Part shown: in pieces, positions 1 through 64,000 of the stretch
Layout: each line of letters opens with the position of its first letter
How positions within the stretch are numbered: position 1 is the stretch's first letter
Assembly: GCA_041650735.1 (NCBI GenBank)
Contig: JBAZKP010000001.1
Coordinates: 310,754 to 374,753, forward strand
Direction of reading: 5' to 3'
DNA: 64,000 nt
Origin: an archaeon
GTDB lineage: Archaea; Iainarchaeota; Iainarchaeia; Iainarchaeales; JAAZKV01
Position numbers and translations under genes: made by a program
The notes under the pieces: generated by a model
What the model was told of the DNA's origin: nothing
Databases searched by the model: none
The model's input: only the letters and a program-made list of their open reading frames with translations

Positions 1-1
1 T

Positions 2-313
2 TATTCAAAGAAAGAACCTTTAATGATAACCACATTAAAAAAAGTTTCACGGGGAACTGATGGGGGGATAACTCTGCTTGGAGAAATCTCAGCTTTTTTT
101 GGAGGGTTAGTAATTGCAAGCATTTATTTTTTTGTTTACCAAAATTATTATGCAACAATACTTATTTTATTGGCAGGATTAGTAGGTTCTAATGTTGATT
201 CTCTCTTCGGAGCGCTTTTTGAAACAAAAAAAATGATGAACAACACGCAAGTAAACATGATTGGTTCTGCTGCAGGAGCATTGTTCTGCCTGCTGTTAGG
301 CTTATTAATTTAG
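2..313 (+). CDS. DUF92/TMEM19 family membrane protein (5' truncated by window edge)
   Basis: Frame open from nt 2; EPLMITTLKKVSRGTDGGITLLGE and GSNVDSLFGALFE...NNTQVN match remembered DUF92 motifs; hydrophobic. Confidence 0.75.
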   Translation, partial: YSKKEPLMITTLKKVSRGTDGGITLLGEISAFFGGLVIASIYFFVYQNYYATILILLAGLVGSNVDSLFGALFETKKMMNNTQVNMIGSAAGALFCLLLGLLI

Positions 314-343
314 TTAAGCAAGAATTTGTAAGAAAGGGATAGA

Positions 344-853
344 ATGGATTTAATGTTTACAATTATTTTCTTGCTTTATATAGTTCCCTTATACATTGCC
401 AATGCAACACCTATTTTGATTCACGGAAAAATGCCATTGGATTTAAACAAAAAGCTTTTTGGAAAACCTATTTTTGGGAAAGGAAAAACCATAATAGGTA
501 CTGTTTCAGGAATAACAGCGGGCATAATTGCAGGGGCGCTGATAATTATTTTATTTCCTTACTCCCTTTTAGTTATTCCCAATTATTTAGAGCTATCATT
601 TGCACTTGCATTTGGTGCTATTTTTGGGGATTTAGCAAAAAGCTTTTTTAAGAGAAGATTTGGAATAAAAAGTGGGGAAAGATGGGAACTTGCAGATCAA
701 TTGGATTTTATTATAGGGGGAATAATTATAAGCTCTCTATTAAGAGTTCCTGAGTTATGGTTAGTACTTGTTTTGTTAATAGCAACCTTTTTTATTCATA
801 AAGGCTCTAATTGGATAGCACACAAACTAAAACTTAAAAAAGTTCCTTGGTGA
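344..853 (+). CDS. carS: CDP-archaeol synthase (CDP-2,3-bis-(O-geranylgeranyl)-sn-glycerol synthase)
   Basis: YIANATP, PLD, GKGKT, GDLAKSFFKRRFGIKSG and DQLDF motifs of the CarS/DUF46 CTP-transferase family. Confidence 0.85.
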   Translation: MDLMFTIIFLLYIVPLYIANATPILIHGKMPLDLNKKLFGKPIFGKGKTIIGTVSGITAGIIAGALIIILFPYSLLVIPNYLELSFALAFGAIFGDLAKSFFKRRFGIKSGERWELADQLDFIIGGIIISSLLRVPELWLVLVLLIATFFIHKGSNWIAHKLKLKKVPW

Positions 854-857
854 ATAA

Positions 858-1409
858 ATGCGTGGAAAAAAAAAGACAATAAAAATAAAGAATGCAAAGA
901 AAAAACCTTTATTTGTGCATAAAAAGCAACACTTTTTTACAGAAAAAAAGCTTTTATTTTTTGTAGCAAAGTTTTTCATAATATTTGCAGTGCTAAACAT
1001 ATTGATTGAGTTAGCCGACCTTTCTTTTCTTACAAATTTTATAGCCTCTATCTCAGCATCTTTTCTTAATGCACAATATTTGCATAATGTTGTATTCGTA
1101 AAAAGTTTTTTTATAATAACAAATTCCTGCACAGGGTTTGTAAGTGCAAGCATTCTTGCTTCAATAATATTTGCTCTGAGAAAGCCTGCTTTGAAGAAAA
1201 AAATTATTTTATTCCTCTTAGGTACAGCGGTTCTTCTTATAGTGAATATTCCCAGAATAATTTTTGTACTCTATATGTCAAAAATTGGTTTTAATGCTGA
1301 ATTAATGCATGAAATGACTTGGTTTTTAATGAGTGCAATAGTTCTTGCCATCTGGTACTATGGAACAAAAAGAGTTGAAGGAATTAAAGAGTTCAATGAG
1401 CTGCTTTAG
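858..1409 (+). CDS. Archaeosortase/exosortase family membrane transpeptidase
   Basis: Multi-TM protein with ITNSCTG (Cys), VNIPRI (Arg) and LMHE (His) in the family's catalytic order; 4 nt downstream of carS. Confidence 0.75.
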   Translation: MRGKKKTIKIKNAKKKPLFVHKKQHFFTEKKLLFFVAKFFIIFAVLNILIELADLSFLTNFIASISASFLNAQYLHNVVFVKSFFIITNSCTGFVSASILASIIFALRKPALKKKIILFLLGTAVLLIVNIPRIIFVLYMSKIGFNAELMHEMTWFLMSAIVLAIWYYGTKRVEGIKEFNELL

Positions 1410-1428
1410 TTGAAATATTTTTTAGTAA

Positions 1429-3072
1429 TTATTTTTTGCTCTGTTCAGTTTCTTCTTTCTTGTGCACAATCATTTCAACTATTTTGGTAAAAGCAGGTCT
1501 TGTGATTAGTACTCCTATTATGGCCCCGAGAATTGCTACTACTGCAAAACCATATAATCCGCTCAAACCAGGCATTGATTTTGAAAGTAATACTATTGGG
1601 CCCATTACTCCAATCATTGTTATAGCCGAAGTGGTTATGATAAATAATCCCTCTTTGACTCGCTGTAAAAGAGAAAGAGTATCTCTCTTTGTTTTGTTCA
1701 TTAACTCATCCACAATTACAATTTCTGCATTTACTCCGCTTCCTAAAGCCGCAATTAATCCTGCAAAAGCTGCTAAATCAAATGGTTGTCTAAAAATAGG
1801 TAGAGAAAGTATTCCTATTAATATCAATGTTTCAGCTAGAACTGTTGCAAAAATAGGTGCTGTTAAAGGCAAGCTTCTGTATCTAATGAAGATTACTCCT
1901 GCTATTATTATTAATGCAAGTACCCCCATAAAGAAAATATTGTCTAAAAAAGCTTTTCCTAATGAAGCTGAAATAGTTTCTCTTGATATGTTTTTTACCG
2001 GGGTAGGCAAAGAACCAGATTCTAACAAAATAGCAAGTTCTTCCAAATCGGCTCTTGCTTCAGTCAAAACTTCTCTCTGTCCTGAAATTCGTAGTGTTGA
2101 AAATTCTTCTGCGCGAGAAATATCATCAACATTTTCATTTGTTATTCCTTCAGTCAAACTAATTATTTGCTTTGCTCCAGTAGCACTCCAAATCCAAGGA
2201 GTATTTTCTGATTTTTCAACAAAAGATATTTCAAAACCAATTGAATTCAAATCATTAATTATCCCAGAGTCTATGCCTGGAGAAACAATTACTTTTTTGG
2301 TTTTTGAAAGCTCGAAGGCAAGGGCATTTTTATCAATTAAAGAGTTAGAGTCTATTGTTATGACTGATAACATTGAATCTTGTATCAAATCCTCGATTTT
2401 TGTATCTGCGGGAATATTATTGAATCTGTTTCCTTCTAAGAGTAATTGTTCATCTTCGTCATATTGTTCAGTTGAAATAATAATTAATGCATTTGGTCTG
2501 TCAAGGAAGAAAGAGGTTTTCTCGCATTCATATTGAACAACTCCTGTTGAAGAAACCCCTGCAGTACTGCATTGATGGAAAGTTTTTTCCTTAAATCTTT
2601 TTGCTGCAGTTTCGTTTAATACAAATGGCAAGCTCCACTCATAAGCTGTGCCTGCTTTGAATACTCCAAAAGAATTCTCTCCTCTTAAAACTTTTCTTAA
2701 CTCATCCCCTGTAAAAACAATTTCCCCATTTAATGTTGCCTCAAATTTTCCTTGCTGTCTTATTCGGGACTCTATTTTTTCAAGTGCAACAGGGTTAGTT
2801 TCCTCAGTTTGAATTAAGATAAATTTTCCTCCCACTGGAGAAGGAGGAATGCCAAATCCATTAGGATCAATTCTTGCCTGAATTACATTAACTAACCTCG
2901 CCATTTCCTCATCGCTAATTTTTTCCTGTAATTCTACTTGGTAAAGGGTTCCTCCCTTAAAATCAATTCCATATTTTATTCCATAAAAGCCTATTGAAAA
3001 CAAGGATAAAAGAACGAAAGCTATTACTAGGGCGTATTGCCAATTTTTTAAAACATTTCTAACAATACTCAT
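1429..3072 (-). CDS. secD: Protein translocase subunit SecD (archaeal)
   Basis: GIDFKGGT after first TM, LESGSLP motif, six-TM SecD architecture, overlaps secF stop. Confidence 0.9.
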   Translation of the reverse strand: MSIVRNVLKNWQYALVIAFVLLSLFSIGFYGIKYGIDFKGGTLYQVELQEKISDEEMARLVNVIQARIDPNGFGIPPSPVGGKFILIQTEETNPVALEKIESRIRQQGKFEATLNGEIVFTGDELRKVLRGENSFGVFKAGTAYEWSLPFVLNETAAKRFKEKTFHQCSTAGVSSTGVVQYECEKTSFFLDRPNALIIISTEQYDEDEQLLLEGNRFNNIPADTKIEDLIQDSMLSVITIDSNSLIDKNALAFELSKTKKVIVSPGIDSGIINDLNSIGFEISFVEKSENTPWIWSATGAKQIISLTEGITNENVDDISRAEEFSTLRISGQREVLTEARADLEELAILLESGSLPTPVKNISRETISASLGKAFLDNIFFMGVLALIIIAGVIFIRYRSLPLTAPIFATVLAETLILIGILSLPIFRQPFDLAAFAGLIAALGSGVNAEIVIVDELMNKTKRDTLSLLQRVKEGLFIITTSAITMIGVMGPIVLLSKSMPGLSGLYGFAVVAILGAIIGVLITRPAFTKIVEMIVHKKEETEQSKK

Positions 3073-4139
3073 TTTTTCGCCTTCTCAGTAAACCATATTA
3101 ATAATGATGCGTTCATAAGCCAAGTAGCAATTAAATCGCCCACTAAACCAAAACATAAAATTGCTGCGATTTGGAAAACAACTTCGATTTGGAAAAGAAC
3201 TGAAATAACAATCATTGCTATTAATGCGGAAAGAGTTGTCGCATTCATGGTTAACCCCGTTTTTAGCGCAGAAAAGGTTCTTGAACTTGGGGTTCCGTCC
3301 TTTTCTTTAAGCACTTTTGAGGTAAGCATAATGTTTGTATCAACAGAAGAAGCAACAACCATTAACAATGCTGAAATCGTCAAAAGAGACAAAGGTATTT
3401 GGAGGAAAACCATTCCTGTCATTGCCATTAATACATCAAAAATCATTGCGCAAATTATGCCTAACACAGGGATAGTTTGGCGGAAAAAGATAAAAATAAT
3501 TATGATTAAACAAACCGCTGCCCAGAAAGCAATAACCATTCCTGATGAAAAAGCAGCTTTCCCAAATGTTGCAGAAATACTTCTGTGTTGAAACTCAACA
3601 TTTTCTCCAAGATCAAGTTTCTTAACAAGCACTTCTTTTAATTTATTTGAAAACTCCTCATTAAATTTAATCAAAGCATTTTGAGCTTCAGTTAGCGCAA
3701 CCTTTGCATTTGTGAAATTTTTGTCTTCTGAAGAAAGCAACTTAATTGCTTGGATTGAAAACTGAATGGATTCTTGCTCTTTTTTTTGCATTTCAGACTC
3801 GGAAGCATTATTGTCAGTTAAAGCTGTTTGGGCTTTTTCAATCAGTACTTCTGCTTCCAAAGCTTTTTCATCTTTATTATATTTTATGTAAGCGCCGTGA
3901 CTAGTTGGGGAGTTAATTGTGGATACATCAACAGGCATCCCAAATTCTGTTTCAATAATAGAAGTAACTTCTTGAGTAGATACTTCTTTGTCAAAACGAA
4001 TAATCAAAACATTTCCTCCTGTAATATCAATCCCTTGTTGGATTCCTGGGGAAATAAATACAAAAAACAGTAAAGGAATAGCAAGTATTAATGGAATAAA
4101 CACTACTTTTTTGTAGTTGTTTTTGTAAAAATCCTGCAT
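3069..4139 (-). CDS. secF: Protein translocase subunit SecF (archaeal)
   Basis: GIDITGG, ISATFG, SVDTNIMLT, GLVGDLIATWLMNA motifs; ATG at 4139 preferred over ORF-track start 4175. Confidence 0.9.
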   Translation of the reverse strand: MQDFYKNNYKKVVFIPLILAIPLLFFVFISPGIQQGIDITGGNVLIIRFDKEVSTQEVTSIIETEFGMPVDVSTINSPTSHGAYIKYNKDEKALEAEVLIEKAQTALTDNNASESEMQKKEQESIQFSIQAIKLLSSEDKNFTNAKVALTEAQNALIKFNEEFSNKLKEVLVKKLDLGENVEFQHRSISATFGKAAFSSGMVIAFWAAVCLIIIIFIFFRQTIPVLGIICAMIFDVLMAMTGMVFLQIPLSLLTISALLMVVASSVDTNIMLTSKVLKEKDGTPSSRTFSALKTGLTMNATTLSALIAMIVISVLFQIEVVFQIAAILCFGLVGDLIATWLMNASLLIWFTEKAKK

Positions 4140-4243
4140 AAAAAAACCTTTTTGCTTAGTAATAAATAAATTCAAAACAATTAAAAATGGTCCTAATTGC
4201 TTTGTCGTACCAATTAAAAAAGCTGTTAAACTGTAAATATGTT

Positions 4244-4669
4244 ATGAATACGAGAAAAAAAATGACTATTGCTCAAAGGTACAATGTGTATAAGTTTGTT
4301 CTTAGTGGATTGGTTGATACAGAGGCAGAAAAACAAGCAGGAGAAAGAGCAATAGCAAAATCAATCGCAAGGCACAGGGCAAAAATCAGAAAAATTGAGG
4401 AAAAAGCTGCAAGGAAAATGAAAATTGCTACTGAAAAAAAAATTCTTGTAAATATGCGAAAAGGAACAGCATTTAAAGACTCTGTGAAAACATTATTTAT
4501 TTCCTCCGCGAGAAGACTCTTAAAAGGAGGGATTGCTGCAGAAATTGCAAAAAAAGATTTGGAAGCATTTAAGAAAAAATATATTGAAAATCCAAACAAG
4601 GAAATAAGCAGATTAGCAATAAAAATAGTGGCGGAAATAAAGCAAGAAGCAAAAGAGGGAAAAAAATGA
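4244..4669 (+). CDS. Hypothetical basic helical protein
   Basis: Lys/Ala-rich ORF, stop overlaps the GTPase ATG (ATGA coupling); ATG at 4244 chosen. Confidence 0.55.
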   Translation: MNTRKKMTIAQRYNVYKFVLSGLVDTEAEKQAGERAIAKSIARHRAKIRKIEEKAARKMKIATEKKILVNMRKGTAFKDSVKTLFISSARRLLKGGIAAEIAKKDLEAFKKKYIENPNKEISRLAIKIVAEIKQEAKEGKK

Positions 4670-5652
4670 GTATTAATTTTATTGAAACGCCGCAAGTTCT
4701 ACTTGATGCTGCACTAACAAGAGGAAGAAAAGCTTCTTCAGAGTACCCAAAGCAAAAAACAATTTTTTATACAATAAAGGGAAAAGAAATTGCTAAAATA
4801 GATGCTTCAGCAAATTATCTTGAAGAAAAATTATTCAAAGCAGCACAACAAATGCCTAACTTTGACAGGCTTGAACCATTTTACTATGATTTGTATGAGT
4901 GCATACTTGACCTTGATGAAATGAAAAAAAACCTTTCAAGCATTTCCTCGGTTGCCCGATTGGTTAAAAAAATCAGGAGAGAAGCAATAGTTAGGTTAAA
5001 GGAAATGCGATACGGGGAAGGGATGGAAAAATATGCCAAAGCAATAACAGGGGCTTATATAGGGCGACTTGCTTCCTTGCTCAAAGGGTTAACAAAGAAA
5101 ATTGATTATTACAATGATGTTGCAAAAAAATTGCGTGAATTGCCAAGCATTAAAACACAGGAAGAATGCATAATGTTAGCAGGATTTCCAAATGTTGGGA
5201 AAAGCACTTTGCTTAAAAAAATAACTGAATCAAAGCCTGAAATAGCAAATTATCCTTTTACTACAAAAGGACTAAATGTAGGGTTATTTCATGTACGCTA
5301 TGTTCCAATACAAGTAATTGATACTCCTGGATTACTGGATAGGCCTTTGTCGGAGAGAAACAAAATAGAATTAAAAGCAATAACAGCTTTGCAGCATTTG
5401 AAAGGAATTATTGTGTTTGTTATTGACCCGACCTACGATATGGATAAACAAGAAAACTTATTTGCGGAAACAAAAAAACTTTTTTCAAAACACAAATTTT
5501 TAATAGCAATCACGAAATCCGATTTGGCAAAAGAGGAGCAAATTGAAGAGGCAAAAAAAGTATTCAAAGGATATGAAATTATTGTGGAAGGAAACAACCT
5601 GAATTCACTTAAAGAGTATCTTATTGGCAAAGGAACTCATTTGTTTTCCTGA
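4666..5652 (+). CDS. NOG1-family GTP-binding protein
   Basis: GFPNVGKST (G1), YPFTTK (G2), DTPGLLDRP (G3), TKSD (G4) with NOG1-type N-terminal helical domain. Confidence 0.9.
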   Translation: MSINFIETPQVLLDAALTRGRKASSEYPKQKTIFYTIKGKEIAKIDASANYLEEKLFKAAQQMPNFDRLEPFYYDLYECILDLDEMKKNLSSISSVARLVKKIRREAIVRLKEMRYGEGMEKYAKAITGAYIGRLASLLKGLTKKIDYYNDVAKKLRELPSIKTQEECIMLAGFPNVGKSTLLKKITESKPEIANYPFTTKGLNVGLFHVRYVPIQVIDTPGLLDRPLSERNKIELKAITALQHLKGIIVFVIDPTYDMDKQENLFAETKKLFSKHKFLIAITKSDLAKEEQIEEAKKVFKGYEIIVEGNNLNSLKEYLIGKGTHLFS

Positions 5653-5747
5653 AAATCTACCTACTTTAAAAAGCTTTTTTAGCTTTATTCCTTCTATTGG
5701 CTACGCGAATTTTAATTGATTTGTTCGCATAATTGCTAGGTGATTCT

Positions 5748-5990
5748 ATGAATGACGAAATTCAGCAAATAATGCAAGAAATACTTGCTGATAGAGCCGT
5801 TCCGAGAAACATTAGGGCGAAAGTTGATGAAGCATTGGCAAAAGTAAAAAGAGGGGATGTCACTGCTTTAAGTGAAGCAATCTACTTTTTGGATGACATA
5901 AGTAATGATGTCAATATGCCTGATCATACAAGAACAGATTTATGGCATGTGATTTCTCTGATAGAAGCAGAGAAAGAAAGAATGAAGTAG
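5748..5990 (+). CDS. UPF0147 family protein
   Basis: DRAVPRNIR and LDDISNDVNMPDHTRTDLW pattern typical of archaeal UPF0147; GGTGA SD upstream. Confidence 0.8.
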   Translation: MNDEIQQIMQEILADRAVPRNIRAKVDEALAKVKRGDVTALSEAIYFLDDISNDVNMPDHTRTDLWHVISLIEAEKERMK

Positions 5991-6059
5991 AAAGCAGAGC
6001 TAATCAACAAAAAACAAATCTAATTCTTTTCGGTGCCAAAAAAATAAGTAAGTGATTTA

Positions 6060-7586
6060 ATGGCAGAAACTTTTGAACAAGAAATACTTTCTTTTGCAGA
6101 ACAAACAGGGTTAATGCTTTCAAAAGAATCAATAAACCTTTTGGCTAAAAATGATTCCTGGAAAAAAATACTTGAAGAACTTGCGGAAGAAGGCCATTTT
6201 TTTGTAGAACCTAGTGCACTTGAAAAAAAACTTGCAAGAACAAAATTATCACAGATAGTAGAGGAAGTTGAGGTCAGAAAAGCTTCTTTTATGGCACAGG
6301 CGCGAGACAGAGCGCCCAATTTTCGTGTAATGACAGAATATGATGTTACTGGGCAAAGTAGTTCGGAAGGAAAAGTTGCTGATTTTTTAAGATTATTCAG
6401 GAGTAAGTTTGAGTTATTATCAAACATGCTAAAAACAAGGCATAATATGACTCCAATTCCAATAAAAAATCTTGCGACTGTGCGTGATAGAGAAAAAGTT
6501 GATGTAATAGGAATGGTTAACAAGAAATGGATTACAAAAAAAGGGCACACTGCATTTGAGATAGAGGATATGGAATCAAAATGTATTGCTTTAGTAATGG
6601 AGAAAGAAAAAGAAACAGTACAGAAAGCGGAGCATATCCTTGAGGATAATGTTGTTGGAATAAAAGGAACTAAATGGGGAAAAGATTTTATTATAATTAA
6701 AGAAGTTTTTTGGCCTGATATGCCAATAAGGACAGCAAAATTAATCAATGAGGATGTTTTAATTGGAGGGATAACTGATTTGCATATTGGGAGCAAATTA
6801 TTTTATGAAGAGCAATTCAAAAAACTCTTGGATTATATTAATGGTAAAGGGTTAAGTGAAAAACAACAAGAAAGAGTTGGAAAAATACAATACTTATTTG
6901 TAACAGGGGACAATGTAGCAGGGATAGGAGTTTATCCTGGGCAATTAGACGATTTAATAATAAAAGATGTTTATGAACAATACGCAAAATTTGAGGAATT
7001 AATGCTCCAAATTCCTGAATATATACATGTGTTTGTTTGTCCTGGGCAGCATGATGCAGTAAGAAGAGCAGAGCCCCAACCAGGAATTGCAAAAGAATTT
7101 GTTCCGCGCTTGTCAAAATTAAGAAATTTTCATTTCATCTCCTCCCCTTCCTGGGTGGAAACAGAGGGGCTGAAGAATCTTATTTACCACGGAGCAAGTG
7201 TTCATGACCTAATTAGTTCAGTGAGTTTTCTTGAAATGACAAAACCACAAGACGGAATGGTTGAGTTATTAAAAAAACGTGACCTAATGCCAAAATATGG
7301 GGGCAAGAACCCTTATGTTCCTGAAGGAAAAGATTATATGGTGGTAAAGGAAGAACCGGATCTTGTATGGATAGGGGATATGCATCATAAAGGATATGCA
7401 ACTTACAGGGGGACAACAGTAATTAATTCAGGGTGTTGGGAAGCTCAAACGGATTTTCAGAAAAAAATAGGGCACATTCCAACTCCGTGTGTATTTCCAA
7501 TAATTAATTTGAAAAACAGGCAAATAACTGAAGTGCATTTTTCAAAAGAAACCGTGGAAAGAGATGTTACTGAAGGGATGCAGTGA
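6060..7586 (+). CDS. polB: DNA polymerase D small (proofreading exonuclease) subunit DP1
   Basis: OB fold then calcineurin-like phosphoesterase motifs DLHIGS, GDNVAG, PGQHD, YHG, GDMHH, NSGCW. Confidence 0.92.
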   Translation: MAETFEQEILSFAEQTGLMLSKESINLLAKNDSWKKILEELAEEGHFFVEPSALEKKLARTKLSQIVEEVEVRKASFMAQARDRAPNFRVMTEYDVTGQSSSEGKVADFLRLFRSKFELLSNMLKTRHNMTPIPIKNLATVRDREKVDVIGMVNKKWITKKGHTAFEIEDMESKCIALVMEKEKETVQKAEHILEDNVVGIKGTKWGKDFIIIKEVFWPDMPIRTAKLINEDVLIGGITDLHIGSKLFYEEQFKKLLDYINGKGLSEKQQERVGKIQYLFVTGDNVAGIGVYPGQLDDLIIKDVYEQYAKFEELMLQIPEYIHVFVCPGQHDAVRRAEPQPGIAKEFVPRLSKLRNFHFISSPSWVETEGLKNLIYHGASVHDLISSVSFLEMTKPQDGMVELLKKRDLMPKYGGKNPYVPEGKDYMVVKEEPDLVWIGDMHHKGYATYRGTTVINSGCWEAQTDFQKKIGHIPTPCVFPIINLKNRQITEVHFSKETVERDVTEGMQ

Positions 7587-10500
7587 TTTTTATGGATAAA
7601 GAAATCAAAAAACAAGAAACCCAAAATGTTGGACAAGTTTTGGGTTCTTTACAAGAAAAAAAATTTGATACCCCCTTTACTGAAGAGGAAAAGAAAAGAC
7701 AAAGTACTGTAAAAAAACTTTCCTCTGCTGAAATGATTTCACAAGAAATTCATTTTCCTGCCGAACCACAGGTAAAAGAGTATTTTAAAATTATTCAAAA
7801 AGAAACAAGCAAGGTATTTTCACTTGCAGAGAAAGCAAAAAAAACAGGTTGTGATTTAACTGATTTTGTTGAAGTAACTCCAGCTGTTGATCTTGCAGAT
7901 AGAACTGAAATAATTATTGGTTTGCCGGGTCTTGCAAAAAGATTCAGGGAAATTTTTGCTGAAGCAAAAGACAGAAGAAAAGCATATTTTATTTTGTTTA
8001 GAGAAATTTTGGAACAAAAATGGTGGAAAATTCCTGATGATGCTAAGAGAATTGAAACAGCAATAAAAGCATGTTTGTTAATTGAAACGGAAGGAGTTGT
8101 TGTAGCACCACTTGATGGAGTGCCAAAAGTAGAGATTAACACTAACCCTGATGGGTCAAAATATGTTGATATTTATTTTGCTGGCCCAATAAGAGCGGCA
8201 GGAGGTTCATCAACAGTTGTGCCATTGCTTCTTGCAGATTATGGAAGAACACTAATGGGGCTAGACAGATACAAACCTACCCAAGATGAATTGGAAAGAT
8301 ATGTTGAGGAAATAGGAATATACCAAACAGAGGTTATCTCAAGACAATACACAATGAAGGATGAGGAAATAAGAATCATAATAACTGGTTGCCCGGTATG
8401 CATTAATGGTGTGCCAACAGAAGAAGTAGAGGTATCAGCACACAGAGACCTTGCAAGAGTGCCAACCAACAGAATACGAGGCGGAATGGGGCTTGTTGTA
8501 GCAGAAGGATTAGCACTCAAAGCACTATGGGTAATGAAGACAGCAAAAGAGCATGGATTAAACTGGGACTTTTTAGAAAAAATAGTTAAAGTGGAAAAAA
8601 CTCAGACAAAAATTGAAATAAAACCAAACAAAGCATTTCTTGACAGACTAGCTGCAGGAAGACCAATACTTGCTTATCCAAGTGCGTGGGGTGGATTCAG
8701 ATTACGTTATGGAAGGGGGAGAAACACTGGAATAATGGCAAAAGCAATTAATCCCGCAACAATGATTTTGGTTGATGAATTTATTGCCGTAGGCACACAC
8801 GGAAGAATAGAACGACCTGGAAAAGCAACACAATTTTTTCCCTGCACAACAATTGAGGGGCCCGTGGTTTTATTAAAAGACGGAACGGTAATGCGAGTCA
8901 ATACAAGAGAAGAAGCTGAAACTGTAAAAGCACAATTAGAAAAAATAATTTACTTAGGAGATTTGCTTGCAACATTTGGAGATTTCAAAAAAAGTGCCCA
9001 CCCATTAATTCCAGTTGGTTACTGTGAAGAATGGTGGCAACTTGAACTCAAAAAAATGTGCGAAGAAGAATCAAAGAAAAATAAACTCAAATCACTTGGG
9101 CTCGAGAATATTCTTATTGTGCGTATTGGGGAGGTAAGAAAAATTTCTGAAAAAGATGCATTAATACTTAGTCATGAACTTAATCTTCCATTACACCCTA
9201 ATTTTATTCACTTTTATAAAGCGTTAAACAAAAAAGAAATAGTAATGCTCCGTGAATATTTACTTACAGCAAAAATAGAAAAAAATTCTGACAATTTAGT
9301 AAAATTAATTGCTGAAAACAAACACGAAGAAAAAAAGTTGCTTGAACGAATTGGACTCCCTCACAAGATTCAAGAAGGATTTATTGTTATTGATGAAAAT
9401 GCTTTAAGTTTAATAGAAACATTTGCACTTGAAACAAAAAAGCAAAGCACCAGTGAAAATGTCCTTGACTATTTATCAGAAATTTCTGGAATTACAATAA
9501 AGGACAAAGCAGGTTCGTTCATTGGTGGAAGAATGGGCAGGCCAGAGCAGGCAAAGCCAAGACAAATGAAAGGAAATCCACATGTATTATTTCCGATAGG
9601 ATTGAAAGGGGGGAGCACAAGAAGCATAAACAAAGCGATTGATGAGAATTACAATGAAAGCGGAAAAGTAAATGTTGAAATAGCTGAATATTACTGTGCT
9701 CAGTGCAAAAAAATTTCCACAAATCATTTATGCACAACATGCAATATTATTGGGGCAAGGCTGAATTTTTGCAAACATTGCGGCAAATCAGTTACCGGAG
9801 AAAACTGTGGGATATGTGGAAACAAAACAGTTCGTGCAGGTGAACATGAAGTTGATTTGCGTACATTAGTTGAAAAAGCCCAGAAAAATATTTTCGAACC
9901 CGTGCTCTCTGATACAATTAAGGGCGTAAAAGGAATGATTGCTGAAGTAAAAGAAGTTGAGCCGCTTGAAAAAGGAATTCTCCGAGCAAAACACGATATA
10001 CATATGTTCCGTGATGGCACCTCAAGGTTTGAACTGCTTAATGCAGGAATAACTCATTTCAAGCCAACCGAAATAAATCTCAGCGTTGAAAAAGTAAAAG
10101 AGCTTGGCTATGTAAAAGATATTTATGGGAAAGAAATAACTGATACAAATCAAATGATTGAAATTTATCCTCAAGACATTGTTGTAAATGAAACGTGTGG
10201 TGACTGGCTCCTCAAAGTAAGCAGATTTTGTGATGATTTACTTGAAAAATTTTATAAGCAAAAAAGATTTTACAATGCAAAAACAAAAGAAGATTTAATA
10301 GGACACATAGTTTTAGGTCTTGCTCCACACACCTCCGCAGCAGTAAATTCAAGAATATTAGGGTACACAAAAGCACGCCTTGGCTTCGGTCACCCATATT
10401 TTGTATGCGCAAAGAGAAGAAACATTGATGGAGACCAGGATTCACTTCTACTCTTAATGGATGCACTGCTTAATTTTTCACAAAAATATTTATCGACAAA

Positions 10501-11170
10501 AAGTGGGGGCAGAATGGATGCACCCCTTGTTTTTACAATAATAATAAACCCTTCAGAGGTTGATGATGAGGTGCATAAAATGGAAACCTGCTGGAACTTT
10601 CCATTAGAATTATATGAAAAATCATTGAATGTATGCGAGCCCAATATTGAATTAGAAACAGTAAAAAACAGGTTGGAAAAAGAAAAACAATACTCAGGCA
10701 TGGGCTTTACTCATGATACAAATATTTTTGACGAAGGCCCAAAAATGTCGCGTTACATCCAGTTAAAAACAATGGATGAAAAAATCCAACGCCAAAACAA
10801 TTTACAGAAAAAAATAATGGCTGTTAATGCGAAAGATGCGTTGGAAAAAGTTATGGGCTCGCACTTCTTGCCAGATATAATTGGAAATGCGCGTGCATTC
10901 TCAAGACAAACATTTAGATGTACAACATGCAACGAAATATATCGTAGAGTGCCATTATCCGGGAAATGCTACAAATGCGGAAAAAGCACTATTATTCTCA
11001 CAATACATGAAGGCTCTGTGCGCAAATATTTGAAAATAGCGCAGAATATGGCAAAACAGGAAAACCTATCTTCCTATTTAATACAAAGGTTGGATATGAT
11101 AGAAAAAGAAATTGATTCAGTATTCAAATCAGACACAGTAAAACAAAAAAGTTTGTTTGAATTTGCTTAA
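7583..11170 (+). CDS. polC: DNA polymerase D large catalytic subunit DP2
   Basis: YFAGPIRAAGG, FRLRYGR, GGRMGRPE, Zn fingers, KRRNIDGDQD catalytic motif, GGRMDAPL; follows DP1; no intein-size insertion. Confidence 0.95.
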   Translation: MIFMDKEIKKQETQNVGQVLGSLQEKKFDTPFTEEEKKRQSTVKKLSSAEMISQEIHFPAEPQVKEYFKIIQKETSKVFSLAEKAKKTGCDLTDFVEVTPAVDLADRTEIIIGLPGLAKRFREIFAEAKDRRKAYFILFREILEQKWWKIPDDAKRIETAIKACLLIETEGVVVAPLDGVPKVEINTNPDGSKYVDIYFAGPIRAAGGSSTVVPLLLADYGRTLMGLDRYKPTQDELERYVEEIGIYQTEVISRQYTMKDEEIRIIITGCPVCINGVPTEEVEVSAHRDLARVPTNRIRGGMGLVVAEGLALKALWVMKTAKEHGLNWDFLEKIVKVEKTQTKIEIKPNKAFLDRLAAGRPILAYPSAWGGFRLRYGRGRNTGIMAKAINPATMILVDEFIAVGTHGRIERPGKATQFFPCTTIEGPVVLLKDGTVMRVNTREEAETVKAQLEKIIYLGDLLATFGDFKKSAHPLIPVGYCEEWWQLELKKMCEEESKKNKLKSLGLENILIVRIGEVRKISEKDALILSHELNLPLHPNFIHFYKALNKKEIVMLREYLLTAKIEKNSDNLVKLIAENKHEEKKLLERIGLPHKIQEGFIVIDENALSLIETFALETKKQSTSENVLDYLSEISGITIKDKAGSFIGGRMGRPEQAKPRQMKGNPHVLFPIGLKGGSTRSINKAIDENYNESGKVNVEIAEYYCAQCKKISTNHLCTTCNIIGARLNFCKHCGKSVTGENCGICGNKTVRAGEHEVDLRTLVEKAQKNIFEPVLSDTIKGVKGMIAEVKEVEPLEKGILRAKHDIHMFRDGTSRFELLNAGITHFKPTEINLSVEKVKELGYVKDIYGKEITDTNQMIEIYPQDIVVNETCGDWLLKVSRFCDDLLEKFYKQKRFYNAKTKEDLIGHIVLGLAPHTSAAVNSRILGYTKARLGFGHPYFVCAKRRNIDGDQDSLLLLMDALLNFSQKYLSTKSGGRMDAPLVFTIIINPSEVDDEVHKMETCWNFPLELYEKSLNVCEPNIELETVKNRLEKEKQYSGMGFTHDTNIFDEGPKMSRYIQLKTMDEKIQRQNNLQKKIMAVNAKDALEKVMGSHFLPDIIGNARAFSRQTFRCTTCNEIYRRVPLSGKCYKCGKSTIILTIHEGSVRKYLKIAQNMAKQENLSSYLIQRLDMIEKEIDSVFKSDTVKQKSLFEFA

Positions 11171-11227
11171 GATGAAAAGTATTTATTTGAGTTACTTGTA
11201 TGTATTATTAGTTTTGGTTTTGATTTT

Positions 11228-11485
11228 ATGAATACAAAAAAAGAAATTAATGCAATAAAAGAAAGGAATGCAAGAGTGGAGGCGGACAAAGCTTGGGAAG
11301 TTAGTCTTACCCGTAAAATAGTTATTGCAATCTTAACTTACTTAGTAATTGTTTTGTTTTTCCTTGTTGCAAATTTGCCAAACCCCTTTGTTAATGCAAT
11401 AGTTCCGACAGCGGGGTTTGCAATATCAACGCTTTCTTTACCATTTTTCAAAAACTTTTGGATAAAAAGAATTTATAGAAAATAA
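11228..11485 (+). CDS. Small two-TM hypothetical protein
   Basis: 85-aa ORF with AWEVSLTRK followed by two hydrophobic segments. Confidence 0.6.
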   Translation: MNTKKEINAIKERNARVEADKAWEVSLTRKIVIAILTYLVIVLFFLVANLPNPFVNAIVPTAGFAISTLSLPFFKNFWIKRIYRK

Positions 11486-11518
11486 TTATCTACAGAAGAT
11501 AATAGTTGTGGAAAATAA

Positions 11519-12730
11519 TTAATTCATTGCCTTAAATAATTCTTTTTCCAAAACAGTTTTGATTTTTCCTGCATCAAAACCTAATTTGATTAATCTTGTC
11601 TGACCCCTCATTCCTTTCCCGGATGTTGTAACCAAGATGAGCCCGTACATTTCCAGTTCATTAATGTATTGCCTGTACCATCTGCTGGTTATGGTGCGTT
11701 CCTCAAATTTTTTTGCAAACTCAAGATAAGTTTCAAAAATTTCTCCAGAATACAATACCCCTTCTTCTATTTCCCCACTTACTTTCCTTATCCCTCTTTT
11801 TTGAGTGGTAAGGTGCGCGATTGCATACAAAACTAGTTGTTGCTGTAAAGGCAAAGTAGAAATCATTGACAAAATAATTTCCTCTTCAACACTCGCTTTA
11901 GCTTTCTCAACATGCTTATCAGTAATTACTTCAGAACTTTCATTATCAGCAATTTCTCCCGCTCTTTGCATAAGCATTACCGCTGTTCTTGCATCCCCTG
12001 ATTCCTGTGCCGCAATAGCTGAAGCCAAAAAAATAGCTGATTCAGAAACGACATTAGCTTTGAAAGCCAATGCAGAGCGTTCATCCAATATTTGTTTTAA
12101 TTCATTCGCATTATAAGGATTGAAAACAAGTTCGTGCTCACACAAAGAACTTTTGGTCCGCGGATCAAGCTTTTCTTTAAACATTAAATTATTTGAAATT
12201 CCTATTAATGTGACTGAACCTGATTCAACTTCGTCATTTCCTCTGCTTAGGGAATAAACCAAATCATCAACATCCTTTACTTTATCAATCTCATCAAGCA
12301 CTAAAATAAGGTGGGCTTTTTTCTGATTAGCAAACTCAAGTAGTTTTTCGTAAACAAAAGAAGCGCTGTACCCCAAGAAATCTTTTTCAGGATAAAAACT
12401 TCTTAATGCTTTAAGTAGGGCTTTGTATTTGGAAGAATGGCTCCTACAATTAATATAACAAGAAAAAGAACTAATAGAATTCTTTTTTACAAAAAAATCC
12501 AATTGCTCAAGAACATGCTTAACAGTGCTTGTCTTGCCTGTACCTGTTTTACCATAAATGAACAGGTTATTTGGCTTGGAATTTTTTATTACCGCTGACA
12601 AAGCTTGTGTTATATCCTCAATTTGTTTCTCACGAAAAGGAAGTTTTTCGGGAATATAATGGGGGGAAATAATATCCTTATTCAAGAAAACAGAGTTTTT
12701 AGCCATTTGTTTTTCAAAAATATTTTCCAT
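11519..12730 (-). CDS. cdc6: Orc1/Cdc6 replication initiator
   Basis: Walker A GKTGTGKT, Walker B LVLDEID, GDART sensor, C-terminal winged helix; ATG 12730 with GAGGGTGA SD. Confidence 0.93.
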   Translation of the reverse strand: MENIFEKQMAKNSVFLNKDIISPHYIPEKLPFREKQIEDITQALSAVIKNSKPNNLFIYGKTGTGKTSTVKHVLEQLDFFVKKNSISSFSCYINCRSHSSKYKALLKALRSFYPEKDFLGYSASFVYEKLLEFANQKKAHLILVLDEIDKVKDVDDLVYSLSRGNDEVESGSVTLIGISNNLMFKEKLDPRTKSSLCEHELVFNPYNANELKQILDERSALAFKANVVSESAIFLASAIAAQESGDARTAVMLMQRAGEIADNESSEVITDKHVEKAKASVEEEIILSMISTLPLQQQLVLYAIAHLTTQKRGIRKVSGEIEEGVLYSGEIFETYLEFAKKFEERTITSRWYRQYINELEMYGLILVTTSGKGMRGQTRLIKLGFDAGKIKTVLEKELFKAMN

Positions 12731-12739
12731 CAAGCTCAC

Positions 12740-13000
12740 CCTCTTGATTTACCTAAATCAAGCCCCTTTTAAGTTATTAGTCATTAGAAACAAATAAAAA
12801 TACTGGCTCCTTCACTTCCGACAAAAAACTTCCACTAATATAGTGTCTTTCAAAATAATATACTTTAAGTGTTCGAAAACCAAACCAGAAAAGTGATTCA
12901 ACAAAGATTAGTTTTTTTTATTCATTTTTTGAAATATTTTTTTTAGTATTAAATTTTTTTTTAAATTAAAATTTTTGTTATGGTTAAATTATGTGGAATT
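12740..13000. other. Candidate replication origin (oriC) between cdc6 and sepF
   Basis: Non-coding gap upstream of cdc6; very AT-rich tract about 12905-12985; partial ORB-like AGTGGAAG (minus strand, about 12827-12836); 8-bp inverted repeat CTTGATTT-acct-AAATCAAG at 12743-12762. Confidence 0.4.
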
Positions 13001-13068
13001 GCCTCTCGCCATAGGGCTTTTATATGTTTTGCTTAAGAAAGAATAATTAAGACGCGCTTTTACGCGGG

Positions 13069-13434
13069 GTGGTTAGTTTGGGTTTTTTTGATAAAGTAAT
13101 GAAAAAAGATTCTTCAGTTGACTTGGATGATTTTTTGAATAATTTAGACCAAGTTCAGGAAGAGACATATGAAAATGCTGATGCTTTGGTTAAGCCACTT
13201 GACTTAAACACTGAAGTAGATGCAGATGCAGTAATAAAAGAAGTAAAACAAGGAAATCTTGTTTTAGCTAATATAGCTGATTTGAATAAGAGAAACAAAG
13301 CTAAGTTAAAAGAACTCTTGTCAAGAATAAAATCAGAGGTTAGAGCAATAGACGGCGATATGGCTGGAATATCAGCTGACAGAGTACTAGTAACTCCCTC
13401 AAAAGTAAAAATCATAAAGAAAAAAGGACAGTGA
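13069..13434 (+). CDS. sepF: Cell division protein SepF
   Basis: Acidic N-terminal linker, then KEVKQGNLVLANI...IDGDMAGIS...VLVTPSKVKI SepF core. Confidence 0.8.
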   Translation: MVSLGFFDKVMKKDSSVDLDDFLNNLDQVQEETYENADALVKPLDLNTEVDADAVIKEVKQGNLVLANIADLNKRNKAKLKELLSRIKSEVRAIDGDMAGISADRVLVTPSKVKIIKKKGQ

Positions 13435-13439
13435 GTTAA

Positions 13440-14252
13440 TTGTACTTAGGCAATCCATTGTTGCCTATTAATATAACCGCTATAGGCGCAGCTAGTTCTA
13501 TCAAAAAAGAACTGGAATCTAAAAATTGGCACGAGTATGAGTTAAGACCTTTAAAACTCAACTTAGTGCCCTATTTTTTGTTCAACTACCATTACTATCT
13601 TGAGAATGGAGGAGATAGCAAAAAAACAATTAAAAGCACTGTTCATGGATTACTTGCCGTTGATGGGCACAAAATTGAAGTGAGGGAGGACTTAGTTGAA
13701 TTGCTGAAAAGCAATTGGAAAAAATCTTCTCCAGAAATCCCGCGAGGAGAATTTTATGAAAAATGGAATAATGTTGATAAACGCGAACAAGATGAAGTGC
13801 TCCAGTTAAAAACAGCACAATTCTTTGGAGTTCCAAAACCCAATGTTGTTATCTCGAGTCCGAAAAAAATGCTTGTACCACTTTACAAAACAACGGCAAT
13901 TGTTGATGAAAAAGAATACTCTTTAATCATAAATGCCATTGATGGATCCATTCAAGGGATAAAAGAAATTCCTGAAAGAGAAAAAAGTTACATGGAAATA
14001 ACAAAAGAAACAATTAATGACTTGAAAAAACCAAGTTCATGGATAAGATACTCCAAAGAAGCTTTATTTGAAGGAAGCGGAGCAATAGCAAAAAAAATAA
14101 GCAATACTAATGCAGAAAAAAGTTCTACGGAAAAAAAAGCATCAAAAAGCATTGATTTATCCTTTCTAGACAGCAAATTAATTCTGATACTAATCATGAT
14201 ATTAGGCTTATTGCTAATATTCATGGGATTATTCAGGATAAAGCCAATATAA
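13440..14252 (+). CDS. Hypothetical protein with C-terminal TM anchor
   Basis: 270-aa ORF 5 nt after sepF; hydrophobic C-terminal helix. Confidence 0.65.
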   Translation: MYLGNPLLPINITAIGAASSIKKELESKNWHEYELRPLKLNLVPYFLFNYHYYLENGGDSKKTIKSTVHGLLAVDGHKIEVREDLVELLKSNWKKSSPEIPRGEFYEKWNNVDKREQDEVLQLKTAQFFGVPKPNVVISSPKKMLVPLYKTTAIVDEKEYSLIINAIDGSIQGIKEIPEREKSYMEITKETINDLKKPSSWIRYSKEALFEGSGAIAKKISNTNAEKSSTEKKASKSIDLSFLDSKLILILIMILGLLLIFMGLFRIKPI

Positions 14253-14285
14253 CTAATTGAAGAATCTGATTTTTATAGACTTTTT

Positions 14286-16997
14286 TTAGCTTGAAAGAGT
14301 TTCTCTTATTTCGCAAAGCCGAGCATCAGTAATTGTATCCTTCATTGCATCCAAATCTTGGAGTATTTTTTGCTGGTTCCAAAACAAAACCCATTTCTCT
14401 GAACTAGAACTGATTTTCTCGTTTGCAACACAAATCTCTTCACTCTTGATTTTATCGAAAACCTCTGCAACGCTATAAGCTTTATGTATTGAAACAGCTG
14501 GCTTCAAGGTTAAATTATCGCTGCCAGCAGGAACACTATTTATGTAAAACTTGTGACCTGCCAGGATTACTTGTACCTCTTCAGGCAAATAAACAACAGT
14601 TTCCAAGTACATACTGTTATTATCAACAACCCCTCCGTTTGATTCATCCTTCCATAGCTCAGGTATAACATAATTAGTGCCTGAAAGCGTATCAGGAACA
14701 CGGTAAGGTAAAGTCTTTACCCCGCCAGGAGGAGAAGCACTTGTTGTCACGCACCCATTTTCAAGAGTGCTTGCAAAACCTGACCAGTAAGTGAAAGTAT
14801 CTCCTGAATAATTAGTGGTTGTGAAACTCGCATCAGAAACCCCGTTTCCTTGTCCAGTAACTTTAATGAACAAAGGAATAGCATAAGTCTTGTAAAATTT
14901 ATTGTAATTAATTACAGACTCGTTTCTGCTAAAGTCCATTACCAAGCCCCTATCTTGGACATTTGAAGCATAAGCTGTAGGCACTTGGTTAACTAGTTCC
15001 ATTTTCTCAGCAAAAGAATCTGTGCTGTCATCCTCGTAAAAGAACCAATTGTAAGAAGGATTAGATTTTTTTTCAAGGGAAACAGTGATATTAATCAACG
15101 GGTTCAACTCTCCGCTTGGCAAGAACAAATAATTATCTGAATAATTAATCTCGCCCGTTAGTGCAGTACTAATTTTCACGTTATATAATCCTGATTCCAA
15201 TGCTTTATCGCTTGCAGAACCAGTTTTTTCATAAGCAATGCTTTTCATTAGTGCATCAAATTTTATTTTGCTGAAACCATAGAATCCTACGTTTACAAAA
15301 GGTATGTATTGTATTTTTGCCAAAGAATTGTTTATGGTTGTTGAATCAATGTTTTGTTTTCTCAAATAAGCGCTGAACGCGCTTAGGTTAGAATCCTCTT
15401 TCATTAAAGAAGCGATTTTTGTATTTGTCTCATCTATTTTTGCCTGATTGTTGGTTGACTGGTATAAGTAAAGATCCTGTTGAGCTTTATTTAGAGCTAA
15501 TCTTACCCCTTCGATTTTTTCAAGCTTTTCGGACAACTGTACTAAGAATTCTCTTTGTGAACAATAAACCCAATCAGGATTTTCAGGAGAACACTCATCT
15601 ATGGAAATAAGCTTTTCGTTTACAACCACTGTGCCAGCAGTGCTTTTTGTGTTAGAGCCTTCATTGTTGCAAGGTTCTTCCCATGTCTGTAAGCACTTAT
15701 TTTTGTCTTCGCACCAAGTATATCCAGCTGCAGTTAAGCACCCATACTCATCCCTATCCCCACCAATGACCTCACTTTCAGGTGCATTTTTTCTGCCGAA
15801 GTAAAGGTTTATTCTTGGGTAAACAATTTCCCCTGTTTTTCCTATTGTACCATCATCAGCTATACAATAACTTTCTTCTTCAGATGCAATAACCTCTATT
15901 TGGAAATCCTGTTTATCAAGGAAACCAACCTGGAAACTAACCTCATTGGAAGAATCATTGAAAGAACTTTTTGCGAGTGCAGTTGCAGAGTAATTTACAT
16001 TAAGTTTTATTCCTGAAATTGTTTTTGGAATCCCGCTAAAATTAAGAGTAACCGTTGCAGGAATAATCATTGATTGGTTAGGACTAATAGTAAATCCTTT
16101 ATATGTATCCGTGACACCGCAAGTAACCCCACTAGGGCAATCTAAAGAATAATTCTCTATTTTTTCGATGTAATGGGAAGTGTTTTTTAATGTGAAAAAT
16201 ATTTCTTCAGTTGTAGTGCCTGAATTGTTAAATGAATTTACTCTTTTTATTAGCGGTGCTATTATATCCATGCTTGGGTCTTCAACAAATATTTTTCCTC
16301 TGGTAATATCAGTGTGCATTATATAAGGAGAATAACGGCTTACTCCATTTGGAGAAATAGTGCCCAGTCTCAAAGAAATATCATATTCTCCTGCATTTTT
16401 GAAAATATAACCAATCCCTCCATCAGGCTTCTGAAAATCATCTCCCAATGCTCCGCCACCAACTATTATAATGTTTGATGCACTACAAGTTCCTTTTGCA
16501 GGAAAATAAACCCCGTTGTTTTTATAACAAATAGTTGCACTATCCGAAGCGGTTACACAATATCGGAATGGTTCCAAATTGGTTTCTTGATTTATTGGGC
16601 CTCCTTCATAGTTTAACCCAGCAGTAGCAAGTATTTCCCCAGTAGTATTATTGAACATGTCAACGTAATTAATCCAGTTTATTCCTTCAGGCTGGCTGTC
16701 TGAAGCAAACAATATACTCCGCAGTCCCCTAAAATAAAAAATGCTTCCAGTAGGGACAGTGTACACGAACTGTATGTTCCCCGAGGGCTTTTCAGGACCA
16801 GCAATAGAACCATTTTCATAAGCATTAATGTAATAACTCTCTGCAGGTGCAACAATCCTCGTTATTTCTTGCCTTATGCAATTATCAGTTGTTTCTGTTC
16901 CACCACTAGTGTATTCATATGCGAACACTGGCAAAGCAAGAGCCAAAACAAACAATCCTGTGTAGAAAAGCACTATTGCTTTGTTTTGCCCCATCAT
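14286..16997 (-). CDS. Large secreted/surface protein with small GGDRDEYGC Cys module and lineage-type C-terminal module
   Basis: Signal peptide from ATG 16997 (ATGA overlap with upstream gene); GGDRDEYGCLTAAGYTWCEDKNKCLQTWEEPC insert; Asn/Ser/Thr-rich beta content. Confidence 0.75.
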   Translation of the reverse strand: MMGQNKAIVLFYTGLFVLALALPVFAYEYTSGGTETTDNCIRQEITRIVAPAESYYINAYENGSIAGPEKPSGNIQFVYTVPTGSIFYFRGLRSILFASDSQPEGINWINYVDMFNNTTGEILATAGLNYEGGPINQETNLEPFRYCVTASDSATICYKNNGVYFPAKGTCSASNIIIVGGGALGDDFQKPDGGIGYIFKNAGEYDISLRLGTISPNGVSRYSPYIMHTDITRGKIFVEDPSMDIIAPLIKRVNSFNNSGTTTEEIFFTLKNTSHYIEKIENYSLDCPSGVTCGVTDTYKGFTISPNQSMIIPATVTLNFSGIPKTISGIKLNVNYSATALAKSSFNDSSNEVSFQVGFLDKQDFQIEVIASEEESYCIADDGTIGKTGEIVYPRINLYFGRKNAPESEVIGGDRDEYGCLTAAGYTWCEDKNKCLQTWEEPCNNEGSNTKSTAGTVVVNEKLISIDECSPENPDWVYCSQREFLVQLSEKLEKIEGVRLALNKAQQDLYLYQSTNNQAKIDETNTKIASLMKEDSNLSAFSAYLRKQNIDSTTINNSLAKIQYIPFVNVGFYGFSKIKFDALMKSIAYEKTGSASDKALESGLYNVKISTALTGEINYSDNYLFLPSGELNPLINITVSLEKKSNPSYNWFFYEDDSTDSFAEKMELVNQVPTAYASNVQDRGLVMDFSRNESVINYNKFYKTYAIPLFIKVTGQGNGVSDASFTTTNYSGDTFTYWSGFASTLENGCVTTSASPPGGVKTLPYRVPDTLSGTNYVIPELWKDESNGGVVDNNSMYLETVVYLPEEVQVILAGHKFYINSVPAGSDNLTLKPAVSIHKAYSVAEVFDKIKSEEICVANEKISSSSEKWVLFWNQQKILQDLDAMKDTITDARLCEIRETLSS

Positions 16998-18682
16998 TTT
17001 TTTCTCACCGTTTTGAGTGCGTTCATCCCAATAATTAATGCTACAATCAGGACTAATAAAGCTATCCATGCAATTAATGGGATAGAAAAAATTTGGTCCT
17101 CAAACATTATTGAAGGGATGCACTGACCCTTGCAACAAATACCTTGGTTTGAATTAAATGAGGAAGAAGTGCAAGTGAATCCTTGTCCGCAAACATTATC
17201 ATAACAATCAAACAGCTTTTCCGCGTTCTCATCATAAGTAGTTTCTCCTAGTTCGCCTTGGTTTCTTTTCTCAGAAGGCAAAGCAAGGTTCAGAGTAATC
17301 AACTGTTGTTGTTTAGTATCCAAATCATCCACTATGAGGAAAAGATTCTCTTTAGGTACAACAAGCATTTTTGAATACAAAACAAAGGTACTGATTTTTT
17401 CTTCAAACAAAGTCTTGTCAGTTGAAAAAAGCTTTACTTGTGCATTAATACTATTTTTCTTTAACGAAAAAGAAAGCACGCTTGTAGCATCATCAAAATT
17501 CCAATTAACCTCAACAGGGGTCGGGAAGGCCTCATCATACGCTGCTTGTATTTCTTCCTGCAAAGTGCCAAAGCACTCGTTTTCAAGCACATTATTTTCT
17601 TTTATAATCTTGATGCAGATGCTTGAGAAAGATTTTGAGTTCAATACTAACTCTTTCTTGATTACCTCTCCAGCTTTAATGAGGGTAATGCTTGAAGAAG
17701 TTTCTTCCACCAAAGAACTTCCATCAAACACCTCAGCTTTTACTAAAATATCTTTTGTTTCAGGGGTATTAATGTAATCAGGGCTCCCTGACAAAATAAT
17801 TGAAACAAAATAATTTTTTGTATCCCAGCCATTGACAAAAACTTTTCTCGCTTTAGCAGTTTCACCTTTAACAATAACCCTGTTCTTGTACACAGACTCT
17901 GTCTCATTCCCATTATACAACTTCATGTTTATTTCGTAAGCGGAAGGAATTTTTGGAGCAATAAGCTCAACATTCACTGTCACGCTTGAATTAGCAGGAA
18001 TACTAGGAACACTAAATTTCTTTTCATCATCTATATTACAAGACACTGAATCCCATTCGCAAACAGAAACCCCTATTTCCATAGAAGATTTTTGTGTATT
18101 AGAATTATTGTCTATTACAATACTCCCTGTTATTTTTTCTTCAGGTGAAACATAAGAACCCTGTTGGCCCGCAACCTCATTAAATTTTGTTTCAATTCTA
18201 TTAATCACTGCTCTTGTTTTTTTTGCTGTGCCTGAAACAGTGAATTGTTTTGAAGAAGGGGAAAGGAAAATACTGCTTACTCCAACAAACCTAGATTTTA
18301 TTACCCATGAATAAACATCAAGCCTATAATTACCACTACTTTGTGCATTTAAAGAAAAAGGGATTGATTTGTTAGAACCAGGCAAAACAAAATCAATAGG
18401 GATTATTTGTTCAAGGAAAACATTGTCGTTTTGTGAAGAATAAGTTCCTTCCGCAAGCTGGAGTACAAGGTTTCCCCCTATTAATGGATAAACCTCTGTG
18501 TTTCGCACAACAATATTTCCTGAAACAGGTTCATTTACAGAAAAAACATTTTTATCAAACTCAATGCTTGCAGTTCCATGCCACATAGCATCATTTGGAC
18601 TAAGCTCTGCTGCACTCACTCCGCAGAACAAAAACATTAACACTAATGCAATACCTAGCAAAAATTTTTTCTCCATAAACAT
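16994..18682 (-). CDS. Secreted Ig-like-domain protein with C-terminal TM anchor
   Basis: Signal peptide, beta-sandwich-like repeats, Cys cluster before C-terminal TM and basic tail. Confidence 0.75.
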   Translation of the reverse strand: MFMEKKFLLGIALVLMFLFCGVSAAELSPNDAMWHGTASIEFDKNVFSVNEPVSGNIVVRNTEVYPLIGGNLVLQLAEGTYSSQNDNVFLEQIIPIDFVLPGSNKSIPFSLNAQSSGNYRLDVYSWVIKSRFVGVSSIFLSPSSKQFTVSGTAKKTRAVINRIETKFNEVAGQQGSYVSPEEKITGSIVIDNNSNTQKSSMEIGVSVCEWDSVSCNIDDEKKFSVPSIPANSSVTVNVELIAPKIPSAYEINMKLYNGNETESVYKNRVIVKGETAKARKVFVNGWDTKNYFVSIILSGSPDYINTPETKDILVKAEVFDGSSLVEETSSSITLIKAGEVIKKELVLNSKSFSSICIKIIKENNVLENECFGTLQEEIQAAYDEAFPTPVEVNWNFDDATSVLSFSLKKNSINAQVKLFSTDKTLFEEKISTFVLYSKMLVVPKENLFLIVDDLDTKQQQLITLNLALPSEKRNQGELGETTYDENAEKLFDCYDNVCGQGFTCTSSSFNSNQGICCKGQCIPSIMFEDQIFSIPLIAWIALLVLIVALIIGMNALKTVRKK

Positions 18683-18717
18683 TCCTCAAATAATTTTCAT
18701 TAATTTTTTCTTTTATC

Positions 18718-21700
18718 CTAATTAACATAATCAACAATATTTATTACTCCATACTGGTCGCCAGAAACACCTGTGCTGATTACCCCTGTTTCAATGCTTC
18801 TATCACTATAACCAGAATAATTTTGCCCAACAAACCTTGCTTTTAACAAGTTTCCTTCAATCCAAACAATGACCGAACCTTCGATTAACTTTGTTGAACC
18901 ATTCGCTTTTACACTCTTAATTTGGATTGTATTATCAGTGCTTGTTTTTCCTAATTCTACCCCTTCGTTTAATTGGCAAACATTATAACCTCCACTGCTC
19001 AATTCCCCTTCATCATAATAAGTACATTTAACCCACTCATTACATTCTTCAACACTAGGTGCTTCATCGAAAGGAGCGTATGTTGCGCAAAGAGGAGAGA
19101 ATCGTGAAGACTCAATAACCGGTTTTAAAATTAATTCGAACTCTCCATTAGATTTTCTTACTAATGCGTAACACGATCCCGCACCAACACAGTCCCCTGT
19201 CCAAAACCCTTTGCTTAAATCAAAACCAATCCAAGGGAAAGGAGTACTAGTCATAGCTACAAGTAAATCACTGATTTCTTTTGTAGTAATAGGACCTGCT
19301 TCATCGCTAACATAATTACTCCTAATAATGTCTCCTGTAATTCCTTCAAAGAATCCTTTCTGGCAATGTTCTTCAGCAGAACCAATTCCTGTTGCAGGCA
19401 TGAATTGCCTTGTAACCCAAAACACGTGGCTCCCTTCATTAAATCCTTTAAGGAAACCTGCAAGACCTTGTTTATTGTAAAGGCAATACTTTTGCTTAGC
19501 AGCCAAAACCGCATCATTCGTTTTTTCATTCTCAGTAATACTCAATCCTGTACAATCAGTAGAAGTAGGTAGTGTTGAAGGAGTCATGAGAGTATAAGCT
19601 CCGCAAAGAGGAAGGTAATGGTTTGAGTCAGTTGGAGAAGCAGGCACAGGAAGAATTGTTCCATCAGGCCCCCTTACTAGTGCTGTACAAGTAATAGGAC
19701 CTAAACTAACAAAACCATCTGGGTGTTCAAAAAGAGTATAATCCGGTTTTATGTTTGTTTCAAAACAATCTCCTGTCCAAAAACCTTTGGTTATATCATT
19801 ACCTGCCCATGAATAAAGCGTGCTACTTATTGCAGTCATCAACTCATCAAATTCGCTATCACTAATATAACCATATTTAAACAAGGAAAACGGTGATAAG
19901 AGATAACCGGGTTGACCCTCAAAGAAACCTTGTTGGCAATATTCTTCAGCAGAACCAATTCCTGCTTTTGGCATTGTCTGTGCTTTAGTCCAATAAACTT
20001 TTCCAGTAGAGTTGAGTTGAGTTTTAGTTTCAGGGTACGTAAATCCTACAGGAATAGTTTTTATTTTCTGACAATACTGCCTCATCTCATCAACAACACC
20101 GCTATTCGACACCTTACCAAAGTTTTTTAGCACATAAGTCATTCCCTCAACAGGATAAATAGTGTAATCCCCAAAGTTAGTGCTAATACTAATGTTATCA
20201 TATTTTGGAGCAAAAGAATCCAAATCAACTCCTTCAAATGCTGAAGAAGCCTTTGGTATATAATAATCCTCAAAAGCAGTGTACTGGCAAGAATTATTAA
20301 TCGTGAAACCAGTCTCTGGATTTGTTTCATACAAATTGAATACGTCCTTAGAAATAGCAAAACACTCATTAGGATTAGAAACATGTACTTTTAGAGTTTC
20401 AGCTATAGAATATTTTTTTGAAGTATTAGCGTTCTTTGCTTTTACATAAATAGGGAATACTCCAAGAATATCAGAAAAGCTTACACTTGAAGAATAACCC
20501 TTGTTTACTCCTTTGATTAAAACATTGCACTCCTTGTTAGGAGAAAGAGAACCTGTTGGGCAATTATTAGTCATTACAAGTCCTGACTCAATTGAAAGAC
20601 TTACGGGGAAAGGGCAAGTGCTTTTTATAACTAAATTAGCATCTGTATTCCAATTAATGCTCGTTTCCTTTGGTTCAAGCTCGCCTATAGAACTTGGGAA
20701 ATAAGCTTTAACACAAGCAAGACTCTGATCCATTATTCCCCCTGAACCAGCAGGAAGCGTTAAAGAAAGATTCTCATACGAGGAATCAGTAGGATAAACA
20801 TCAACATCCAAGCAATCCGTTTTGTAAGCATAAATATCATTTATTATTTTGCTAAAATAATTCCCATTAATGTCACCAGTACTAACCCATTCACTGAACA
20901 CGTTAGTAGAGTTTGTGGTTTTACAATTTCTTTTTGCTTCCAAGAATACTCCTGAAATTCCAACCGGAACGTTTCCAGGCAAGCCAAAAACTTCTCCATC
21001 AAACTTCTGGTCCATCACACCAGCTAGGAATTTTGCTCCAATAAGCTTCAATTTTCTCGCAGTTGACTTAGTGTTAATAAACAACAAATAATTTCCATCA
21101 CTTGTCTGTGCCTCAATAACAATGTAAGAAGTAACATTAGGTGCTGACGAATAAAAATTGGTTATCGGTGAATAATTCCTGCTATAAGGACTCAGACTCA
21201 TTGTTGCAACAGTTTTTGATGAAGCACCTGTTAGGGAATCAAATTTTATTTTATCTGAAAGAGTGCCGGAACTAAAAGATTCAATTGCGCCAGAATAAGA
21301 GTACACCCTCACATTAACATCAGTCATACTAACTACAGAATTATTGTACAAAGAAACCTCTAGTGTATTGCCTGTATCATGCTCTATTTTAGCTGTTCCA
21401 GAATCATTTTTATAGAATTTTTTTGAATCATTTTCGAAAGGATAACTAGAACTATTAGTATCAATACTATTAATTTTGACATCAAAAAACAATTTTGGGC
21501 AATTTGAATCAAGGGATGAATCACAAACAGGAGCGCCTACTTTAAATGAAATCCTCCCCTTATCCTCTGAAACAATAGTTGAGTGCTTTTCTTTTGCACT
21601 GAAATTAATGTCAAGGAAATCATTGTCCTTTGCATTATCCATCGAAAATTCTACAACAAAATTATAAGTTCCTTTAACCAGAGTTCCTTGCCACTGGATA

Positions 21701-24045
21701 CCCGCTTGTCTTCCTGGGCTTACAGAATTATTCCTAATATAATAACTGTCAGGGTTAGGGGTTTGTTCAACAGGAGCACTTGCATAAATTTCGTTATCTT
21801 TATAAAATAAAGGAGTATGATAAGGCATATTGGTAATCCAAGCCTTGTTGTTGAATATTATAGAACCAAACAAGTCAGAGTAACTCAAATCCTTGTTTAT
21901 TACAGCATCAATCCTCGCAAAATACTTTCCTTCTTTGTTTAGTATTCCTAAAAACCTGTTACTCTTTGCATCATAAGTATTACTATCATACAATCCGTTA
22001 AAGAAAACATTCACATTATTGTCAAGCATACTCACAGGGTAAAGTCTCACTGTGTAATTATTTTCCCCAATATTCAAAGTACCAGAAGGGATTTCAATGA
22101 AATTAGAAGCATAACCACTCAAGTCAATAGTAACCAATAAGTGGTTTAATCTTTCATACCCTGCACTTACAAAGTACCCGCTTTGGTAAGCAAGAACCTC
22201 TGTGGGAGAGCTAGGAATTGAGGAAAATTTTTCTGAATCAGAAAATAATTTTACAGTTGCAGTGCTAGCATTTAAAATTGAGTTCTGATTATAGTTAACC
22301 AACCGGATTCTTACGAAAGAAGCATTTAGATTAATATTGACATCAAGGTTAATTGTTTGGTTTACATCAAGAGATTTTTTTGCAGAAAAATCCGAAACAA
22401 TTCCGCTAAGTTTGGCGCTCGCAAAATATGTTCCTGCAGGAAGCCCGGTAAAGAGAGAAGCGCCAGCAGAATTAGTTAACAAAGGGTCTTTTCGGACATG
22501 AATCTCGTTTATTCTAAGAGAAGAAGAATTATAGTAAAGGGAAGCCTCTGCTCCATACAATGCTCTCTGGTCAGATTTGCTTTTCACACTCACTTTTGCA
22601 AAACCACTGTTCGAACCAGAAACTTTTTCAAGGTAAACAATTTCAGGACCCTCACCAATCTTAAAAAAAACAGGCTTGATGAACTTGTAGACGTACCCGT
22701 CCTTGTAAATAGAAGCAACTCTTTTTCCATCATAAATAACATTTGTATTCATGGAAACAATTCCTGAAGAATCAGTCAAACAACTCTTACTCTCAATCCC
22801 TGTCTGTGTTATGCAATTCTCGCCAGATTCTCCTGTGACATAAGTCCCGTTAACATCAGTACTTGTATATTGAATAAACAATTTTGCGCCTTGGACAGGA
22901 GTATTGTGGTCAGATTCCTCAAGAACCTTAATTCTTAGGTACCTAATATTTCTTGGATCAACTTTCTCCATTTCTATTTCTATTGAAGAAGAAACCCCTG
23001 CGGAAATAGTAATCGTTTTTCTTTGATCGACATCAATGGAAAGATAAGTTCCGTCAAAAATTGAAGCAATTACTGTGTAAGTACCAGGAAGAAGCGAAGT
23101 CATTGATACTCCTCCATTATCAGTCCTTGCGTTTGCTGCAGTCCCTCCAACAGAGTCAAGGAAAGAAATATTGATTCCAGGAATCATTTTTTTTGGAGAA
23201 GAACTTTTTTCAGAAACAAAAACCATTGCAGTACCAGTACCAGCAGGATATGCTGTTAAACTAATAGAGTTTTTGCTTGCAGGCAAAGGCTTTGAAACTC
23301 CTGACAAAGGTTCATACCCTGGAGCAGAAGCCTCAACAGCAATAAATTCACAATTAGGTTCATTCAAAGTAAATTCGCCATCAAGTGCCCCGTCATCATT
23401 ATCTTTCACAATTTTTTCGGAAATATTTTTATTATTACATTTGAAAACAATTTCAGCCACTCCTGTAGAATCAATAATTGTTACTCCTGAACCAGAATCA
23501 ATTAACTCAGCAATAGTACTGTCAGGATAAGAAAAATCAGCAGGAACAGGGGATAAAGAAATTTGTGCATTCCTCGAACTGAGATTCACTTCCTGGTCCT
23601 TGACTTTGTTATACCCTGTTTTTTCAGCGGAAATAATGGCAGAAACATCTTCCTCAGAAGGGAAAATCATTTGCCCAAGCATTTCATAAGTGTTTCTTGT
23701 ATTTCCTGAAATAGTTAGAATTGTAGTTCCATCAGAACCAGTTATTTCACTAAACAAATCTCCATTAATTGTTCCTGAAAGCTTAACAGTAGGCAGAGTC
23801 TTATTTGTTTTAGCATCAATGGTTGTAAAAGTAACATCATAAGGGGAATTGAATTGAATAAGGTACCCAACGAAAACCATCATGAAAAGAACTAAAAGCA
23901 GAAAAAGAACAAAACTCGGAACAACTTTATCAATAGGGTCAATTACTTTGTAAATAGGGGCTTTTCCATCAATCTTATCAAGGACATCATACCACTTATC
24001 TTCAAAGAAGTAATATATTCCCTTAAGTGAACTCCCCAAACCCAT
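18718..24045 (-). CDS. Giant (1775 aa) N-terminally anchored surface protein with carboxypeptidase-regulatory-like beta-sandwich repeats and a duplicated C-terminal Cys module
   Basis: Single TM near residue 45-62; repeated T(D/N)xxG...LPxGTY patterns; two copies of GIGSAEExCQxGFFEG...KGFWTGDC. Confidence 0.8.
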   Translation of the reverse strand: MGLGSSLKGIYYFFEDKWYDVLDKIDGKAPIYKVIDPIDKVVPSFVLFLLLVLFMMVFVGYLIQFNSPYDVTFTTIDAKTNKTLPTVKLSGTINGDLFSEITGSDGTTILTISGNTRNTYEMLGQMIFPSEEDVSAIISAEKTGYNKVKDQEVNLSSRNAQISLSPVPADFSYPDSTIAELIDSGSGVTIIDSTGVAEIVFKCNNKNISEKIVKDNDDGALDGEFTLNEPNCEFIAVEASAPGYEPLSGVSKPLPASKNSISLTAYPAGTGTAMVFVSEKSSSPKKMIPGINISFLDSVGGTAANARTDNGGVSMTSLLPGTYTVIASIFDGTYLSIDVDQRKTITISAGVSSSIEIEMEKVDPRNIRYLRIKVLEESDHNTPVQGAKLFIQYTSTDVNGTYVTGESGENCITQTGIESKSCLTDSSGIVSMNTNVIYDGKRVASIYKDGYVYKFIKPVFFKIGEGPEIVYLEKVSGSNSGFAKVSVKSKSDQRALYGAEASLYYNSSSLRINEIHVRKDPLLTNSAGASLFTGLPAGTYFASAKLSGIVSDFSAKKSLDVNQTINLDVNINLNASFVRIRLVNYNQNSILNASTATVKLFSDSEKFSSIPSSPTEVLAYQSGYFVSAGYERLNHLLVTIDLSGYASNFIEIPSGTLNIGENNYTVRLYPVSMLDNNVNVFFNGLYDSNTYDAKSNRFLGILNKEGKYFARIDAVINKDLSYSDLFGSIIFNNKAWITNMPYHTPLFYKDNEIYASAPVEQTPNPDSYYIRNNSVSPGRQAGIQWQGTLVKGTYNFVVEFSMDNAKDNDFLDINFSAKEKHSTIVSEDKGRISFKVGAPVCDSSLDSNCPKLFFDVKINSIDTNSSSYPFENDSKKFYKNDSGTAKIEHDTGNTLEVSLYNNSVVSMTDVNVRVYSYSGAIESFSSGTLSDKIKFDSLTGASSKTVATMSLSPYSRNYSPITNFYSSAPNVTSYIVIEAQTSDGNYLLFINTKSTARKLKLIGAKFLAGVMDQKFDGEVFGLPGNVPVGISGVFLEAKRNCKTTNSTNVFSEWVSTGDINGNYFSKIINDIYAYKTDCLDVDVYPTDSSYENLSLTLPAGSGGIMDQSLACVKAYFPSSIGELEPKETSINWNTDANLVIKSTCPFPVSLSIESGLVMTNNCPTGSLSPNKECNVLIKGVNKGYSSSVSFSDILGVFPIYVKAKNANTSKKYSIAETLKVHVSNPNECFAISKDVFNLYETNPETGFTINNSCQYTAFEDYYIPKASSAFEGVDLDSFAPKYDNISISTNFGDYTIYPVEGMTYVLKNFGKVSNSGVVDEMRQYCQKIKTIPVGFTYPETKTQLNSTGKVYWTKAQTMPKAGIGSAEEYCQQGFFEGQPGYLLSPFSLFKYGYISDSEFDELMTAISSTLYSWAGNDITKGFWTGDCFETNIKPDYTLFEHPDGFVSLGPITCTALVRGPDGTILPVPASPTDSNHYLPLCGAYTLMTPSTLPTSTDCTGLSITENEKTNDAVLAAKQKYCLYNKQGLAGFLKGFNEGSHVFWVTRQFMPATGIGSAEEHCQKGFFEGITGDIIRSNYVSDEAGPITTKEISDLLVAMTSTPFPWIGFDLSKGFWTGDCVGAGSCYALVRKSNGEFELILKPVIESSRFSPLCATYAPFDEAPSVEECNEWVKCTYYDEGELSSGGYNVCQLNEGVELGKTSTDNTIQIKSVKANGSTKLIEGSVIVWIEGNLLKARFVGQNYSGYSDRSIETGVISTGVSGDQYGVINIVDYVN
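19195..20003 (-). repeat. Internal duplication of about 191 aa (about 573 bp offset) in the 1775-aa protein
   Basis: TTCTTCAGCAGAACCAATTCCTG shared at about 19369 and about 19942; CCTGTCCAAAAxCCTTTG shared at about 19196 and about 19771. Confidence 0.8.
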
Positions 24046-24103
24046 TAAACCACTAACCTAGTAACCTAGTATAGCTATAATATAATAGAAAGTGGTTAAG
24101 TAA

Positions 24104-26233
24104 TTAATAAAGGTTTTGTTGAGTACTTTTAGTTACAACCTGCTTTGAGGAAAGCTGTTTTTCGAGCTGATTTGCAACCAATTTTCCAAGCAAAGACTCA
24201 ACCTTATGCAAATTGTTTTTTACCTCGCTTGGCTTCCTAATCCCTGCATTAAAGAGTTTTCTTGCTCTTACCCTACCAATACCACGCAGTTCAACCAGCA
24301 AAAGCAATTCTTCTTTCACCCCATGCTTAATCCTCTTCCCAAGTTTTTGTGCTTGCACTAAATGTCTATCCTGTCCAAGGACCTTAGATAACTCAATAGT
24401 TGAGTAAGAAAGCCACTCAATAACCTGGGTTTTCCCGAAAAGCAAACCAGGAGCTAAACCAAAATCCTTAAACAATTCCTGTTCCTTTTTCTCATTAACC
24501 CATTTTTCAATCATTAATGCGGAAAAAAACTTTTCCAAAGATTCAGGTTCGAACAAAACTTTTTCCTGGGCAAAGGGCAACTCATCCAATCTGTTTGATA
24601 ATTCCTCCATAAGTAAAGCATGGCTGTTCTTAGGAGCACGCATCCAGGGAGAAAACTCCATGCAATTCACCCAAGAATAAAGATAAGAAAAAGAAGTAAA
24701 AGTTTTTTTTGCTGACAACGCCTTAATCAATTCAAAAGCCGAATCAGGGTCAAGGAAAAGGTCTGAAACACGCCTGCCTAAAAGAGTAGAGGAAAAAACT
24801 TCTCCCTTTCGTTCAACAAATTTATACTCAACAAGAGAATCAACTATCCCAAGAACATTATCAAGCAATTCCCCCATGTTCTGGAACTGATGAGCATACA
24901 AAGTTTTCTCAAAAAAAGCCTCAATGCTTTTTATATCATAAATATAGTTTGTTGCAATAAGCGCAAGAACATGCGTCCTAAGAATAGGAATAATAGAGAG
25001 CTTGGATTCAATAGGTTCTATTTGTCCGTTAATATATTTCTCCATAAACAAATCTTTCTGCTGATCAGAAGAAGCAATTAAAATAGATTTTCCCTCAGTG
25101 GAATACTTTGGCCTCCCAGCCCTTCCAACCATCTGCTTAACCTCCCTTGTAGAAATTAATTCCATCCCATATTTCTCAAACCTGTAAAGGCTTGGAATCA
25201 ATACAATGTCGGCTGGCGTGTTAACCCCTGCTGCAAGAGTAGGTGTAGCGCAAATAATTTTTATTTTTCCATTCCTAAAATTTTCCTCCACAATTTCTCT
25301 TTGAGTATTCATTAATCCTGCATGATGAAAAGCCGCGCCGAGCTTAATGGTTTCAGCAAGAGAAGAACACTGTTCCGTCGGAGACTCAAGAGCATTTAAT
25401 GCTTTCTCAGCAGCTTTATCCAAATGAATTTTATTTTTTTCCTCAACAAAATCTTTTGTTGTTTCCGAAATTTTTTTAGCCATTTGCTCAGCCCTCTTTC
25501 TTGAATTCATGAAAACAAGTAATTGCTTTTCTTCCTTCAAATTTTTCTGGATTATTTCCTCCAAAGAACCTTTCTCATTAGAACCATCATTAAATTCAGT
25601 TTCAGTTTCAAGCAACACTCCTTCACGTAATTTTACAGGCCTGTAATCTGATTGAACAAGCTCTGCACTAAGCCACTGGGAAAGTTCTTTTGAATTAGGG
25701 ATAGTTGCACTCAAACCAAGAATCATTAATTTAGGATTATTGAGACGCATCTGCGTTAACGCAATCTCAAGAACAGGCCCCCTATCCGAATCCAGCTCGT
25801 GAATCTCATCAACAATAATGCATCCAACTTCCTTTAACCAATCAGATTTATGCCTCAACAAACTCGCGAGCTTTTCATAAGTAGTCATAATTACATCAAA
25901 ATTTTTTAAATAAGAACTGCTTGAATCCAAATCACCAGTAGAAACAGCAAACTTTATTTTTGATTCACTTCCCTGCTCAGAGTATTTTTTTTTAAAATCA
26001 GAGTAATGCTCAGAAGCAAGCGCACGCAAAGGACAAGTGTAAATAACTTTTTTGTTTTTATTCAAAACCTCTTCAAGCATAAAGAGTTCAGCAATAATTG
26101 TTTTCCCGCTCGCAGTAGGAGCGGAAACAACAAGATTTTTTTCAAAACCCTTCCTAATACATTGTTCCTGCATGGGATTAAATTTTTCAAAACCATTTGC
26201 CTTAAGGACAAGCTCATTTATTTCATAATACAT
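24104..26233 (-). CDS. hel308: Ski2-like DNA helicase Hel308/Hjm
   Basis: APTASGKT, DEIH, GLSAT, ATPTLAAGVN, QMVGRAGRP, C-terminal HhH (LRGIGRVRAR); ATG 26233. Confidence 0.92.
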   Translation of the reverse strand: MYYEINELVLKANGFEKFNPMQEQCIRKGFEKNLVVSAPTASGKTIIAELFMLEEVLNKNKKVIYTCPLRALASEHYSDFKKKYSEQGSESKIKFAVSTGDLDSSSSYLKNFDVIMTTYEKLASLLRHKSDWLKEVGCIIVDEIHELDSDRGPVLEIALTQMRLNNPKLMILGLSATIPNSKELSQWLSAELVQSDYRPVKLREGVLLETETEFNDGSNEKGSLEEIIQKNLKEEKQLLVFMNSRKRAEQMAKKISETTKDFVEEKNKIHLDKAAEKALNALESPTEQCSSLAETIKLGAAFHHAGLMNTQREIVEENFRNGKIKIICATPTLAAGVNTPADIVLIPSLYRFEKYGMELISTREVKQMVGRAGRPKYSTEGKSILIASSDQQKDLFMEKYINGQIEPIESKLSIIPILRTHVLALIATNYIYDIKSIEAFFEKTLYAHQFQNMGELLDNVLGIVDSLVEYKFVERKGEVFSSTLLGRRVSDLFLDPDSAFELIKALSAKKTFTSFSYLYSWVNCMEFSPWMRAPKNSHALLMEELSNRLDELPFAQEKVLFEPESLEKFFSALMIEKWVNEKKEQELFKDFGLAPGLLFGKTQVIEWLSYSTIELSKVLGQDRHLVQAQKLGKRIKHGVKEELLLLVELRGIGRVRARKLFNAGIRKPSEVKNNLHKVESLLGKLVANQLEKQLSSKQVVTKSTQQNLY

Positions 26234-26274
26234 AAAAAAAGAATTATTCAAGAGAGTTAAAAAACTAAGCACAG

Positions 26275-27117
26275 CTATTTGCCGGCGCTGGTTTTTGCAA
26301 GCGCAATCCTTACTTTTTCTTCATCATCAGGATTCGTTACCCCAAACCATTGATCGTTGGTGGGAAGAAGTTTCATAGAGATTTTTTTTTCTTTAATTAA
26401 ATTGCCTAACTCAACAGGAAGCAAACACTCAATTTTCCTATCCCCTTTATGCTCCTCTTTGAATGAATCAAGTTTTTTGCTGAGCAAATCAAGTACTTGG
26501 GGAGTAAGACCAAATAAATTCATACTGCATAAATTTTTTTCATTCAACCCATTTTCATTCAACTTTGTTTTCTCTATATCAAAAATCTCTGCAATTTCTT
26601 CAACAAATCCTTTTTCATTTATTTTGAATATGCCTCTGTTTGTTTTTCCTTTCTCAGGAATCACTTTACCAAGTTCATAACCAATTGAAACACATTCATT
26701 TGCAGAAGAGTTTTCTAAAAAATCATGCGCAGCTTTCAAAGCTTTTTCTCCATACAAATCATCCCCATTGCACACAACAAAATTATTTTTAATAATTTTT
26801 TTTGCAGAAACAAGCGCATCAACAGTACCCCAAGGCTTATCCCTCTCATTTGGATTAAATTCTTGTTTAGCATAATTAATAGGAATTTTTAAATAATTAT
26901 TTCCAAATTTCTGCCTGAATGGTTCCTCTGTTTTTTCCCCGACAATGAAAACAATTTCATTAAAACATGCTTTAATTGCCTGTTGCATTGAAACCTCAAT
27001 AAGGGTTTCATTATTTGGGCCAATCTGTGCGAATTGTTTTATTTTTCCGCCAAAACGGGAAGACAAGCCAGCAACCATGTAAACAATAGAAATTTTTTTA
27101 GAAGGAATCATAACCAA
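26275..27117 (-). CDS. Sugar-phosphate nucleotidyltransferase family protein
   Basis: MVAGLSSRFGGKIKQ, KPWGT, VCNGDDLYG and WFGVTNPDD motifs; bacterial-type NTP transferase. Confidence 0.8.
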   Translation of the reverse strand: MVMIPSKKISIVYMVAGLSSRFGGKIKQFAQIGPNNETLIEVSMQQAIKACFNEIVFIVGEKTEEPFRQKFGNNYLKIPINYAKQEFNPNERDKPWGTVDALVSAKKIIKNNFVVCNGDDLYGEKALKAAHDFLENSSANECVSIGYELGKVIPEKGKTNRGIFKINEKGFVEEIAEIFDIEKTKLNENGLNEKNLCSMNLFGLTPQVLDLLSKKLDSFKEEHKGDRKIECLLPVELGNLIKEKKISMKLLPTNDQWFGVTNPDDEEKVRIALAKTSAGK

Positions 27118-27171
27118 TTCAACACTAAGGAATAATTAATTTTACTTTTATTAAACTTAGTGGTGCGATTA

Positions 27172-27402
27172 TCAGTTCTCTTTTATTGCAACAAAATGAT
27201 ACGCTTCCTGTAAAGCAAGAATAGCTTTCGGCAAATCATCAGTACGCAAAGAATTAGTTTTCTTCCAATCCTCGCCAGCCTTATAATTTCTTTCCATTGT
27301 TGTAGTGAAAAACTTTTTTCCTTCTTTGGAAGAGTTCTCCCAAACAGCAACTTCTACCGCGCCAACCTTTACTTTCTTTACCGGACCATTATTTTCAACC
27401 AT
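27172..27402 (-). CDS. Small PC4/SpoVG-like putative ssDNA-binding protein
   Basis: 76 aa VKVGAVEVAVWEN...RNYKAGEDWKKTNSL...DLPKA beta-beta-beta-alpha pattern; strong GGAGGT SD. Confidence 0.55.
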   Translation of the reverse strand: MVENNGPVKKVKVGAVEVAVWENSSKEGKKFFTTTMERNYKAGEDWKKTNSLRTDDLPKAILALQEAYHFVAIKEN

Positions 27403-27517
27403 AATATTACCTCCATTATTTTAAATTAATATAATTTTGTGTGGGAGTTACAGGAGGAAACAATAATTAGCGCCTTACAGCAGGGTGATGCGCTTGGCGC
27501 TATTATTGCTCCATCAA

Positions 27518-27595
27518 TTACATCTTAATATATGAAAAATTTGGTACTCTCATACCCGTAGCTTCAACAAACCTCATTATTCTTGATTCAACCAT
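27518..27595 (-). CDS. Unannotated 25-aa small ORF MVESRIMRFVEATGMRVPNFSYIKM
   Basis: ATG at 27595 with AGGTGAGGTG SD 5 nt upstream; TAA at 27520-27518; below the ORF-track length cutoff. Confidence 0.45.
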   Translation of the reverse strand: MVESRIMRFVEATGMRVPNFSYIKM

Positions 27596-27600
27596 ACTAA

Positions 27601-27681
27601 CACCTCACCTTGATTTTAAGAGGGCTCTAAAAAGAGCCCACTAATTCAAAGTACATTAAACCTATTTTTTTTGTATATAAA
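27601..27681 (-). promoter_or_regulatory. TATA box, 5' UTR hairpin and SD in front of the small ORF / PC4-like unit
   Basis: TTTATATA at 27681-27674; GGGCTCT-n4-AGAGCCC hairpin at about 27622-27639; SD at 27610-27601. Confidence 0.45.
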
Positions 27682-27715
27682 CGATTTGGAGGTTCCATGC
27701 CGGCGGAAAAGAAAA

Positions 27716-28402
27716 TTAGGCAGGTCGAGCAGTGAAATACATTAACATCAAAATCAAAAATACTACCATGATAATTAGTACGACTATATGCAAAAATAAT
27801 ACTGCTGCCACAGCTTTAATAGTGCTTGTGTTGTATAATTTTTTTACTACTTTTACTGATAAATACAAGCTAATTATGATGAAAATTAAAGAAGCTATTA
27901 AAGAAAATCCCATTATAATGTTTTCACTGAGGGAATAGAATGATTCATTTTCCTGGAAAGAAAGCAAAACGATACTGATAAGCAAAACAATTATTTGTAA
28001 TGGAATTGAATAAGTTAATTGAATACTTGACAAAACTTTTACTATCGCGCCCAAAGTTTTACTTAAATTGCCTTTGCACTTTAATATAGTCAAAAGGAAA
28101 TGGATGGCAAAACAATTCAAAAAATAATTTACTACAGATGAAAAAAGACCAAAGAAAATAAAAACTATAAAAAGAATAGGTAAAGTAAAATCAGTACCAT
28201 CTGAATTAACCAAGGTTGGCAAAGGCCCGAAATACATTTTGATGCTGAGAGTAGCAACGCTAATCAACACCCCCAAAAAAAGCAAACCAAGAAAAAACGG
28301 AAAATCCTTGTTAAAGTTTAAGTCTTTTAAAAACTTGTCAACAGGAACACGAAACAAGGCAAACCTTACTAAATCCTTAGCATATTTCATCATAATATTC
28401 AC
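27716..28402 (-). CDS. Yip1-like multi-pass membrane protein
   Basis: Five hydrophobic segments with spacing like the Yip1 domain (LKCKGNLSKTL, KKLYNTSTIKAVAAV). Confidence 0.6.
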   Translation of the reverse strand: MNIMMKYAKDLVRFALFRVPVDKFLKDLNFNKDFPFFLGLLFLGVLISVATLSIKMYFGPLPTLVNSDGTDFTLPILFIVFIFFGLFSSVVNYFLNCFAIHFLLTILKCKGNLSKTLGAIVKVLSSIQLTYSIPLQIIVLLISIVLLSFQENESFYSLSENIIMGFSLIASLIFIIISLYLSVKVVKKLYNTSTIKAVAAVLFLHIVVLIIMVVFLILMLMYFTARPA

Positions 28403-28522
28403 TTAACACATTCTCTTTCCTATATTTATTCATTTGCTAAATTACGGCTTAATCAACTTTCTTTAATTACCTTAGCTTCAAACAAACCTGCCTCTTTCGA
28501 ATTCATCAAATTGCCTTGTGAA

Positions 28523-28915
28523 CTATTTATTGATAATAGCATCAAGTCTGCCCGAGATTTTTGCCCACTTAAGTTTTTTATAATTTGGGGGCAATATTGT
28601 ATTAATTTGTTCACCGCAGTCAACAACTATTTTGGTGCCTTTTCTTTTTATTTCGCCGCTTATTTCATATCGAAAATTTTGTAGTTGGTTGATTTTTTTT
28701 GCTGGTTTTGATAATACGTCAATATTTAATGGATTTATAAATAACGACACATCTATAATTTTTCCTTCAAGATTTTTACCCTTATTCAAGTCCCATTCTT
28801 TTGAATATCCTAATTCCGTAAAGTCGGGCAGGAAACAATGTACTTGCTTTTTATTTATTTCTAGCAAAGCACTATCGCCGCAGTTAAAAAGTTTTATTAT
28901 TTTTGCCGAGCTCAT
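28523..28915 (-). CDS. Putative immunity protein 3 (paralogue family of the toxin locus)
   Basis: Directly after orphan toxin tip with AGGTG SD; shares CF, YxxxGxI, DCG and GRLD motifs with 29569-30009 and the N-terminus of 30006-30785. Confidence 0.65.
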   Translation of the reverse strand: MSSAKIIKLFNCGDSALLEINKKQVHCFLPDFTELGYSKEWDLNKGKNLEGKIIDVSLFINPLNIDVLSKPAKKINQLQNFRYEISGEIKRKGTKIVVDCGEQINTILPPNYKKLKWAKISGRLDAIINK

Positions 28916-28923
28916 GGAAACAC

Positions 28924-29544
28924 CTAATTTATCCTTGGATATGCTGTTTTTATTGCCGAATCTGTGGTATCAAAGGTTATTATTCTTACATCTATTTCTT
29001 TTTTTAAAGATGGCGAATAGACTTTTTTAACTAGCCTATAAGGGTCGGTTGGGTCTTTGGAAGCAGTTTTTGCTACGTTTTTTATGAAATCTTTAACTGC
29101 TTGATCTTCGTTTGCAAGATTAAAATATTTTTTAAAGTCTGCAGGATGCTTCCCAGCGACAATATGTTTCCATCCACCTTCACTTAAATCAATAACAGTT
29201 GATTCTTCCAGCCAAAGAGTTTGTGTGGCCCCTTTTGTAACGAAATGAGTTGAATCAAGTTTTGCACCTTTTTTAAGTGCTGTTTCCAGCATTTCGTTTG
29301 TTGCTCCAGCATTTTTTAGTTTAATAATTACTGTTTCTCCTTTGGTTGTGAACCATTTTGCTAGGTGTGTTGTGTTTGTTGTTATTCCTTTGCCTAAAAA
29401 ATCTACTTTCATTATTCCTAGTTCTGTTGCTCTTGCGATTCTTGTTCCTGAAATGGCTTCTTTTATTCCAAAAAAAGTCAAGTTAAGGGTTTTACCAATT
29501 TTTGATAATTTGGATAATGAGTTAACTATTTTGAATGCTTTGGC
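28924..29544 (-). pseudogene. Orphan toxin cassette: pre-toxin homology region plus alternative RNase-like tip, no clear start
   Basis: Frame open from 29544 (AKAFKIVNSLSKLSKIG) right after an in-frame TAA; matches residues of the 871-aa protein, then diverges to GGWKHIVAGKH...IKTAYP. Confidence 0.75.
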
Positions 29545-29545
29545 T
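29283..29545 (-). repeat. 263-bp copy of the toxin pre-tip region (partner 31233-31495)
   Basis: Ungapped alignment at offset 1950; about 69/87 aa identical by hand; includes an exact stretch of about 46 bp and one of about 35 bp. Confidence 0.9.
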
Positions 29546-29568
29546 TAAATTGATTAATATAATATTAC

Positions 29569-30009
29569 TTAAAAGCCATTTGTCCATTTAGTAAAATGCA
29601 GATTTATTCTTCCGGTTGCTTCTATCCACGCCCCTTTTTTAATATTTTTTTCAGTGGCTTTTATTTCAATTGGAAACCCGCAATCCAAAATTATTTTGTC
29701 TTCTGATTTATCCATTACTTGCCCAACAAGTTTGTATTGATTAACACTATTGGCATGTTTTTGAAGGTCAATGATTTTCTTTGTTCCATTTTTGTTTTTT
29801 TCAATTTGGAGACACATAAAGTCAAGAGAAATGTTAACATTAGATCCAATTTCTATATTTTTTATTTCTTGAATATCAAAATAATCGACAAAACACTTAA
29901 TTTTCTGACCTGTTTTTGCTTCGATAACTGCATTAGCTTCAGCGTCCTGCCATGCAGAAATTCTAAAATCCAAAAGTCTTGCCGCCCACCATTTATTCAT
30001 CATAATCAC
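29569..30009 (-). CDS. Putative immunity protein 2
   Basis: Overlaps the stop of the preceding tip (GTGA); IKCFVD, NQYKLVGQV, ILDCGF and GRINL motifs shared with paralogues. Confidence 0.65.
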   Translation of the reverse strand: MIMMNKWWAARLLDFRISAWQDAEANAVIEAKTGQKIKCFVDYFDIQEIKNIEIGSNVNISLDFMCLQIEKNKNGTKKIIDLQKHANSVNQYKLVGQVMDKSEDKIILDCGFPIEIKATEKNIKKGAWIEATGRINLHFTKWTNGF

Positions 30010-30785
30010 TCAGGAAATGCTGATATTACCCGCCCCTCAGTTTTTCTTGCTGTATCGGAACTCATTATCACTCGGATATTTTTTTCTATTCCATTTATTG
30101 TTACTCGTTTTTCAACCATATACTTACCATTAGAGTTATCACATATTGTGCCAGTTTTCAGTACATCTTCAATTACCTTTTTTACTGCTAAATCATTGTT
30201 AGCTAGCTTTAACGCGCTTTTAATATCATTATTATAATTATTAAACACAATATGCTTCCAGCCTAATTCATTGGTTGTTAGATTCACTTCCCAAAGTTTT
30301 GAAGCTTTCAATAAGCCCCCCAAAGATGACTTAATCTTATCTCCACAATATTTTCTATAAATTCCCCAGTTTTGGTGGTCAAGATACAAATCTATTCTTA
30401 CAATGGATTCCACATAATTCCCGACTTTTGCATTACAAAATCCATTTATCCCTATAATGAACCCGCATTCAATGAGCATTCGGTCTCCCTTTTTCTCAAT
30501 CACTTGTCCCACAAGTTTGTATTTGTTTACCGTAGGAGGGTGAGAAAGTTTTGTTATAGAGTTTACTGCTTGCTTAGCAAGCTCTATACTAAAAGGCATT
30601 GCGAATAGTCTAACCTTAATTTTTCCTTTTGGCTTCAAGGCAAGAAATTTTTCCGTTTCACTCGTGTCTAAAAAACATTCTATTTCATTTCCATTTACCT
30701 TAATTATTGCCTCACCTTCAGCATTTTGAAACGCTTTTGATTTGTATGAAAGAAGCTTGACAGTAATTGATTTTTTTAAAGACAT
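30006..30785 (-). CDS. Putative immunity protein 1 fused in frame to a degenerate second toxin tip
   Basis: N-terminal about 140 aa is in the immunity family (IECFLD, NKYKLVGQV, IECGF, VRIDL); C-terminal about 85 aa aligns ungapped to the toxin tip (ALKLANNDLAVK, SSDTxRKTEGR) but QKHH is replaced by NNYN. Confidence 0.75.
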   Translation of the reverse strand: MSLKKSITVKLLSYKSKAFQNAEGEAIIKVNGNEIECFLDTSETEKFLALKPKGKIKVRLFAMPFSIELAKQAVNSITKLSHPPTVNKYKLVGQVIEKKGDRMLIECGFIIGINGFCNAKVGNYVESIVRIDLYLDHQNWGIYRKYCGDKIKSSLGGLLKASKLWEVNLTTNELGWKHIVFNNYNNDIKSALKLANNDLAVKKVIEDVLKTGTICDNSNGKYMVEKRVTINGIEKNIRVIMSSDTARKTEGRVISAFPE

Positions 30786-30861
30786 AAATTCACCAGAATC
30801 ATTGTAATTTTAACTTCAATTAACAACTAATACTATTGATTACTATTAACTTTTATATCCT

Positions 30862-33477
30862 TTATGAAGTGGGGTGAAATGCAGTAATTATTCTACCCTC
30901 AGTTTTTCTTGTTGTATCGGAACTTACTATTACTCTTATGTCTTTTGTTAGACCATTTCTTGAAATTTTTGCAAGAATTTCATATTTACCATCTAGATTT
31001 TTAACAATAGTGCCTGTTTTTACCGCTTCATAAATTACTTCTTTTACAGCTAAATCATTATTAGCCAATTTCAGAGCTTTTTGTATTTCATTATGGTGCT
31101 TTTGAAATAATATGTGCCCCCATCCCCACCCATCTGCTTTGGCAATTCCATCCCCTAGGTAAGCAGTTCCTTTTTGCCAGTTGAATACATGTATAGTTTT
31201 ATTTAAAATTGTACTTCCTTTAGTAATTACTATTTCCAGCATTTCGTTTGTTGCTCCAGCATTTTTTAGTTTAATAATTGCTGTTTCTCCTTTGGTTGCG
31301 AACCATTCTGCCAAGTTTTCTGTGGTTGTTGTTATTCCTTTTCCTAAAAAATCTACTTTCATTATTCCTAGTTCTGTACCTCTAGCGATTATTGTGCCGC
31401 TGACAGGTTTTGCAACTCCTTTGAAGAACAAGTTCATTCCCGTGCCAATTTTTGATAATTTTGATAATGAGTTTACTATTTTGAATGCTTTGGCTCCGTC
31501 GCTCAGGAAGGCAAGAACTTTGGCTGCTTTTGCTGCGGCGCCAAGTTCTGTTCCGCCTACAGGTTCAATCATTATTACTGTGGAAACAACATCAAAACCA
31601 CAGCCAAGAGTAAGAATTCCATCATCAATGCAAGAACCAATGGTTATGAGTTTAGCGCCCTCTATTCCTGCTTCTATGGTGAACGCAGCCCAATCAATAT
31701 CCGTGAACTCGAAAGGAATTATTGTGGAATCACATGAATCAGCATAAGCTAAATCAGCTTTGTCTTCTGAATTAAGTGCTAAACCAGTTTTTGTGATTTG
31801 CATTTCTTGTATTTTGTAGGCTTTGGCCATTGCGTTTGAACAAGTGTTTCCGACATTAATCCTAACCCAGTTAGCGGTTATGGTCCATCCTGTAGTGGTT
31901 TTTACATATGGTGCAACATATATTGCGCAAACACCTTTTTTTGAAGAAACCATTGCGGCATAATTGCTTGAAGAATTAAGTTTTCCAGTAATTTTTATTG
32001 CATCACTCTTATCGCTTTTGTATGCAAAATAAATCCCTGTTTCGTTTACCCCTCCTTCTATGTTCCACTCAATAGAACCAACATAACCAACATCAATGCT
32101 TGAAGTATAATTAGTAACATGAACATCTCCAGGGACATAAGTGCATGAGCCATTATTGCACCCCCCTCCTTTGCAATCCTGTTTCAAATCTTCTTTTTGG
32201 TTACAAGAATTATACCAATAAGCGTTACCATTATAGCAAGCAGAGTAAAAGTGAGAAGTACATGTAGGAGTGGAATTACATGTTCCATTAGAACAACCCT
32301 TTCCTTGGCAATTCTGGACCAAGGATTCTTCTACCTGGCTATTTGAATAACAGTTATCACTACTGCATCCTTTTGAGAGATTTGTTCGTTGTTTATACAC
32401 GTTACCGCTTTTACAGTAATTTGCTCCCCAGCTTCCCGTTGAAGAAGAACCGCATTCATTTTTCTTGCTCTCTCTTTGGTTACAGGAATTATACCAATAA
32501 ACATCCTTGTTATAGCACTGGTAATATTCATGAGAATAACAACTAGGAGAATAATCACACGCTCCATCAGTACAACCGTTTCCCTCGCAATCTTGAATAA
32601 AATTTGTTTCAGAATCATCATTTGAATAACATGCATTATTACTACAACCCCTAGAAATATTTGTTAACCGCTCATAAACATTTCCATTGGAACAAAAAGA
32701 TTCCCACCATTCTCCCTGCTCGGATTCCCCACAGTCTTGCTTTATTTCTTCCATTTGGTTGCATGAATCAAACCAATACAAATCATTGCCAGAACAAGAA
32801 GAATAAGCATGAGAAGTGCATGAAGGAGAAGAATTACATAAACCATTTGAACAACCTTTGTCTTCACAATCCTGAACTCTTGTTTCCTCTATCTGCCTAT
32901 TTGAGAAACACGCTCCATTGCTACATCCTTTAGAAATATTTGTTCTCTGTTTGTAAACATCCCCGTTTTTACAATAATTTTCACTCCAATAACCAGTGAA
33001 AGGGTTTCCGCAATCCTCTACTTCTTTCCAATAATAAAAAAACCCGCACTCGGGAGAAGAAACATAAGAACCAACATATCTTTTTGGGTTACCAATCCCG
33101 CAAGTATAAACACCAGAATCAGTAAAATTTATTCCGAGAGAAACCAAATCAGTTCCTGCAATAGAAGCACAATCACAAGTGCTTGATTGGCATGGTTTTA
33201 CACAGCCAACCAAATTATTTGAAGCAGCATAACAAGTGTAACCATAAGCTCCGCCGCAATCAACAGAACCCTCAGCACTAGCCATGGAAGAACCATTGCA
33301 CCAAACATTGCCTGAAGAAGAAACAGCATAATTCACATGATAAAAAGTCCCATTCAGGTTCATAACCTCATTTTTAGGAATCCCTATTGCGGAAGAAGCA
33401 AATGAAAAAGAAAAAAGAAAACACAAGAATAAAAATAAGAAAGAAATTTTATTAAAATTTGATTTAATTGAACGCAC
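30862..33477 (-). CDS. Secreted polymorphic-toxin-like protein: signal peptide, Cys-rich repeats, beta-sandwich, hydrophobic pre-toxin region, predicted RNase tip
   Basis: GTG start and Sec signal; 93-aa Cys repeats; CGFDVVS...EPVGG...AKAAK pre-toxin segment; C-terminal GWGHILFQKH...GRIITAF resembling BECR/EndoU-type toxin tips. Confidence 0.75.
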   Translation of the reverse strand: MRSIKSNFNKISFLFLFLCFLFSFSFASSAIGIPKNEVMNLNGTFYHVNYAVSSSGNVWCNGSSMASAEGSVDCGGAYGYTCYAASNNLVGCVKPCQSSTCDCASIAGTDLVSLGINFTDSGVYTCGIGNPKRYVGSYVSSPECGFFYYWKEVEDCGNPFTGYWSENYCKNGDVYKQRTNISKGCSNGACFSNRQIEETRVQDCEDKGCSNGLCNSSPSCTSHAYSSCSGNDLYWFDSCNQMEEIKQDCGESEQGEWWESFCSNGNVYERLTNISRGCSNNACYSNDDSETNFIQDCEGNGCTDGACDYSPSCYSHEYYQCYNKDVYWYNSCNQRESKKNECGSSSTGSWGANYCKSGNVYKQRTNLSKGCSSDNCYSNSQVEESLVQNCQGKGCSNGTCNSTPTCTSHFYSACYNGNAYWYNSCNQKEDLKQDCKGGGCNNGSCTYVPGDVHVTNYTSSIDVGYVGSIEWNIEGGVNETGIYFAYKSDKSDAIKITGKLNSSSNYAAMVSSKKGVCAIYVAPYVKTTTGWTITANWVRINVGNTCSNAMAKAYKIQEMQITKTGLALNSEDKADLAYADSCDSTIIPFEFTDIDWAAFTIEAGIEGAKLITIGSCIDDGILTLGCGFDVVSTVIMIEPVGGTELGAAAKAAKVLAFLSDGAKAFKIVNSLSKLSKIGTGMNLFFKGVAKPVSGTIIARGTELGIMKVDFLGKGITTTTENLAEWFATKGETAIIKLKNAGATNEMLEIVITKGSTILNKTIHVFNWQKGTAYLGDGIAKADGWGWGHILFQKHHNEIQKALKLANNDLAVKEVIYEAVKTGTIVKNLDGKYEILAKISRNGLTKDIRVIVSSDTTRKTEGRIITAFHPTS
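31233..31495 (-). repeat. Pre-tip region of the full-length toxin, duplicated at 29283-29545
   Basis: Direct DNA comparison of the two segments. Confidence 0.9.
32140..33015 (-). repeat. About three tandem 279-bp (93-aa) Cys-rich repeats
   Basis: TNISKGC/TNISRGC/TNLSKGC recur at 32929, 32650 and 32371 (279-bp period); CxSHxYxxC...YWxxSCNQ in each. Confidence 0.9.
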
Positions 33478-33523
33478 AATTAGAATTTCTGTTAAAGGGA
33501 TTAATATACTCTTGGTAGAAATT

Positions 33524-33566
33524 TTATCAACCTGCAGGTTGATAATTTTACAACCAAAAAGTTGAT
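33524..33566. promoter_or_regulatory. Perfect 22-bp palindrome plus second CAAC-N6-GTTG site upstream of the toxin promoter
   Basis: TTATCAACCTGCAGGTTGATAA at 33524-33545; ACAAC-caaaaa-GTTGAT at 33550-33566; TATA-like TATATTAA (minus) at about 33501-33508. Confidence 0.55.
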
Positions 33567-33673
33567 TTTTTAAAAAGGAAAAAATCTGAAGTAAAAGATT
33601 CTTTTTATAAGTTTTAATAGTTTTCTTGTTAAAAATTTTTTTAATTAAAGTTTTGCAAAATAATTTTTTAGAG

Positions 33674-34324
33674 TTATTCTTTTGTCCATTTTTGCATTTC
33701 TTTCAAAGCTTTTTCTGTTTCATCTAATTCAGATAATTTTTCTTCAAGGTCCTTTACCTGTTTATCAGCAGCACCCATTCTAAATCCCTTTAAATCATCA
33801 GCGAACTGCGCAACTTTCTTATTTTTTTTGTAAATAATTGAAGTGTTAACAGTTTCAGTTAATTGTTTCCTGTACTCAATATCATTAACAAACATTTTCA
33901 CCATTGGCTGCCACTTTTTATCAGAAACAAGATGTGCAGGAAGCTTTACTGAATCAGCGTCTTTTCTGTAATCAGAATCAATCATGCTCTTAGCAACATG
34001 CTTCCAGTACAAAGGCTCAGCAAGTTTTTTTACTTGGTGGACCTGATGATACATTGAAGCGGAAAAATGCTGGTGTTTCCACTGGCCCAATTTTTGGGAA
34101 TAAATTTTTTTTTTCTCCCTAAGCTCTTTCAATTTTGAATCAATTACGCCAGAATTAGGGTACGAAAGCTGGGGCCATTCTTTTCCATTATCATGAGCCT
34201 TTACAACCCCATTAACCGCAAGATAATGCTCTAAGGCTTTTCTTCTCTCCCCGTTCTTAGGTGCTTTAGGAAAAGTTTTTTCAAAATCCTTAATGGAAGC
34301 AACAACCCCGTGCATACAACTCAC
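33674..34324 (-). CDS. Hypothetical protein with C-terminal coiled coil
   Basis: 216-aa ORF with ordinary composition; no recognised motif. Confidence 0.65.
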   Translation of the reverse strand: MSCMHGVVASIKDFEKTFPKAPKNGERRKALEHYLAVNGVVKAHDNGKEWPQLSYPNSGVIDSKLKELREKKKIYSQKLGQWKHQHFSASMYHQVHQVKKLAEPLYWKHVAKSMIDSDYRKDADSVKLPAHLVSDKKWQPMVKMFVNDIEYRKQLTETVNTSIIYKKNKKVAQFADDLKGFRMGAADKQVKDLEEKLSELDETEKALKEMQKWTKE

Positions 34325-34415
34325 TCAAAAAATTTTAGGCAAAATAACGCAATATGAGTAAGGAGTTGAAGCTTAAAAAGGTTTTCAAACAGAAAAATGA
34401 TTACAAGGTGAATAA

Positions 34416-34748
34416 ATGTTTCCAGGAGGAGTAAATCCAAAACAAATGAACCAAATGATGAAGCAATTTGGGATAAAAAATGAAGAAATCAATGCAAAAG
34501 AAGTAACTATTTTGCTTACCAACGGAAAAAAACTGATTTTCAGCAATCCCCAAGTAACAAGCATCTCAATGAGGGGAACAAAAACATACACAATTGCAGG
34601 AGAAGCAAAAGAAGAAAGTGGAGTACCTGAAGAAGATATTGCAATGGTTGCAGAGCAAACAAATGTCTCAAAAGAAAAAGCAAAAAAAGCATTGGAAGAA
34701 GCAAACGGGGATATAGCAGAAGCAATACTAAAAATAAAAAAAGAATAA
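34416..34748 (+). CDS. nac: Nascent polypeptide-associated complex protein (archaeal NAC)
   Basis: NPKQMNQMMKQFGI NAC domain; C-terminal UBA-like EEDIAMVAEQT...ALEEANGDIAEAIL. Confidence 0.92.
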   Translation: MFPGGVNPKQMNQMMKQFGIKNEEINAKEVTILLTNGKKLIFSNPQVTSISMRGTKTYTIAGEAKEESGVPEEDIAMVAEQTNVSKEKAKKALEEANGDIAEAILKIKKE

Positions 34749-34804
34749 AAAAATCTTTTTAATTTTTATTGAAAAATAAGGTTATTTTTTGTTTCTAAAA
34801 TAGT

Positions 34805-35551
34805 TTATGAATTATTATCAGCGCTTGGTGTATTTGAATCAATCAATGCATTTTGGTCAATCTGTAATTGATTTATATAATCCTCTAATTGTTTTGTTTG
34901 AGTCTTATTTTCTTTCTCAATCAATTCCAAAGCAAGAATAGCTTTTCCCTGAACCTTAATAGAGCCCTCAACAACAAGTTCATCCCCAGATTGAGTGGTT
35001 ATATTTGATAAAGCAGATAAAGTTGAATTAGGGAAAGAAAAATTTCTATCAATATTCAAATCAGCATTGTAAAGCATAACACTGCTAGGAGAAGAAATAG
35101 AAATATATTTCATTGCCTCAAAACCCTGTTCTTTATCAAAAAAATTAATATCAGAAATATTTTGGGCAACAGAAGAAACATCAAAACCTTTCTTCAAAGA
35201 AATTTCAGCAATGTAAACCCATTGGTTAGCATCAGCACTTGTTTTCTTGAACTGGGAAGAAACTTTTGAAACACCCTCAACTTTCAAAACATTCTCATCA
35301 ATCTCAGCTTTATTTGTATGAGAAGTCATTGCCCCCACCCTTATGGAAGAAAGTTCTTTCAAAGCAATAGTATCAAAAGACAAAGAATAAGTAAAAGCAT
35401 TTTCCGTAGGAGAAGGAAGTTGATCTCCTGTATCAGTATTATTTCCTTTATCAACATAAAGCAGGCCCATGGCAAGCATACTCAAAGCCATTACTGCGAC
35501 AACAAACAAACCAAGAAACCTTACAATCTGGGATTTATCCATAAAAACCAA
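34805..35551 (-). CDS. Hypothetical N-terminally anchored protein
   Basis: N-terminal TM then polar extracellular region. Confidence 0.65.
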   Translation of the reverse strand: MVFMDKSQIVRFLGLFVVAVMALSMLAMGLLYVDKGNNTDTGDQLPSPTENAFTYSLSFDTIALKELSSIRVGAMTSHTNKAEIDENVLKVEGVSKVSSQFKKTSADANQWVYIAEISLKKGFDVSSVAQNISDINFFDKEQGFEAMKYISISSPSSVMLYNADLNIDRNFSFPNSTLSALSNITTQSGDELVVEGSIKVQGKAILALELIEKENKTQTKQLEDYINQLQIDQNALIDSNTPSADNNS

Positions 35552-35663
35552 TAATAAAATAGTCGGCGCTATACGTTTAAAAACCTTAAACAGCTACTTT
35601 TTCTTTAGAAAGTTACTAGCAAAATGCTAGTAATAATAATGTATATAATATAAGGGTGGGCTG

Positions 35664-36593
35664 ATGGCTGAAAAGAAAAGAAAAATGGTTAGCGTGAACT
35701 TCATAGGAAAAGAATTACTTGAAAACAGAGTATTTGATACAACACTTGAAGAAGAAGCAAAAAAAGCAGGAATCTTTGAAGAAAAAAGAAAATACGCTCC
35801 CCTGAATGTAATACTTGGCGAAAAAGAATTATTAGAACAAGTAGAAAAAGAATTAGAAGAAATGAAAGAAGGAGAAAAAAGAATAACAAAAATGCTTGCA
35901 AAAAATGCTTTTGGGGAAAGAGACGCAAGATTGGTAAGAGTAGTGCCATTACAAAACTTTTTAGAACAAAAAATAAATCCATTTCCAGGATTAGTTGTAA
36001 GAATAGCAAACGCAATGGGAAAAGTACAAAGCGTAAGCTCAGGAAGAGTAAGAATAGATTTCAACAACCCATTAGCAGGAAGAGACATAGAATACCACAT
36101 AGAGTTAGTAAAAGAAATAAAAAACAAAAAAGAAATTGCTGAAAAAATATACGAAAAATATTACTCAAGAATACCAGGAACACAAAAAGAATATTCTGAA
36201 GGCAAATTAACTATTACAGCAACAGGAGATTTTTTGAAAAATCTGGAAAAAGTAAACGAAGCAATAAAAGGAATAGCAAAAGACTTTGATTTAGAACTAG
36301 AATTCAAAGAAATAAAAGTTACTGGAAAAGAAATAAAAGAAACTGCTTCAGTAGAAGAACACGTGCACGGACCAAATTGCAATCACGAACACGAAGAACA
36401 AGCTGCTGTAAAACAAGAAAAAGTTTTAGAAAAAACTGATACAGAAATAACAGGAAAAAAATTAGAGACAAAAGAAAAAAGCATTAACCAAATAGCAAAA
36501 GATATTGTAAAAGAAAAAAAAGGAACAGCACAATTCGATGTAACAAGAGACTCCTCAACAACAATACAAAGACCAAAGAAAAAAACAAAATAA
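35664..36593 (+). CDS. FKBP-type peptidyl-prolyl isomerase (long SlyD-like) with His/Cys metal-binding segment
   Basis: FDTT, AFGERD, IDFNNPLAGR motifs; EEHVHGPNCNHEH and charged tail. Confidence 0.85.
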   Translation: MAEKKRKMVSVNFIGKELLENRVFDTTLEEEAKKAGIFEEKRKYAPLNVILGEKELLEQVEKELEEMKEGEKRITKMLAKNAFGERDARLVRVVPLQNFLEQKINPFPGLVVRIANAMGKVQSVSSGRVRIDFNNPLAGRDIEYHIELVKEIKNKKEIAEKIYEKYYSRIPGTQKEYSEGKLTITATGDFLKNLEKVNEAIKGIAKDFDLELEFKEIKVTGKEIKETASVEEHVHGPNCNHEHEEQAAVKQEKVLEKTDTEITGKKLETKEKSINQIAKDIVKEKKGTAQFDVTRDSSTTIQRPKKKTK

Positions 36594-36632
36594 ATTAATA
36601 ATGCGGGGCGATATGCCCCTCAATTTATTTTT

Positions 36633-37027
36633 ATGGTTCATTCTTTGTTTGAAGTGCGTGCAGGTGCCTTCATTTTCAATAATAAAAAAGAACTTCTTTT
36701 AATGCAAAATACTAATGGCACATGGGGAATAGTGGGTGGGCACTTAGAAAAAAACGAAAGCATAGAAGAAGCGCTCCATAGGGAAGTAAAAGAAGAAACC
36801 GGGATGGAAATAGAAATAATTTCCCAATTAGGGACAAAAAATGATGGTGAATCTTTATTGTTGCTTTTGTTACAAAACACAAAAAAGGCAATGTAGTAAA
36901 AAGCCATGAACACTTGGATTTTGCGTGGGTGAAACTTGAAGAATTAAAAAAATATAAACTAACATTCCCTGAATTACCTGAAGAAGCTAAAAACGCGTTT
37001 AGAGTATTGGTTCAAAGCAAGAAGTAA
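36633..37027 (+). pseudogene. NUDIX hydrolase split by a single-base frameshift near 36850
   Basis: Nudix box GGHLEKNESIEEALHREVKEETG; another frame continues IFIVAFVTKHKKGNVVKSHEHLDFAWV to TAA at 37027; adding one A at GGTGAATC restores the frame. Confidence 0.7.
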
Positions 37028-37089
37028 AGCATTTCCAGTGGAGAAACTTTATTATACTTGGAGTTCCTATTCCTTGGACTGGTGAAGAA

Positions 37090-38400
37090 ATGGCTGGATA
37101 TGAGGATTTTGTTGATTTAGGCTACAAGCCCGGCGCAAAAGATGTGCTGGCTGTTTTTAAAGTAAAAGTTCCTGAATGGGAAACGCCTGAAAGAGCATTC
37201 GGGGCAATAGCTTCAGAGAGTTCAGTAGGAACTTGGACTGATTTGAATATATGGGCAAAGTACCCTCAAGTAAAAAAAGTTGCAGCAAAAGTATACAGCG
37301 TAGAGCACACTCCTGATGGTTACTGGATAAAAATAGCTTATCCTGAGGATCACTTTGAAATGGAAAACCCAAGCCAAATACTAGCATCAATCGCAGGAAA
37401 TGTATTCGGAATGAAAGCAGTTGATTCACTAAAATTACAAGATATACAGTTCACAAAAAACATCGTGAAAAAATACAAAGGGCCTGGAGTGGGAATTGAA
37501 GGAATAAGAAAAATGTTCAAAGCAGAAAAAAGCCCATTAACATTATCAGTACCAAAACCAAAAGTAGGGATGACAACAGAAGAACACGCACAAATAGGAT
37601 ATGATATTTGGACAGGAGGATTAGATTTGCTAAAAGATGATGAAAATTTAACAAACCAAAAATTTAATCCATTCAAAAAAAGAGTAGAAAGAACATTAAA
37701 GTTGAGAGACAAAGCAGAAAAAGAAACAGGGGAAAAGAAAAGTTATCTAGTAAATATTACTTCGCCAACAGTTGAAGAAATGCTTGAAAGAGCGAGATAT
37801 GTAAAAAAAATGGGTGGAGAATACGTAATGATTGATATTATTACTTCAGGATGGTGTGCACTAAATTCATTAAGAGAAGAGTGCGATGATTTAGGATTAG
37901 CAATTCATGCTCACCGAGCAATGCACGGAGCAATGACGAGAAACCCTGACCATGGATTCTCAATGAACTGTATATCAAAATTATCCAGATTAATAGGGGT
38001 TGACCAATTGCATATAGGGACAAGTGTTGGAAAACTAGTGAGCCCAAGAGAAGAAGTATTACAATGCCAAGAAGAATTAACTGCAAAAAAATCAAGAGCA
38101 AATATGAGAGAACATTGTTTAGAACAAAATTGGTACGGGTTAAAACAAACCTTCCCAGTATCCTCAGGAGGATTGCATCCTGGAATAGTTGATATGATAT
38201 TCAAATTATTCGGAACAAATATTATGATACAACTTGGTGGAGGAGTGCATGGTCACCCAAAAGGAAGTTACGCTGGGGCAGTAGCAATGAGGGCAGCAAT
38301 AGAAGCTTACCTTGACAAGCAAAGCGTAGAAGAAAAAGCAAAAGAATGCGTTGAACTAAAAGAAGCACTAAAAACTTGGGGAAGAACATTACCAAAATAA
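37090..38400 (+). CDS. rbcL: RuBisCO large subunit, archaeal form III type
   Basis: ESSVGTW, GNVFGMK, KPKVG, LKDDE, HAHRAMHG, HIGT...GKL, SSGG and GGG active-site motifs all intact. Confidence 0.93.
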   Translation: MAGYEDFVDLGYKPGAKDVLAVFKVKVPEWETPERAFGAIASESSVGTWTDLNIWAKYPQVKKVAAKVYSVEHTPDGYWIKIAYPEDHFEMENPSQILASIAGNVFGMKAVDSLKLQDIQFTKNIVKKYKGPGVGIEGIRKMFKAEKSPLTLSVPKPKVGMTTEEHAQIGYDIWTGGLDLLKDDENLTNQKFNPFKKRVERTLKLRDKAEKETGEKKSYLVNITSPTVEEMLERARYVKKMGGEYVMIDIITSGWCALNSLREECDDLGLAIHAHRAMHGAMTRNPDHGFSMNCISKLSRLIGVDQLHIGTSVGKLVSPREEVLQCQEELTAKKSRANMREHCLEQNWYGLKQTFPVSSGGLHPGIVDMIFKLFGTNIMIQLGGGVHGHPKGSYAGAVAMRAAIEAYLDKQSVEEKAKECVELKEALKTWGRTLPK

Positions 38401-38493
38401 ATCTCTAAAATAATGAAAATATTTAGTTCAAAATTAGCTTTATATATTCCTTGGAGAGTATTATTTTAGTATAATTACTCTGAGAGTGTTTTT

Positions 38494-40989
38494 GTGTCCA
38501 AAGGAAAAAAAAATAATAAATCTGTTTTTTTCGAAAATCTTTTAGCCCAAGCAACAATAGAATATCTAATTATAATTGGTGTAATAGTAATTATTTCTTT
38601 AGCAGTTGTTAGTTTAGTTGTTACTCAAACAGATTCAACAGGAAGCATTTCTAGTTCTGGCACCAGATTGAGCAATGCAAGCGAAGAAGTTAGTCTTACT
38701 GAACTTATAATTGATGATACAGAAAATGCTTTGCTTACTATAAAAAATAATTCACGCGCCCGTTTTTATGTAACAGGAATTAATATTGGGGGCACTGTAA
38801 GTAATTATAATGAGTTGATGCGTGTTGGAGAAAAAAAAGTTTTTTCCTTAGATACTAATGGTAGTAGTTGTTCCTGTGCAAATACAACAAGTAATACTAA
38901 ACAATGTGATATTGATGTAAACACATTGTCAGTTTATGGATTAACTCATGTTCATTACTTATCCCTGATAGGTAATTGTACTCAGGAAGCAAGCCCGGTT
39001 GATTTGAATGGGGTTGTCCAGCCTATTGCAGCAGCTTTTTTTTCAACGGATTTTACTTATGACCCTGATTTATCAGAGTTAGTAGAAATTGTTGATGGAA
39101 ACTATGTAATGACTGATTCTAACTCACAACTTGTTTCTGTAATTGATTTGCAATTAGTGGATATAATTGCTAATGATATTTTTAGTTATACTGGAGCAGA
39201 CCAAACATTTACTGTTCCTGCAGGGATAACTTCCATTGATGTAAAACTTTGGGGCGGCGGTGGGGGCGGGGGCGCTATTGGTGGTTGGAGTTATGGGTTT
39301 CCGGGAGGAGCTGGAGGATATGCTGGAGGAACACTAGCGGTAACACCTGACCAAAATATTACTATAATGGTTGGGGCAGGAGGAAATTCAGGAACTGTTC
39401 CAAACTCAAGCCCTAATTATGGTGGAGGAGCCAGAAACTGTAACACAGGGAGTGATTGCAGATACGGAGGACAAGGAGGAGGAAGATCAGAAGTAATTGT
39501 TGGTGAAACTAATTTTATTATTGCTGGTGGTGGGGGCGGGGGTGGATCAAGTAGAGCTTCAACCGGACAATTTGGTGGAGCAGGAGGAGGAAGTTATGCA
39601 AGAGATGGAACCTCATATACTGCTGCTTGTAAAGGACTAGGAGCTACATATTTAGTTCCAGGTGGTGCAACATCAGGATGCGCTAATGCACAAGGAGAAG
39701 CAGGGACACAATACTTCGGAGGAAATCCAGCATCTAATGCTTATGGTGGCTCAGGAGGAGGAGGTTATTTTGGGGGAGGTGGCGGAGGTTACGGAGAACC
39801 CAATGATATGGGTGGGGGCGGTGGAGGAAGCAGTAATGTAATCGGTCCCTCAATTACAACTGTTGGTGATTACACAATACAAACTTTTACTAATAGCGGA
39901 AACTTTATTGTACCCTCAGGGAGCACAAATGTAGAAGTACTAATTGTCGGAGGCGGCGGAAGTGGAGGAGGAAGACATGGTGGTGGTGGAGGTGGAGGTG
40001 GAGTTTTACATTTAACGGATGTACCAGTCTCTACTGGAAGTTACTCAATAGTTGTTGGAGCAGGGGGGCCTGCTGTTGGCGGAACTAGTATTGATGGAGT
40101 TAATGGGGAAGACAGTTCAGCTTTTGGTGAAACCGCGAAAGGCGGAGGAAGAGGAGGATCATATTGCTCAGGAACTGTAGATTTAAATGGAGGAAGTGGA
40201 GGAGGAGCTGGTCACCAAGATTGTGGAAATACTGCAGGAGTAGCAACACAAGGACAACCTGTTTCTCACACAGGAACAGGATACGGAAATAATGGAGGCG
40301 CTAGTCCAACTGGAAGCAATGAAGGTTCAGGAGGAGGAGGAGCAGGAGCAGTTGGAGAAAATTCTATTGGTGATGTATATGGCGGTGCTGGTGGAAATGG
40401 AATTCTAATTAATATTACAGGAGAAGATTATTACTGGGCAGGGGGAGGAGGCGGTGGCGGTTGGACAGAACCAGCAGGCAACGGCGGACTCGGCGGAGGA
40501 GGTGGCGGCGGCGGAGCAAATGGTGGCGCAGCCGGAACAGGGGGAGGAAGTGCACTTAATAGTGGAGCAACAGGTAGCAATACAACTGCATGCAATGGAG
40601 GAGCAGGTGGCGCAAACACGGGGGGTGGAGGAGGAGGATCAGGACAATGGTGTGATTGCGGATGGTATGGATATAGTGGGGCAGGAGGCTCAGGAGTTGT
40701 AATAATAAAATATTTAACTAATTCAATTCCAACTAATAATTATAATGAATCACTAACAGGATGGACTAATTTATCAACAATAGCAGGAAATGGAATTATT
40801 CCTGGAAATTCTTCTGACACTAATAGAGGAACAGCAGGAAATGGTGGAGCAATAGATACAGTAGGTAATTCTGGCAGAGTAGTTATTTCTTACCCAGACC
40901 AAGAAATAGTAACGTATTTAGAAACAGGAACTCCTGATTCAGGAATTGATATAAGCGAAGGATACATAGCACTAGGTGGTAACGAATGA
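38494..40989 (+). CDS. Class III signal (pilin-like) surface protein with two glycine-rich domains
   Basis: AQATIEYLIIIGVIVII N-terminus; two TF...VxxxGGGGxGG...GxVVIxY glycine-rich domains. Confidence 0.75.
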   Translation: MSKGKKNNKSVFFENLLAQATIEYLIIIGVIVIISLAVVSLVVTQTDSTGSISSSGTRLSNASEEVSLTELIIDDTENALLTIKNNSRARFYVTGINIGGTVSNYNELMRVGEKKVFSLDTNGSSCSCANTTSNTKQCDIDVNTLSVYGLTHVHYLSLIGNCTQEASPVDLNGVVQPIAAAFFSTDFTYDPDLSELVEIVDGNYVMTDSNSQLVSVIDLQLVDIIANDIFSYTGADQTFTVPAGITSIDVKLWGGGGGGGAIGGWSYGFPGGAGGYAGGTLAVTPDQNITIMVGAGGNSGTVPNSSPNYGGGARNCNTGSDCRYGGQGGGRSEVIVGETNFIIAGGGGGGGSSRASTGQFGGAGGGSYARDGTSYTAACKGLGATYLVPGGATSGCANAQGEAGTQYFGGNPASNAYGGSGGGGYFGGGGGGYGEPNDMGGGGGGSSNVIGPSITTVGDYTIQTFTNSGNFIVPSGSTNVEVLIVGGGGSGGGRHGGGGGGGGVLHLTDVPVSTGSYSIVVGAGGPAVGGTSIDGVNGEDSSAFGETAKGGGRGGSYCSGTVDLNGGSGGGAGHQDCGNTAGVATQGQPVSHTGTGYGNNGGASPTGSNEGSGGGGAGAVGENSIGDVYGGAGGNGILINITGEDYYWAGGGGGGGWTEPAGNGGLGGGGGGGGANGGAAGTGGGSALNSGATGSNTTACNGGAGGANTGGGGGGSGQWCDCGWYGYSGAGGSGVVIIKYLTNSIPTNNYNESLTGWTNLSTIAGNGIIPGNSSDTNRGTAGNGGAIDTVGNSGRVVISYPDQEIVTYLETGTPDSGIDISEGYIALGGNE

Positions 40990-43900
40990 ATAAAATAAAA
41001 ATTATTTTAATTTTACTTTTTTTATTATCACTTAATACAAGTGTTTTAGCAGTTGCCGAAGGATGTTACACTTCAAGTGGAGGATATAGTTGGCGTTATT
41101 CATCAGGCTCAGAATCATGTGATACAGTATGCGCAGGGTTTGGAGGAATAGATCCAAATAATCCTTATTGTACAATGTATGATCCTGGATGCGAAGCATG
41201 TCTTTACTTTAACCCTGGTGCTTCATGTGTTGATGGAGACATGGGAGAAGGACCAACTTTTAGTGGAAGCTGTAATGCATCCGGATGGTATGCAATGGAT
41301 TGCGCTATATATGAACCTAGTTATATTAGGTTATGCACTTGTGCTACCACTTGCTTCACCCCTTTAGCAGTAATACTAACAACCCCTTATGATAACCAAG
41401 TCTTCAATGACACCACGGGATTAAATCAAACACTTTCATGTGAAGCAGAAGGAACTAATGGGATAGAAACAATTACTCTTCATGTTCGAGATTCATCTTT
41501 AGTTGAAGTTTATAATGAACCAGTTGCAGTATCCGGAACAGAGGTTACCCAAAATTTTAATTATACTTTTCCATCAGCAGCTCCTTATTCATGGGCATGC
41601 GAAGCATGCAACACAGCTGAAGGATGTATTACAACAAGTTACAATGACATAAATTTTGCTCCAGTTGAAACTATGACAAAAACTTTTGCAGACACAACCC
41701 AAAAAGCATGGAATACAAGCAGTGGATCCCAAACACCACTCTCCCCAGGCAATGCTTCTTATGTGGAATATACTTCAGAACAGTACACTGCCGCAACAAC
41801 CGCAGACAGTACTAGAAATGCTTGGCATGGAGCAATAGAAGCTTCAAGTTATGAAAACTTGTTATTCAAATTCACACTTAATCAAAGCATAAAAGCATCT
41901 AACGTAAAAGAACTTTTATTTAACTGGGTTGGGTATGATGAACAATCAATGACTGGCATGTGGCACGCGAATAGTGCAAATAAAAGCTTTAAAATTTTTA
42001 TTTGGAATTTTAATAGTTCAGCTTGGGAAGAATTATACTCAACAACGACATCAAAATATAGTGATCAAAATTATTTATTCCCAATTATTGATGGATCCGA
42101 GCCAAATGTAAGTACTGTAATAACAAATTACATTGGGTCATCAAAAGAAATTTATTTTGCAATCTCAGGGGATTTTTATGGAGGAGCATATGCGGGAAGC
42201 TGTCCTTACTTGTTCCTCTCTGATGGAAATGAGTATAAATTTCACACAGATTTAATGGGGGCACCCCTTGCAAAAGACGCTAATATCTTCAAACCAGAGT
42301 ATTACAATGGAGGAATTTATTCGCTAGGGGATTTTACTCCAGTTAATGGAACCTATAAATTAAAAGTAAGAGAAACAATTGAAGAAGCAGATTATTTTGA
42401 TGAAGCAAAACTAATTTTGGTTGATACCCCAAAAGGATATGAAGTAATGAATAATTGGAGCCTTACCTCTCTATTAAGATATTCTTCCCCAAAAGATTTT
42501 GTAACAATTAAAGATCCTAAAAACCCAATCTCTGCGATTGATAAAAAAGGAAATAATGTGCTTGAAGAGATTACAAAAAATGATGGAATCCCAGTTCCTC
42601 TTTCATCCAAGGATGATAAAACTAGCGTAATAGTTGATTTTGGGAATATTGAAAGACCTGAAAATGCAAAACTCATTCTTACTGAATGGTCTTATTATGT
42701 AAACAGAATTAATGCTGATAAATCCCCTTATTCAATGGGAACAACAATTGAAATGATGAATGACAAAAATGAGTGGGTGGTAAAAAAAATCATTGGAAGA
42801 AACGGAGGATTTAATAGAAGCCTAATTTTTGATGTCTCAGATATTTTGGAAAAAAATAATACTAAAATGAGAATAACCTTATACAATCAACCGACTTATA
42901 TTGGAATCCTTGACCAGGTAATGCTTGATGATTCTGTCCCAGTGGATATTAATGTAACATATGTTGATGCGAGCGTTGCTGATTTAGGTTATGCCGGTGC
43001 AACTAATTACACTTATCCATCACTAACCCAAGGAGGAAGCTCTGATGATGCAAAAAATCCAGTTGACCCCAAATCTCTAATGTATGGAAATTTTACAAAA
43101 TACGGTGATGTAAAACCATTGCTAGAAAAAACAGATGACAAGTTTGTCATAATGGCTTCCGGTGATGAGTTAGCACTTGAATTCAAAGAACCTGAAAAAT
43201 CAATTGGTGCGGAGAGGCATGCTTTCCTTTACGCGGATGTATTTTATAGCATTAAAAGTACGGTAAAAAAATTTTTAACGGACAATATTTATCCTTTGCC
43301 TTTCCATGGAATGAAAACCTATTCTTATCCCGAAGAACAATGGAAATATAGATGGGATTCAAATTACAGAGAATATTTAGATACATGGAATACAAGAACA
43401 ATTGAGAAAACAAAAGGTACTCATACAATGTATGAAAATTCTTCCCAACTCAGCCTCAAGTATATTCCTGAATACGCTTCATCAGGAACTTTTACTTCAA
43501 ACAAAATAAATCTAAAACAAGCAAAAAAATTATCTTTAATTACCTTTACTGCAGAGACCCCAGTAGGAACCACAGTTAAATTCCAAATAAGGTCGGCTGA
43601 TACTAACGAAGGACTTGATACAGCAACATGGTTAGGTCCTGATGGAACAGGAGAAACTTATTACACAACAACTAATCAAGAAATAAGTTCAGTTCATGGA
43701 AATCCAATATGGGCGCAATGGAAAGCTTATTTATCAACAACAGTATCAACTCTCACTCCAAAATTAACTGCTGTAGATTTAGTTGTCAAAAATAAAGTGG
43801 ATGAAACCAGTTGGGCTACTTTTATTACAGGAAACGGAACAAGCACAGTGTGGAGCGCTTTTACTCCTGTTCAATATTTGAACGGAGGAAACATTGATTG

Positions 43901-44099
43901 GTATTACTCCGCTTACAATTCAGTTGAGGAACCTTGTTCACTTTTAAGCGAATGGACTTTATTAGAAATGACAGAAGGCACAGGTCAATTAGGAGGAGTT
44001 ACAAGTAATTATTTATGCCTCAGAGCATTAATGCATCCTGATGAAAATGCAAATAAAAGCCCTGAAATAACAAGCATGAGTATTGGCGTTCAAAGGTAA
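40986..44099 (+). CDS. Large secreted mosaic protein with an ASPIC/UnbV-protein-like C-terminal module inserted
   Basis: Signal peptide, Cys-rich N-terminus; GSCPYLF...EEADYFDEAKL...GDELALEF...WNTR module at 42195-43397; later SGTFTS...WLGPDG...TPKL module; ATGA coupled to upstream gene. Confidence 0.7.
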   Translation: MNKIKIILILLFLLSLNTSVLAVAEGCYTSSGGYSWRYSSGSESCDTVCAGFGGIDPNNPYCTMYDPGCEACLYFNPGASCVDGDMGEGPTFSGSCNASGWYAMDCAIYEPSYIRLCTCATTCFTPLAVILTTPYDNQVFNDTTGLNQTLSCEAEGTNGIETITLHVRDSSLVEVYNEPVAVSGTEVTQNFNYTFPSAAPYSWACEACNTAEGCITTSYNDINFAPVETMTKTFADTTQKAWNTSSGSQTPLSPGNASYVEYTSEQYTAATTADSTRNAWHGAIEASSYENLLFKFTLNQSIKASNVKELLFNWVGYDEQSMTGMWHANSANKSFKIFIWNFNSSAWEELYSTTTSKYSDQNYLFPIIDGSEPNVSTVITNYIGSSKEIYFAISGDFYGGAYAGSCPYLFLSDGNEYKFHTDLMGAPLAKDANIFKPEYYNGGIYSLGDFTPVNGTYKLKVRETIEEADYFDEAKLILVDTPKGYEVMNNWSLTSLLRYSSPKDFVTIKDPKNPISAIDKKGNNVLEEITKNDGIPVPLSSKDDKTSVIVDFGNIERPENAKLILTEWSYYVNRINADKSPYSMGTTIEMMNDKNEWVVKKIIGRNGGFNRSLIFDVSDILEKNNTKMRITLYNQPTYIGILDQVMLDDSVPVDINVTYVDASVADLGYAGATNYTYPSLTQGGSSDDAKNPVDPKSLMYGNFTKYGDVKPLLEKTDDKFVIMASGDELALEFKEPEKSIGAERHAFLYADVFYSIKSTVKKFLTDNIYPLPFHGMKTYSYPEEQWKYRWDSNYREYLDTWNTRTIEKTKGTHTMYENSSQLSLKYIPEYASSGTFTSNKINLKQAKKLSLITFTAETPVGTTVKFQIRSADTNEGLDTATWLGPDGTGETYYTTTNQEISSVHGNPIWAQWKAYLSTTVSTLTPKLTAVDLVVKNKVDETSWATFITGNGTSTVWSAFTPVQYLNGGNIDWYYSAYNSVEEPCSLLSEWTLLEMTEGTGQLGGVTSNYLCLRALMHPDENANKSPEITSMSIGVQR

Positions 44100-44136
44100 T
44101 TCTTTTCCAAAAGAAACAAAACAATGAGGATTATTT

Positions 44137-45240
44137 ATGTATGATACAAATCAAAATAATCAAAACCAAGAAATAGGGGCTGTTGGCGGGGAACAGAGAA
44201 GCAGTGCTCCTCCAGAAGTGATTCAACCTGAAAAACCAATTCAAGAAGAAAAAAAAGAGACAAAGAATAAAATAATTCTAATTTTGGCAATCTTATTAAT
44301 CCTTGTTTTTTTAGTTTGCGCGATAATACTATTTGTTTTCCCATCGTTATTGCCTTTTAATGAAACCCTCAAATCCCAATACTCTTGCGTTGGAGAGACA
44401 TTTGAAAACTCTGTTCTCTGCCCAGATTCAGATAAAAATTTAGTTAGTGATGTTACCACAGTTTTATCTGGTTCCTGCACTAATATAAAAAAATGTGAAT
44501 ATATATGCAAAGAAGGATATGAATATGAAAATTCTGTTTGTGTAAAAAAATACTGTGTTCTTTCAAATAATTTAGATCTCGCCGGATCAATTGTTGCAAT
44601 ATCCTCTTCAGGCAGAGACACAAATTTTGGGGTATCGCCTTTAGGTGCAACAGCCCCATATTTCCTTATTTTTGACAACAATTTGCTTATTGAAACCGCA
44701 ATAAATCCTTACTTAGAAAAAAATCCTGACCAAGTTGTTGCTGAATGGTTAGCTGGGAAAGGGGTAAAAAAAATAGTGGTAAGCGACGCCACCACTTTAT
44801 TTGAATCAAACCTAAACAAAAATAAAATAGCTTGCTTAAAAATGAGCGGCAAAATAAGTGATTTAGTTGGGGCAGGTCAGAATTTATCAGTTTACAGTTA
44901 TGCATCAAACAACTGCAAAAGCGTTGATTCAATTAGCCTTGCAGGGCCAAAGCTTGCTATCACAACTATTCGCCCCGATTTGAATAGCCCAATCTCATCA
45001 AGCCCTAGTTCAATAAAATATTTCTTAATATTTGAAAATGGCAAATTCGTTGAAGCAATAAAAAATGATTTTAATATTTTAAGCAAGAATTTTGAAAGTG
45101 ATATTGCGCAAATGCTTTTCAAAAAAGATGTTAACAGAGTGGTTTTAGGATACAGAAATATTCCACTTGTTATTGAATTAATGCGCCCAAAATTAGAGTG
45201 TGTGGTAGCCACAGGATTGGTCAGCGAAGTTATAAAATAA
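44137..45240 (+). CDS. Membrane-anchored protein with a Cys-rich module and two NifB/NifX-like domains
   Basis: TM at about residues 47-70; C-x-G...C...C...CEYxC module; VAI...APYFLIFD...NPY...WLAGKGVKKIV pattern twice. Confidence 0.65.
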   Translation: MYDTNQNNQNQEIGAVGGEQRSSAPPEVIQPEKPIQEEKKETKNKIILILAILLILVFLVCAIILFVFPSLLPFNETLKSQYSCVGETFENSVLCPDSDKNLVSDVTTVLSGSCTNIKKCEYICKEGYEYENSVCVKKYCVLSNNLDLAGSIVAISSSGRDTNFGVSPLGATAPYFLIFDNNLLIETAINPYLEKNPDQVVAEWLAGKGVKKIVVSDATTLFESNLNKNKIACLKMSGKISDLVGAGQNLSVYSYASNNCKSVDSISLAGPKLAITTIRPDLNSPISSSPSSIKYFLIFENGKFVEAIKNDFNILSKNFESDIAQMLFKKDVNRVVLGYRNIPLVIELMRPKLECVVATGLVSEVIK

Positions 45241-45244
45241 AAAT

Positions 45245-46609
45245 TTGAGAATGATGCTTATGAAAAAGAAAAATACAAAAAAATTAAAAGCTCCTAAAAA
45301 AAGATCTTTGTTAAAAAGGGGCAAATTAAAAAAATCTGTAATAGCTTCGCACTTCTTACTTAAAAAAATAATTTTGCTTAGCTTTATTATTTTAGTAATA
45401 ATAATTGCGATTGGGATATCTGTTCAGCAAAACAAACCAACTATTGGGCAATTTGTTTGTAAGGGCATTGTGCCTAAAAATGCGGTTCTTTGCTCAAATG
45501 ATGACATAGGATTGATAAAAAATACAAGCATAACCCTGGCTCCTTTTTGTACCTATGAAACAAAATGCCAGTATATTTGTGGTCAAGAATATAAAAAATG
45601 GGAAAATAATTGTGTTGACTTAAATGCACCTATTAATTTTTGTGTGGGCGATGTGCCTAAAAATGCGGTTCTTTGCGAGGAGGATAATTCAAATTTAGAA
45701 TGGAGTTCCCTGAATACATTGGTTTCTTCTTGTACTCCTGATAAAAAATGCGAATATGTTTGCGAATCCGGATTTATAAAAGAGGGGGCACGTTGCCTTA
45801 GAGAATATTGCGAACCTGTTGAAGACCTTAATTTTTCTGGTTCAGTAATTGCAATAACTTCTCAGAATGGAGATTTTTCTTCAGGAGTATCTCCATTGGG
45901 GACAAAAACAGCATTTTTTTTAATATTTAATAATAACAAATTTATTGAGGCTGCAAAAAATCCTTATTCTCAAGAAGAAAGTGATGTTGAAAGAAATGTT
46001 GTCCAGTGGCTGGTTGATAAAAATGTGGAAAAAATTGTTCTCGCTGATGCAGATATTGAGTTTGCTTCAAAAATAGGGGCAGCTGGAATAAAATGCTTAA
46101 AAATAACTGGTAAAATAGCAGCTATTATTGGGCAAGAGGAAAATATTGATACAAACAAACCCGTTTCATATAATGGGGGCCAGCTTGTTATTAATGGAAA
46201 AGATTTTTTTAAAGAGGTAATTGAAGAAAGTGTTATCCAACTAAGCAAAGGAGGAACCCAGAGCTCGGAAACTTTTTATTTGAATCAAGGGGACGAAATT
46301 ACTAGCAAGGATTTTAATGGAAAAGGAATAAACCAGGAATCAATTGTTTTTGCACTCTGCCCTTGCAGCAATTTATCTTCAATACAAATAGATATAGGAT
46401 TAAGCGATTCAAATGATTATTCTTACTTGAAATGGAAAACCAGTGAAGAAATAAAATTACAAGCAACAATTATCTGCGATAATAATGTCAGCACATTAAA
46501 AGAAACACTTAGTTCAATCGGAAAAGTAGTTTCAATCGACCCCGCAGGGTTATGCAAACCAAATACTTCGCCGTGCTGTGTGGTAATGCCAAGGAAATCT
46601 ATACAATAA
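45245..46609 (+). CDS. Paralogous membrane-anchored protein with two Cys-rich modules and one NifB/NifX-like domain
   Basis: Basic N-tail, TM, repeated CxGxVPKNAVLC (DNA repeat GTGCCTAAAAATGCGGTTCTTTGC at about 45470 and 45653), IAI...AFFLIFN...NPY...WLVDKNVEKIV. Confidence 0.65.
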   Translation: MRMMLMKKKNTKKLKAPKKRSLLKRGKLKKSVIASHFLLKKIILLSFIILVIIIAIGISVQQNKPTIGQFVCKGIVPKNAVLCSNDDIGLIKNTSITLAPFCTYETKCQYICGQEYKKWENNCVDLNAPINFCVGDVPKNAVLCEEDNSNLEWSSLNTLVSSCTPDKKCEYVCESGFIKEGARCLREYCEPVEDLNFSGSVIAITSQNGDFSSGVSPLGTKTAFFLIFNNNKFIEAAKNPYSQEESDVERNVVQWLVDKNVEKIVLADADIEFASKIGAAGIKCLKITGKIAAIIGQEENIDTNKPVSYNGGQLVINGKDFFKEVIEESVIQLSKGGTQSSETFYLNQGDEITSKDFNGKGINQESIVFALCPCSNLSSIQIDIGLSDSNDYSYLKWKTSEEIKLQATIICDNNVSTLKETLSSIGKVVSIDPAGLCKPNTSPCCVVMPRKSIQ

Positions 46610-46731
46610 TTGATTTGTAAGATTTTTTTGGTTTGATTTGTCAAAAGAAAAAGTTTATTAACAATGAAGCGATTAGTAGTATCGGAAAATTTGCCTTTAA
46701 AACAAAAGAGATTAGGTTATAGGGTGGTAAA

Positions 46732-47091
46732 ATGAGTCTAAGTACACTTACATTCGGAAGCATGAACAGTATTAATGCTAATTCTCACACAAGAGGAAAA
46801 GTAAAAGTAATTAAAGCAGAGAAATTTGTGGGCATGGAAGCAGTATGCATAATTGGAAGATTAGTTGAAGGAGCAGTGGCAAAAAAAATGCATGTTTCCG
46901 GAAATAATTCTACACAAATAATTAGCGTTGAATCAAAAGTAGGGGACGGTTATTGCACAAAACAGGGAGCACAAGTAGTTCTAATGGTTGAAGGAATAAA
47001 TAAAGAAGATTGCCCCACAGGGGTAGAAATAATATTTGAGAAAGGCGCTGATGAAGCAGTAAAATCAAAAGGAAAAATAATAATTGCATAA
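46732..47091 (+). CDS. Small stand-alone EF-Tu domain II-like beta-barrel protein
   Basis: IIGRLVEGAVAKKM...IISVES...GAQVVLMVEG pattern of elongation-factor beta barrels, no GTPase domain. Confidence 0.5.
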   Translation: MSLSTLTFGSMNSINANSHTRGKVKVIKAEKFVGMEAVCIIGRLVEGAVAKKMHVSGNNSTQIISVESKVGDGYCTKQGAQVVLMVEGINKEDCPTGVEIIFEKGADEAVKSKGKIIIA

Positions 47092-47167
47092 TACAGTCTT
47101 TTTGAGAGTGTATAGAGCTGATTGCTTGACCGAAAAACTTAACTTAAGTTCAGACACTTGTATAAGC

Positions 47168-47716
47168 ATGGTTCAACTATCTTGGAATAAACACAAACAC
47201 GTGCATTTTCACAATACTTTGCTTGCTAAGGAAAACAAGGAATTAATTTTGTACGCAATTGTATTATTTGTTTTGCCTTTGTTTCCATTAAACCAACTTG
47301 TTGCAGGAACAATAATCAATGCTTTGTTGATAAAAACAGCGATAACCTACAAATCAAACAAAGTTTTTTTGTTGTCTATAATACCAAGTACAGGAGCGCT
47401 TGCAGGAGGGATTCTTTTCAGCAACCTGGCAAGCCAATTAATTTTAATGCTTCCAATAATCTGGTTAGGGAATTTAACAATAATGTTTTTGATGAAAAGC
47501 CTTTATACAAAGAAGGGTAAAGAATTTTTTTACTCAGCTTTATTTTCAGGAACAGCAAAAACAATATTATTATTCAGTGCATCTGTTTTTCTTTTCTCAC
47601 AATCACTCGTCCCTGTGTTGTTCCTAACAATGTTTGGAATAAACCAGCTGATTACCGCTGAAGCAGGCGCTATATTAGTGGCAGCTACAAATTATATTGC
47701 TAAAGAAATTTTCTAA
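47168..47716 (+). CDS. Multi-pass membrane protein, ECF S-component-like
   Basis: QLVAGTIINALL...GINQLITAEAG six-TM pattern; ATG 47168 chosen. Confidence 0.55.
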   Translation: MVQLSWNKHKHVHFHNTLLAKENKELILYAIVLFVLPLFPLNQLVAGTIINALLIKTAITYKSNKVFLLSIIPSTGALAGGILFSNLASQLILMLPIIWLGNLTIMFLMKSLYTKKGKEFFYSALFSGTAKTILLFSASVFLFSQSLVPVLFLTMFGINQLITAEAGAILVAATNYIAKEIF

Positions 47717-47735
47717 ATAGCAATTAAAAAAAGAA

Positions 47736-48341
47736 TCAAAACTTTCCTTCATAAGCTCTAACTTTTTTCTTTATTTTCTCAAGCGTTTTTTCATTAGGCT
47801 TTATGTGAGAATTATTCAGCGCTTCGCCGAGCAATGCTTTTGTCCCGCCATAATCATGCCCTGGCCAAAGAATAATTCTTTTATCAAGAGTTGAAATAAA
47901 AGCAAGGGATAAATCAAGTTCTAAATCATTCCCCCCATAAGCGGTTGTCCCAATCCCTTTAACAAACAAAGTGTCTCCGCTGAACAAATTATTTTCAATT
48001 AAATAACAAACACTGTCACCTGTGTGGCCGGGAGTGTGTAATACTTCAATAGCAAGTCCTGCAGCACTAATTAATTCTTTTTTTCCAAGCACATCTTTTT
48101 TAGGGAGAAATTCTTTCGCCCCAATTGATTGAAAATATTTTAAGAGCTCACAGTGATCAGGATGATTATGGGTAAGCAAAACCATTTCGACCAAAAGATT
48201 ATTTTTTTTCAAAGCATTTAGAATTGTTTTCAAATCCCCTGTTGGGTCAATAAGAATGCATTTTTTCAAATTCTCTTTAAAGACTAAATAAGAAAAATTA
48301 TTGTCAAAACCTTGAACTTCAAGCTGAATTACCTTAACCAT
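47736..48341 (-). CDS. MBL-fold metallo-hydrolase (glyoxalase II-like)
   Basis: THNHPDH, HTPGHT, FSGDTLF and WPGHDY motifs. Confidence 0.88.
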   Translation of the reverse strand: MVKVIQLEVQGFDNNFSYLVFKENLKKCILIDPTGDLKTILNALKKNNLLVEMVLLTHNHPDHCELLKYFQSIGAKEFLPKKDVLGKKELISAAGLAIEVLHTPGHTGDSVCYLIENNLFSGDTLFVKGIGTTAYGGNDLELDLSLAFISTLDKRIILWPGHDYGGTKALLGEALNNSHIKPNEKTLEKIKKKVRAYEGKF

Positions 48342-48462
48342 AAAGAATTTATAATCGGAAAGAATTATTATTAGTATCCTCTTTTTTTCTCAAAAATACA
48401 ACGTTTTTAATCCTTCCCTTGCAGAAACTATTTTAACAAAAAGCGGAGCTTTTGTTAAACAT

Positions 48463-48604
48463 GCCTTGGTCGTCCAGTGGTCTAGGATCTACCCCTGTCA
48501 GAAACTTTTTCAAAGTTTCATCAAAAGCACTACCCTGCTTCGCGGTGTAGAGCAGAAAAGTTTACTGTTCGGGTGGGACCCGGGTTCGAATCCCGGCCAA
48601 GGCG
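48463..48604 (+). tRNA. tRNA-Asp(GTC) with 69-nt intron at 37/38 (intron 48501-48569)
   Basis: Acceptor GCCTTGG/CCAAGGC plus G73; D-stem GTCC/GGAT; anticodon stem TACCC/GGGTG; CT-GTC-A; T-arm CCGGG-TTCGAAT-CCCGG; bulge-helix-bulge with AAACTTTT/AAAAGTTT. Confidence 0.9.
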
Positions 48605-48677
48605 TAATTATACAATTTTTTGGACAAACATAAGCCTGTTTTTTATACTTCTTAAGGACTATTTATTTAGTGAATTT

Positions 48678-51170
48678 ATGCCAAAAATCTCTATTACACT
48701 TTTATTCTTTCTTTTTTTATTTACAGGCCTTGCATTCTCTTCATCCATAAGGACTATGGTTGATGAAGAAATAGGCCTTATGCTTGAGGGAAAAACAATT
48801 GTAATTGACCCGGGGCATGGAGGAGCATTTACCGGCACAGCATATCCTTTAGGAGGAAAAGCTGATTTCATAGAAAGAGATGTTGTTCTAGAAATATCGA
48901 AAAAAATAAAGAGTGAACTGGAATCCAAAGGAGCAAAAGTTTTTTTAACAAGAGAAAGCAACGAAACAAACCCCAAATTTTCTACGAGAAGAAATACTGC
49001 TGATGTGCCAAATTCTATTTTAATAAGTATTCACTTAAATGGAAGCAATAATTCCTCAGCAAAAGGAATTGAGATTATTTATGATAAAAGAGCAGTTAAG
49101 CAGGAAGAAAGCAAGAAACTCGGTGAAGCAATTATAGAGGAATTGAAACCAATTTTTTATGAAGTACGTGGAAAAGGATTAAAAGATGTAAAAGAAGTAG
49201 GAAAAGAAGAGCTAAGCGTGCTTTACAGTCCACAAAGCAAAAAAAATCCTCTCAGACCCTCTATTCTCATAGAAGCAGGTTTTTTGACCAACCCGAGTGA
49301 CAGAATTTTTTTGTCAAATGATTTGGGGAGAGAAAAAATAGCGAAAGCGATTTCGGAAGGAATACAAGAATATTTTTCTGCAAAAAGCAATATGACAAAG
49401 GAAAGCATTGCTGCAAAAAGCAGTAAAGAAAAAATAGCTGTTTTAGGCAATACTCTTGTGGGGACAAGCAGTGGAACAAAAAACACTGTGCAAAAAGAAT
49501 TTTTTTCTGAACAACAAACAACCGAAAAAAGAATTGTTAAGATAACTGAGGAAGAACAGCAGATAAAATTAGAAAATATTAGCGATACTAACAAAGATTT
49601 GAAACCAGTATATATTGTTTTTCTTCCATTCGGAGAAAAATTTTCTCCTGAAGGTTTGTCAATAGTTGAATTGAAAAAAATATTTTGGGGGGCGGATTAT
49701 TTGTCAAAAAATAGAGTTCCGCTTGGATCAAAAAACCTTGATTTTTGTGGCGCATATTCTGTTGATGGAAATAAAGAACTTGAAATAGATTTTGCAAAAG
49801 CATATGGTAATATGACAAGAGTGTGCTTCAAAGAAAACACGTTTGAGGAAAAAACTTTTTCAATTAAAATTTTGGGTTGGAATAAAAAAGAATTTGCATT
49901 TATTGCTGCACAGGATAATGGGAAAATAATTAATAGATTTGATGAAGGGGAAATAACAAAAATGTTTTATCGAAATGCACTAGAAAAGGCAGAACCTGTA
50001 ATAGCCCAGCGCACCCAATCAGCAACAAAATATTTGGCAAAGCAAAGCAAATTGTGGGGGTGGGATGTTGCTGATGATGAGTGTGAAACAAATTACTGTG
50101 ATTCAGAACAATTCATGGTTTCACAAATAAGAAAAATACAAAAAGTAATAAATAGAGGGCTTTCACAGGAAGAAGAACAGAAACTAGTGAAAACATATGC
50201 TTTCTTGAAAGAAGATGGTTTCTCAGAGGATTTCTTTTCCGATTTTAAGAAAAGCCTTAGCGAAAAAATATTTGAGGCACCTGAGTGGTTTAAAGGAAAA
50301 AACGGATTGGGGGAGTTTTTTAGCGGAAAAATAAAAATTGTTCCTGAAAAAATAACTAATCCTGGATTGTACCAAGTAATAAGTTATTTTGAGTCAGCTA
50401 ATCAACCGGATTTAGATGCTTCGTCTCCAGAAGGAAAGCTTCTTTCGGAAACACTCAAAGAACAAATGTTTTTCGACGGAAAGCCAAACGGAACTATAAT
50501 AATTGAGTTGAAAAAAATAAAAGATGCGGAAAGCGTTGCCCCTTGGCTGAGGATACCTGTTGACGGTTCACTTGGGCTTGATGGGCACAGGAATGGCTAC
50601 GGCTCACTAGTTGCTGATGGTCCTGCAATTGTATGGGAAGTAAAATCAAACGGAGAAAAAATAGTTATTCCACTTGCATTAGCAGGAAGCAATCCTGTAC
50701 AATGGATTCATTCAAAAGAAACTTATTCCTCAAAAGGCGGCGGGTTATCAATAAAACCAACAGGGTCATACTCAATAATTCTTGATAAGAATTCGTTTGA
50801 GAGCGTGGGAGAGGCAATTGAATCACAAGGAGAAATGATTCTTGCTGATGAAAATAATGAAGAAGCAAATTTTTTATTTTCAAACGAAGAATTGGGGGAA
50901 ATTTATCTTGATGAATCAGAACAAACAGAGACAACTGAAAATCAGGAAGAACAAAACTCTGTTACCCAAAATGTTTTAAACAATGAAAATTCAGAACAAC
51001 AAGTAAATTCGCAAACAGGCTCTGCAGAACAAAAATTCATTTTCCCTTTCAAAACCGAGTTCTTGATTGTAATTATAGTATTTGTTTTACTTTCTGTTGC
51101 TTTTCTTTTATCTGCAAAAAAATGGAATAAGGAAAACCCTAAAAGAAGAAGAAACAAAGAAGAATATTGA
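48678..51170 (+). CDS. Surface-anchored N-acetylmuramoyl-L-alanine amidase (Amidase_3) fused to a lineage-type surface module
   Basis: Signal peptide from ATG 48678; IDPGHGG, ERDV, SIHLN and LIEAGFLTN (three Zn ligands plus catalytic Glu); C-terminal TM and basic tail. Confidence 0.85.
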   Translation: MPKISITLLFFLFLFTGLAFSSSIRTMVDEEIGLMLEGKTIVIDPGHGGAFTGTAYPLGGKADFIERDVVLEISKKIKSELESKGAKVFLTRESNETNPKFSTRRNTADVPNSILISIHLNGSNNSSAKGIEIIYDKRAVKQEESKKLGEAIIEELKPIFYEVRGKGLKDVKEVGKEELSVLYSPQSKKNPLRPSILIEAGFLTNPSDRIFLSNDLGREKIAKAISEGIQEYFSAKSNMTKESIAAKSSKEKIAVLGNTLVGTSSGTKNTVQKEFFSEQQTTEKRIVKITEEEQQIKLENISDTNKDLKPVYIVFLPFGEKFSPEGLSIVELKKIFWGADYLSKNRVPLGSKNLDFCGAYSVDGNKELEIDFAKAYGNMTRVCFKENTFEEKTFSIKILGWNKKEFAFIAAQDNGKIINRFDEGEITKMFYRNALEKAEPVIAQRTQSATKYLAKQSKLWGWDVADDECETNYCDSEQFMVSQIRKIQKVINRGLSQEEEQKLVKTYAFLKEDGFSEDFFSDFKKSLSEKIFEAPEWFKGKNGLGEFFSGKIKIVPEKITNPGLYQVISYFESANQPDLDASSPEGKLLSETLKEQMFFDGKPNGTIIIELKKIKDAESVAPWLRIPVDGSLGLDGHRNGYGSLVADGPAIVWEVKSNGEKIVIPLALAGSNPVQWIHSKETYSSKGGGLSIKPTGSYSIILDKNSFESVGEAIESQGEMILADENNEEANFLFSNEELGEIYLDESEQTETTENQEEQNSVTQNVLNNENSEQQVNSQTGSAEQKFIFPFKTEFLIVIIVFVLLSVAFLLSAKKWNKENPKRRRNKEEY

Positions 51171-51224
51171 TTAAAACGCAGGGCAAGTGAAGAGTTATTA
51201 AACACAAATAAACAAAATTTTGTA

Positions 51225-53618
51225 ATGAAAAAACCTGAACTGATTTTGCCAGCCGGCACATTGGATATGCTAAAGGCGGCGGTGCTTAATGGGGCTGATG
51301 CTGTTTATTTTGGGGCAAAAAAATTTAATGCAAGAATTCCTGCAAAAAATTTTGAGGAAGAAGAAATAAAAAAAGGAATTGATTTTTGCCATTTTTATGG
51401 AAAAAAAGCTTATTTAACAATAAATATTTTGCTGAAAGATTCTGAAATAAAAGAAGCAATTGAACTGGCAAAAAAAGCTTACTGTTTAGGAATTGATGCA
51501 ATAATAGTCCAGGATTTGGGATTCATTAGGGCATTAAGAGAATTACTTCCTGAATTGGAAATACATGCTTCTACACAAACAACATGCCACAATGTACAGG
51601 GGGCAGAGCTGCTCGCAGAATTAGGGGTTAAAAAAATTGTGCTGGCAAGAGAACTAACCATTAATGAAATCAAAGAAATAAAACAAGCAATGATTAAACA
51701 CAATGTGGAGATAGAATGCTTTATTCATGGCGCACTATGCTTTTCTTATTCAGGGCAATGCTTGTTTAGTTCATTCGCCTTCAATAAATCGGGGAATAGA
51801 GGGCAATGCTTACAACCATGCAGATTAGAATATGATTTATATGAAAAAGAAAAAATGACAAAACTTTTTGGGCAAAAAAAGAAATTTGTGTTATCAATGA
51901 AAGATTTGAATACATTGCATGTAATCAAAGAGCTTACTGAAGCAGGAATAGATTCATTTAAGGTAGAAGGAAGATTGAAAGGAATAAGCTATGTTGCGGC
52001 TGTAACACAAGCATACAGAAAAGCAATTGATGATTGCTTTGTAGGAAATGAAAAAAAACTTACTCGTGGCGATGAAAACTTTATGAAAATCGCTTTCTCC
52101 AGAGAACCAACAAAAGGATATGCATTTGAAGAAAAAGAAATGACTTATATTGAAAGCCCTGCCCATAAAGGAATTCTTGTTGCAAAAGTAATAGGATTCA
52201 ACCAAGGAACGCTGAAACTCGAATTATTCGAACCATTGCAGCAATGGGATAGGATAGCAATTGTAAACAAAGAACGTCCTGAAGAATTTGAAATAAAAAA
52301 AATGTTTATAGGGTCAAAAGAAACCCAAAGCGCATTTCCTGGCCAATTCGTTTTCATCCAAACTGGGGAAAGACCTTTTGTTGAAATGGGTGCACAGCTA
52401 TATATGGTCTCAAGCAGAGCACTCGCCAACATTGCTTTTGCCTCATTGAAAAGAAATTCCCGGGTAAATTATGATTTACGTGTTTTTGTGGTTGAGGGGC
52501 AGGAATTAAATGCTGTTGCTGAATTTGTAAACAAAAAAGTAAGGATTGGTTCAGGATTTATTTTAAGCAAATCAAAAACAACCGAAACAACAAGCGACCT
52601 TATAAAAGAAAAAGTTTTTAAGTCCTCAGAGTTTTTTGCGCCAGGAGATTTTTCCTGCGAAATAAAAGGAAAACCATTTGTGCCTTTAAGCATTCTAAAA
52701 GATTTCAAAGCAATAATTGCACAAAAAATGGAGGAAAATCTTTTTGAGGAAAACAGGAAAAAAATTGATGAACCCAGTTTTCTTAACAAGTTTAATGCGT
52801 TGCTAAAAATTGAAAATAAAATTTCTCCTGCAAGCGAAAATATTTCTTTTGTTGTTTTTGTTGAAAATGATACTTCTCCAAAAATGATTTCTGAAATAAA
52901 CAAGCACAAAGAAATTTCCGCGATTGTTCAATACTTTTTAGGGCAAAAGGAAAATGTTTTTATGAAAAAGGAATTTGGTGAAAAAGAATTTTTTGTAAAA
53001 TCGCCAAATATCCAGACAACAAACCAATTGAACGCATTTAATTTAATTACAAAAAATGAGAATATTGTCTGCTCTAACGTAGGTGCACTATGGATTGCTG
53101 TTCAGAGAAAAAAATCCAGTAAAGAATTCAAATTCTGGGTTGACAGGGAATTAAATACATTTAATTCTTTAACAGAAAAATTAATGCTTGAAATGGGTGC
53201 TGAAAAAATCATTCCTTCAATTGAATGCTCTTTCGTGCAGGTAAGCGAAATGAATTTTAGTGGAAAACTAGTCCCTCTGGTTTTCTTTTACCCTCTATTG
53301 ATGACATCAAAAGCATACTCAAAAAATCCTGCTGTAAAAACAGGAGATTATTTGCTTGTGGACAGAAAAAAATTTGAGTACAAAGTAAAATTAGATGAAA
53401 ACAAGTTGCTCCGAATATACAATCCTGTTCCTGTTGATATGCTATTTGAGTTAGAAAAATTTTCTGGATTTGGATTAGCGGGAATTGATTTGATTTCAAT
53501 GAACGAAAAAGAATCCTTGCATGCAATCAAATTTGCGATGGAAAAACTTTTGGGAAAAAATCCTGCAAAAAAATTTGCCTCATTCACAAGAGGGCATTAC
53601 AAAAAAGAACTGGAATAA
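51225..53618 (+). CDS. U32 family protein (RlhA/TrhP-like RNA hydroxylation), long form
   Basis: GADAVYFG, HASTQ, LARE, FIHGALCFSYSGQC...NRGQCLQPCR, SFKVEGR motifs. Confidence 0.85.
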   Translation: MKKPELILPAGTLDMLKAAVLNGADAVYFGAKKFNARIPAKNFEEEEIKKGIDFCHFYGKKAYLTINILLKDSEIKEAIELAKKAYCLGIDAIIVQDLGFIRALRELLPELEIHASTQTTCHNVQGAELLAELGVKKIVLARELTINEIKEIKQAMIKHNVEIECFIHGALCFSYSGQCLFSSFAFNKSGNRGQCLQPCRLEYDLYEKEKMTKLFGQKKKFVLSMKDLNTLHVIKELTEAGIDSFKVEGRLKGISYVAAVTQAYRKAIDDCFVGNEKKLTRGDENFMKIAFSREPTKGYAFEEKEMTYIESPAHKGILVAKVIGFNQGTLKLELFEPLQQWDRIAIVNKERPEEFEIKKMFIGSKETQSAFPGQFVFIQTGERPFVEMGAQLYMVSSRALANIAFASLKRNSRVNYDLRVFVVEGQELNAVAEFVNKKVRIGSGFILSKSKTTETTSDLIKEKVFKSSEFFAPGDFSCEIKGKPFVPLSILKDFKAIIAQKMEENLFEENRKKIDEPSFLNKFNALLKIENKISPASENISFVVFVENDTSPKMISEINKHKEISAIVQYFLGQKENVFMKKEFGEKEFFVKSPNIQTTNQLNAFNLITKNENIVCSNVGALWIAVQRKKSSKEFKFWVDRELNTFNSLTEKLMLEMGAEKIIPSIECSFVQVSEMNFSGKLVPLVFFYPLLMTSKAYSKNPAVKTGDYLLVDRKKFEYKVKLDENKLLRIYNPVPVDMLFELEKFSGFGLAGIDLISMNEKESLHAIKFAMEKLLGKNPAKKFASFTRGHYKKELE

Positions 53619-53666
53619 CTTGCTTAAAAAAACAAAATTTGCTTCGAGAACAAAATACTAGAGTCT

Positions 53667-54038
53667 TTATGCTTCAATCATTTTCTTCAAATCAACTTTC
53701 TTTATTGTTATCTGAAGAGAACCAGCTGCTTTTCCTGAAAGCAATTCACCAGTAACAGGAGTAAAGCCAGAACTGCTGATTAAAGCATTCATCTTTAACC
53801 TGACTTCTTTTCCTTTTACCTCGATTTTTCCGCTCAAAGCATTAACCTCGAATTCGCGCTTGTAACTAATCTTTTCTACTGTTCCGCGCTGGCCGTGAGA
53901 AATAATATCAAAGTCCTTCAAAGCGCCTTTGCCTCCTGAAATAAAGCCATAACCAATGTCATTTTCCTTAGCAAAAGTCTCAAGAGCAGGAAAAATTTCT
54001 TCCCCATCATCCAGAATAACAGTATAAGTATTACCCAT
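53667..54038 (-). CDS. PPC/DUF296 domain protein
   Basis: LETFAKENDI...GKGAL...FEVNALSG...GELLSG pattern. Confidence 0.7.
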   Translation of the reverse strand: MGNTYTVILDDGEEIFPALETFAKENDIGYGFISGGKGALKDFDIISHGQRGTVEKISYKREFEVNALSGKIEVKGKEVRLKMNALISSSGFTPVTGELLSGKAAGSLQITIKKVDLKKMIEA

Positions 54039-54143
54039 GAAACCACCAAACAACTACAATCAATTTACTTAAACAATCATTTAAATAACTTAACTAAAAG
54101 GAGCAAAATTAAGGCAAAGTACTGAGAAAGTGTTTCATAAAAG

Positions 54144-54734
54144 TTATTTTACTTTAATAGTACGGTATTTTTTTACCCTTAAACCGGGTTTTTGCCATTC
54201 CTCAGGAGTTAACCCTGCTTTCATGCACAAATGCCTTAAGAAATCCTCTTTTTTTGGGAGCTGTTCCCACACACTTGGCAAAAAAGTAGCTTGGTTAAAT
54301 CCCTTTGAAATGATTAACCCGTCTTTTCCCGGAGAAATTTTTTTAAGCAAATCCTCTGCACTGGAAAAGTCAAATCCCATTGGGTCAGTAAGCACTGAAA
54401 TCTCAAACGCGAGAGAAGAAAATTCTTCTTTGCGCAAAGAAACAAACCGTGGATCAGAAAAAGCAGCAGCATAAGCATTTTCAATAATATCTTTGTACAA
54501 AGGCTGAAAAGAAGTCAAATGGCCAATACAGCCCCTCAATTCTTTTCCAATCATTAAAGTAACAAAACAAGCTTTTTCTTCAAGCAATTTTTTAGGAACT
54601 TTTTTCATTTCCTTTTCATCCAGTTTAAGCAAACAATCATTCCGAAGCGAATACTCTACGGATTTCTTTGCTAATTCAAGGCAAAATTTTTTTTCTTTTG
54701 CATTCAAAGAAAATTCTTTTGTTTTTCCAGACAT
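54144..54734 (-). CDS. amrA: AmmeMemoRadiSam system protein A (AMMECR1)
   Basis: ACFVTL, LRGCIG, AAFSDPRF, EISVL, ATFLPSVW motifs. Confidence 0.9.
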   Translation of the reverse strand: MSGKTKEFSLNAKEKKFCLELAKKSVEYSLRNDCLLKLDEKEMKKVPKKLLEEKACFVTLMIGKELRGCIGHLTSFQPLYKDIIENAYAAAFSDPRFVSLRKEEFSSLAFEISVLTDPMGFDFSSAEDLLKKISPGKDGLIISKGFNQATFLPSVWEQLPKKEDFLRHLCMKAGLTPEEWQKPGLRVKKYRTIKVK

Positions 54735-54735
54735 A

Positions 54736-55509
54736 TTACTTCCCTTCCTTATCAATAAAAGCAATTGATGCATATCCTACAACATTATTTTTGTTCCCTG
54801 AAGTGTCCCCTGAATTCTTGTATTCAAGGAGCAAAGGTTTCCATCCATATTTTTTTGCCAAAATAATTAAAACAGCAATACCTGTTTTGCCGCAAGCATC
54901 ACCTGATTCAATAAATGTATTTAAGTCAAGTTTAAGAACAGAATCAATTGACTCAGAATCAGATTTTTTTGCTAAATCATACGAAAGATAATGACTCAAA
55001 TCAGAGCTTGCAATGAACACAGTTTCTTTTTCAGAAAACTTTTCAATGATTTCACCAAGCTTCTTTGCAGAAATTTCACCATAAATAATAGGAGTAAAAG
55101 CAAATTTTTTCAAAACCTTTTGAAGAAAAGGAACTTGTACCTCAAGGCAATGCTCCTGATCATTTTTAATAACAGGCAAATCATTTTTTGAAACACTTAT
55201 TGAGCCTAAAGGAGTAACCCATTTTCCTTCAAAACTATTTGCTCCCTCAACAAAGTCATGATGGCTTGGGCCAAAAAGAACAATACGCTTTGGCTTTGCT
55301 TTTTTTAAAGCGCTGAAAGCAAAAGCAGCAACCTGTCCTGAATAAACATATCCTGCATGAGGAACAACAAGAGCCCTGAGTTTTCCGTTTATTTTTTTCT
55401 GTTCAGAATTTTTTAAAAAACCACCAATCATTTCAGAAAGAGCTTTTTTTCCAGACGGGTAAAAACTCCCTGCATACAAAGCATTCCTTGTAGTTTTTTG
55501 TTCCCTCAT
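54736..55509 (-). CDS. amrB: AmmeMemoRadiSam system protein B (MEMO1 family)
   Basis: AGSFYP, VPHAGYVYSG, GPSH, EHCLEVQVPF, SSDLSHY, ACG, VVGYASI. Confidence 0.9.
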   Translation of the reverse strand: MREQKTTRNALYAGSFYPSGKKALSEMIGGFLKNSEQKKINGKLRALVVPHAGYVYSGQVAAFAFSALKKAKPKRIVLFGPSHHDFVEGANSFEGKWVTPLGSISVSKNDLPVIKNDQEHCLEVQVPFLQKVLKKFAFTPIIYGEISAKKLGEIIEKFSEKETVFIASSDLSHYLSYDLAKKSDSESIDSVLKLDLNTFIESGDACGKTGIAVLIILAKKYGWKPLLLEYKNSGDTSGNKNNVVGYASIAFIDKEGK

Positions 55510-55529
55510 AATAGTTTCACTTTCATAAA

Positions 55530-56558
55530 TTAATCAAAAATTCCTTTAATTTTTTCTCCGCACCTAATGCATTTCCCTTTGTTTAATTCAAGAACCTGCG
55601 CATTAAACCCATCTCTCTTAATGAGCAAAGTATTGCATTTAGGGCAATAAGTATTTTCATTTCCCGCCCTAATATTTCCCCCATAAACAAAATTTAATCC
55701 AGTTTCTTTTCCAATTCTTACTGCGCGCATAATTTCCTCGGAACTTGCCGGTCGCACATTATTCATTCTGTGAGTAGGAAAAAAAGCGCTAACATGCCAA
55801 GGGATATTTTTGTCAATGCTGTGAATAAAATCTGCGATTTGTTCCAGTTCTTCACCAGAATCATTTTTTCCAGGAATAAGAAGAGTGGTAAGCTCGATCC
55901 AGGTTCCTGTTTTATAAAAATCCTTAATGCATTTCAAAACTTTTTCAAGTTCTGCTCCGCAAATTTTTCTGTAAAAATCTGCATTAAATGATTTCAAATC
56001 AATGTTTGTCGCATCAAGCCTTGTTTTTGATTTTTTTAATTCAGTTATTTGTTCCTCGCTTGCATAACCATTGCTCACATACACTGTGCCGAGTTTTGGT
56101 TTCTGTTTTTTTGCAAGCTTAATTGCGTCAATATTATATTCCACGCTAATTGCAGGCTCGTTATAGGTAATAGCAATGCTTTTTGCAGAGCTTTTTTTTG
56201 CAAAAGAAATAAATTCTTTTGGTGAAACAGTTTCAATTTTTTTTACTTGCTCTTCGAGTAATTTTCCCCTCATACAGGAAATATCATAATTCTGGCAAAA
56301 GTCGCATCTAAAATTGCATCCAAAAAAACCAATGCTTGCAACCGTGCTGCCCGGCAAGTAATGAAACAAAGGTTTTTTTTCTATAGGATCAATATGCAAA
56401 GAACAGGGTTTTGAATGAGTAAGAAGAATTATTTTTCCTTCTATATTTTTCCTTGCACCGCACAAACCGAAACGATTTTCAGGAATAATGCAGTTATGCC
56501 TGCAGGCAAGACACCTAATATTCCCTGATTTTTCTTTTTTAAAAAAAACTTTTTCCAT
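55530..56558 (-). CDS. amrS: AmmeMemoRadiSam radical SAM enzyme
   Basis: DPIEKKPLFHY, GCNFRCDFCQN (CxxxCxxC), TYNEP, C-terminal CPKC/CIRC zinc sites. Confidence 0.92.
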   Translation of the reverse strand: MEKVFFKKEKSGNIRCLACRHNCIIPENRFGLCGARKNIEGKIILLTHSKPCSLHIDPIEKKPLFHYLPGSTVASIGFFGCNFRCDFCQNYDISCMRGKLLEEQVKKIETVSPKEFISFAKKSSAKSIAITYNEPAISVEYNIDAIKLAKKQKPKLGTVYVSNGYASEEQITELKKSKTRLDATNIDLKSFNADFYRKICGAELEKVLKCIKDFYKTGTWIELTTLLIPGKNDSGEELEQIADFIHSIDKNIPWHVSAFFPTHRMNNVRPASSEEIMRAVRIGKETGLNFVYGGNIRAGNENTYCPKCNTLLIKRDGFNAQVLELNKGKCIRCGEKIKGIFD

Positions 56559-56620
56559 GAATAGTATTAATTCAAAAGCAATTAAAAAATGATTTAATTT
56601 TCATGCCGAGGGCAAGGTGG

Positions 56621-56651
56621 AAAAAAAGCAAGGTTTGCTAAATCGCAAACC
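56621..56651 (-). terminator. Hairpin plus T-run downstream of the small coiled-coil gene
   Basis: GGTTTGC-n6-GCAAACC stem followed on the minus strand by TTGCTTTTTTT. Confidence 0.4.
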
Positions 56652-56670
56652 AGTTTAATGAATAATTCAA

Positions 56671-56931
56671 TTAAGCCCAAGGGGATTTTTCACTAGATTC
56701 AGAAATTATTTTTGCCCTTGTGTGCTGTGATTCAAGCCTGCGTACTTTCATTCTCAAATCATCAATTTGCCTGCTCGCTTCGCGCAAGTCATCTTTTATA
56801 CTATTTTCTTCACTAGAATCAAGCAAATTAAGTTTTCTTCTTCTATCATAATTTTTTTCTAAACTAGCCTTTACTCTAAGAGCTTTTTCATACTCGTATT
56901 TCAATTCTTCAAGTTCCTGCTTTGAATTCAT
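56671..56931 (-). CDS. Small coiled-coil hypothetical protein
   Basis: ATG 56931 with GGTGG upstream; heptad-rich charged sequence. Confidence 0.55.
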   Translation of the reverse strand: MNSKQELEELKYEYEKALRVKASLEKNYDRRRKLNLLDSSEENSIKDDLREASRQIDDLRMKVRRLESQHTRAKIISESSEKSPWA

Positions 56932-57064
56932 AATCCCACCATCCACCCACCAATAATCATTGGTTGTAAAAGCTATTATCCCTAAACTCTTTAAAAAAGC
57001 AATCTTTGGGCTAAAACAATCCAAAAAACTCGATTTTAAATACTAGAAAAGATACTAACTAGTA

Positions 57065-59758
57065 ATGCAAAAAAGAATTCTAGTACTATTTTTTGTTCTG
57101 ATACTTGCATTAACAGCTTTTGCTACTGATGGTAATAACACTGATTCAAATAGCATTGCTTGTGTTGCCGTGTATGACCCGGTTTGTGGTTCTGATGGAA
57201 TAACTTATTCAAATTCTTGTTACGCGGGATTAGCAGGAGTAAGTATTGCTTATGATGGAGAATGTACTGTTGACTCAAATGCTACTTGTACAAGGGAAGG
57301 AGAAAGTTATCCAGTTGTTCCTGGGTATAAGTGCTGCGAAGGATTAACAGGAATACAACCAACCGCAACGCTAGTTGGTGATGAATGTAAAATGATGGTT
57401 GGTTCAACCCTTTGCTCTAATTGTGGAAATGGAACATGTGAAAAATGGGAAAACAAATGTAATTGCCCAAGCGATTGTTCAAGTACGATTTGTGCAAATA
57501 CGGGCGAGGCTGTTTATATTACTGAAGATTTTGGCCCCACTTATTGTTGTAGTAAAAACGATGGAGTAAAGCCAGTTGTATTTTATAGTGAAGGTGCGTG
57601 TATAGCACCAACTAATGGGCAGAAAGGAACTTGTGTTGCTATTTGGTGGAAAACTTGTGGGGATGGATACTGTGATTCAGCAACAGAAGATAAATGCAAT
57701 TGTGAAAAGGATTGTGATAAAACTCAAAAAGAAAGAGCGGCACTTGGAGAAAAATTTGATCTCTCACAAGGAAAAAACATTATTATTTTTGATAGCAAAG
57801 AAGGCACCATTTCAAGTACTTCAGATTTATTCACAGTGCAACTTGATTCAGTAATGGAATTAAAGACGCAAGTTGAAGCATGTGCCCCTGGTGCCATGTG
57901 TCCTATTCCTGTTGATTCAATAGCAGAACTAACAGTTACAGGAATATGCAATGCTCCTGAAGGGGCTGTGTGTGGAGTTGCTGCAATGAGGGTGAAAGTG
58001 GCAATTAGGGACAAAGCGGAAATTTTTTCTGATTATGAAATAAGTTTTTTGAACTTTTCAAGCAATGTAGCAACATTTGTGGTTAAGAAAAAAATACCTG
58101 AAATTTGTCCAAGCCTTTATGACCCTGTGTGCGGTGGAAAAGAAATATGTGTTAAGTGTGCTTCAATATTAACAAGTGACTCTAATACAAGTAGTAATGA
58201 TAAGTGCCTTAATGGCGGAGGATGTTTTGTAGAGCAAAAAACTTATGCAAACAAATGCATAATGGAATTAGAGGGAGCAAAATTCCTTTACGCTGGAGAA
58301 TGTGGCGCAGCAAAAACAAATTACAGAAATGCTTATTGGCAATGCACTAATGGAAAAGAATACAAAGAAGGAGGAGAAAGTTCATGCAAACCAGAAAGCC
58401 TTTGGAGACAATATGCTGATGAATCCTGTAAAAAAGCATGTAATGAGGATTCAAATTCAACAAATGTTTCAGGTTATGAAAAATGCGGAATAAAATCATT
58501 TAGTGTTTCAAACGAATGTTCTGATAATGAATTAACTTGCGGGGGAATACAAGGAAAAATGTGCCCTGAAGGATATTATTGTGTTTACAAAGGAAATTAT
58601 CCTGATGCTGATGGAAAATGCGTAAAAAAACCTTTAGGGGATTTCTATAAAGGAGCTTATTGGAAATGCAGTAATGGGAAAGAATACAAGGAAACTTCAG
58701 AAAAGTGTTTGTCGAGTGCGGAATGGAAAAATATTGCGAGAAAAAAATGCGGAGCAATGAGTGCTAACTGCGCAACAAGCACAACCCCCACAGTTGTTTC
58801 AGTTCCACCAACAGAATCTGTTGCACAGGACCCTATACAAAGTCAAGCAGCTCCTTCAAGTCCAATCACTGCTTTTATTCTTGCAATTGTCAACCCAATT
58901 ACACAAGCTTCAGTTGTAAACCAAACAACAACTTCTGGGGGAGCAGGCGGAAATTCTGCAAACACAATAAATTCCGCAAACTCAATAAATGCAATTAATG
59001 CAAATACACAAACAGAAACTAATTGCGGTGGGGAAGTGTTTGTTTCAGAATTTCAGCTTTTTGATGAATGCACTCCAAAGGCATGCACGCATTATATTGA
59101 TATGAATGGTTGTCAGGTAAAAAAATGTGAAGGTGAAACAGAACAAAGCTATTGTCCTGGTGAATGCAGAAACCAGAATATTGATGAAATAAAAAACATA
59201 AAAGAAGAGTGTGCTAAAAACAATGGACAAGTAATCGCAAGTATTAATGAAAAAGGTTGTTCATTATATGTTTGTACAAAAAATATTGATGCAAATACGT
59301 GTATGAAAAAAGCAAGCGTGCCTGAAGAAAAATACCTTTCCTGCAAAGAAAAAGGGGGAGAATTAATTGTTAAAGAGCTTGGAAATGGCTGCGTATCTTT
59401 CATTGATTGCATAGGATCAACAAGTGATACGAACACAGTAAAAGTTCCTGAACCAACTGATTTACTTGAACTTGCATTAAAACTTGAAAACTTAAACATA
59501 GAATTAGGAAAATTAAAGGTAAAACTTACAGCAATACAAAACTATTACATTGATACAAATAATACAACTGATGCAAACAGAATAGGGAATGCAATAACCG
59601 TGCTGGTTTCAATAGAAACAAAAATTGTTGAATTAAGGGCAGAAATAAAAGAAAAAATAAATAATTTTACTGAAGAAGATGCAAGTGCTTTGAGAGAAGG
59701 AATAAGAGAAATAAAAGAAACAAAAATAAAAGAACTAGTAATAGCGTTGCTTGGATAA
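57065..59758 (+). CDS. Secreted Cys-rich protein with two Kazal-type domains and C-terminal coiled coil
   Basis: Signal peptide; CVAVYDPVCGSDGITYSNSC...YDGEC; second Kazal with insert; repeated Y(R/K)xAYWxCxNGKEYKE; coiled-coil tail. Confidence 0.8.
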   Translation: MQKRILVLFFVLILALTAFATDGNNTDSNSIACVAVYDPVCGSDGITYSNSCYAGLAGVSIAYDGECTVDSNATCTREGESYPVVPGYKCCEGLTGIQPTATLVGDECKMMVGSTLCSNCGNGTCEKWENKCNCPSDCSSTICANTGEAVYITEDFGPTYCCSKNDGVKPVVFYSEGACIAPTNGQKGTCVAIWWKTCGDGYCDSATEDKCNCEKDCDKTQKERAALGEKFDLSQGKNIIIFDSKEGTISSTSDLFTVQLDSVMELKTQVEACAPGAMCPIPVDSIAELTVTGICNAPEGAVCGVAAMRVKVAIRDKAEIFSDYEISFLNFSSNVATFVVKKKIPEICPSLYDPVCGGKEICVKCASILTSDSNTSSNDKCLNGGGCFVEQKTYANKCIMELEGAKFLYAGECGAAKTNYRNAYWQCTNGKEYKEGGESSCKPESLWRQYADESCKKACNEDSNSTNVSGYEKCGIKSFSVSNECSDNELTCGGIQGKMCPEGYYCVYKGNYPDADGKCVKKPLGDFYKGAYWKCSNGKEYKETSEKCLSSAEWKNIARKKCGAMSANCATSTTPTVVSVPPTESVAQDPIQSQAAPSSPITAFILAIVNPITQASVVNQTTTSGGAGGNSANTINSANSINAINANTQTETNCGGEVFVSEFQLFDECTPKACTHYIDMNGCQVKKCEGETEQSYCPGECRNQNIDEIKNIKEECAKNNGQVIASINEKGCSLYVCTKNIDANTCMKKASVPEEKYLSCKEKGGELIVKELGNGCVSFIDCIGSTSDTNTVKVPEPTDLLELALKLENLNIELGKLKVKLTAIQNYYIDTNNTTDANRIGNAITVLVSIETKIVELRAEIKEKINNFTEEDASALREGIREIKETKIKELVIALLG

Positions 59759-59783
59759 TTATATGGTTAGTGAAGGTGGAAAA

Positions 59784-60014
59784 ATGGATAAAGAACAAGT
59801 GAAAAGAGCAACAGTTTTTTTGATAATAGCAGTGCTTTTAGTTGGAACTTTTTTTTCCAGTGGATGCGTTCTTTCTGGCACAAGCACTTCTGATGATACT
59901 AATGCCAAAATAACTAATGATGCAGATGTGCAAAAAGCGCTTAATGATGCGGGCACTGATATTTCAGGAATAAACAATTCGCTTTCGGAAATAGATCAAA
60001 ATCTGAGCCAGTAA
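59784..60014 (+). CDS. Small putative lipoprotein
   Basis: Hydrophobic stretch ending SSGC, then Ser/Thr/Asp-rich tail; GAAGGTGG SD before ATG 59784. Confidence 0.55.
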   Translation: MDKEQVKRATVFLIIAVLLVGTFFSSGCVLSGTSTSDDTNAKITNDADVQKALNDAGTDISGINNSLSEIDQNLSQ

Positions 60015-60072
60015 AATACTCAGGCTTTTCTTTAAGCTAAATTAATTAAATCTTTTCAAACAAGGTTATAAT

Positions 60073-60978
60073 ATGTCTAAACAAAAAACTTTTTTCCCTG
60101 AAGAGTTCATTGAAAAATATGAAACCCTGCTTGGGGAAGAATGGCCAGCATTTTTTTCCTGCATCCAGCGCAAACAGCCAAAGGCATTTTGGCTTAATAC
60201 AAATAAAGCGCTTCCAAAAGAAACAATTACTTCGCTTGAAAATCATGGGGTAAATCTCAAACAATTACCATTTCATTTACAGGCTTTTAGCATTGATTAT
60301 GAAAGGCCGGGAACATTAAGGGAATTTGAGTTTGGCAAAATATCTTTACAGGAAAAAGCCGCAATGTTGCCAGCGATTGTTGTTGCTCCGCGAGAAAATG
60401 ATTTAGTGCTTGATGCATGTGCTGCGCCAGGAATGAAAACAATACAACTAAGTACACTCATGCATAATAAAGGCAAAATAATTGCATGTGATGTTAACAG
60501 TGAACGCACAAAATCACTTGAACACAATAAAACAAAATATGGGTTAAATAATGTGGAAATAAAACGCATGGATTTCAGGAACCTGTTGCCTGAATATAAA
60601 GAAAAATTTGATAAGATTTTACTTGATGCCCCTTGTTCAAGCGAAGGGCTTGTAAGAAAAGATAGGGAAGCACTGAAAGGGTGGGCAACAAAACTTGTTG
60701 AGAGAAAAGCCCAAACACAAAAAGAACTTATACTTGCTGGATTTGACTTATTGAAGAAAGGGGGAGAACTTGTTTATGCTACCTGTTCTTTTGCTCCTGA
60801 AGAAAACGAAGAAGTTGTACTCAAATTGTTGGACAAATTTGGTAATGCTGAAGTTTTGAAAGTAGAATTATCTGGAATAAAAATCAGAGAAAATAAATTA
60901 TGTAAGAATTGTGTTAGGTTGTATCCACAGGATAATGACACTCAACAGTTCTTTTTTGCAAAAATAAGAAAAAATTGA
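60073..60978 (+). CDS. RsmB/NOP2 family RNA m5C methyltransferase
   Basis: LQEKAAM, VLDACAAPGMKT, ILLDAPCSSEG, VYATCSFAPEENE motifs. Confidence 0.9.
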   Translation: MSKQKTFFPEEFIEKYETLLGEEWPAFFSCIQRKQPKAFWLNTNKALPKETITSLENHGVNLKQLPFHLQAFSIDYERPGTLREFEFGKISLQEKAAMLPAIVVAPRENDLVLDACAAPGMKTIQLSTLMHNKGKIIACDVNSERTKSLEHNKTKYGLNNVEIKRMDFRNLLPEYKEKFDKILLDAPCSSEGLVRKDREALKGWATKLVERKAQTQKELILAGFDLLKKGGELVYATCSFAPEENEEVVLKLLDKFGNAEVLKVELSGIKIRENKLCKNCVRLYPQDNDTQQFFFAKIRKN

Positions 60979-60995
60979 TTTTGTTTTTTTGATTT

Positions 60996-62126
60996 TTAAG
61001 GAATAATTTCTGCACAATTATATTTTAAGAATTGTAAATTTTTTTTCTTTATTTTCTTTTCTCCAATTAGTTTCTTCACGCACGGAGAAATTCTTTCCAT
61101 TTCTGAAATTAAGTGTTCAATTGTCATACAAATTTCTTTAACTCCTTTTTTTGGCCAAACAGGATTCAAATTACTATACAAACACCTGCCTCCGCATAAT
61201 TCATACAAATTACATTTATTGCAAGGGGCGCCAACAACCAACCTAAAAGGTAATTTTTGCGGGGTTGTCTTCCTAATATTCCCAAGATAATATTCTTTTA
61301 CTCCCGACATTATTGGGCAGGAAGAAATTTTCCCATTAGGGAGAATAGTAAAGTTGCCTACTCCTGAACCGCATCTTAGATAATATTTAGTCTCATAAAG
61401 CAAAGAATCAACTAATCCCATGAAAGGATATAAACGCAAAACAGTTCCTTGTTCCAATTTTTTTACCCAGTAATCAGCAAGCTTGGAAATATCCTTGTTG
61501 TATTGCTTATTCCATTCTGAAAAATTTCTTTTCTCGTAATCATGCCACATGTTTGCATCTAATTGCCAGTGCACTGAAGAAAACACAAAAGCTTCCTTGT
61601 TTTTTGGTTCAACCAAATCCATTACATCTGTAAAAAAATTTGTTGGTTCTTCCACAGTCATTCTAGCAATGATTTCTCCATTAAAACCGTTTTTTCTTAT
61701 TAATTTTAAATTAGAAGTAACTTTCTCCCAAGTGGCTTCTCCGCGATTCTTATTAGTCCTTTCCTTTCCTCCGTCAATTGAAATAAGGATTGTGTGGAAC
61801 CTGTTAACATATTTTGAAGGAAGCTTGTCAAGCAAGGTTCCATTAGTTTGAATCAAAAAGTTTTTTACTGTTTTGTATTTTTCTTGTGAATCCATTACTT
61901 TTTTTATAAAATCAATGTTCAGCAACGGCTCCCCGCCGTAAAAAATAATTGAAACAGGCTTATCCAGGTCTTTCTTTAGGAAATTATTTAGTTCATCTAA
62001 AGAATACTCAGGCTTTGAAGGCACAGGTTCAAATTTTAATTTTGATTCAGGCTCGGAAAAGGATTTTCCACAGCAGTACTCACAGCATAAATTACATTCA
62101 GGAGTGGTAATAATATGATAAATCAT
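60996..62126 (-). CDS. Radical SAM/SPASM protein (AF0577/TIGR04084-like)
   Basis: CNLCCEYC, FYGGEPLL, SIDG, SPASM Cys set (CGSG...SCP...CNKC...CGGRC), C-terminal EIIP. Confidence 0.75.
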   Translation of the reverse strand: MIYHIITTPECNLCCEYCCGKSFSEPESKLKFEPVPSKPEYSLDELNNFLKKDLDKPVSIIFYGGEPLLNIDFIKKVMDSQEKYKTVKNFLIQTNGTLLDKLPSKYVNRFHTILISIDGGKERTNKNRGEATWEKVTSNLKLIRKNGFNGEIIARMTVEEPTNFFTDVMDLVEPKNKEAFVFSSVHWQLDANMWHDYEKRNFSEWNKQYNKDISKLADYWVKKLEQGTVLRLYPFMGLVDSLLYETKYYLRCGSGVGNFTILPNGKISSCPIMSGVKEYYLGNIRKTTPQKLPFRLVVGAPCNKCNLYELCGGRCLYSNLNPVWPKKGVKEICMTIEHLISEMERISPCVKKLIGEKKIKKKNLQFLKYNCAEIIP

Positions 62127-62161
62127 ACTAAATTCTTTTTGGAAAAGTAATAAAAATGCAG

Positions 62162-63103
62162 TTAAAACTCTTTTGAAAAGTCAATTCCTTTAATATATTT
62201 CTCAACACCTTGTTTTCCATCCATACTCTCTTTCTTTGCAATATTAATATAACCTTTCATGCTTAGTTTCTTCAAAAACACAGGCATGTTGCTTTTTACT
62301 CCCGGTCCGCCAATACATCCACCGGAGCAAAACAAAATGTCATAAAACACTTTGCCCGAATGCTTACTAAACAAATCCAGCAAATCCTTACAATTATCAC
62401 AGGAAACCATCTGCTCTTTTTTCAAAATACTTTTTGAATGAAGGGTTGCACTTAATCCTCCTGAAAGTGGGTAAATCTTAGTGTAATCATTATAGAATGA
62501 ATCAAATTTATGGGAAACTTTTTTTGGAACAGTTTTTTCTTTTGACAAAATTTTTTTCAGTTCATAAAAAGTTATTACTCCTTCAATTAATTTTTTTCCT
62601 TTTTTATTAACTAATTTTTCAGCTTCAAGTTTTTTCGCGGCGCAAGGGGAAAGAAAAACAATTTTGTGTTTTGGAAAACTTTTTTTCACAATCTTAGCCA
62701 TTGCCCCCATAGGTGAATCAAAAGGCATTAAATATTTTTTTAATTCAGGAAAACGGTTCTTTATCAGCTCAATTGAGGAGGGGCAGACACTTGCAATAAA
62801 TTTTTCTTGAAAATTTTTATCCTTTTTTTTTCCATTCTTAACATAATCAGTGAAATGTTCCTTAATGTATTTGTGGTAATGCATATTTACCACTTTTGCC
62901 CCAAAAGTAAGTTCAGTCACTTTATCAAAACCAAGCGATTTCATCAAGGGTACAAATGAAAAATAATCGAAATCGACTACAAAGCTTGGGGCGGTCATTA
63001 AACAGATTTTTGCGCCATTTTTTTTCTTTGATTGCGCAAGCAAAGACAAAACCTTTTTTTGGTCAGAGTTATACCCGGGGATTTTAAAAAAAGTATTTGC
63101 CAT
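62162..63103 (-). CDS. Minimal [FeFe]-hydrogenase-like H-cluster domain protein
   Basis: APSF, ASVCPS (P1), SPCAAKKLE (P2), FCSGGCIGGPG (P3); four H-cluster Cys and Lys present; no ferredoxin domains. Confidence 0.75.
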   Translation of the reverse strand: MANTFFKIPGYNSDQKKVLSLLAQSKKKNGAKICLMTAPSFVVDFDYFSFVPLMKSLGFDKVTELTFGAKVVNMHYHKYIKEHFTDYVKNGKKKDKNFQEKFIASVCPSSIELIKNRFPELKKYLMPFDSPMGAMAKIVKKSFPKHKIVFLSPCAAKKLEAEKLVNKKGKKLIEGVITFYELKKILSKEKTVPKKVSHKFDSFYNDYTKIYPLSGGLSATLHSKSILKKEQMVSCDNCKDLLDLFSKHSGKVFYDILFCSGGCIGGPGVKSNMPVFLKKLSMKGYINIAKKESMDGKQGVEKYIKGIDFSKEF

Positions 63104-63208
63104 GATTAGAAAAGAAATAAACTTGTATTTATTACTTAGGGGTGCGAAACAGGGTCTCTTTCAATTATTTTCCGCAATCCTTAAATATAGCTCAAGAGTA
63201 TCTTTTGT

Positions 63209-63985
63209 ATGCGCTTGAAATTTGCCTTTATAATAATTTTGCTTTTCTTTAGCATTCAGGGAATAAATGCGCTGGAACTTAATGTTGAAAAGACAATTCC
63301 TGCTGGGGTTCAGTGGACAGCAAGCATTGATTACTCTCTTCCCTCGGGTAGTGAATTAAATGTTTATTTGGATGACGAACTCTTTTTTAGTGTATTTAAC
63401 AAATCCTCGACGATTTTTGTTGACGAAAAACAAAAATCTCCTGATGTACTTGCATATAGTATTTCGGATGACAAGCTTGTGCTTTCAATTGCAGGAATGA
63501 GCGAAGGGAGTAAAGTGATTTCTGCAAAAACCTTTTTTGGTTCAACACAAACAGACTTTGTAGAGGAAAACATTGTTTTTTTCCAGGCAATTTCTTATAC
63601 AGAAAGAAATGAGTTAATGCGGCAAATAAATTCTCTTCAAGAAACAATTTCAAATTTAAAACAGGATCTGAACACAAAAAATGAACAAATAAAATCCCTT
63701 AGTGATTCTGAAAAAGATTTTATTGAATCACTCAATAAAATCAATTTAGAGATTTCTTCTCTCCAGCAAGATAACAATATCAGGCAGGAATCACTTACAA
63801 AAATCAGCTCTGATTTGAACGAGTTAATAATTCAGCGTGAAGAACAAAAAAATCCTTTAGGAGAATTATTTGGTCTTGGTTCCTCTAATTCACTTATTAT
63901 TGGAACCATATTTTTAATAGCAATTGGATTAATAGGAATAGTTCTTTACTCACGCACGCAAAAAGTCTCTTTATATAAAAAGTGA
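63209..63985 (+). CDS. Secreted coiled-coil protein with C-terminal TM anchor
   Basis: Signal peptide, beta domain, long heptad stretch, LFGLG then TM and basic tail. Confidence 0.7.
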   Translation: MRLKFAFIIILLFFSIQGINALELNVEKTIPAGVQWTASIDYSLPSGSELNVYLDDELFFSVFNKSSTIFVDEKQKSPDVLAYSISDDKLVLSIAGMSEGSKVISAKTFFGSTQTDFVEENIVFFQAISYTERNELMRQINSLQETISNLKQDLNTKNEQIKSLSDSEKDFIESLNKINLEISSLQQDNNIRQESLTKISSDLNELIIQREEQKNPLGELFGLGSSNSLIIGTIFLIAIGLIGIVLYSRTQKVSLYKK

Positions 63986-64000
63986 ATTTGTTTTAATCAG

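Follow-up and report, generated by a model that had tools for sequence, protein, structure and literature searches.

In the CdiA-CT/CdiI pair of Serratia marcescens BWH57 (7M5F; PMC8616854), a toxin domain forms the C-terminus of a large exported protein and a small protective gene lies next to it. According to passages of that paper, 7m5f_C is a toxin with a BECR fold whose active site probably consists of H47, E51, H52 and R89, and which is assigned as an RNase from its fold alone. Bacterial cdiA-CT/cdiI and rhs-CT/rhsI orphan loci (in the framework of Zhang et al. 2012, PMC3482391) join a conserved carrier to a variable C-terminal tip and an immunity gene across a short boundary motif, and contain start-less tips with a handle of conserved-region sequence, displaced tip remnants and surplus immunity genes. 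Archaeal polymorphic toxins whose tips are colicin D and PD-DExK domains, with DUF4157 signatures, have been predicted by comparative genomics (Makarova, Wolf and Koonin 2019, PMC6393860, with reference to Zhang et al. 2012).

Here we describe a locus in an archaeal window (the whole stretch of DNA analysed, 64,000 nucleotides) that is probably a polymorphic toxin-immunity locus with orphan cassettes, in a DPANN (Iainarchaeota-like) archaeon. Its tip resembles the BWH57 toxin domain by fold and by sequence profile, and is likewise C-terminal on a large exported protein with a small, candidate protective gene beside it. The traits listed above for the bacterial orphan loci recur here, although the junction motif is ATNEMLE rather than the VENN, DPxGL or LXG-type motifs of bacterial polymorphic toxins. 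As in the archaeal systems of PMC6393860, which are predicted only, predicted C-terminal nuclease toxin domains are placed on secreted proteins; neither the present tip family nor the OB-barrel partner nor the ATNEMLE pre-toxin module was found mentioned in that paper.

Layout of the locus and its carrier protein

The minus strand encodes, in order, an 871-aa secreted protein, a candidate immunity protein (Imm1) fused to a truncated tip (CT2), a second candidate immunity protein (Imm2), a start-less tip (CT3) and a third candidate immunity protein (Imm3). The five open reading frames of the original prediction were all found at their places:

33477..30862, minus strand: A871, 871-aa ORF
30785..30006, minus strand: B259, 259-aa ORF (Imm1 and CT2)
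30009..29569, minus strand: C146, 146-aa ORF (Imm2)
29481..28924, minus strand: CT3 ORF, 185 aa, its TTG start mechanical
28915..28523, minus strand: E130, 130-aa ORF (Imm3)

Pairwise BLASTP aligned residues 683-856 of A871 with the 185-aa ORF (49% identity, E 7e-43) and residues 766-867 with B259 139-257 (49%, E 8e-30); the N-terminal part of B259 matched C146 (33%, E 2e-21) and E130 (25%, E 3e-7). These identities are far above chance and therefore establish three tips and three paralogous downstream modules, each tip being followed by a module of 130-146 aa as had been proposed. No further tip copies occur in the 984-kb genome. Assignment of the source organism to a DPANN-type archaeon, also part of the original prediction, is supported by the 0.98-Mb genome size, an archaeal Hel308-type helicase, a RuBisCO large subunit gene and relatives named 'Candidatus Iainarchaeum archaeon'.

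The carrier A871 comprises, from its N-terminus, a signal peptide, three Cys-rich repeats, a beta domain, a GSCIDDG segment, a pre-toxin module and the tip CT1. The features of the main gene and its 5' flank are:

33524..33545, no strand: 22-bp perfect palindrome TTATCAACCTGCAGGTTGATAA, 5' of the main gene, read from the sequence
33385..33477, minus strand: Sec-type signal peptide, residues 1-31 (MRSIKSNFNKISFLFLFLCFLFSFSFASSA), read from the sequence
32191..33027, minus strand: Cys-rich repeat array, three tandem units of 93 aa with 10 Cys each (residues 151-429)
31618..31644, minus strand: TIGSCIDDG motif, opening a moderately hydrophobic segment (residues about 600-645)
31234..31494, minus strand: pre-toxin module (residues 662-748), with the junction motif ATNEMLE at its end (sequence comparison)
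30865..31233, minus strand: tip CT1, residues 749-871 (123 aa), predicted BECR-fold RNase-type toxin domain

Between the palindrome and the main-gene start, about 30 nt before the latter, lies a TATATTAA box; the palindrome and the box are a possible operator and promoter. The leader is hydrophobic and ends in FASSA (Kyte-Doolittle 19-residue maximum of 2.2 at residues 13-31), as expected of the signal peptide that had been called; A871 is presumably exported, by a predicted route through Sec alone. The Cys repeats, also anticipated, are direct, spaced at 279 nt and 62-73% identical, and make up a stalk rich in disulfides. The TIGSCIDDG motif lies ~165-170 residues N-terminal to the tip in six more carriers (P0003, P0005, P0007, P0008, P0009 and P0010), and its T, I, G, S, C, D and G columns are invariant in alignment A5. 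The hydrophobic pre-toxin segment of the original prediction held up in part: residues 610-642 are moderately hydrophobic, but their borderline Kyte-Doolittle maximum (1.6) and internal charged residues mean that they do not form a clear membrane helix. The pre-toxin module is common to A871, the orphan CT3 and P0003, P0005 and P0007-P0011. Together with the GSCIDDG segment before it, it makes up a conserved, presumed delivery block near the C-terminus.

Carrier, tip and immunity family all lack a Pfam or NCBIfam match, in line with the earlier failure to recognise carrier and immunity proteins, and no translocation or receptor-binding domain is recognisable in the carrier. The archaeal Cys-rich repeats and the GSCxDDG segment set it apart from bacterial polymorphic toxin carriers. 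Unlike CdiA, it is free of FHA repeats, VENN and CdiB, has no outer membrane to cross and belongs to an archaeal host: FHA/haemagglutinin repeats, VENN and CdiB gave no Pfam/NCBIfam match in A871 or seven other carriers, and the VENN motif is absent from the sequence. We therefore rejected CDI two-partner secretion (CdiB/CdiA) as an identity for the locus. An Rhs/YD-repeat toxin was likewise rejected, since a Pfam search of the carriers returned no RHS or YD matches.

The tip domain

The GWxHI motif and the terminal (T/S)A(F/Y), both named in the original prediction, are present in CT1, CT2 and CT3; His-x5-His occurs in CT1 and CT3 only. His788 and His794 of CT1 are near-invariant across the tip family (at least 90% conserved).

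The prediction had suggested BECR/EndoU-type tips and a structural and profile comparison with BECR toxins. The AF2 model of CT1 (pLDDT 87.4, pTM 0.83) found 7m5f_C as its best Foldseek match (E 3.6e-5, probability 1.00, TM 0.62/0.69 over 134 columns); this was the sole match below E 1e-3, with the next at E 0.085. Independently, the tip sequence profile picked the same chain, 'Toxin CdiA', at E 9e-4 and 19% identity. In the profile alignment, GWxHI..xH of the tips lies over GLQHIVEEH and the two histidines fall over His47 and His52 of 7M5F; the position of Glu51 is variable in the tips. Tip and BWH57 toxin have in common a beta-hairpin, a helix with G-x-x-H-I-V-x-x-H and a sheet of four strands, the last of which reads ...V-x-V-x-S-N/D-G.... 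Sub-threshold Pfam matches of the tips were of BECR type (DUF4258 in four members, PBECR3 in two, PBECR1 in two, Ntox35 and EndoU_bacteria). CT1 is thus predicted, from its model, to be a BECR RNase-fold domain remotely related to the CdiA-CT of BWH57. The EndoU half of the suggestion did not survive: the tips of the window gave no match to EndoU_bacteria, a family with a His-His-Lys triad, at E values up to 1, and 1 of 38 family members matched, at E 0.019.

A search of 1.84 billion representatives gave a tip family of 55 proteins. Of the 45 real matches, about 40 have the tip ending 0-4 residues from the C-terminus, on carriers of 400-2000 aa with CarboxypepD_reg, CARDB, NPCBM_assoc, Big_1 and TSP3 domains. 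One and the same tip family is found on two different pre-toxin module types, in large secreted proteins.

Partner genes and orphan cassettes

Downstream of CT1 lie the following features:

30372..30785, minus strand: Imm1, residues 1-138 of B259, candidate immunity protein for CT1
30009..30371, minus strand: CT2, residues 139-259 of B259, truncated tip remnant fused in frame to Imm1
29569..30009, minus strand: Imm2, 146 aa, candidate immunity protein for CT2-type tips
29283..29545, minus strand: candidate recombination handle, 262 bp, ending at ATNEMLE and matching 31233-31495, 1950 bp away within the main gene
28924..29544, minus strand: orphan cassette CT3 (pre-toxin arm and complete tip), lacking both start codon and ribosome-binding site
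28523..28915, minus strand: Imm3, 130 aa, candidate immunity protein for CT3

The Imm proteins are leaderless. GGTGA stands 8 nt 5' of the Imm1 ATG, the Imm2 start overlaps the stop of the preceding ORF, and the Imm3 ATG, preceded by AGGTG, lies 8 nt past the CT3 stop. Imm1 and Imm3 match the Imm family HMM at 5.6e-44 and 6.8e-35. The AF2 model of Imm2 (pLDDT 88.8) shows two OB-like barrels, and at fold level the partner model matched nothing but Mop/TOBE domains, with ModG/ModE di-Mop and MalK TOBE domains as its best PDB matches (E 1e-3, TM 0.49). The 130-180-aa two-OB-barrel partner thus differs from the CdiI of BWH57, a 98-aa alpha/beta protein. A partner family member lies directly 3' of the tip in about 17 loci, including 10 of the 13 genome loci with downstream DNA; the same adjacency is seen in L004, L050, L052, L055 and L056 and twice in L057. 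Some loci hold extra partner genes with no tip.

CT2 is ~60% identical to the CT1 core. Its N-terminal helix is missing, as is most of the hairpin, and Tyr replaces the second conserved His (NNYN), so that it is probably disarmed. CT3 is start-less as predicted: homology of its frame to A871 sets in immediately after a TAA at 29545-29547 (AKAFKIVNSLSKLSKIG...), and the frame has neither an ATG nor a Shine-Dalgarno-like sequence. It retains both conserved histidines, the Lys of AVK and the TAYP end, and its nearest tips are those of L055 (53%) and G051 (48%). The DNA at 29267-29545 is 89-96% identical to that at 31217-31495, reaching 100% over the 30 nt (29284-29313) beside the junction, and a sliding-window identity profile showed abrupt ends on both sides of the handle. 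Another lineage (L057/L058) provides a second case of an orphan tip that lacks a start and is paired with a partner gene of its own.

These observations bear on the proposal that there is no toxin system at all, in which the C-terminal domain would be a non-toxic enzymatic or binding module, the OB-barrel proteins chaperones or unrelated RNA-binders, and the extra copies decaying duplicates. OB folds are generic, being ordinary nucleic-acid binders too; CT2 is clearly degenerate, and no part of the locus carries a family annotation. We nevertheless consider this proposal very improbable. A CDI toxin is the one significant match in both the structural and the profile comparison, the tip keeps strictly to the C-terminus of unrelated carriers, and the partner gene recurs 3' of it. 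Moreover, all conserved positions of CT3 are intact despite synonymous-site saturation (pS 0.70), and the handle is perfectly identical beside the junction.

Variation among relatives and proposed function

The original prediction had asked for comparison of the locus across relatives, where an invariant locus would have spoken against it. We found variation. The contig L004 encodes an 827-aa A871 orthologue, 80% identical over the carrier, in a locus made up of the toxin and an Imm2-like gene only. Identity between A871 and the L004 toxin falls from 99% before ATNEMLE to 62% after it; the corresponding values in two further, independent pairs are 79% and 34% for A871 and CT3, and 62% and 28% for P0009 and P0036. 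The C-terminal part of the L004 tip is closer to CT2 (62%) than to CT1 (50%), and the L004 partner is closer to Imm2 (61%) than to Imm1 (38%). Judging from these alignments, orthologous carriers swap tip and partner exactly at ATNEMLE. A related carrier in L053 bears a subtype-2 tip followed by an unrelated 180-aa gene. Tip and partner identities are correlated (Mantel r 0.48; none of 5000 permutations reached this value), as expected for any two linked genes. The tip variants on the A871-type pre-toxin module all belong to one superfamily, so that the polymorphism spans less than it does in bacterial systems. The handle, the junction, the adjacency of tip and partner and their co-variation were all found, as the predicted architecture of toxin-immunity genes followed by orphan pairs implies.

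Barnase and barstar offer a different model, in which a secreted or surface RNase would free nucleotides from environmental or host RNA and OB-barrel inhibitors would guard the producer before export, with no delivery into cells. DPANN archaea commonly lack nucleotide synthesis, and such scavenging would suit a genome this reduced, a carrier with no recognisable translocation domain and leaderless partners. Barnase, moreover, belongs to the BECR fold class and is a secreted RNase with a cytoplasmic protein inhibitor encoded nearby, as would be the case here. However, it is a small free enzyme with no carrier, tip polymorphism or orphan cassettes, and barstar is a small alpha/beta protein. A scavenger with a housekeeping role should be widespread and stable, whereas this locus type is patchy (present in 13 of 215 phylum members and 2 of 21 genus members with a genome). 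Tips and partners diversify jointly across a sharp junction, and the retention of start-less spare tips with their partners, and of partner genes with no tip, is typical of conflict and not of nutrition. We therefore regard scavenging as unlikely.

The structural evidence would equally fit an effector that slows or reprograms the translation of an archaeal host through the contact zone, with the partners protecting the symbiont and tip turnover tracking host resistance instead of competition among kin. The organism is of DPANN type and the carriers are surface proteins with adhesin-like domains. Yet immunity genes against the tips of close relatives are kept (Imm2 versus the L004 toxin), which points to conflict among relatives; a weapon aimed at hosts alone would need no orphan immunity genes, and this metagenome-assembled genome has no known host. 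Host manipulation is accordingly an improbable explanation.

The reading of the locus as a polymorphic toxin system draws on the C-terminal tips of unrelated secreted proteins, the 7M5F match, the recurrent partner, the sharp junction, the variation of the locus and the second orphan tip. For its working, we infer RNase activity, immunity, delivery and target along the following lines. The tip would cleave RNA, most likely tRNA or rRNA, through the conserved His788 and His794, and Imm1 would bind and block CT1 in the cytoplasm of the producer. Displayed on the surface, the carrier could bring the tip into a neighbouring cell on contact. CT2-type and CT3-type toxins both occur in other genomes, and Imm2 and Imm3 may have been retained because they protect against such toxins of relatives. 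The CT3-Imm3 pair would be a silent spare: homologous recombination over the 262-bp handle would delete 1950 bp and join CT3 to the carrier. CT2 may be what remains of the 3' end of an older tip, displaced by the incoming CT1-Imm1 cassette and thereby left in fusion with Imm1. The kind of system is already known, whereas the carrier, the junction motif and the immunity family are archaeal and undescribed; on this reading, the locus would be a bacterial "polymorphic toxin" design rebuilt from archaeal parts.

Layout of the locus and its host

The original prediction listed a full-length toxin ending in tip CT1, followed by Imm1 fused to CT2, Imm2, CT3 and Imm3, and all five ORFs were found on the minus strand in the order it gave. 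BLASTP among them likewise recovered the three C-terminal tips (CT1, CT2 and CT3) and the three paralogous downstream modules (Imm1, Imm2 and Imm3). Residues 683-856 of the main carrier, A871, matched the 185-aa ORF (49% identity, E 7e-43), whose only "start" is a mechanical TTG, and residues 766-867 matched the C-terminal half of the 259-aa ORF (49%, E 8e-30). The N-terminal half of the 259-aa ORF in turn matched the 146-aa ORF (33%, E 2e-21) and the 130-aa ORF (25%, E 3e-7). No other copy of the tip occurs in the genome. Pfam and NCBIfam searches of all five proteins gave no credible match.

33674-34324, minus strand: gene for a 216-aa protein just upstream of the toxin, without a Pfam match
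33524-33545: perfect 22-bp palindrome, TTATCAACCTGCAGGTTGATAA, some 50 nt before the start of the toxin gene, with a TATATTAA box between the two
33477 to 28523, minus strand: the five ORFs, in order A871 (871 aa, ending in CT1), 259 aa (Imm1 fused to CT2), 146 aa (Imm2), 185 aa (CT3) and 130 aa (Imm3)
29545-29547: TAA stop preceding the CT3 frame
18718-24045, minus strand: gene about 5 kb further downstream, in the orientation of the toxin gene, for a protein of 1775 aa that has CarboxypepD_reg and SpaA-like domains

Judged from its sequence, the palindrome could be the operator at which a regulator controls the locus. The 1775-aa protein has the same kind of domain set as other carriers of the tip family and is without a tip copy. 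L004, a contig from a related population, does not have the 216-aa gene at this position but a different gene, of 245 aa, on the opposite strand, which makes the upstream border another variable part of the locus.

The assembly comprises 16 contigs and 984 kb at 88% completeness. Near the locus lie genes for the RuBisCO large subunit and for a Hel308-type helicase with an "archaeal helicase domain 4", whose nearest relatives among species-representative genomes come from groundwater MAGs labelled "archaeon" and from one "Candidatus Iainarchaeum archaeon". Taken together with the size of the assembly, these genes make a DPANN-type archaeon, as originally proposed, a fair description of the host. 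Rfam and tRNA scans of the window gave no match, and hence no signature of a tRNA-linked island.

The tip family and its fold

No Pfam or NCBIfam model matched the tip, and its assignment draws on structure prediction and on profile comparison. AlphaFold2, given CT1 (residues 736-871 of A871) and 38 family sequences, returned a model with a pLDDT of 87.4 and a pTM of 0.83. Searched with Foldseek against the PDB, this model had a single significant match, chain C of 7m5f (E 3.6e-5, probability 1.00, TM 0.62/0.69); the runner-up had an E value of 0.085. An independent sequence profile of the tip matched the same chain ("Toxin CdiA", E 9e-4), aligning GWxHI..xH with GLQHIVEEH. The histidine pair aligned with H47 and H52 of 7m5f, His788 and His794 in A871, is at least 90% conserved across the tip family. 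Family members also gave sub-threshold Pfam matches to DUF4258 (four), PBECR3 (two), PBECR1 (two), Ntox35 (one) and EndoU_bacteria (one), which are weak but point in the same direction as the fold. On this evidence we take the predicted BECR fold to be reasonably established, in agreement with the nuclease fold first proposed for the tips. The EndoU alternative offered alongside it was rejected, the one sub-threshold EndoU_bacteria match being all that the family yielded. Its depositors describe chain C of 7m5f as the toxin domain from a Serratia marcescens BWH57 system for contact-dependent inhibition, in a text that reports no activity for it (PMC8616854). We infer from the fold that the tip is an RNase.

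A profile of the three window copies retrieved a family of 55 proteins among 1.84 billion representatives. The tip core, of about 90-120 aa, runs in the order beta-hairpin, GWGWxHI, xHHxQI, LaDNDxAVK, VVVSD and GxIxTAYP, and it ends 0-4 residues from the C-terminus in about 40 of the 45 real hits. The sole exceptions to the C-terminal rule, P0049 and P0057 (about 700 aa), carry the tip internally at residues ~305-431, about 275 residues short of the end. The long carriers, of 400-2000 aa, combine leaders with extracellular beta-sandwich domains (CarboxypepD_reg, CARDB, NPCBM_assoc, Big_1 and TSP3); RHS, haemagglutinin and LXG domains were absent from all those examined. The family also occurs behind a second pre-toxin type, GYxxGYxxEQ. 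Scans of genome and metagenome contigs with single proteins found no relatives, and the degenerate alignment A5, used as query, found seven metagenome loci. The distribution is patchy: 13 of 215 genomes and 9 of 79 genera in the phylum, and 2 of 21 genomes in the genus, carry a tip. One further locus (L031, contig G153:C1, 3563-10695) holds two complete tip-bearing genes in tandem, encoding 1584 and 637 aa, with one partner-like gene between them.

Partners, a fixed junction and orphan cassettes

HMMs built from the window copies placed the partner family directly after the tip in 10 of the 13 genome loci with downstream DNA, as well as in L004, L050, L052, L055 and L056 and twice in L057. The partner proteins read as leaderless. 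Imm2 had a single close relative in 5.8 billion clustered proteins, and its AlphaFold2 model (pLDDT 88.8) consists of two OB-like barrels; the best PDB matches, to the di-Mop domains of ModG and ModE and the TOBE domain of MalK, hold at the level of fold only (E 1e-3, TM ~0.49). Pfam has no model for the family and gave stray sub-threshold matches on OB families. We propose these proteins as an unannotated candidate immunity family, each of which would neutralise its tip.

A divergent OB-barrel subfamily of about 150 aa (...ITLFD...GDFV...) is encoded at L028 (7834-8289, minus strand) and L035 (8712-9164, plus strand). It adjoins the main subfamily there, following the tip in G152 and, in G146, following the first partner gene. 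These copies look like orphan immunity genes without a tip.

Comparison with L004 revealed the turnover of tips among relatives that the original prediction had proposed as a check. Its orthologous carrier is 80% identical in protein sequence, and the same Yip1-like gene follows the locus. Over the 85 residues before the junction motif ATNEMLE the two toxins are 99% identical, and after it 62%. The L004 tip is not a simple orthologue of CT2: it is 61% identical overall to both CT1 and CT2 and is a mosaic, with 32 N-terminal residues resembling CT1 (78% versus 50% for CT2) and C-terminal two-thirds resembling CT2 (62% versus 50% for CT1). A single partner gene, 61% identical to Imm2 and 38% to Imm1, lies between carrier and Yip1-like gene, where the window has extra material.

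Identity falls at the same motif in other comparisons, from 79% to 34% between A871 and the orphan CT3, and from 62% to 28% between the tip-bearing proteins P0009 and P0036. P0036, encoded in L053, ends in a second tip subtype (GLIHIEERH ... GGWCYF ... VVVASNGFVLTANP); the next gene, of 180 aa, is unrelated to the partner genes and is a candidate for a second immunity family. At this site (L053 3901-4440, plus strand) the P0036 carrier is close to P0009, and the second-subtype motif is even nearer to that of 7M5F. Conversely, similar tips sit on dissimilar carriers, A871 and P0005 being 54% identical before the motif and 57% after it. Across 18 pairs, tip and partner identities co-vary (Mantel r 0.48, with 0 of 5000 permutations as high), though linkage alone would give some correlation.

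CT3 had been described as start-less. Homology of its frame to A871 begins at the codon immediately following the TAA stop, and it has no start codon or ribosome-binding site, while all its conserved positions are intact. The DNA at 29267-29545 is 89-96% identical to that at 31217-31495, and 100% identical over the 30 nt beside the junction. Recombination between this 262-bp handle and its A871 copy would delete 1950 bp and create a carrier-CT3 toxin followed by Imm3; this geometry suggests that CT3 could be switched on in such a way. Imm1 and Imm3 have GGTGA/AGGTG before their ATG, and the Imm2 start overlaps the preceding stop. Since CT3-like tips occur on full-length toxins elsewhere (53% in L055, 48% in genome G051), Imm3 could have a present protective use.

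CT2 is without the first helix and most of the hairpin, and Tyr replaces its second conserved His, which suggests that it is probably inactive. In the simplest history, a CT1-Imm1 cassette would have replaced the 5' part of an older tip, and CT2 would be the 3' remnant of that tip, joined in frame to Imm1 and followed by Imm2. Paralogue dN/dS (omega 0.16-0.5) supports no conclusion about selection on CT2, because synonymous changes approach saturation (pS 0.6-0.78).

Contigs L057 and L058, from another lineage, hold an independent orphan cassette: behind a complete toxin and its partner lies a second start-less tip, again with a partner to itself. This tip (L057 3134-3445, plus strand; also L058) spans 98-104 aa from the hairpin DDVAILKKG and overlaps the end of the preceding partner gene; its own partner is 150 aa, and beyond the cassette lies the gene for a protein longer than 3600 aa.

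C-terminal tips, synteny, co-variation, a fixed junction and orphans thus support the original reading of the locus as a polymorphic toxin-immunity system with orphan cassettes, which we hold to be probable. A scavenging RNase with its inhibitor, on the model of barnase and barstar, would share the RNase activity proposed for the tip and the adjacent partner; set beside the fixed junction and the orphans, it seems unlikely. An effector directed at the host is slightly less probable still, and a reading without any toxin, set beside the kinship to a CdiA toxin, is very improbable.

Proposed delivery and place among known systems

A871 begins with a hydrophobic leader ending in FASSA, followed by three 93-aa repeats with ten Cys apiece, a beta-rich region and a moderately hydrophobic stretch. 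The hydrophobic pre-toxin segment foreseen in the original prediction is present, but it is not a convincing membrane helix. A stop-transfer anchor that keeps the tip cytoplasmic was not supported, as the Kyte-Doolittle maximum of 1.6 is borderline and charged residues lie inside the stretch. The toxin-immunity reading would have the carrier exported by Sec, displayed at the surface and delivered to a target on contact.

The locus would work like the orphan arrays of cdiA-CT/cdiI and rhs-CT/rhsI. It belongs to neither the CDI nor the Rhs family: it is archaeal and has no FHA or YD repeats, VENN, DPxGL or CdiB. The kinship of its tip to the BWH57-type BECR toxin is remote, and its partner differs in fold. 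Earlier work has predicted polymorphic toxins in archaea (PMC3482391; PMC6393860). The carrier block with its ATNEMLE junction, the OB-barrel partner family and an orphan array in a DPANN genome appear to be undescribed, the 2019 mBio archaeal survey lying outside this comparison.

The conserved C-terminal block (beta domain, GSCxDDG hydrophobic segment and helical pre-toxin module to ATNEMLE) might be an archaeon-specific, self-contained device that moves a BECR RNase off the DPANN surface and through the S-layer and membrane of a second archaeal cell, perhaps the host. The two-OB-barrel partners might make up an immunity class of a new type, inhibiting the RNase by imitating its RNA substrate or competing with it. 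We offer this combined proposal as speculation that is rather unlikely to hold in full; if true, symbiotic archaea would have a weapon that acts on contact and does so without any bacterial secretion machinery.

To our knowledge, antagonism among archaea, and between DPANN symbionts and their partners, has had almost no experimental exploration, and we know of archaeal polymorphic toxins only as predictions. The locus would be a compact and complete example, with a main toxin, its cognate immunity, a silent spare with a clean handle, a displaced remnant and a fixed junction. Its three tip-partner pairs permit comparison of cognate with non-cognate combinations, the histidine pair gives obvious mutants, and the ATNEMLE junction provides a rule by which archaeal genomes can be searched for further cassettes of this kind. 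It also brings in about 55 related tips, a candidate immunity family that has no annotation and an archaeal pre-toxin block that is conserved. It leaves the polymorphic-toxin concept unchanged and extends it to a new host group with new parts.

Follow-up and report, generated by a model that had tools for sequence, protein, structure and literature searches.

The segment 28924–29545 of the window (the whole stretch of DNA analysed, 64,000 nucleotides in length) probably belongs, as an orphan cassette, to a polymorphic toxin-immunity system not described before, which is found in a DPANN-type archaeon, and we propose that the cassette could be switched into use by RadA. The parts of the earlier note's reading that lent themselves to a test all held up. 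In the proposed system, the carrier (871 aa) would be a Sec-exported, Cys-rich protein whose last ~210 residues are a conserved pre-toxin region with the helix ...GATNEMLE at its end, and then a variable tip of ~120 aa. Behind each tip would lie the gene for a small cytoplasmic protein; these proteins form a single family and presumably confer immunity. The orphan would then represent the 3' end of another carrier allele, consisting of 87 pre-toxin codons (the “handle”), an intact tip (CT3), and its presumed immunity gene (Imm3), lying between Imm2 and the gene of a Yip1-domain protein.

Organization of the locus

The host is a DPANN-type archaeon with an AT-rich genome of 984 kb (about 1 Mb), and the neighbours of the locus (Hel308 archaeal domain 4, form III RuBisCO, and FKBP26) provide an archaeal setting. 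The genes are arranged as the carrier ending in tip CT1, Imm1 joined to a decayed tip (CT2), Imm2, the start-less handle with intact CT3, Imm3, and Yip1 (Table 1). When the six locus proteins were all scanned against Pfam and NCBIfam, no family was recognized in the carrier, the tips, or the immunity proteins. CT2 lacks ~25 aa past the position of EMLE, and its invariant His motif QKHH has become NNYN; the remnant is still recognizable as a repeat of the CT1 region (30014–30100 vs. 30876–30962, 77% identical). The conserved TIGSC.DDG...C segment of the carrier was considered as a transmembrane anchor that would leave the tip in the cytoplasm, and this was judged unlikely from its charged residues and paired cysteines.

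Table 1 Features of the locus and their positions in the window.
Feature	Position	Strand	Remark
Main gene, 871-aa carrier: signal peptide, 93-aa Cys-rich repeats, beta-rich domain, TIGSC.DDG...C segment, handle, CT1	30862..33477	-	ORF and translation; orthologue P0002/L006
Main-gene copy of the 263-bp repeat, pre-toxin region AKAFK...GATNEMLE, residues 662–748	31233..31495	-	
Tip CT1, 123 aa, type A, C-terminus ...TEGRIITAF, with stop codon	30862..31232	-	
259-aa ORF: Imm1 (about 135 aa) in frame with degenerate handle remnant and truncated tip CT2	30006..30785	-	
Imm2 (presumed immunity), 146 aa	29569..30009	-	Orthologue of the sole immunity gene in L006
Orphan handle copy, 87 codons, start-less, in-frame stops 5', mosaic identity	29283..29545	-	
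Orphan tip CT3, 119 aa, type B, C-terminus ...SAIKTAYPRIN, with stop codon	28924..29282	-	Intact frame
Imm3 (presumed immunity), 130 aa, start 8 nt past the CT3 stop, own GGTG SD	28523..28915	-	
Yip1-domain membrane protein, downstream synteny anchor	27716..28402	-	Only locus protein recognized by Pfam/NCBIfam

The repeated handle and the carrier/tip boundary

The two copies of the repeat (29283–29545 and 31233–31495) match without gaps on the minus strand at a DNA identity of 83% and are 1950 bp apart. Because 1950 nt correspond to 650 codons, both copies share one reading frame. An ungapped comparison of the 87 codons (29544–29284 vs. 31494–31234) gave 217 identical bases out of 261 (83.1%) and 69 identical residues out of 87, the latter agreeing with the hand count of the earlier note; the exact runs that it had put at about 46 and 35 bp measure 47 bp (29329–29283) and 35 bp (29427–29393), followed by runs of 20, 18, 17, and 16 bp. 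The repeat finder reported two segments, both at the spacing of 1950: 29267–29448 with 31217–31398 (182 nt, 89%) and 29495–29545 with 31445–31495 (51 nt, 96%). The homology starts abruptly, as had been claimed, at position 29545 directly past a TAA, and three in-frame stops are found within the 24 nt separating the Imm2 stop and the handle.

At the opposite end, the identity between the main and orphan copies collapses past ...NEMLE, falling from 27/30 to 12/30 and 7/30 per 30-nt block. The earlier note had the tips diverging at EMLE, and the position of the drop is as described, but CT1 and CT3 are still homologous beyond it, with 37% identity and the same predicted fold. Comparison with the orthologue in a related locus (L006) places the boundary at the same point: residues 629–748 of the carrier are identical at 119 of 120 positions, while only 74 of 119 (about 62%) are identical after EMLE. 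Across the family, the sequence is common up to '..AI.RLKG.GATNEMLE' and at least three tip types follow. Judged from these alignments, EMLE is the boundary between the carrier and tip modules, the role that had been suggested for it. The carrier itself is long, has a signal-peptide-like N-terminus, and is conserved between strains, with its tip diverging abruptly past the motif; CT1 is 59–64% identical to other type A main tips (L006, L007, and L010). A conserved internal SD and ATG at GATNEM was rejected as the reason why the motif is conserved, because in L010 this peptide is written in other codons and GGAG is missing.

The orphan handle has a mosaic identity to the main copy: 94% for codons 1–17, only 51% for codons 18–36, and 91.5% for codons 37–87. 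The main-gene handle is under strong purifying selection, as its comparison with L006 gave 10 synonymous and 1 non-synonymous codon changes and a dN/dS of about 0.02. The corresponding value for the orphan handle is 0.42, with 15, 11, and 18 differences at the three codon positions, and this copy may be a decaying relic under relaxed constraint rather than a maintained recombination substrate. With its mosaic pattern and relaxed constraint, it therefore resembles the 3' end of another carrier allele and not a maintained copy. At the 12 handle sites that differ between the main gene and L006, the orphan agrees with the main gene at 9 and with L006 at 2, a split that is compatible with some gene conversion and is not statistically significant.

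Tips, presumed immunity genes, and carriers in relatives

The family is rare, with 21 clusters among 1.84 billion representatives, and is confined to one archaeal order. In the 21 cluster representatives the module is located at the C-terminus of carriers of 450–1416 aa, and short start-less or orphan forms also occur. The carriers are otherwise unrelated, with N-termini of the NosD, BNR, PPC, NEW3, or Cys-repeat type. More than one tip was found only in this genome among 215 representative genomes of the phylum.

The gene behind a tip belongs to the immunity family, of which Imm3 is a member, in about 20 of 26 loci that were inspected. Orthologous pairs aside, identities within the immunity family are 22–46%. 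Imm2 and the immunity gene of L006 share 61% amino-acid and 72% DNA identity, and L006 has a simple synteny of carrier, this one immunity gene, and directly Yip1, with no orphans. CT3 is 65% identical to P0014. Imm3 is 40% identical to a 158-aa protein that follows a CT3-type orphan (L037), and its identity to the remaining immunity proteins is 25–29% where the comparison covers their full length, L010i and L010i2 having aligned over short pieces only. Tip type and presumed immunity type thus travel together as far as their sequences tell.

The earlier note had proposed a search for carrier-CT3 fusions in relatives, and two were found. G051 is a full carrier of 838 aa with a CT3-type tip (48% identity over residues 7–203) followed by an ORF of the immunity family, and G153 carries such a tip in a frame open for 1584 aa, again followed by a gene of the immunity family. 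Orphans with handles matching their local carriers are present in two further loci. The orphan handle of L010 matches its own local carrier over 57 nt at 88%, with the residues AAIVRLTGKGATNEML identical, and that of L037 matches its own carrier over 144 nt at 75% and is interrupted by an IS3-type transposase. These two loci are unrelated to the present one and are independent examples of orphans.

Proposed recombination between the handles

The geometry suggested for recombination holds: the repeats are direct, in frame, and 1950 bp apart, and the genome encodes RadA (325 bits). As the direct in-frame copies retain exact runs of 47 and 35 bp, a RadA crossover between the pre-toxin copies would delete 1950 bp, comprising CT1, Imm1-CT2, and Imm2. 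This would leave a carrier-CT3 gene with Imm3 behind it and so change the toxin and immunity specificity. Before any crossover, the use of the cassette would probably lie in Imm3, which may protect against neighbours deploying CT3-type tips.

An alternative is that CT3-Imm3, like CT2, is only a fossil of a past module insertion or displacement, its similarity to the carrier reflecting decaying ancestry. CT2 is plainly decayed (truncated, fused to Imm1, and without the invariant His), and the dN/dS of the orphan handle, its differences at all codon positions, and its 57-nt core at 51% identity are of the kind that such a relic would display. In addition, the recombinant junction had 0 matches in JGI metagenome contigs, a search by an exact-anchor pattern in a collection from which records near this genome may be absent. 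However, in this AT-rich genome CT3 has kept a frame of 206 codons without a stop, together with all of the conserved residues (W125, H127, H133, N145, and K151), Imm3 is intact with its SD, and the 47- and 35-bp exact runs persist. We regard the fossil explanation as unlikely, though worth some weight; it overlaps with the switching model because a relic can still recombine.

The tip domain

The AlphaFold2 models of CT3 are confident (pLDDT 89–94, with 93.7 for the tip) and predict a compact alpha+beta architecture of helices followed by a four-stranded antiparallel sheet. In the tip alignment, one His is invariant and a Trp, a His, an Asn, and a Lys are nearly so, with H127, H133, and K151 conserved. 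Searches with Pfam, NCBIfam, and HMM profiles against the PDB linked neither the tips nor the immunity proteins to a known toxin or immunity family; the tip and immunity HMM profiles gave nothing meaningful against PDB sequences, and Pfam searches with each of the 17 aligned tips returned scattered chance matches only. A profile match to iota-carbonic anhydrase was rejected, as it spans only 20 residues.

Foldseek searches with two confident tip models against the PDB and BFVD gave no significant structural neighbour (E ≤ 0.001). The best matches were 6cp8/6vek (E 0.08–0.09, probability 0.63–0.66, TM 0.29), with Nsp15 and BrnT weaker, and the top structural matches in both libraries are of the BECR type, although none of them reaches significance (E ≥ 0.08, TM ≤ 0.35). 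The BECR-fold RNase toxins (CdiA-CT EC3006, BrnT/RelE, EndoU/Nsp15, and phage PBECR) resemble the predicted tip in having helices with a four-stranded sheet and a His/His/Lys set, but the tip gave no significant structural match to them and the PBECR1 model misses the tips of this genome. Specifically, PF18809 (PBECR1) scored 20 bits, below its cut-off of 27.6, in P0018 only, and matched neither the tips of the genome itself nor the 17 aligned tips, and assignment of the tips to PBECR1 was rejected on the own-genome search. The models show a recurring but weak resemblance to BECR-type RNases, of which the tip is a candidate member. The tip is probably an RNase-like, metal-independent enzyme using a conserved His/His/Lys set.

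DPANN cells rely on surface contact with their hosts. This dependence, together with the missing sequence link or significant structural link to any toxin, would suit a C-terminal domain that is a surface adhesin or recognition module, with the cassette serving antigenic or host-range variation and the small proteins acting as chaperones. Nevertheless, a compact domain in which one His is invariant and a Trp, a His, an Asn, and a Lys are nearly so suggests an active site rather than a binding surface, and the decayed CT2 has lost exactly the invariant His. A co-varying small cytoplasmic partner after each tip is a hallmark of toxin and immunity pairs, and the weak structural matches are all RNase toxins. 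For toxicity of the tip the pointers are indirect: the His/His/Lys residues, the confident fold, the weak BECR-like matches, and the His lost from CT2. We consider a non-toxin function very unlikely.

Start signals of the orphan

The orphan has no start codon, SD, or signal peptide of its own but retains the demarcating motif and, upstream of it, homology to the main gene. This agrees with what had been read before, namely that the orphan has neither ATG nor SD: stops lie directly upstream, and a GGTG-type SD is absent before TTG 29481, whereas Imm3 and the 259-aa ORF have GGTG 5–8 nt before their ATG codons. CT3 is presumably not translated on its own. Gene callers nevertheless predict a 185-aa ORF from TTG 29481 (P0001), the L010 orphan is called from an ATG within NEML, and an AT-rich TATA-like stretch lies just 5' of the handle; initiation within the orphan (at TTG 29481, at the ATG of ..GIMKV.., or at that of ..NEMLE) would make CT3 and Imm3 an intracellular pair resembling a toxin-antitoxin system, for instance one stabilizing the locus. 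Besides the absence of the GGTG-type SD found in the real genes of the array, the orphans of L010 and L037 start at differing points of the handle without a conserved start, and all full-length cases have such tips as C-terminal domains of long exported proteins. Expression of CT3 alone is therefore a highly improbable explanation.

Verification of the assembly

The whole array recurs, within 12.4 kb of 100% identity, on an independent ENA contig of 209 kb (L035). Two Logan contigs assembled from run SRR8542065 likewise match at 100%; their first bases correspond to positions 31262 and 29312, which fall within the 47-bp exact run, and both continuations (CT1 and CT3) are supported beyond the shared 47-mer. 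A real repeat splits the assembly graph, and contig starts inside the exact run are therefore expected; breaking there, these contigs do not discriminate the recombinant from the parental form. An artefactual duplication, which the earlier note had named among the findings that would overturn it, has nothing in its favour beyond the general risk in metagenome-assembled genomes and is virtually ruled out by the second assembly, by the Logan contigs backing both continuations, and by the copies themselves, whose sequences disagree at 44 of 261 positions and whose coding flanks are coherent and distinct.

Comparison with known systems

A close parallel in organization is found in contact-dependent growth inhibition (CDI), in which orphan cdiA-CT/cdiI fragments lie downstream of the main pair without translation initiation signals, keep the demarcating motif and variable upstream homology, drop abruptly in identity past the motif, and each have their own immunity gene (Poole et al., 2011, PMC3150448). 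Some of these orphans are interrupted by IS elements, and in Y. pestis Microtus one natural deletion fused an orphan to cdiA (PMC3150448). The present orphan is similar in position, absent start signals, kept motif and upstream homology, abrupt loss of identity past the motif, and own immunity gene, and the L037 orphan shares the interruption by an IS element. In contrast, VENN/DUF638, the TPS domain, FHA repeats, and CdiB of CDI were all absent from the carrier and its neighbours in Pfam and NCBIfam searches. CDI is bacterial, whereas the present host is an archaeon without an outer membrane, and the motif GATNEMLE is predicted to lie in a helix belonging to a small helical subdomain.

In the Rhs system of Salmonella Typhimurium LT2, an orphan tip without a start and the immunity gene linked to it are located downstream of the main gene, and recombination between main gene and orphan produced an expressed, exported fusion with a competitive advantage (Koskiniemi et al., 2014, PMC3967940). 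The mechanism is the same as the one proposed here; it was shown experimentally there, whereas we infer it for the archaeal locus. The Rhs systems have YD repeats, the PxxxxDPxGL boundary, and a T6SS context, which were not found here with Pfam, the boundary being GATNEMLE. MafB of Neisseria is reported to be a toxin with a Sec signal peptide and a C-terminus that is polymorphic; it is accompanied by immunity genes and, further downstream, by silent alternative CT/immunity cassettes. It is bacterial, and its sequences appear unrelated to the present locus, given the absence of a Pfam match.

Polymorphic toxin systems have reportedly been predicted in archaea as well. The predicted archaeal loci have C-terminal toxin domains on longer proteins with adjacent small genes, and include colicin D and PD-DExK toxins and DUF4157 signature proteases (Makarova et al., 2019, PMC6393860). 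These signature domains are absent from the present family, which may yet be listed among other such archaeal predictions.

Implications

The principle of exchanging toxin tips is already established in CDI, Rhs, and Maf, and the present finding extends it without changing it: the bacterial logic of a main gene with silent cassettes would have arisen in, or been transferred to, archaea with unrelated parts. A confidently modelled tip of ~120 aa with candidate His/His/Lys residues, a new presumed immunity family, and the EMLE boundary make the system testable now.

To our knowledge, antagonism between archaea is poorly documented, and for DPANN archaea almost nothing is known. The roughly 5 kb spent in this small genome on one carrier, three tips, and three presumed immunity genes suggests that competition among kin matters even for ultra-small episymbionts. 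A broader and more tentative proposal, which we hold to be possible rather than likely, is that the locus belongs to a polymorphic toxin family confined to archaea and to one order, which would have a pre-toxin module of its own (the GATNEMLE helix), new RNase-like and immunity folds, Sec export, and re-arming by RadA, used in fights among kin. If this is true, the toxins would be exported by Sec without a known bacterial delivery machine, RadA recombination with silent cassettes would actively re-arm the carrier, and DPANN episymbionts would fight their kin over hosts.

Organisation of the locus

Every gene of the locus is on the minus strand.

Features of the toxin array (window coordinates).
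Feature	Position	Strand	Description
Palindrome	33512–33557		23 + 23 nt, no spacer
Carrier (main gene), 871 aa	33477–30862	minus	Signal-peptide-like N-terminus, Cys-rich repeats, beta-rich domain, TIGSCIDDG..C segment, pre-toxin region, tip CT1
Cys-rich repeats	32173–33015		93-aa units
TIGSC-type motif	31600–31700		Main residues ~600–650
Handle, main copy	31233–31495		Pre-toxin repeat
Imm1-CT2 ORF, 259 aa	30785–30006	minus	Small-protein family, degenerate handle, shortened tip
Imm2	30009–29569	minus	Presumed immunity protein
Orphan	29545–28924	minus	Handle + tip CT3
Handle, orphan copy	29283–29545		Pre-toxin repeat
Imm3	28915–28523	minus	Presumed immunity protein
Yip1 membrane protein	28402–27716	minus	Domain match

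This is the sole such locus in the 984-kb genome, with one carrier, three tips and three immunity genes. The neighbouring genes, encoding a Hel308-type helicase with archaeal domain 4, form III RuBisCO and FKBP26, identify the host as an archaeon, with a genome of DPANN size. P0002 (contig L006), the closest relative found, has ~81% DNA identity and the syntenic order of carrier, one immunity gene and Yip1. The repeat finder located three to four Cys-rich repeats of 93 aa (279-nt period) in the carrier; L006 lacks 45 residues there (main residues 402–446), and the repeat copy number therefore differs between close strains. In the 259-aa ORF, the first ~135 residues (Imm1) belong to a small-protein family found after the tip in most loci examined, and the last ~120 residues comprise a degenerate handle (..KSSLGGLLKASKLWE) and the shortened tip CT2. 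Imm1 lacks its own stop codon and reads in frame into this handle and the truncated CT2, and the ORF stop overlaps the Imm2 start (GTGA).

The palindrome (TTGGTAGAAATTTTATCAACCTG / CAGGTTGATAATTTTACAACCAA, 83% complementary) lies ~35 nt upstream of the carrier start codon and is kept in L006, matching in both orientations; it could serve as an operator or terminate the upstream gene. Synteny is lost just upstream of it (L006 1–889 vs window 33584–36000), where L006 has an opposite-strand 245-aa gene and the window a same-strand 216-aa gene.

Repeat shared by the carrier and the orphan

The earlier note described a gapless repeat between carrier and orphan that starts abruptly after an in-frame stop and ends at EMLE, and this description is accurate in every checkable detail. 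Two pieces were returned by the repeat finder, 29267–29448 vs 31217–31398 (182 nt, 89%) and 29495–29545 vs 31445–31495 (51 nt, 96%), both in register at a spacing of exactly 1950 bp or 650 codons, and the two copies therefore share frame. In an ungapped codon comparison (29544–29284 vs 31494–31234), 217/261 bases and 69/87 residues are identical, with exact runs of 47 bp (29329–29283) and 35 bp (29427–29393), then 20, 18, 17 and 16 bp. The homology begins at 29545, directly 3′ of a TAA, and three in-frame stops fall within the 24 nt separating the Imm2 stop from the orphan handle. It ends at ...GATNEMLE, where the tips diverge and identity per 30 nt drops from 27 to 12 and then 7.

An assembly artefact as the source of the duplication is ruled out at the level of assemblies. 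The handle copies differ at 44 positions and stand in different coding contexts, and a 209-kb ENA contig (L035) matches the window at 100% identity across 12.4 kb, whole array included. Among the Logan contigs of run SRR8542065, one corresponds to window 31262–29398 and another to 29312–22523, both at 100% identity. They begin at equivalent points of the 47-bp exact run (31262 − 1950 = 29312), which is the behaviour of a real repeat in a de Bruijn graph, and thus both the CT1 and CT3 continuations are present in the read set.

Module boundary and the wider family

Comparison with the L006 carrier bears out the proposal that EMLE marks the carrier/tip boundary: 119/120 residues are identical at 629–748 and 74/119 (62%) after EMLE. 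In the pre-toxin stretch ending at EMLE the two genes differ by 10 synonymous and one non-synonymous codon changes (dN/dS ~0.02). Protein-level constraint on the pre-toxin region is therefore strong, and the tip has either been exchanged or diverged rapidly. Only 21 relatives were returned when all 1.84 billion cluster representatives were scanned with HMMER. Their carriers (450–1416 aa) differ widely on the N-terminal side (NosD, BNR, PPC, NEW3 or Cys repeats), and every one has '..AI.RLKG.GATNEMLE' and then a tip of one of at least three types, namely A (CT1-like, ..TEGRIITAYP), B (CT3-like, ..SAIKTAYP) and C (..GWCFFS..NGYIVTAFP..C). In several carriers the match begins only ~20 residues ahead of EMLE, and the portable unit is therefore the last two pre-toxin helices plus the tip. 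By profile search, the module occurs in 14/215 representative genomes of the phylum, all of one order, and only the present genome has more than one tip. The 21 other genomes of its genus all lack the module. The family is rare, has a patchy distribution and carries no annotation.

The motif F/L-T-I-G-S-C-(I/L)-D-(D/E)-G-...-C-(A/G)-(F/L)-D, ~60 residues upstream of the handle, is strongly conserved in almost all carriers (also P0003–P0020), whatever the N-terminal domains, and could be a processing/release site or a disulfide knot. Type C tips (P0006, P0017, P0019, P0020, P0021, L023 and L026) have the N-terminal half GW.HI..H in common and a different C-terminal sheet; the Cys in 'GWCFFS', with a second near the C-terminus in most of them, suggests a disulfide-stabilised variant of the same fold. 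Two immunity-family genes follow one tip in L015 (G146; 579–1514) and L011 (824–1485), as orphan immunity genes without a tip.

CT3 as a carrier tip and orphans at other loci

Carrier-CT3 fusions, which the earlier note envisaged, exist in related genomes. In G051, from a different family of the same order, an 838-aa carrier has a CT3-type tip at its end (48% identity across orphan residues 7–203) and a 137-aa immunity-family ORF after it, and in G153 such a tip lies in a frame open for 1584 aa. CT3 is thus a genuine carrier tip. Its own frame is open over 206 codons, with W125, H127, H133, N145, K151 and P203 all kept. The claim that the orphan start lacks an SD also held: no GGTG-type SD was found upstream of TTG 29481, whereas one precedes both Imm3 and the 259-aa ORF. 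A CT3-like tail (P0014) is 65% identical to CT3 and is followed by a gene with 40% identity to Imm3; against the other immunity proteins, in alignments that cover the whole protein, Imm3 reaches only 25–29% identity. Tip types and immunity types go together.

In L010 (SRR8426592), the carrier has a type A tip and is followed by Imm, then by a start-less frame that encodes a type B tip, and by another Imm; a 57-nt stretch of its orphan is 88% identical to its own carrier, with an identical encoded peptide (AAIVRLTGKGATNEML). In L037/L040, a different carrier (978 aa, type C tip) and Imm precede an orphan; its 144-nt handle has 75% identity to that carrier, and its type B tip is interrupted by an IS3-type transposase (HTH_Tnp_1 + rve), with an Imm3-like gene after it. 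The split halves (104 and 51 aa; L037 3393–5193) flank the transposase also in L038, L039 and L040, the same layout recurring in several samples. Across three unrelated loci, the orphan handle resembles the adjoining carrier and not that of the present genome, as expected of orphans that originate from the local main gene or are homogenised with it.

History of the locus

The tip end and immunity gene of L006 align with the CT2 end and Imm2 at 74% DNA identity, CT2-Imm2 being about as diverged as the flanks (Yip1, 78.5%; carrier, 81–82%). The L006 immunity protein is 61% identical to Imm2 and 26–38% to Imm1 and Imm3, and the conserved GAATAAATATAGGAAA Yip1 leader comes immediately after its stop. 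On the simplest reading, CT2-Imm2 would be the ancestral module, and CT1-Imm1 would have entered at the main gene, truncating CT2 and leaving it fused to Imm1. The ~1.15 kb that separates Imm2 from the Yip1 leader (spacer, handle, CT3 and Imm3) may have been inserted here as a cassette or lost in L006. CT2 is dead: behind the EMLE position it is ~25 residues short, and in place of QKHH, with the family's sole invariant His, it has NNYN.

The orphan handle is a mosaic relative to the main one: codons 1–17 are 94% identical with synonymous changes only, codons 18–36 are 51% identical, and codons 37–87 are 91.5% identical, the changes being 7 non-synonymous and 3 synonymous. The divergent core (KTLNLTFFGIKEAISGTRIARA) is closer to other carrier alleles, such as KTISLTVEGSKIALSGTKIARA of L007, than to the main gene, which argues for derivation of the orphan from another carrier allele and not by copying of the present carrier. 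The overall dN/dS of 0.42 against main and the differences at all codon positions are consistent with untranslated, drifting sequence. Of the 12 sites that distinguish main from L006, the orphan follows main at 9 and L006 at 2. This is a hint of some intragenomic gene conversion, not significant in the absence of an outgroup.

Predicted structure and activity of the tip

AlphaFold2 gave confident models for the 206-aa orphan (pLDDT 89.4, pTM 0.86) and the 139-aa tip unit (pLDDT 93.7, pTM 0.89). The predicted handle is a beta-hairpin and helices, with EMLE located in helix three of a small helical bundle, and the predicted tip combines a beta-hairpin with three helices and an antiparallel sheet of four strands. 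Foldseek searches against PDB and BFVD gave no significant match. The top non-significant matches were consistently RNase toxins of the Barnase-EndoU-ColicinE5/D-RelE kind, including CdiA-CT of E. coli 3006 (probability 0.63–0.66, TM 0.29), Nsp15 EndoU, BrnT and phage polyvalent-protein domains. We therefore put at about even odds the prediction that the tip is a metal-independent RNase using H127, H133 and K151. A sub-threshold PBECR1 match in one family member was not reproduced on the tips of the present genome, and the tip is placed in no known family. The immunity-like proteins showed no signal peptide, Pfam match or PDB sequence match.

Proposed recombination and relation to known systems

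Crossing over at any point of the 263-bp repeat would remove 1950 bp (CT1, Imm1-CT2 and Imm2) and yield an in-frame carrier-CT3 gene followed by Imm3. The exact runs of 47 and 35 bp are short but usable crossover substrates, and RadA is encoded in the genome. One search of metagenome contigs with exact anchors found no recombinant junction; assemblies break inside the repeat. Archaeal polymorphic toxins were reportedly predicted by Makarova and colleagues in mBio in 2019. The same mechanism that we infer here was demonstrated by experiment for main/orphan recombination of Salmonella Rhs (PMC3967940), and a natural 3.5-kb deletion arose by it at a Y. pestis cdi locus (PMC3150448). The logic of the present locus is that of bacterial polymorphic toxin systems with orphan cassettes and already known from them, and such toxins have been predicted earlier in archaea (PMC6393860). 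The main interest lies in the DPANN host and in the new tip, immunity and pre-toxin families.

Follow-up and report, generated by a model that had tools for sequence, protein, structure and literature searches.

Toxin loci in which a new C-terminal tip displaces an old one have a precedent in bacteria, where C-terminal displacement and orphan rhs and cdi modules were treated by Poole 2011 (PMC3150448). Orphan cdiA-CT/cdiI and rhs-CT/rhsI modules are also attributed to Jackson et al. 2009, at least as that work is cited in PMC5361080. In the T6SS modules of Vibrio cholerae, the incoming effector-immunity module replaces the end of the effector, and the old immunity gene is kept downstream (Kirchberger 2017, PMC5361080). 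With regard to structure, chain C of PDB entry 7M5F is the CdiA-CT of S. marcescens BWH57, which adopts a BECR RNase fold and for which H47, E51, H52 and R89 have been proposed as active-site candidates (PMC8616854).

The locus described here has much in common with CDI and Rhs loci. It carries a full-length secreted toxin that is conserved up to an ATNEMLE motif, comparable to VENN or DPxGL, and variable in the tip thereafter; a small immunity gene lies directly after each tip; start-less cassettes of tip plus immunity gene are found downstream, one of them with a homologous handle; and one "orphan" cassette type is attached, in a relative, to the full-length gene. Unlike CDI and Rhs loci, it is found in a DPANN archaeon and its toxin, handle and immunity families have no Pfam or NCBIfam match, and, unlike the orphans of those systems, one of its displaced tips is handle-less and continues the reading frame of the immunity gene before it. 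The Vibrio modules are similar in that one end of the putative displacement event is homologous and the other illegitimate, with the old immunity gene retained downstream. The old effector is usually lost there, whereas here a tip remnant of 85–95 residues survives, translated at the C-terminus of the newly arrived immunity protein, and no T6SS is involved.

In the window, by which we mean the whole 64-kb stretch of DNA that was analysed, five toxin and immunity genes form an array on the minus strand, followed by the gene of a Yip1-like membrane protein. The array opens with an 871-aa secreted polymorphic toxin (30862..33477, minus strand, as for all features given here) formed by a signal peptide, Cys-rich repeats, a conserved pre-toxin handle that ends with ATNEMLE at 31234-31254, as defined by alignment with the toxin P0003 of the related contig L007, and a variable tip, CT1 (about 30865-31233), with an intact GWGHI-x5-H motif. 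Next comes a spacer of 76 nt and 21% GC (30786..30861) between the toxin stop and the start of the first immunity gene, Imm1. It is unusually long, since the other tip-to-immunity junctions in the family are of 10 nt or less or overlapping. It contains a Shine-Dalgarno-like GGTGA about 6 nt before the ATG and a TATA-like ATATAAAAG, and may hold a promoter. The fusion ORF of 259 aa (30006-30785), composed of Imm1, a linker and a second tip, CT2, is abutted or overlapped at its stop by Imm2 (29569..30009; 146 aa from a GTG, with the ATG at 30003 as the likely start). Further downstream, CT3 (28924..29545) is a start-less orphan with a handle homologous to that of the main toxin, and Imm3 (28523..28915; 130 aa, of the same immunity family) begins 8 nt after it, preceded by AGGTG. 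The CT3 handle matches the L007 handle with 80.7% identity over 274 nt, and the CT3 match contains three in-frame TAA codons. CT3 thus fits the canonical layout of a downstream tip fragment without its own start and with pre-tip homology; CT2 has no handle and takes its start from Imm1. When the five proteins were scanned against Pfam and NCBIfam, no hit rose above noise, and the toxin, handle and immunity families match no model.

A preliminary description, made from the sequence alone, had read the fusion as a single 259-aa ORF with an immunity-family N-terminus, and both points hold, with the correction that the ORF lies on the minus strand. No stop interrupts its frame, against 32–33 in each of the two alternative frames over the same stretch. 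Residues 7-141 match Imm2 (33% identity, E=1.4e-18) and eight stand-alone proteins of 135–164 aa found by HMMER among 1.84 billion representatives, the best being P0002 (44%, E=1.8e-24); stand-alone proteins of this kind are encoded directly after toxin tips in other genomes. The Imm1 domain (residues 1-138, 30372..30785) is an all-beta tandem barrel in the AlphaFold model, with a pLDDT of about 90, and retains nine of the ten positions that are invariant or nearly so in the family; at the tenth, a near-invariant Gly ahead of RID, it has Val. Since family members end 2–10 residues after GR[IL]D..L, Imm1 is complete by about residue 138, and its place in the array suggests that CT1 is the tip to which it confers immunity. 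Foldseek searches with the whole fusion model returned weak OB/HIN-like fold matches only, for the immunity half.

The C-terminal half is a member of the tip family. Residues 170-258 match the profile of the toxin C-terminus with E=4e-34, and the motifs listed in the preliminary description, ALKLANNDLAVK, KTGTI, GKY and IRVI.SSDT.RKTEGR, are all present. It had also been said to match CT1 closely; the two are indeed homologous (60% identity over 84 residues, E=2.1e-28), and yet the closeness was overstated, as overall identity is 57% for protein and about 66–69% for DNA (66% when codon-aligned), with dS above 1. Detectable tip homology begins at about residue 160–170 (the HMM envelope opens at residue 160), and the CT2 domain (residues 173-259, 30009..30269) comprises a well-folded alpha+beta core with a pLDDT of about 93. 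It is without the handle and, of the elements modelled ahead of GW in CT1, without the helix and the beta-hairpin, or at least the first strand of the latter. Between the two halves, the linker (residues 139-172, 30270..30371), of uncertain origin, has a pLDDT below 50. We judged interdomain packing from pTM and linker pLDDT. The AF2 model of the fusion consists of two confident, independent domains with a disordered linker and a pTM of 0.52, which would be the value expected from unpacked domains, so that there is no confident packing of Imm1 against CT2.

Tips and immunity proteins of these families are regularly found together. An immunity-family ORF lies directly after the tip in seven related loci, L007 and L008 among them, as well as after CT2 and CT3 in the window. 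In L007, L008, G051 and five more loci of the same order, the tip ends a long ORF (about 580–1660 aa) or a contig-truncated fragment, and the small all-beta immunity-family protein is the next ORF, 0–9 nt away as measured in L007, L008 and G051. By genomic association, the tip and the small protein thus appear as a toxin/immunity pair.

The CT1 tip model (pLDDT 85, pTM 0.81) is built from one helix and a beta-hairpin, after which come three helices and a sheet of four strands. Foldseek gave no significant PDB match for it: the best E was 0.08, with designed NTF2-like proteins, and the CDI tRNases 6cp8_A and 6vek_A came at ranks 26 and 49 (TM about 0.35, E about 0.4–0.6), 7M5F not being among the 50 matches listed. 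The tip-family profile, when compared with the PDB, hit chain C of 7M5F with a marginal E=0.035 over profile positions 33-123, nearly the whole domain, aligning LKKG..GWxHIV...H of the tip family with FLEKG..GLQHIVEEH. The common pattern LKKG..G[WL]xHIV..H covers H47 and H52 of BWH57, residues that are also contacted by the BWH57 immunity protein, and the order of beta-hairpin, helices and four-stranded sheet is similar. Unlike BWH57, the tip family has a His-His spacing longer by one residue, and its immunity protein is an all-beta tandem barrel unrelated to the small alpha/beta protein found there. It seems reasonable to infer from these alignments that the tip family may be an RNase and its second His catalytic.

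It is at this second His that CT2 departs from its family. The alignment of 20 tips shows G, W, L, V, K and the first His to be invariant, and all of its sequences but one, CT2, also have the second His of GWxHI-x5-H (19 of 20); it is kept in CT1, in CT3 and in about seven further tips from genomes of the same order. CT2 preserves the GW, the first His (H178, codon 30252-30254) and every other family-invariant residue, and has Tyr184 (codon 30234-30236) at the second position. With reference to the BWH57 pair H47/H52, the first His is present and, on the profile alignment, Tyr184 appears to replace the counterpart of H52. The preliminary description had noted that the motif QKHH of CT1 becomes NNYN in CT2. 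The change is there, while the relevant part of it is one position, the second His, as the family shows H, N, D or P where QKHH has its other H. Being the sole invariant residue lost in a translated remnant, the second His is a first target for work on the catalytic mechanism of the tip family. As a separate observation, L013, one distant full-length toxin, is devoid of the first His.

The origin of CT2 and Imm2 can be approached by comparison with L007, a related metagenome contig on which toxin (P0003), immunity (P0005) and Yip1 genes follow each other with no orphans, and on which the toxin gene has about 82% DNA identity to that of the window. Positions 3271-3886 of L007 are collinear with window positions 30211-29599, i.e., the 3' part of CT2 plus Imm2 (74% over 621 nt), and positions 3890-4930 match the Yip1 flank (window 28440-27403). 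The junction of tip stop and immunity start, CCTG[A/T]GTGATT..ATG, is common to CT2-Imm2 and L007, and the CT1 end diverges from it. Imm2 is 61% identical to P0005 with a dS of 0.55, comparable with the 0.65 of the toxin N-terminal region, and the identity of Imm1 to P0005 is 36%. From the collinearity, the shared junction, and the identity and dS of Imm2 and P0005, we consider CT2-Imm2 to be the counterpart of the resident L007 cassette. The tips themselves do not single out CT2 as the counterpart of P0003, the identities being 61% for CT1-P0003 and 59% for CT2-P0003; the assignment comes from the C-terminal part of CT2 and from the immunity gene, and, the tip tree not resolving the orthology of CT2 and P0003, it is the junction and the immunity gene that speak for it.

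The toxins of the two loci also indicate where exchange may take place. The window toxin and P0003 are 66% identical overall, near-identical through the handle (up to LKNAGATNEMLE) and divergent after ATNEMLE, and dS is 0.27 in the handle vs 0.65 in the upstream N-terminal region. This low dS, together with near-identity that gives way abruptly to divergence, points to a recombination handle. In the tip tree, the terminal branch of CT2 measures 0.73, vs 0.34 for CT1 and 0.39 for P0003. Pairwise dN/dS values are 0.12–0.25 for CT2 and 0.15–0.24 for CT1, values that cannot separate relaxed from purifying selection on CT2 since dS is saturated (>1). Most of the divergence of CT2 predates any displacement. 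Its frame is open for about 120 codons in a genome of 35% GC, which, together with the invariant residues that it retains, counts against the reading given next.

On this basis, we think that the 259-aa ORF is probably the CT1 immunity gene run in frame into a 5'-truncated remnant of an earlier resident tip, CT2, with Imm2 still behind. The ancestral locus would have been toxin...CT2-Imm2, as in L007. An incoming CT1-Imm1 cassette would have entered by recombination at the conserved handle and pushed the former tip downstream, as in the C-terminal displacement of Rhs, CDI and T6SS arrays. The Imm1 stop, the CT2 handle and the N-terminal hairpin would have been lost, by chance in frame, at the downstream join or through a small deletion or G-run slip that came later. 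The order of the events that we infer is only partly fixed, because Imm2 and the Yip1 flank are separated by CT3-Imm3. Translation from the ATG of Imm1 would yield Imm1, a flexible linker and a passenger tip domain. We are inclined to think, on somewhat better than even grounds, that this product would act as working immunity to CT1 with an inert, truncated His->Tyr tip attached, and that Imm2 persists as an orphan immunity gene, where it may be retained against kin that still fire CT2-type tips. The CT2 domain is probably inert, as judged from the missing part of the fold and from the Tyr aligned to H52 of BWH57, and would for that reason be tolerated in the cytoplasm. Most likely the fusion is a one-off recombination scar and not a new device. 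Of the accident proposed earlier, in which Imm1 was joined to a decaying orphan tip, the essence stands, the fusion being unique, the tip truncated and its second His lost. Simple stop-codon loss is less apt: as CT2 is the counterpart of the working tip of a relative, displacement by an incoming CT1-Imm1 cassette, or a later deletion or G-run slip, explains the fusion better. For the same reason the word copy in the title of the preliminary description does not fit, CT2 being the counterpart of the L007 cassette and not a copy of CT1.

The in-frame state hinges on a G6 homopolymer in the linker (30316-30321; C6 on the plus strand), because one G more or less leaves CT2 start-less: minus one G, Imm1 ends at 158 aa (...SSLGAY, then stop); plus one G, it ends at 172 aa. 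A single-base change there would thus restore the canonical layout, the 158-aa Imm1 would fall within the family length range of 135–164 aa, and the genome is metagenome-assembled, all of which suit an assembly or consensus error, or population variation at G6, with separate Imm1 (158 or 172 aa), start-less orphan CT2 and Imm2 as the true or majority state. We consider this unlikely. The window has eight other G6/C6 runs, of which one (32161-32166) falls within the 871-aa gene without disrupting it, and there are long unbroken ORFs (1775, 871 and 722 aa), so that the consensus looks accurate; moreover, the 23-residue tail after GRID..L would exceed that of any family member. On the linker itself, residues 139-154 (NW..Y.GD.I) were considered as a remnant of a toxin pre-tip and the idea was dropped, the resemblance not being significant: 7–58% of linker shuffles scored at least as high in the alignment, the share varying with the toxin used (7% for CT1). 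At the DNA level, a 7-mer in another frame, GCTTATT, was likewise found not interpretable.

Other readings give the fusion a function. A selected fusion, in which the dead tip would serve as a tethered decoy or dominant-negative by competing for the substrate of CT2-type toxins, holding Imm2 or modulating Imm1, could account for a tip half that is open, well folded in the model and complete in invariant residues but one, and for a dN/dS of CT2 that is not elevated. The preliminary description had offered a self-neutralised or decoy fusion of this sort, in which the interface of immunity protein and tip might be seen intramolecularly. We find it improbable, since the fusion is conserved nowhere. 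HMMER against 1.84e9 representative proteins returned 26 matches, none of which except the query contains both halves (the immunity ones are of 135–164 aa, the tip ones C-termini or short orphans), and no other protein with both halves emerged from a word search of 5.8e9 or in 12 genomes of the same order that carry the toxin family. Scans of metagenome and genome contigs with the fusion query, including the junction peptide DHQNWGIY, gave no relatives, and each of eight other tip-immunity loci has tip and immunity protein in ORFs of their own. Furthermore, the model shows no confident interdomain packing, the terminal branch of CT2 is about twice those of CT1 and P0003, and the in-frame state depends on one slippery run. 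CT2 is also joined to a non-cognate immunity protein, as its partner expected from gene order is Imm2. A functional fusion of a switchable kind, where slippage of G6 would toggle between plain 158-aa Imm1 and Imm1 plus a catalytically dead CT2 (decoy or dominant-negative against CT2-type toxins of kin, or dock for Imm2), seems to us very doubtful; if true, nature would have provided an immunity/toxoid in a single chain, and with it a way into the interface of toxin and immunity protein, or of toxin and substrate, in archaea. Alternatively, CT2 might still be active, its Tyr tolerated or catalytic, as a cytoplasmic toxin checked by Imm2 in an addiction-like pair that stabilises the locus. Some BECR RNases, such as RelE, use a catalytic Tyr, for which reason Tyr184 need not mean lost activity; the tight coupling of the CT2 stop and the Imm2 start is retained, as are the first His and the D and K invariants. 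Nevertheless, all other family members examined have the second His and CT2 is without the N-terminal hairpin region, which makes continued activity quite unlikely.

By itself, the fusion is a small thing. Its interest lies in being a datable scar, which indicates that C-terminal displacement, familiar from the Rhs, CDI and T6SS loci of bacteria, is also at work in a DPANN archaeon, whose toxin, handle and immunity families are described in no database. In the papers searched, we found no description of a handle-less displaced tip read in frame from the preceding immunity gene. Were the fusion selected, one would have in it a naturally occurring chimera of immunity protein and toxoid; none of the results suggests selection. 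As for the host, its metagenome-assembled genome amounts to 0.98 Mb in 16 contigs. It is placed among the DPANN archaea from its Hel308-like helicase, which shares 66–75% identity with its homologues in uncultured archaeal MAGs, Candidatus Forterrea among them, and 46–49% with those in Iainarchaeum and Micrarchaeota MAGs.

The toxin and immunity families are patchily distributed within the order. Members occur in 11 genomes besides that of the window (12 of 196 when it is counted), and neither family was found in any of the 36 genomes of the same genus or family (G001-G036). Such a patchy spread suggests that the toxin/immunity locus is probably mobile.

The handle, the conserved region that precedes the toxin tip (window 31234-31860), was compared with positions 2849-3120 and 2219-3471 of L007, a metagenome contig of a relative, and at the protein level the two handles are almost identical. 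Between these sequences dS is 0.27 in the handle, against 0.65 in the gene's N-terminal 240 codons, which suggests gene conversion or a recent exchange limited to the handle. Many family members share the motif LK..GATNEMLE ahead of their variable tip although their N-terminal architectures are quite different, so this motif is a VENN-like demarcation.

The spacer between CT1, the variable tip of the window toxin, and Imm1 (30786-30861) is 76 nt long with a GC content of 21%, whereas all other tip-to-immunity junctions seen span 10 nt or less. It contains a TATA-like ATATAAAAG and a GGTGA ahead of the Imm1 ATG. This spacer may act as an internal promoter, through which the immunity genes could be expressed independently of the toxin.

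Imm1 itself, the immunity domain of the 259-aa ORF (30006-30785, minus strand), carries Val at residue 129 (VRIDLYL; 30399-30401), where the immunity family has a near-invariant Gly within its C-terminal GR[IL]D motif; the other nine invariant or near-invariant positions are retained. At another locus of the family, on the minus strand of L010 (G146:C15), two immunity-family ORFs stand in tandem behind the tip of a full-length toxin, and no tip fragment separates them. L010 looks like an orphan-immunity array, the end state after complete loss of the displaced tip.

The full-length toxins of two loci, L012 (G176:C23) and L013 (G155:C20), form a distant subfamily in which the two His residues lie closer together (GWQHLWKKH). 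The L013 toxin retains the second His but has a substitution at the first (GWIKIWKKH), so the first may be the less essential of the two. The top PDB sequence match of the family profiles A5 and A7 is 6N7M, a 110-aa hypothetical protein (C. difficile CD630_05490), although the match is weak (E ~0.003). The alignment spans the GxxH...AVK region, in which 6N7M has Tyr at the second-His position, the same residue as in CT2, the tip fused to Imm1.

What the first reader, a model, noticed from the sequence alone, without database searches (positions are those of the whole stretch)
44137..46609. NifB/NifX-like domains displayed outside the membrane on Cys-rich stalks
Seen: two adjacent paralogues have an N-terminal TM, disulfide-type Cys modules (CxG...C...C...CEYxC) and three copies of a domain patterned like the dinitrogenase FeMo-cofactor family (VAI...PYFLIFD...NPY...WL...GV..IV). 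The usual HFG motif is replaced (PLGAT, SSPSS, PLGTK). Known: this family is normally small and cytoplasmic or fused to NifB, and binds metal clusters. Inferred: an extracellular repurposing, such as metal or cofactor scavenging or adhesion. No nif genes are nearby.
Basis: partly seen in the sequence, partly recalled or inferred. Interest (0 to 1): 0.62.

Follow-up and report, generated by a model that had tools for sequence, protein, structure and literature searches.

The report
Surface-displayed NifX-fold domains in DPANN archaeon
Two neighbouring genes of a tiny (DPANN-type) archaeon anchor in the membrane and show, on the outside of the cell, disulfide-stapled copies of a protein fold so far known only from cytoplasmic nitrogenase-cofactor and iron-sulfur carriers; the copies have lost the usual metal-cluster-binding features, so they most likely serve as a surface binding or tethering module.

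Summary
Window 44137-45240 (P1, 367 aa) and 45245-46609 (P2, 454 aa) are adjacent paralogues. Each has a cytoplasmic tail, one N-terminal TM helix and 6-Cys modules (one in P1, two in P2). Between them they carry three copies of a ~110-aa domain that belongs to the PF02579 (NifX/NafY/MTH1175) superfamily. Support: hhalign 99.6% (E 1e-23), AlphaFold pLDDT about 90-97, and Foldseek top hits that are all PF02579 structures.

The domain is a distinct, fast-evolving clade (SH-aLRT 99). It is sister to small cytoplasmic PF02579 proteins of the same phylum and was found only in one family of 215 genomes searched. It gained an almost invariant Cys pair. It lost the Gly-rich loops, has no His at the NifX-H35/NafY-H121 position, and is acidic. 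This argues against NifX-like cluster binding.

Export is supported by the signal anchors, by lipobox variants, and by Cys modules shared with adhesin-like proteins. A cytoplasmic derivative lacks both Cys.

The genes sit in a partly conserved cassette with a large secreted protein, and near pilin- or lectin-type genes. P2 ends in a pilin-head-like domain.

Best reading: surface tether or binding proteins of an adhesion apparatus. This is a new variant of a known fold family, and its function is inferred.

The parts
44137..45240 (+). P1, 367 aa: cytoplasmic tail, signal-anchor TM, one 6-Cys module, two NifX-fold domains
   Evidence: ORF. Paralogy to P2. AF2 model. Orthologues P0006 and P0007.
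44269..44337 (+). P1 TM helix (about aa 45-67), preceded by KKETKNK
   Evidence: Hydropathy scan. AF2 helix 44-67.
44386..44541 (+). P1 6-Cys module (C84, C95, C114, C120, C124, C135)
   Evidence: Alignment A2. The module is shared with more than 300 protein clusters.
44554..44886 (+). P1 exported NifX-fold domain 1 (aa 140-250), Cys pair C140/C233
44914..45237 (+). P1 exported NifX-fold domain 2 (aa 260-367), Cys pair C260/C355, basic (pI 9.0)
   Evidence: It forms a separate d2 subclade with SH-aLRT 100.
45245..46609 (+). P2, 454 aa from a TTG start (the database copy starts at the ATG of codon 6 and is 449 aa): poly-Lys cytoplasmic tail, TM, two 6-Cys modules, one NifX-fold domain, a C-terminal pilin-head-like domain
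45356..45424 (+). P2 TM helix (about aa 38-60), preceded by a strongly basic (Lys/Arg-rich) tail
45458..45796 (+). P2 tandem 6-Cys modules (aa 72-123 and 133-184)
   Evidence: A2. AF2 pLDDT about 90-95.
45809..46147 (+). P2 exported NifX-fold domain (aa 189-301), Cys pair C189/C284
   Evidence: Pfam PF02579, E 0.0046. 1rdu hit. AF2 pLDDT 95-98. Foldseek.
46208..46606 (+). P2 C-terminal domain (about aa 322-454, 6 Cys), homologous to the globular part of small archaeal pilin-like proteins
   Evidence: Hits P0040, P0144 and P0146. Alignment A7 (32-35% identity). Not modelled with confidence (pLDDT below 50).
40986..44099 (+). Upstream 1037-aa secreted Cys-rich protein. Its core, including aa 694-812, recurs next to TM-NifX gene pairs in other lineages.
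38494..40989 (+). Pilin-type (class III signal-like AQATIEYL) glycine-rich protein. It is the first gene of the co-directional run and overlaps the next gene by 4 nt.
   Evidence: (Gly_rich_2, E 6e-22).

Best explanation
P1 and P2 are a tandem pair of type-II (N-in, C-out) membrane-anchored cell-surface proteins of a small-genome DPANN-type archaeon.

Their ectodomains are built from two elements. The first is a widespread 6-Cys spacer module also found in adhesin-like proteins. The second is a lineage-specific, exported derivative of the PF02579 (NifX/NafY/MTH1175) alpha/beta domain. This derivative arose once from the small cytoplasmic PF02579 proteins of the same phylum. It acquired a Cys pair, one Cys in the N-terminal linker strand and one in strand beta-5, that most likely forms a stabilising disulfide. 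It lost the Gly-rich loops and has no cluster-ligand residues.

It therefore most likely no longer carries Fe-S or Mo clusters. Instead it probably acts as a protein- or ligand-binding or oligomerisation module. The two anchors, one with a neutral or acidic cytoplasmic tail and one with a poly-Lys tail, may work as a hetero-pair. They would hold or present partner surface proteins at the membrane: the large secreted protein encoded just upstream, and pilin- or lectin-type adhesins.

Shown: the architecture, the homology, the predicted fold, the single origin, the loss of motifs, and the recurrence of the gene neighbourhood. Inferred: the outside location, the disulfide, and the tethering or adhesion role.
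For: Homology and fold:
- hhalign 99.6%, E 1.3e-23.
- Profile hits to 1rdu, 1eo1 and 1t3v.
- AF2 pLDDT about 90-98 with a b-b-b-a-b-a-b-a pattern.
- Foldseek top 8 and top 13 hits are all PF02579 structures, TM-score on target 0.53-0.73.

Export:
- One N-terminal TM helix follows basic tails.
- Relatives carry lipobox signals on the same ectodomain (P0004, and the 163-aa protein of G014).
- The Cys module co-occurs with PKD, Big_1/Invasin, CARDB, beta-helix and Sushi-like hits.
- 115 of 138 Cys-module proteins that start with Met have an N-terminal hydrophobic segment.

Disulfide:
- Cys1 is present in 29 of 32 and Cys94 in 31 of 32 exported copies, and both positions lack Cys in the canonical relatives.
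- Cys1 sits in a short strand (E260-262 in P1, E189-191 in P2) and Cys94 sits in beta-5.
- A TM-less WcbI-like fusion protein in G032 nests inside the exported clade and has lost both Cys.

Loss of cluster-binding features: set against NifX H35 with its positive pocket (PMC13128457) and NafY H121 (PMC8496260).

Single origin and fast evolution:
- The exported clade has SH-aLRT 99 on a 0.76 stem and is sister (support 87) to the small DPANN proteins.
- It is found only in family f1 among 215 genomes of the phylum.

Genomic context:
- In the window, four co-directional genes are separated by -4, 37 and 4 nt.
- G014 has the same order.
- The order [large-protein homologue, 46% identity, E 1e-27] then [TM + 3 NifX] then [poly-Lys TM + NifX] recurs on a distant metagenome contig.
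- In G034 a homologue of the large protein's core lies about 1 kb from a TM-NifX gene.
- Neighbours elsewhere are a Laminin_G_3 pilin-type protein, a YadA_head/Peptidase_S74 protein, a class III signal protein and a Fibrinogen_C-bearing protein.
- P2 ends in a pilin-head-like domain.
Against:
- Topology rests on the positive-inside rule and on analogy. For P1 the charge bias is weak.
- The association with the large secreted protein holds for only 4 of about 9 loci. G055 has the large-protein core but no exported NifX domain.
- Pilin-type genes are frequent in these genomes, about 20 per 0.98 Mb, so proximity is only suggestive.
- Ser28 and Asn51 are conserved in both exported and canonical domains, so a residual small-ligand site cannot be excluded.
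- No partner interaction was modelled.
Confidence: 0.6

Rival explanations
1. Extracellular metal, Fe-S cluster or cofactor capture. In this view the exported NifX/IssA-like domains bind FeS(aq), thioferrate-like or Mo-containing clusters outside the cell, in an anoxic habitat or at a host surface, and pass them on for uptake.
For: - Every characterised member of the fold binds inorganic clusters: NifX, NafY, IssA and ORP (PMC5524996, PMC13128457). ORP, NafY and NifX are among the fold hits.
- Ser28 and Asn51, conserved across the whole family, are retained.
- Assimilation of aqueous FeS clusters by anaerobic archaea is discussed in print (PMC8516115 abstract).
- DPANN archaea are auxotrophic scavengers (general knowledge).
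Against: - No His at the H35/H121 ligand position in any of 32 copies.
- The Gly-rich loops are lost.
- The domains have almost no His (0.3 per domain) and exactly two Cys, both explained as a disulfide.
- The domains are mostly acidic (median pI 4.9), whereas known pockets or tails are cationic (PMC13128457, PMC5524996).
- There is no IssA-type Gly/Arg tail.
- No transporter gene was recognised among the neighbouring genes examined.
- The beta3-alpha1 loop varies in length and sequence.
Confidence: 0.1
2. A receptor or sensor for a small organic ligand or glycan. In this view the stapled NifX-fold domains keep a pocket lined by Ser28 and Asn51 that recognises a host-derived metabolite or surface sugar, and the poly-Lys tail of P2 signals or docks inside the cell.
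For: - Ser28, Asn51 and Asp22 are conserved in loops.
- A paired architecture with distinct cytoplasmic tails is conserved in three lineages.
- Lectin-type neighbours: Laminin_G_3 and Fibrinogen_C.
Against: - No cytoplasmic signalling domain is present. The tails are only 35-45 aa of low complexity.
- Ser28 and Asn51 are equally conserved in the cytoplasmic relatives, so they may be structural.
- No ligand is known for the MTH1175-type subfamily.
Confidence: 0.2
3. The domains face the cytoplasm (N-out, C-in topology), and the Cys residues are metal ligands of an ordinary cytoplasmic cluster carrier tethered to the membrane.
For: PF02579 proteins are otherwise cytoplasmic (PMC5524996). P1's N-terminal tail is net acidic overall.
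Against: - P2 and its orthologues have strongly basic (Lys/Arg-rich) N-terminal tails ahead of the TM helix.
- Relatives export the same ectodomain with cleavable lipobox signals.
- The 6-Cys modules are shared with PKD-, CARDB- and Big_1-containing exported proteins.
- The one TM-less derivative has lost both Cys.
Confidence: 0.03

Closest known systems
MTH1175 / TM1290 / TM1816 / PH0822-type small PF02579 proteins (PDB 1eo1, 1rdu, 1t3v/1o13, 2yx6), and their small homologues in the same DPANN phylum
   Same: They share the same about 100-aa b-b-b-a-b-a-b-a fold. They are the best sequence matches (E 7e-7 and 2.8e-4; hhalign 99.6%) and the best structure matches (TM-score on target 0.62-0.73). 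They share the Ala15, Ser28 and Asn51 core positions, and they too lack the HFG His. The small DPANN proteins are the sister clade.
   Different: The known proteins are single-domain, cytoplasmic and basic. They have a GGGGAG-type loop before helix 1 and a GxxGP motif after beta-4, and they have no Cys pair. The window's domains are exported, occur 1-3 per protein behind a TM anchor, are stapled by a Cys pair, lack the Gly loops and are mostly acidic.
NifX / NafY core / NifB C-terminal domain (nitrogenase cofactor carriers; PDB 9ian_F, 1p90)
   Same: Same superfamily and fold.
   Different: - The ligand His (NifX H35, NafY H121) and the positive pocket (PMC13128457, PMC8496260) are absent here.
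- The genome has no nif genes.
- The location here is extracytoplasmic.
IssA (Pyrococcus furiosus thioferrate Fe-S storage protein; PMC5524996)
   Same: It has an IPR003731/PF02579 domain of the MTH1175-like branch and comes from a non-diazotrophic archaeal setting. IssA-like proteins with Gly/Arg-rich tails exist in the same phylum.
   Different: IssA is cytoplasmic and works through a cationic Gly-rich C-terminal tail. P1 and P2 have no such tail and are membrane-anchored, with Cys-rich ectodomains.
Modular DPANN/CPR-type surface proteins with Cys-rich spacer modules and archaeal type IV pilin-like proteins
   Same: - A signal anchor or signal peptide.
- The 6-Cys module is shared with more than 300 protein clusters carrying PKD, CARDB, Big_1 or beta-helix domains.
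- P2's C-terminal domain is homologous to the globular part of pilin-like proteins.
- Pilin- or lectin-type genes lie in the neighbourhood.
   Different: None of those proteins is known to use a PF02579-type domain as a surface module. P2 lacks a class III signal peptide.

Membership tests
PF02579 / IPR003731 (Nitro_FeMo-Co; NifX-NafY-NifB-C-MTH1175 superfamily) | Sequence match to the Pfam model at or above its gathering score (26.3 bits) | tested here: not met
   P2 scores 17.7 bits, E 0.0046, and P1 has no hit. A six-frame scan of the genome gives 21.3 bits. Relatives P0021 and P0085 carry only 'faint' precomputed PF02579 hits.
PF02579 / IPR003731 (Nitro_FeMo-Co; NifX-NafY-NifB-C-MTH1175 superfamily) | Demonstrable homology to bona fide members by profile methods | tested here: met
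   The A1 profile hits 1rdu at E 7e-7 and 1eo1 at E 2.8e-4. hhalign of the exported profile against the canonical profile gives 99.6%, E 1.3e-23 over 97 columns.
PF02579 / IPR003731 (Nitro_FeMo-Co; NifX-NafY-NifB-C-MTH1175 superfamily) | Three-layer alpha/beta fold with b-b-b-a-b-a-b-a order (ribonuclease-H-like motif) | tested here: met
   AF2 models have pLDDT about 90-98 over all three domains. Foldseek top hits are exclusively 1t3v/1o13, 2yx6, 1rdu, 2wfb, 1p90, 1eo1, 2re2 and 9ian_F. These are predictions, not solved structures.
NifX / NafY (nitrogenase cofactor chaperones) | His ligand of the HFG motif (NifX H35, NafY H121) in a positively charged cluster pocket | tested here: not met
   The aligned position is Leu, Ser and Leu in the window's three copies, and it is never His in 32 exported copies. 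Median pI is 4.9. The ligand roles come from PMC13128457 and PMC8496260.
NifX / NafY (nitrogenase cofactor chaperones) | Genomic association with nif, vnf or anf genes | tested here: not met
   There is no PF00148 (NifD/K/E/N) match in the whole 88%-complete genome. The neighbours are surface proteins.
MTH1175 / IssA-like branch | Gly-rich loop before helix 1 and a GxxGP-type motif after beta-4. IssA additionally has a cationic Gly/Arg-rich C-terminal tail. | tested here: not met
   The alignment of exported against canonical copies shows both motifs replaced. No tail is present. IssA-like tails are seen only in other, cytoplasmic proteins of the phylum.
Archaeal type IV pilin-like proteins (for the P2 C-terminal domain) | Class III signal peptide with a hydrophobic N-terminal helix directly ahead of the globular domain | tested here: not met
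   P2 has a plain signal anchor about 260 aa upstream of that domain and no QxxxEY-type motif. Only the globular part is homologous, at 32-35% identity to P0040, P0144 and P0146.
EGF-like / Sushi-like disulfide modules (for the 6-Cys module) | Canonical Cys spacing and fold (EGF: C-x-C-x2-G-[FYW]-x4-8-C; Sushi: 4 Cys plus Trp) | tested here: inconclusive
   - The spacing here is C-x3-C-x2-G-[YF]-x5-7-C with 6 Cys.
- There is no Pfam hit on P1 or P2.
- Relatives give only weak whole-protein Sushi and cEGF signals.
- Foldseek listed no match for the module.
- PDB profile hits were non-significant.

The most novel reading that the evidence does not exclude
The exported, stapled NifX/IssA-type domains are an extracellular capture device for inorganic clusters, such as aqueous FeS, thioferrate-like or Mo/Cu-S species. 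They would let a biosynthetically poor DPANN archaeon harvest pre-formed clusters from its surroundings or its host. This would be the first Fe-S or cofactor carrier fold working outside a cell.
Probability: 0.07. Interest if true: 0.85.

Novelty: new variant of a known kind. Interest (0 to 1): 0.5.

Why it matters
The PF02579/IPR003731 fold is treated in the literature as a cytoplasmic carrier or scaffold for nitrogenase cofactors and iron-sulfur species (PMC5524996, PMC8351635, PMC13128457). In this locus the same fold was recruited once, within one family of DPANN archaea, into the exported proteome. It gained a Cys pair, lost its cluster-binding motifs, was duplicated, and was shuffled with surface-protein modules.

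This gives a clean natural example of how a metallochaperone fold becomes a surface module. It also has an internal control: a lineage that returned to the cytoplasm and lost both Cys.

The locus adds a defined, testable component to the poorly understood host-contact surface of DPANN archaea: two anchors plus a large secreted partner. If the minority reading (cluster capture) were right, it would open a new route of Fe-S acquisition.

The 6-Cys module, present in hundreds of protein clusters and absent from Pfam, also deserves a family description.

Tried and rejected
- Word-indexed homologue searches were nearly blind here. P2 found only itself. The TM+2xNifX alignment recovered only two of its own members. 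The exhaustive HMMER search and the whole-genome searches were needed.
With P1 alone it found nothing in genome contigs. Organism names for the relatives were therefore not obtained.
- Pfam and NCBIfam give no family for the Cys module, for P2's C-terminal domain or for the 1037-aa neighbour. The PDB sequence search of the 1037-aa protein was empty.
- Foldseek listed no match for the Cys module. P2's C-terminal domain was not modelled with confidence (pLDDT below 50).
- An RNase-H-like nuclease role was rejected. The conserved positions are Ala, Ser, Asn, Leu and the Cys pair, with no conserved acidic catalytic set.
- A chance pattern or an annotation artefact was rejected. The ORFs are intact and conserved as a pair in a congeneric genome, and the homology statistics are strong.
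- Literature searches for an exported or surface PF02579/NifX domain found none. This is absence within the held library only.
Full report
WHAT IS THERE

They close a run of four + strand genes separated by -4, 37 and 4 nt:
- 38494-40989, a glycine-rich protein with a class III (pilin-type) signal-like AQATIEYL N-terminus (Pfam Gly_rich_2, E 6e-22);
- 40986-44099, a 1037-aa Cys-rich protein with a cleavable-signal-like N-terminus;
- P1;
- P2.

The window is archaeal. It carries the archaeal helicase domain 4, a RuBisCO large-subunit homologue and FKBP26. It has 32-42% GC and comes from a 0.98-Mb, 88%-complete genome, so it is DPANN-like.

ANATOMY

P1 and P2 are paralogues: 41% identity over 178 aa, E 2e-42. 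Each has one strongly hydrophobic N-terminal helix, at about aa 45-67 in P1 and 38-60 in P2. The helix is preceded by KKETKNK in P1 and by a very Lys/Arg-rich tail in P2.

A 52-aa module with six invariant Cys (C-x10-C-x18-C-x5-C-x3-C-x10-C) follows, once in P1 and twice in P2 (A2). After it comes a ~110-aa domain, twice in P1 and once in P2 (A1).

Each domain copy starts with a Cys about 12 residues before strand 1 and has a second Cys in the last strand: C140/C233 and C260/C355 in P1, C189/C284 in P2.

P2 has an additional ~135-aa C-terminal domain with six Cys.

IS THE DOMAIN A NifX-FAMILY DOMAIN?

Yes at the superfamily level, although Pfam alone does not say so. Pfam gives P2 17.7 bits (E 0.0046, cut-off 26.3) and gives P1 nothing. 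Stronger tests agree:
- A profile of the three copies finds the PF02579 structures 1rdu/TM1290 (E 7e-7), 1eo1/MTH1175 (E 2.8e-4) and 1t3v/TM1816 (E 0.81), and nothing else.
- A 28-copy profile of exported domains (A5), compared with a profile of canonical proteins that includes those three PDB sequences (A9), gives hhalign probability 99.6%, E 1.3e-23, over 97 columns.
- AlphaFold2 models built with homologue alignments give pLDDT about 90-98 for all three domains, with b-b-b-a-b-a-b-a order.
- In Foldseek against the PDB, the top 8 hits (P1) and top 13 hits (P2) are exclusively PF02579-fold structures: TM1816, PH0822, TM1290, the orange protein ORP, the NafY core, MTH1175, TA1041 and NifX from the NifEN-NifX complex. 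TM-score on target is 0.53-0.73.

HOW THE EXPORTED DOMAIN DIFFERS FROM THE FAMILY

I aligned 32 exported copies, from the window, related genomes and metagenomic clusters, with small canonical proteins from the same phylum.

The canonical proteins have a GGGGAG-type loop before helix 1, a GxxGP-type motif after strand 4, and no Cys pair. They are basic, with median pI 8.8.

The exported copies differ as follows:
- Both Gly motifs are replaced by variable polar or acidic loops.
- They carry the Cys pair (29/32 and 31/32).
- They average 0.3 His per domain.
- They are mostly acidic, with median pI 4.9 and net charge -3.

The His of the HFG motif is the cluster ligand in NifX (H35, in a positively charged pocket; PMC13128457) and in NafY (H121; PMC8496260). 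It aligns with Leu, Ser and Leu in the window's copies and is never His in any exported copy. The nearest canonical relatives (TM1290, MTH1175 and the small DPANN proteins) also lack it, so the loss of His pre-dates export.

Positions shared by both groups are Ala15, Ser28, Asn51 and Leu66.

ORIGIN AND DISTRIBUTION

A maximum-likelihood tree of 52 domains puts all exported copies in one clade (SH-aLRT 99) on a long stem (0.76). That clade is sister (support 87) to the GGGGAG-type small proteins of the same phylum, and its terminal branches are long.

Among 215 genomes of the phylum, matches that start at the first Cys and lie in ORFs of 196-457 aa occur only in the window's own family: genus g1 (G000, G002, G014, G016, G018) and genus g5 (G027, G032, G034). 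The distribution within the family is patchy.

Elsewhere only cytoplasmic forms occur: small single-domain proteins, IssA-like proteins with Gly/Arg-rich tails, and two-domain fusions.

The exhaustive search of 1.84 billion representatives found about 11 clusters carrying the exported domain. These include TM+2 and TM+3 domain proteins without Cys modules (P0021, P0085, P0125, P0133, P0147) and a lipoprotein-type form with four Cys modules (P0004).

The window's genome has no canonical PF02579 copy and no NifD/K/E/N-type protein.

ARE THE DOMAINS OUTSIDE THE CELL?

This is inferred, but from several independent lines.

(i) The proteins have signal-anchor architecture with basic N-terminal tails. 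The bias is strong for P2 and its orthologues (P0003, and the second gene of L037) and weaker for P1.

(ii) The same Cys-module-plus-domain ectodomain occurs behind lipobox-type cleavable signals (LLSGC in P0004; FLSGC in the 163-aa protein of G014).

(iii) The 6-Cys module is by far the most widespread part. Most of the 337 hits match through it, and the best 150 hits contain 199 tandem-pair segments. Its partner domains are PKD, Big_1/Invasin_D3, CARDB, Ig-like, beta-helix and weak Sushi/cEGF signals. Of the 138 such proteins that start with Met, 115 have an N-terminal hydrophobic segment.

(iv) There is a natural control. G032 encodes a 403-aa protein without any TM segment. It has a WcbI-like N-terminal part (weak Pfam hit, E 2.7e-4, below the cut-off) fused to a domain that nests well inside the exported clade. 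In that copy both Cys positions are substituted: GMKSYSIGG where its exported relatives have GIKCYSVGG.

This co-loss fits a disulfide that is needed only outside the cell. So does the placement of Cys1 in a short strand (E260-262 in P1, E189-191 in P2) and of Cys94 in beta-5.

GENOMIC CONTEXT

- In the congeneric genome G014 the order is the same: Gly-rich protein, then a 1374-aa orthologue of the large secreted protein (62% identity, with an added Fibrinogen_C-like N-terminal domain), then a lipoprotein-type Cys-module gene, then the P1 orthologue (P0007), then the P2 orthologue (P0003).
- A short metagenome contig from a clearly different lineage (L037) shows the same core order. The 3' end of a gene is 46% identical (E 1e-27) to aa 694-812 of the window's large protein. 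It is followed by P0021 (TM + 3 domains), and then by a second TM-NifX protein with a poly-Lys tail like P2's.
- In G034 a homologue of the large protein's core lies about 1 kb from a TM-NifX gene.
- At the other loci the large protein is absent, but the neighbours are again surface or adhesin types. G002 has a 1338-aa pilin-type protein with Laminin_G_3 domains immediately upstream. G032 has a YadA_head + Peptidase_S74 protein immediately downstream and a second adjacent TM+2xNifX paralogue. G027 has a class III signal protein.
- Pilin-type ORFs number about 20 per 0.98 Mb in the window's genome, so one within 6 kb is expected by chance about one time in five. Finding one at four independent loci is suggestive, not proof.
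- P2's own C-terminal domain is 32-35% identical to the globular part of small pilin-like proteins (P0144 and P0146, with a GQAFSVFELLIA-type N-terminus) and of a lipoprotein-like protein (P0040).

MOST LIKELY MECHANISM

P1 and P2 are membrane-anchored surface proteins. The 6-Cys modules act as short rigid spacers. The stapled NifX-fold domains serve as binding or oligomerisation modules, not as metallocluster carriers.

The conserved pairing suggests a hetero-pair that tethers or presents partner surface proteins of an adhesion or host-contact apparatus. The pairing has one anchor with a neutral or acidic cytoplasmic tail and one with a poly-Lys tail, often placed behind the same large secreted protein.

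I give about 0.85 to 'exported, disulfide-stapled PF02579-fold domains', about 0.45 to the specific tether/adhesion role, and 0.6 to the statement as a whole.

Rivals:
- A small-ligand or glycan receptor (0.2).
The missing ligands, lost loops, acidity, and absence of any recognised transporter gene among the neighbours examined weaken it.
- An inverted, cytoplasmic topology (0.03).

COMPARISON WITH WHAT IS KNOWN, AND NOVELTY

In the papers I could search, the family is described only as cytoplasmic: NifB/NifX/NafY cofactor carriers, IssA thioferrate storage, ORP, and small proteins of unknown function (PMC5524996, PMC8351635, PMC13128457, PMC8496260). Searches for PF02579, IPR003731 or NifX together with DPANN or surface contexts returned nothing relevant.

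The window's domains are members of the superfamily by homology and predicted fold. They are not members of NifX/NafY or IssA in the functional sense, because the defining ligand, pocket, tail and gene context were tested and not met.

I class this as a new variant of a known kind: a known fold in a new cellular compartment, with a new stabilising feature and a new architecture. Its function is unproven and its taxonomic range is narrow.

LIMITS

- Relatives have no organism names.
- The structures are predictions.
- The Cys-module fold and P2's C-terminal domain remain unidentified.
- Partner binding is untested.

Noticed in passing
L036 (G032:C9) 3490-4701, minus strand: A 403-aa protein with no TM segment has a weak WcbI-like N-terminal part (E 2.7e-4, below Pfam's cut-off) fused to a domain of the exported NifX-type clade. 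Both conserved Cys are substituted in that copy. It looks like a secondary return of the exported domain to the cytoplasm, and it sits next to sugar/polysaccharide-type genes.
   Followed up: partly
window 45458-45796 and 44386-44541; P0002-P0150: The 52-aa 6-Cys module (CxGxxPxN..C..DD..L...C...KCEYxCxxGY......C) is not in Pfam or NCBIfam. It occurs, usually in tandem pairs, in hundreds of 50%-identity clusters of proteins up to about 3000 aa, together with PKD, CARDB, Big_1 and beta-helix domains. It appears to be an undescribed, widespread surface-protein module. Within the window's own genome it occurs only in P1 and P2.
   Followed up: partly
window 46208-46606 (P2 aa about 322-454); G000:C16:337-1495: P2's C-terminal domain belongs to a small family that ends in ...PCC(V/L/I)(V/M/I)xx(K/R). 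Otherwise it is found as the globular part of about 170-aa pilin-like proteins (GQAFSVFELLIA N-terminus) and of a lipoprotein-like protein. Two pilin-like ORFs with the same type of N-terminus sit side by side on contig C16 of the same genome. Whether they share P2's C-terminal domain was not checked.
   Followed up: partly
window 43465-44099 (aa about 828-1037 of the 1037-aa protein): The last about 200 aa of the large secreted protein form a separate module. It recurs at 28-48% identity in many giant ORFs (594-2155 aa) of related genomes, including six copies in G019 and four in G057. It is a shared C-terminal cassette of surface proteins.
   Followed up: no
L017 (G014:C20) 4913-9037, minus strand: The G014 orthologue of the large secreted protein carries an extra N-terminal fibrinogen-C-like (lectin-type) domain (Pfam Fibrinogen_C, 28.1 bits, above the cut-off), which is unusual for an archaeon.
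   Followed up: no
L029-L032 (G102, G200, G201, G202): Other members of the phylum encode cytoplasmic PF02579 proteins with long Gly/Arg-rich tails (GRGFGRGRG...), the hallmark described for the thioferrate storage protein IssA. L025-L027 encode two-domain cytoplasmic fusions with an HFGHAPFF second domain.
   Followed up: no
window 57065-59758: An 897-aa ORF has Kazal-type serine-protease-inhibitor domain hits near its N-terminus (Kazal_2, 28.1 bits; Kazal_1, 27.5 bits, both above their cut-offs) and a weak APP copper-binding-domain hit. Kazal domains are unusual in archaea.
   Followed up: no
window 45245-45355; L017 1256-2230 (P0003); L037 1966-2748: In three lineages the second gene of the TM-NifX pair encodes a 30-70-aa poly-Lys/Arg cytoplasmic tail, whereas the first gene's tail is neutral or acidic. 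The asymmetry is conserved and unexplained.
   Followed up: partly
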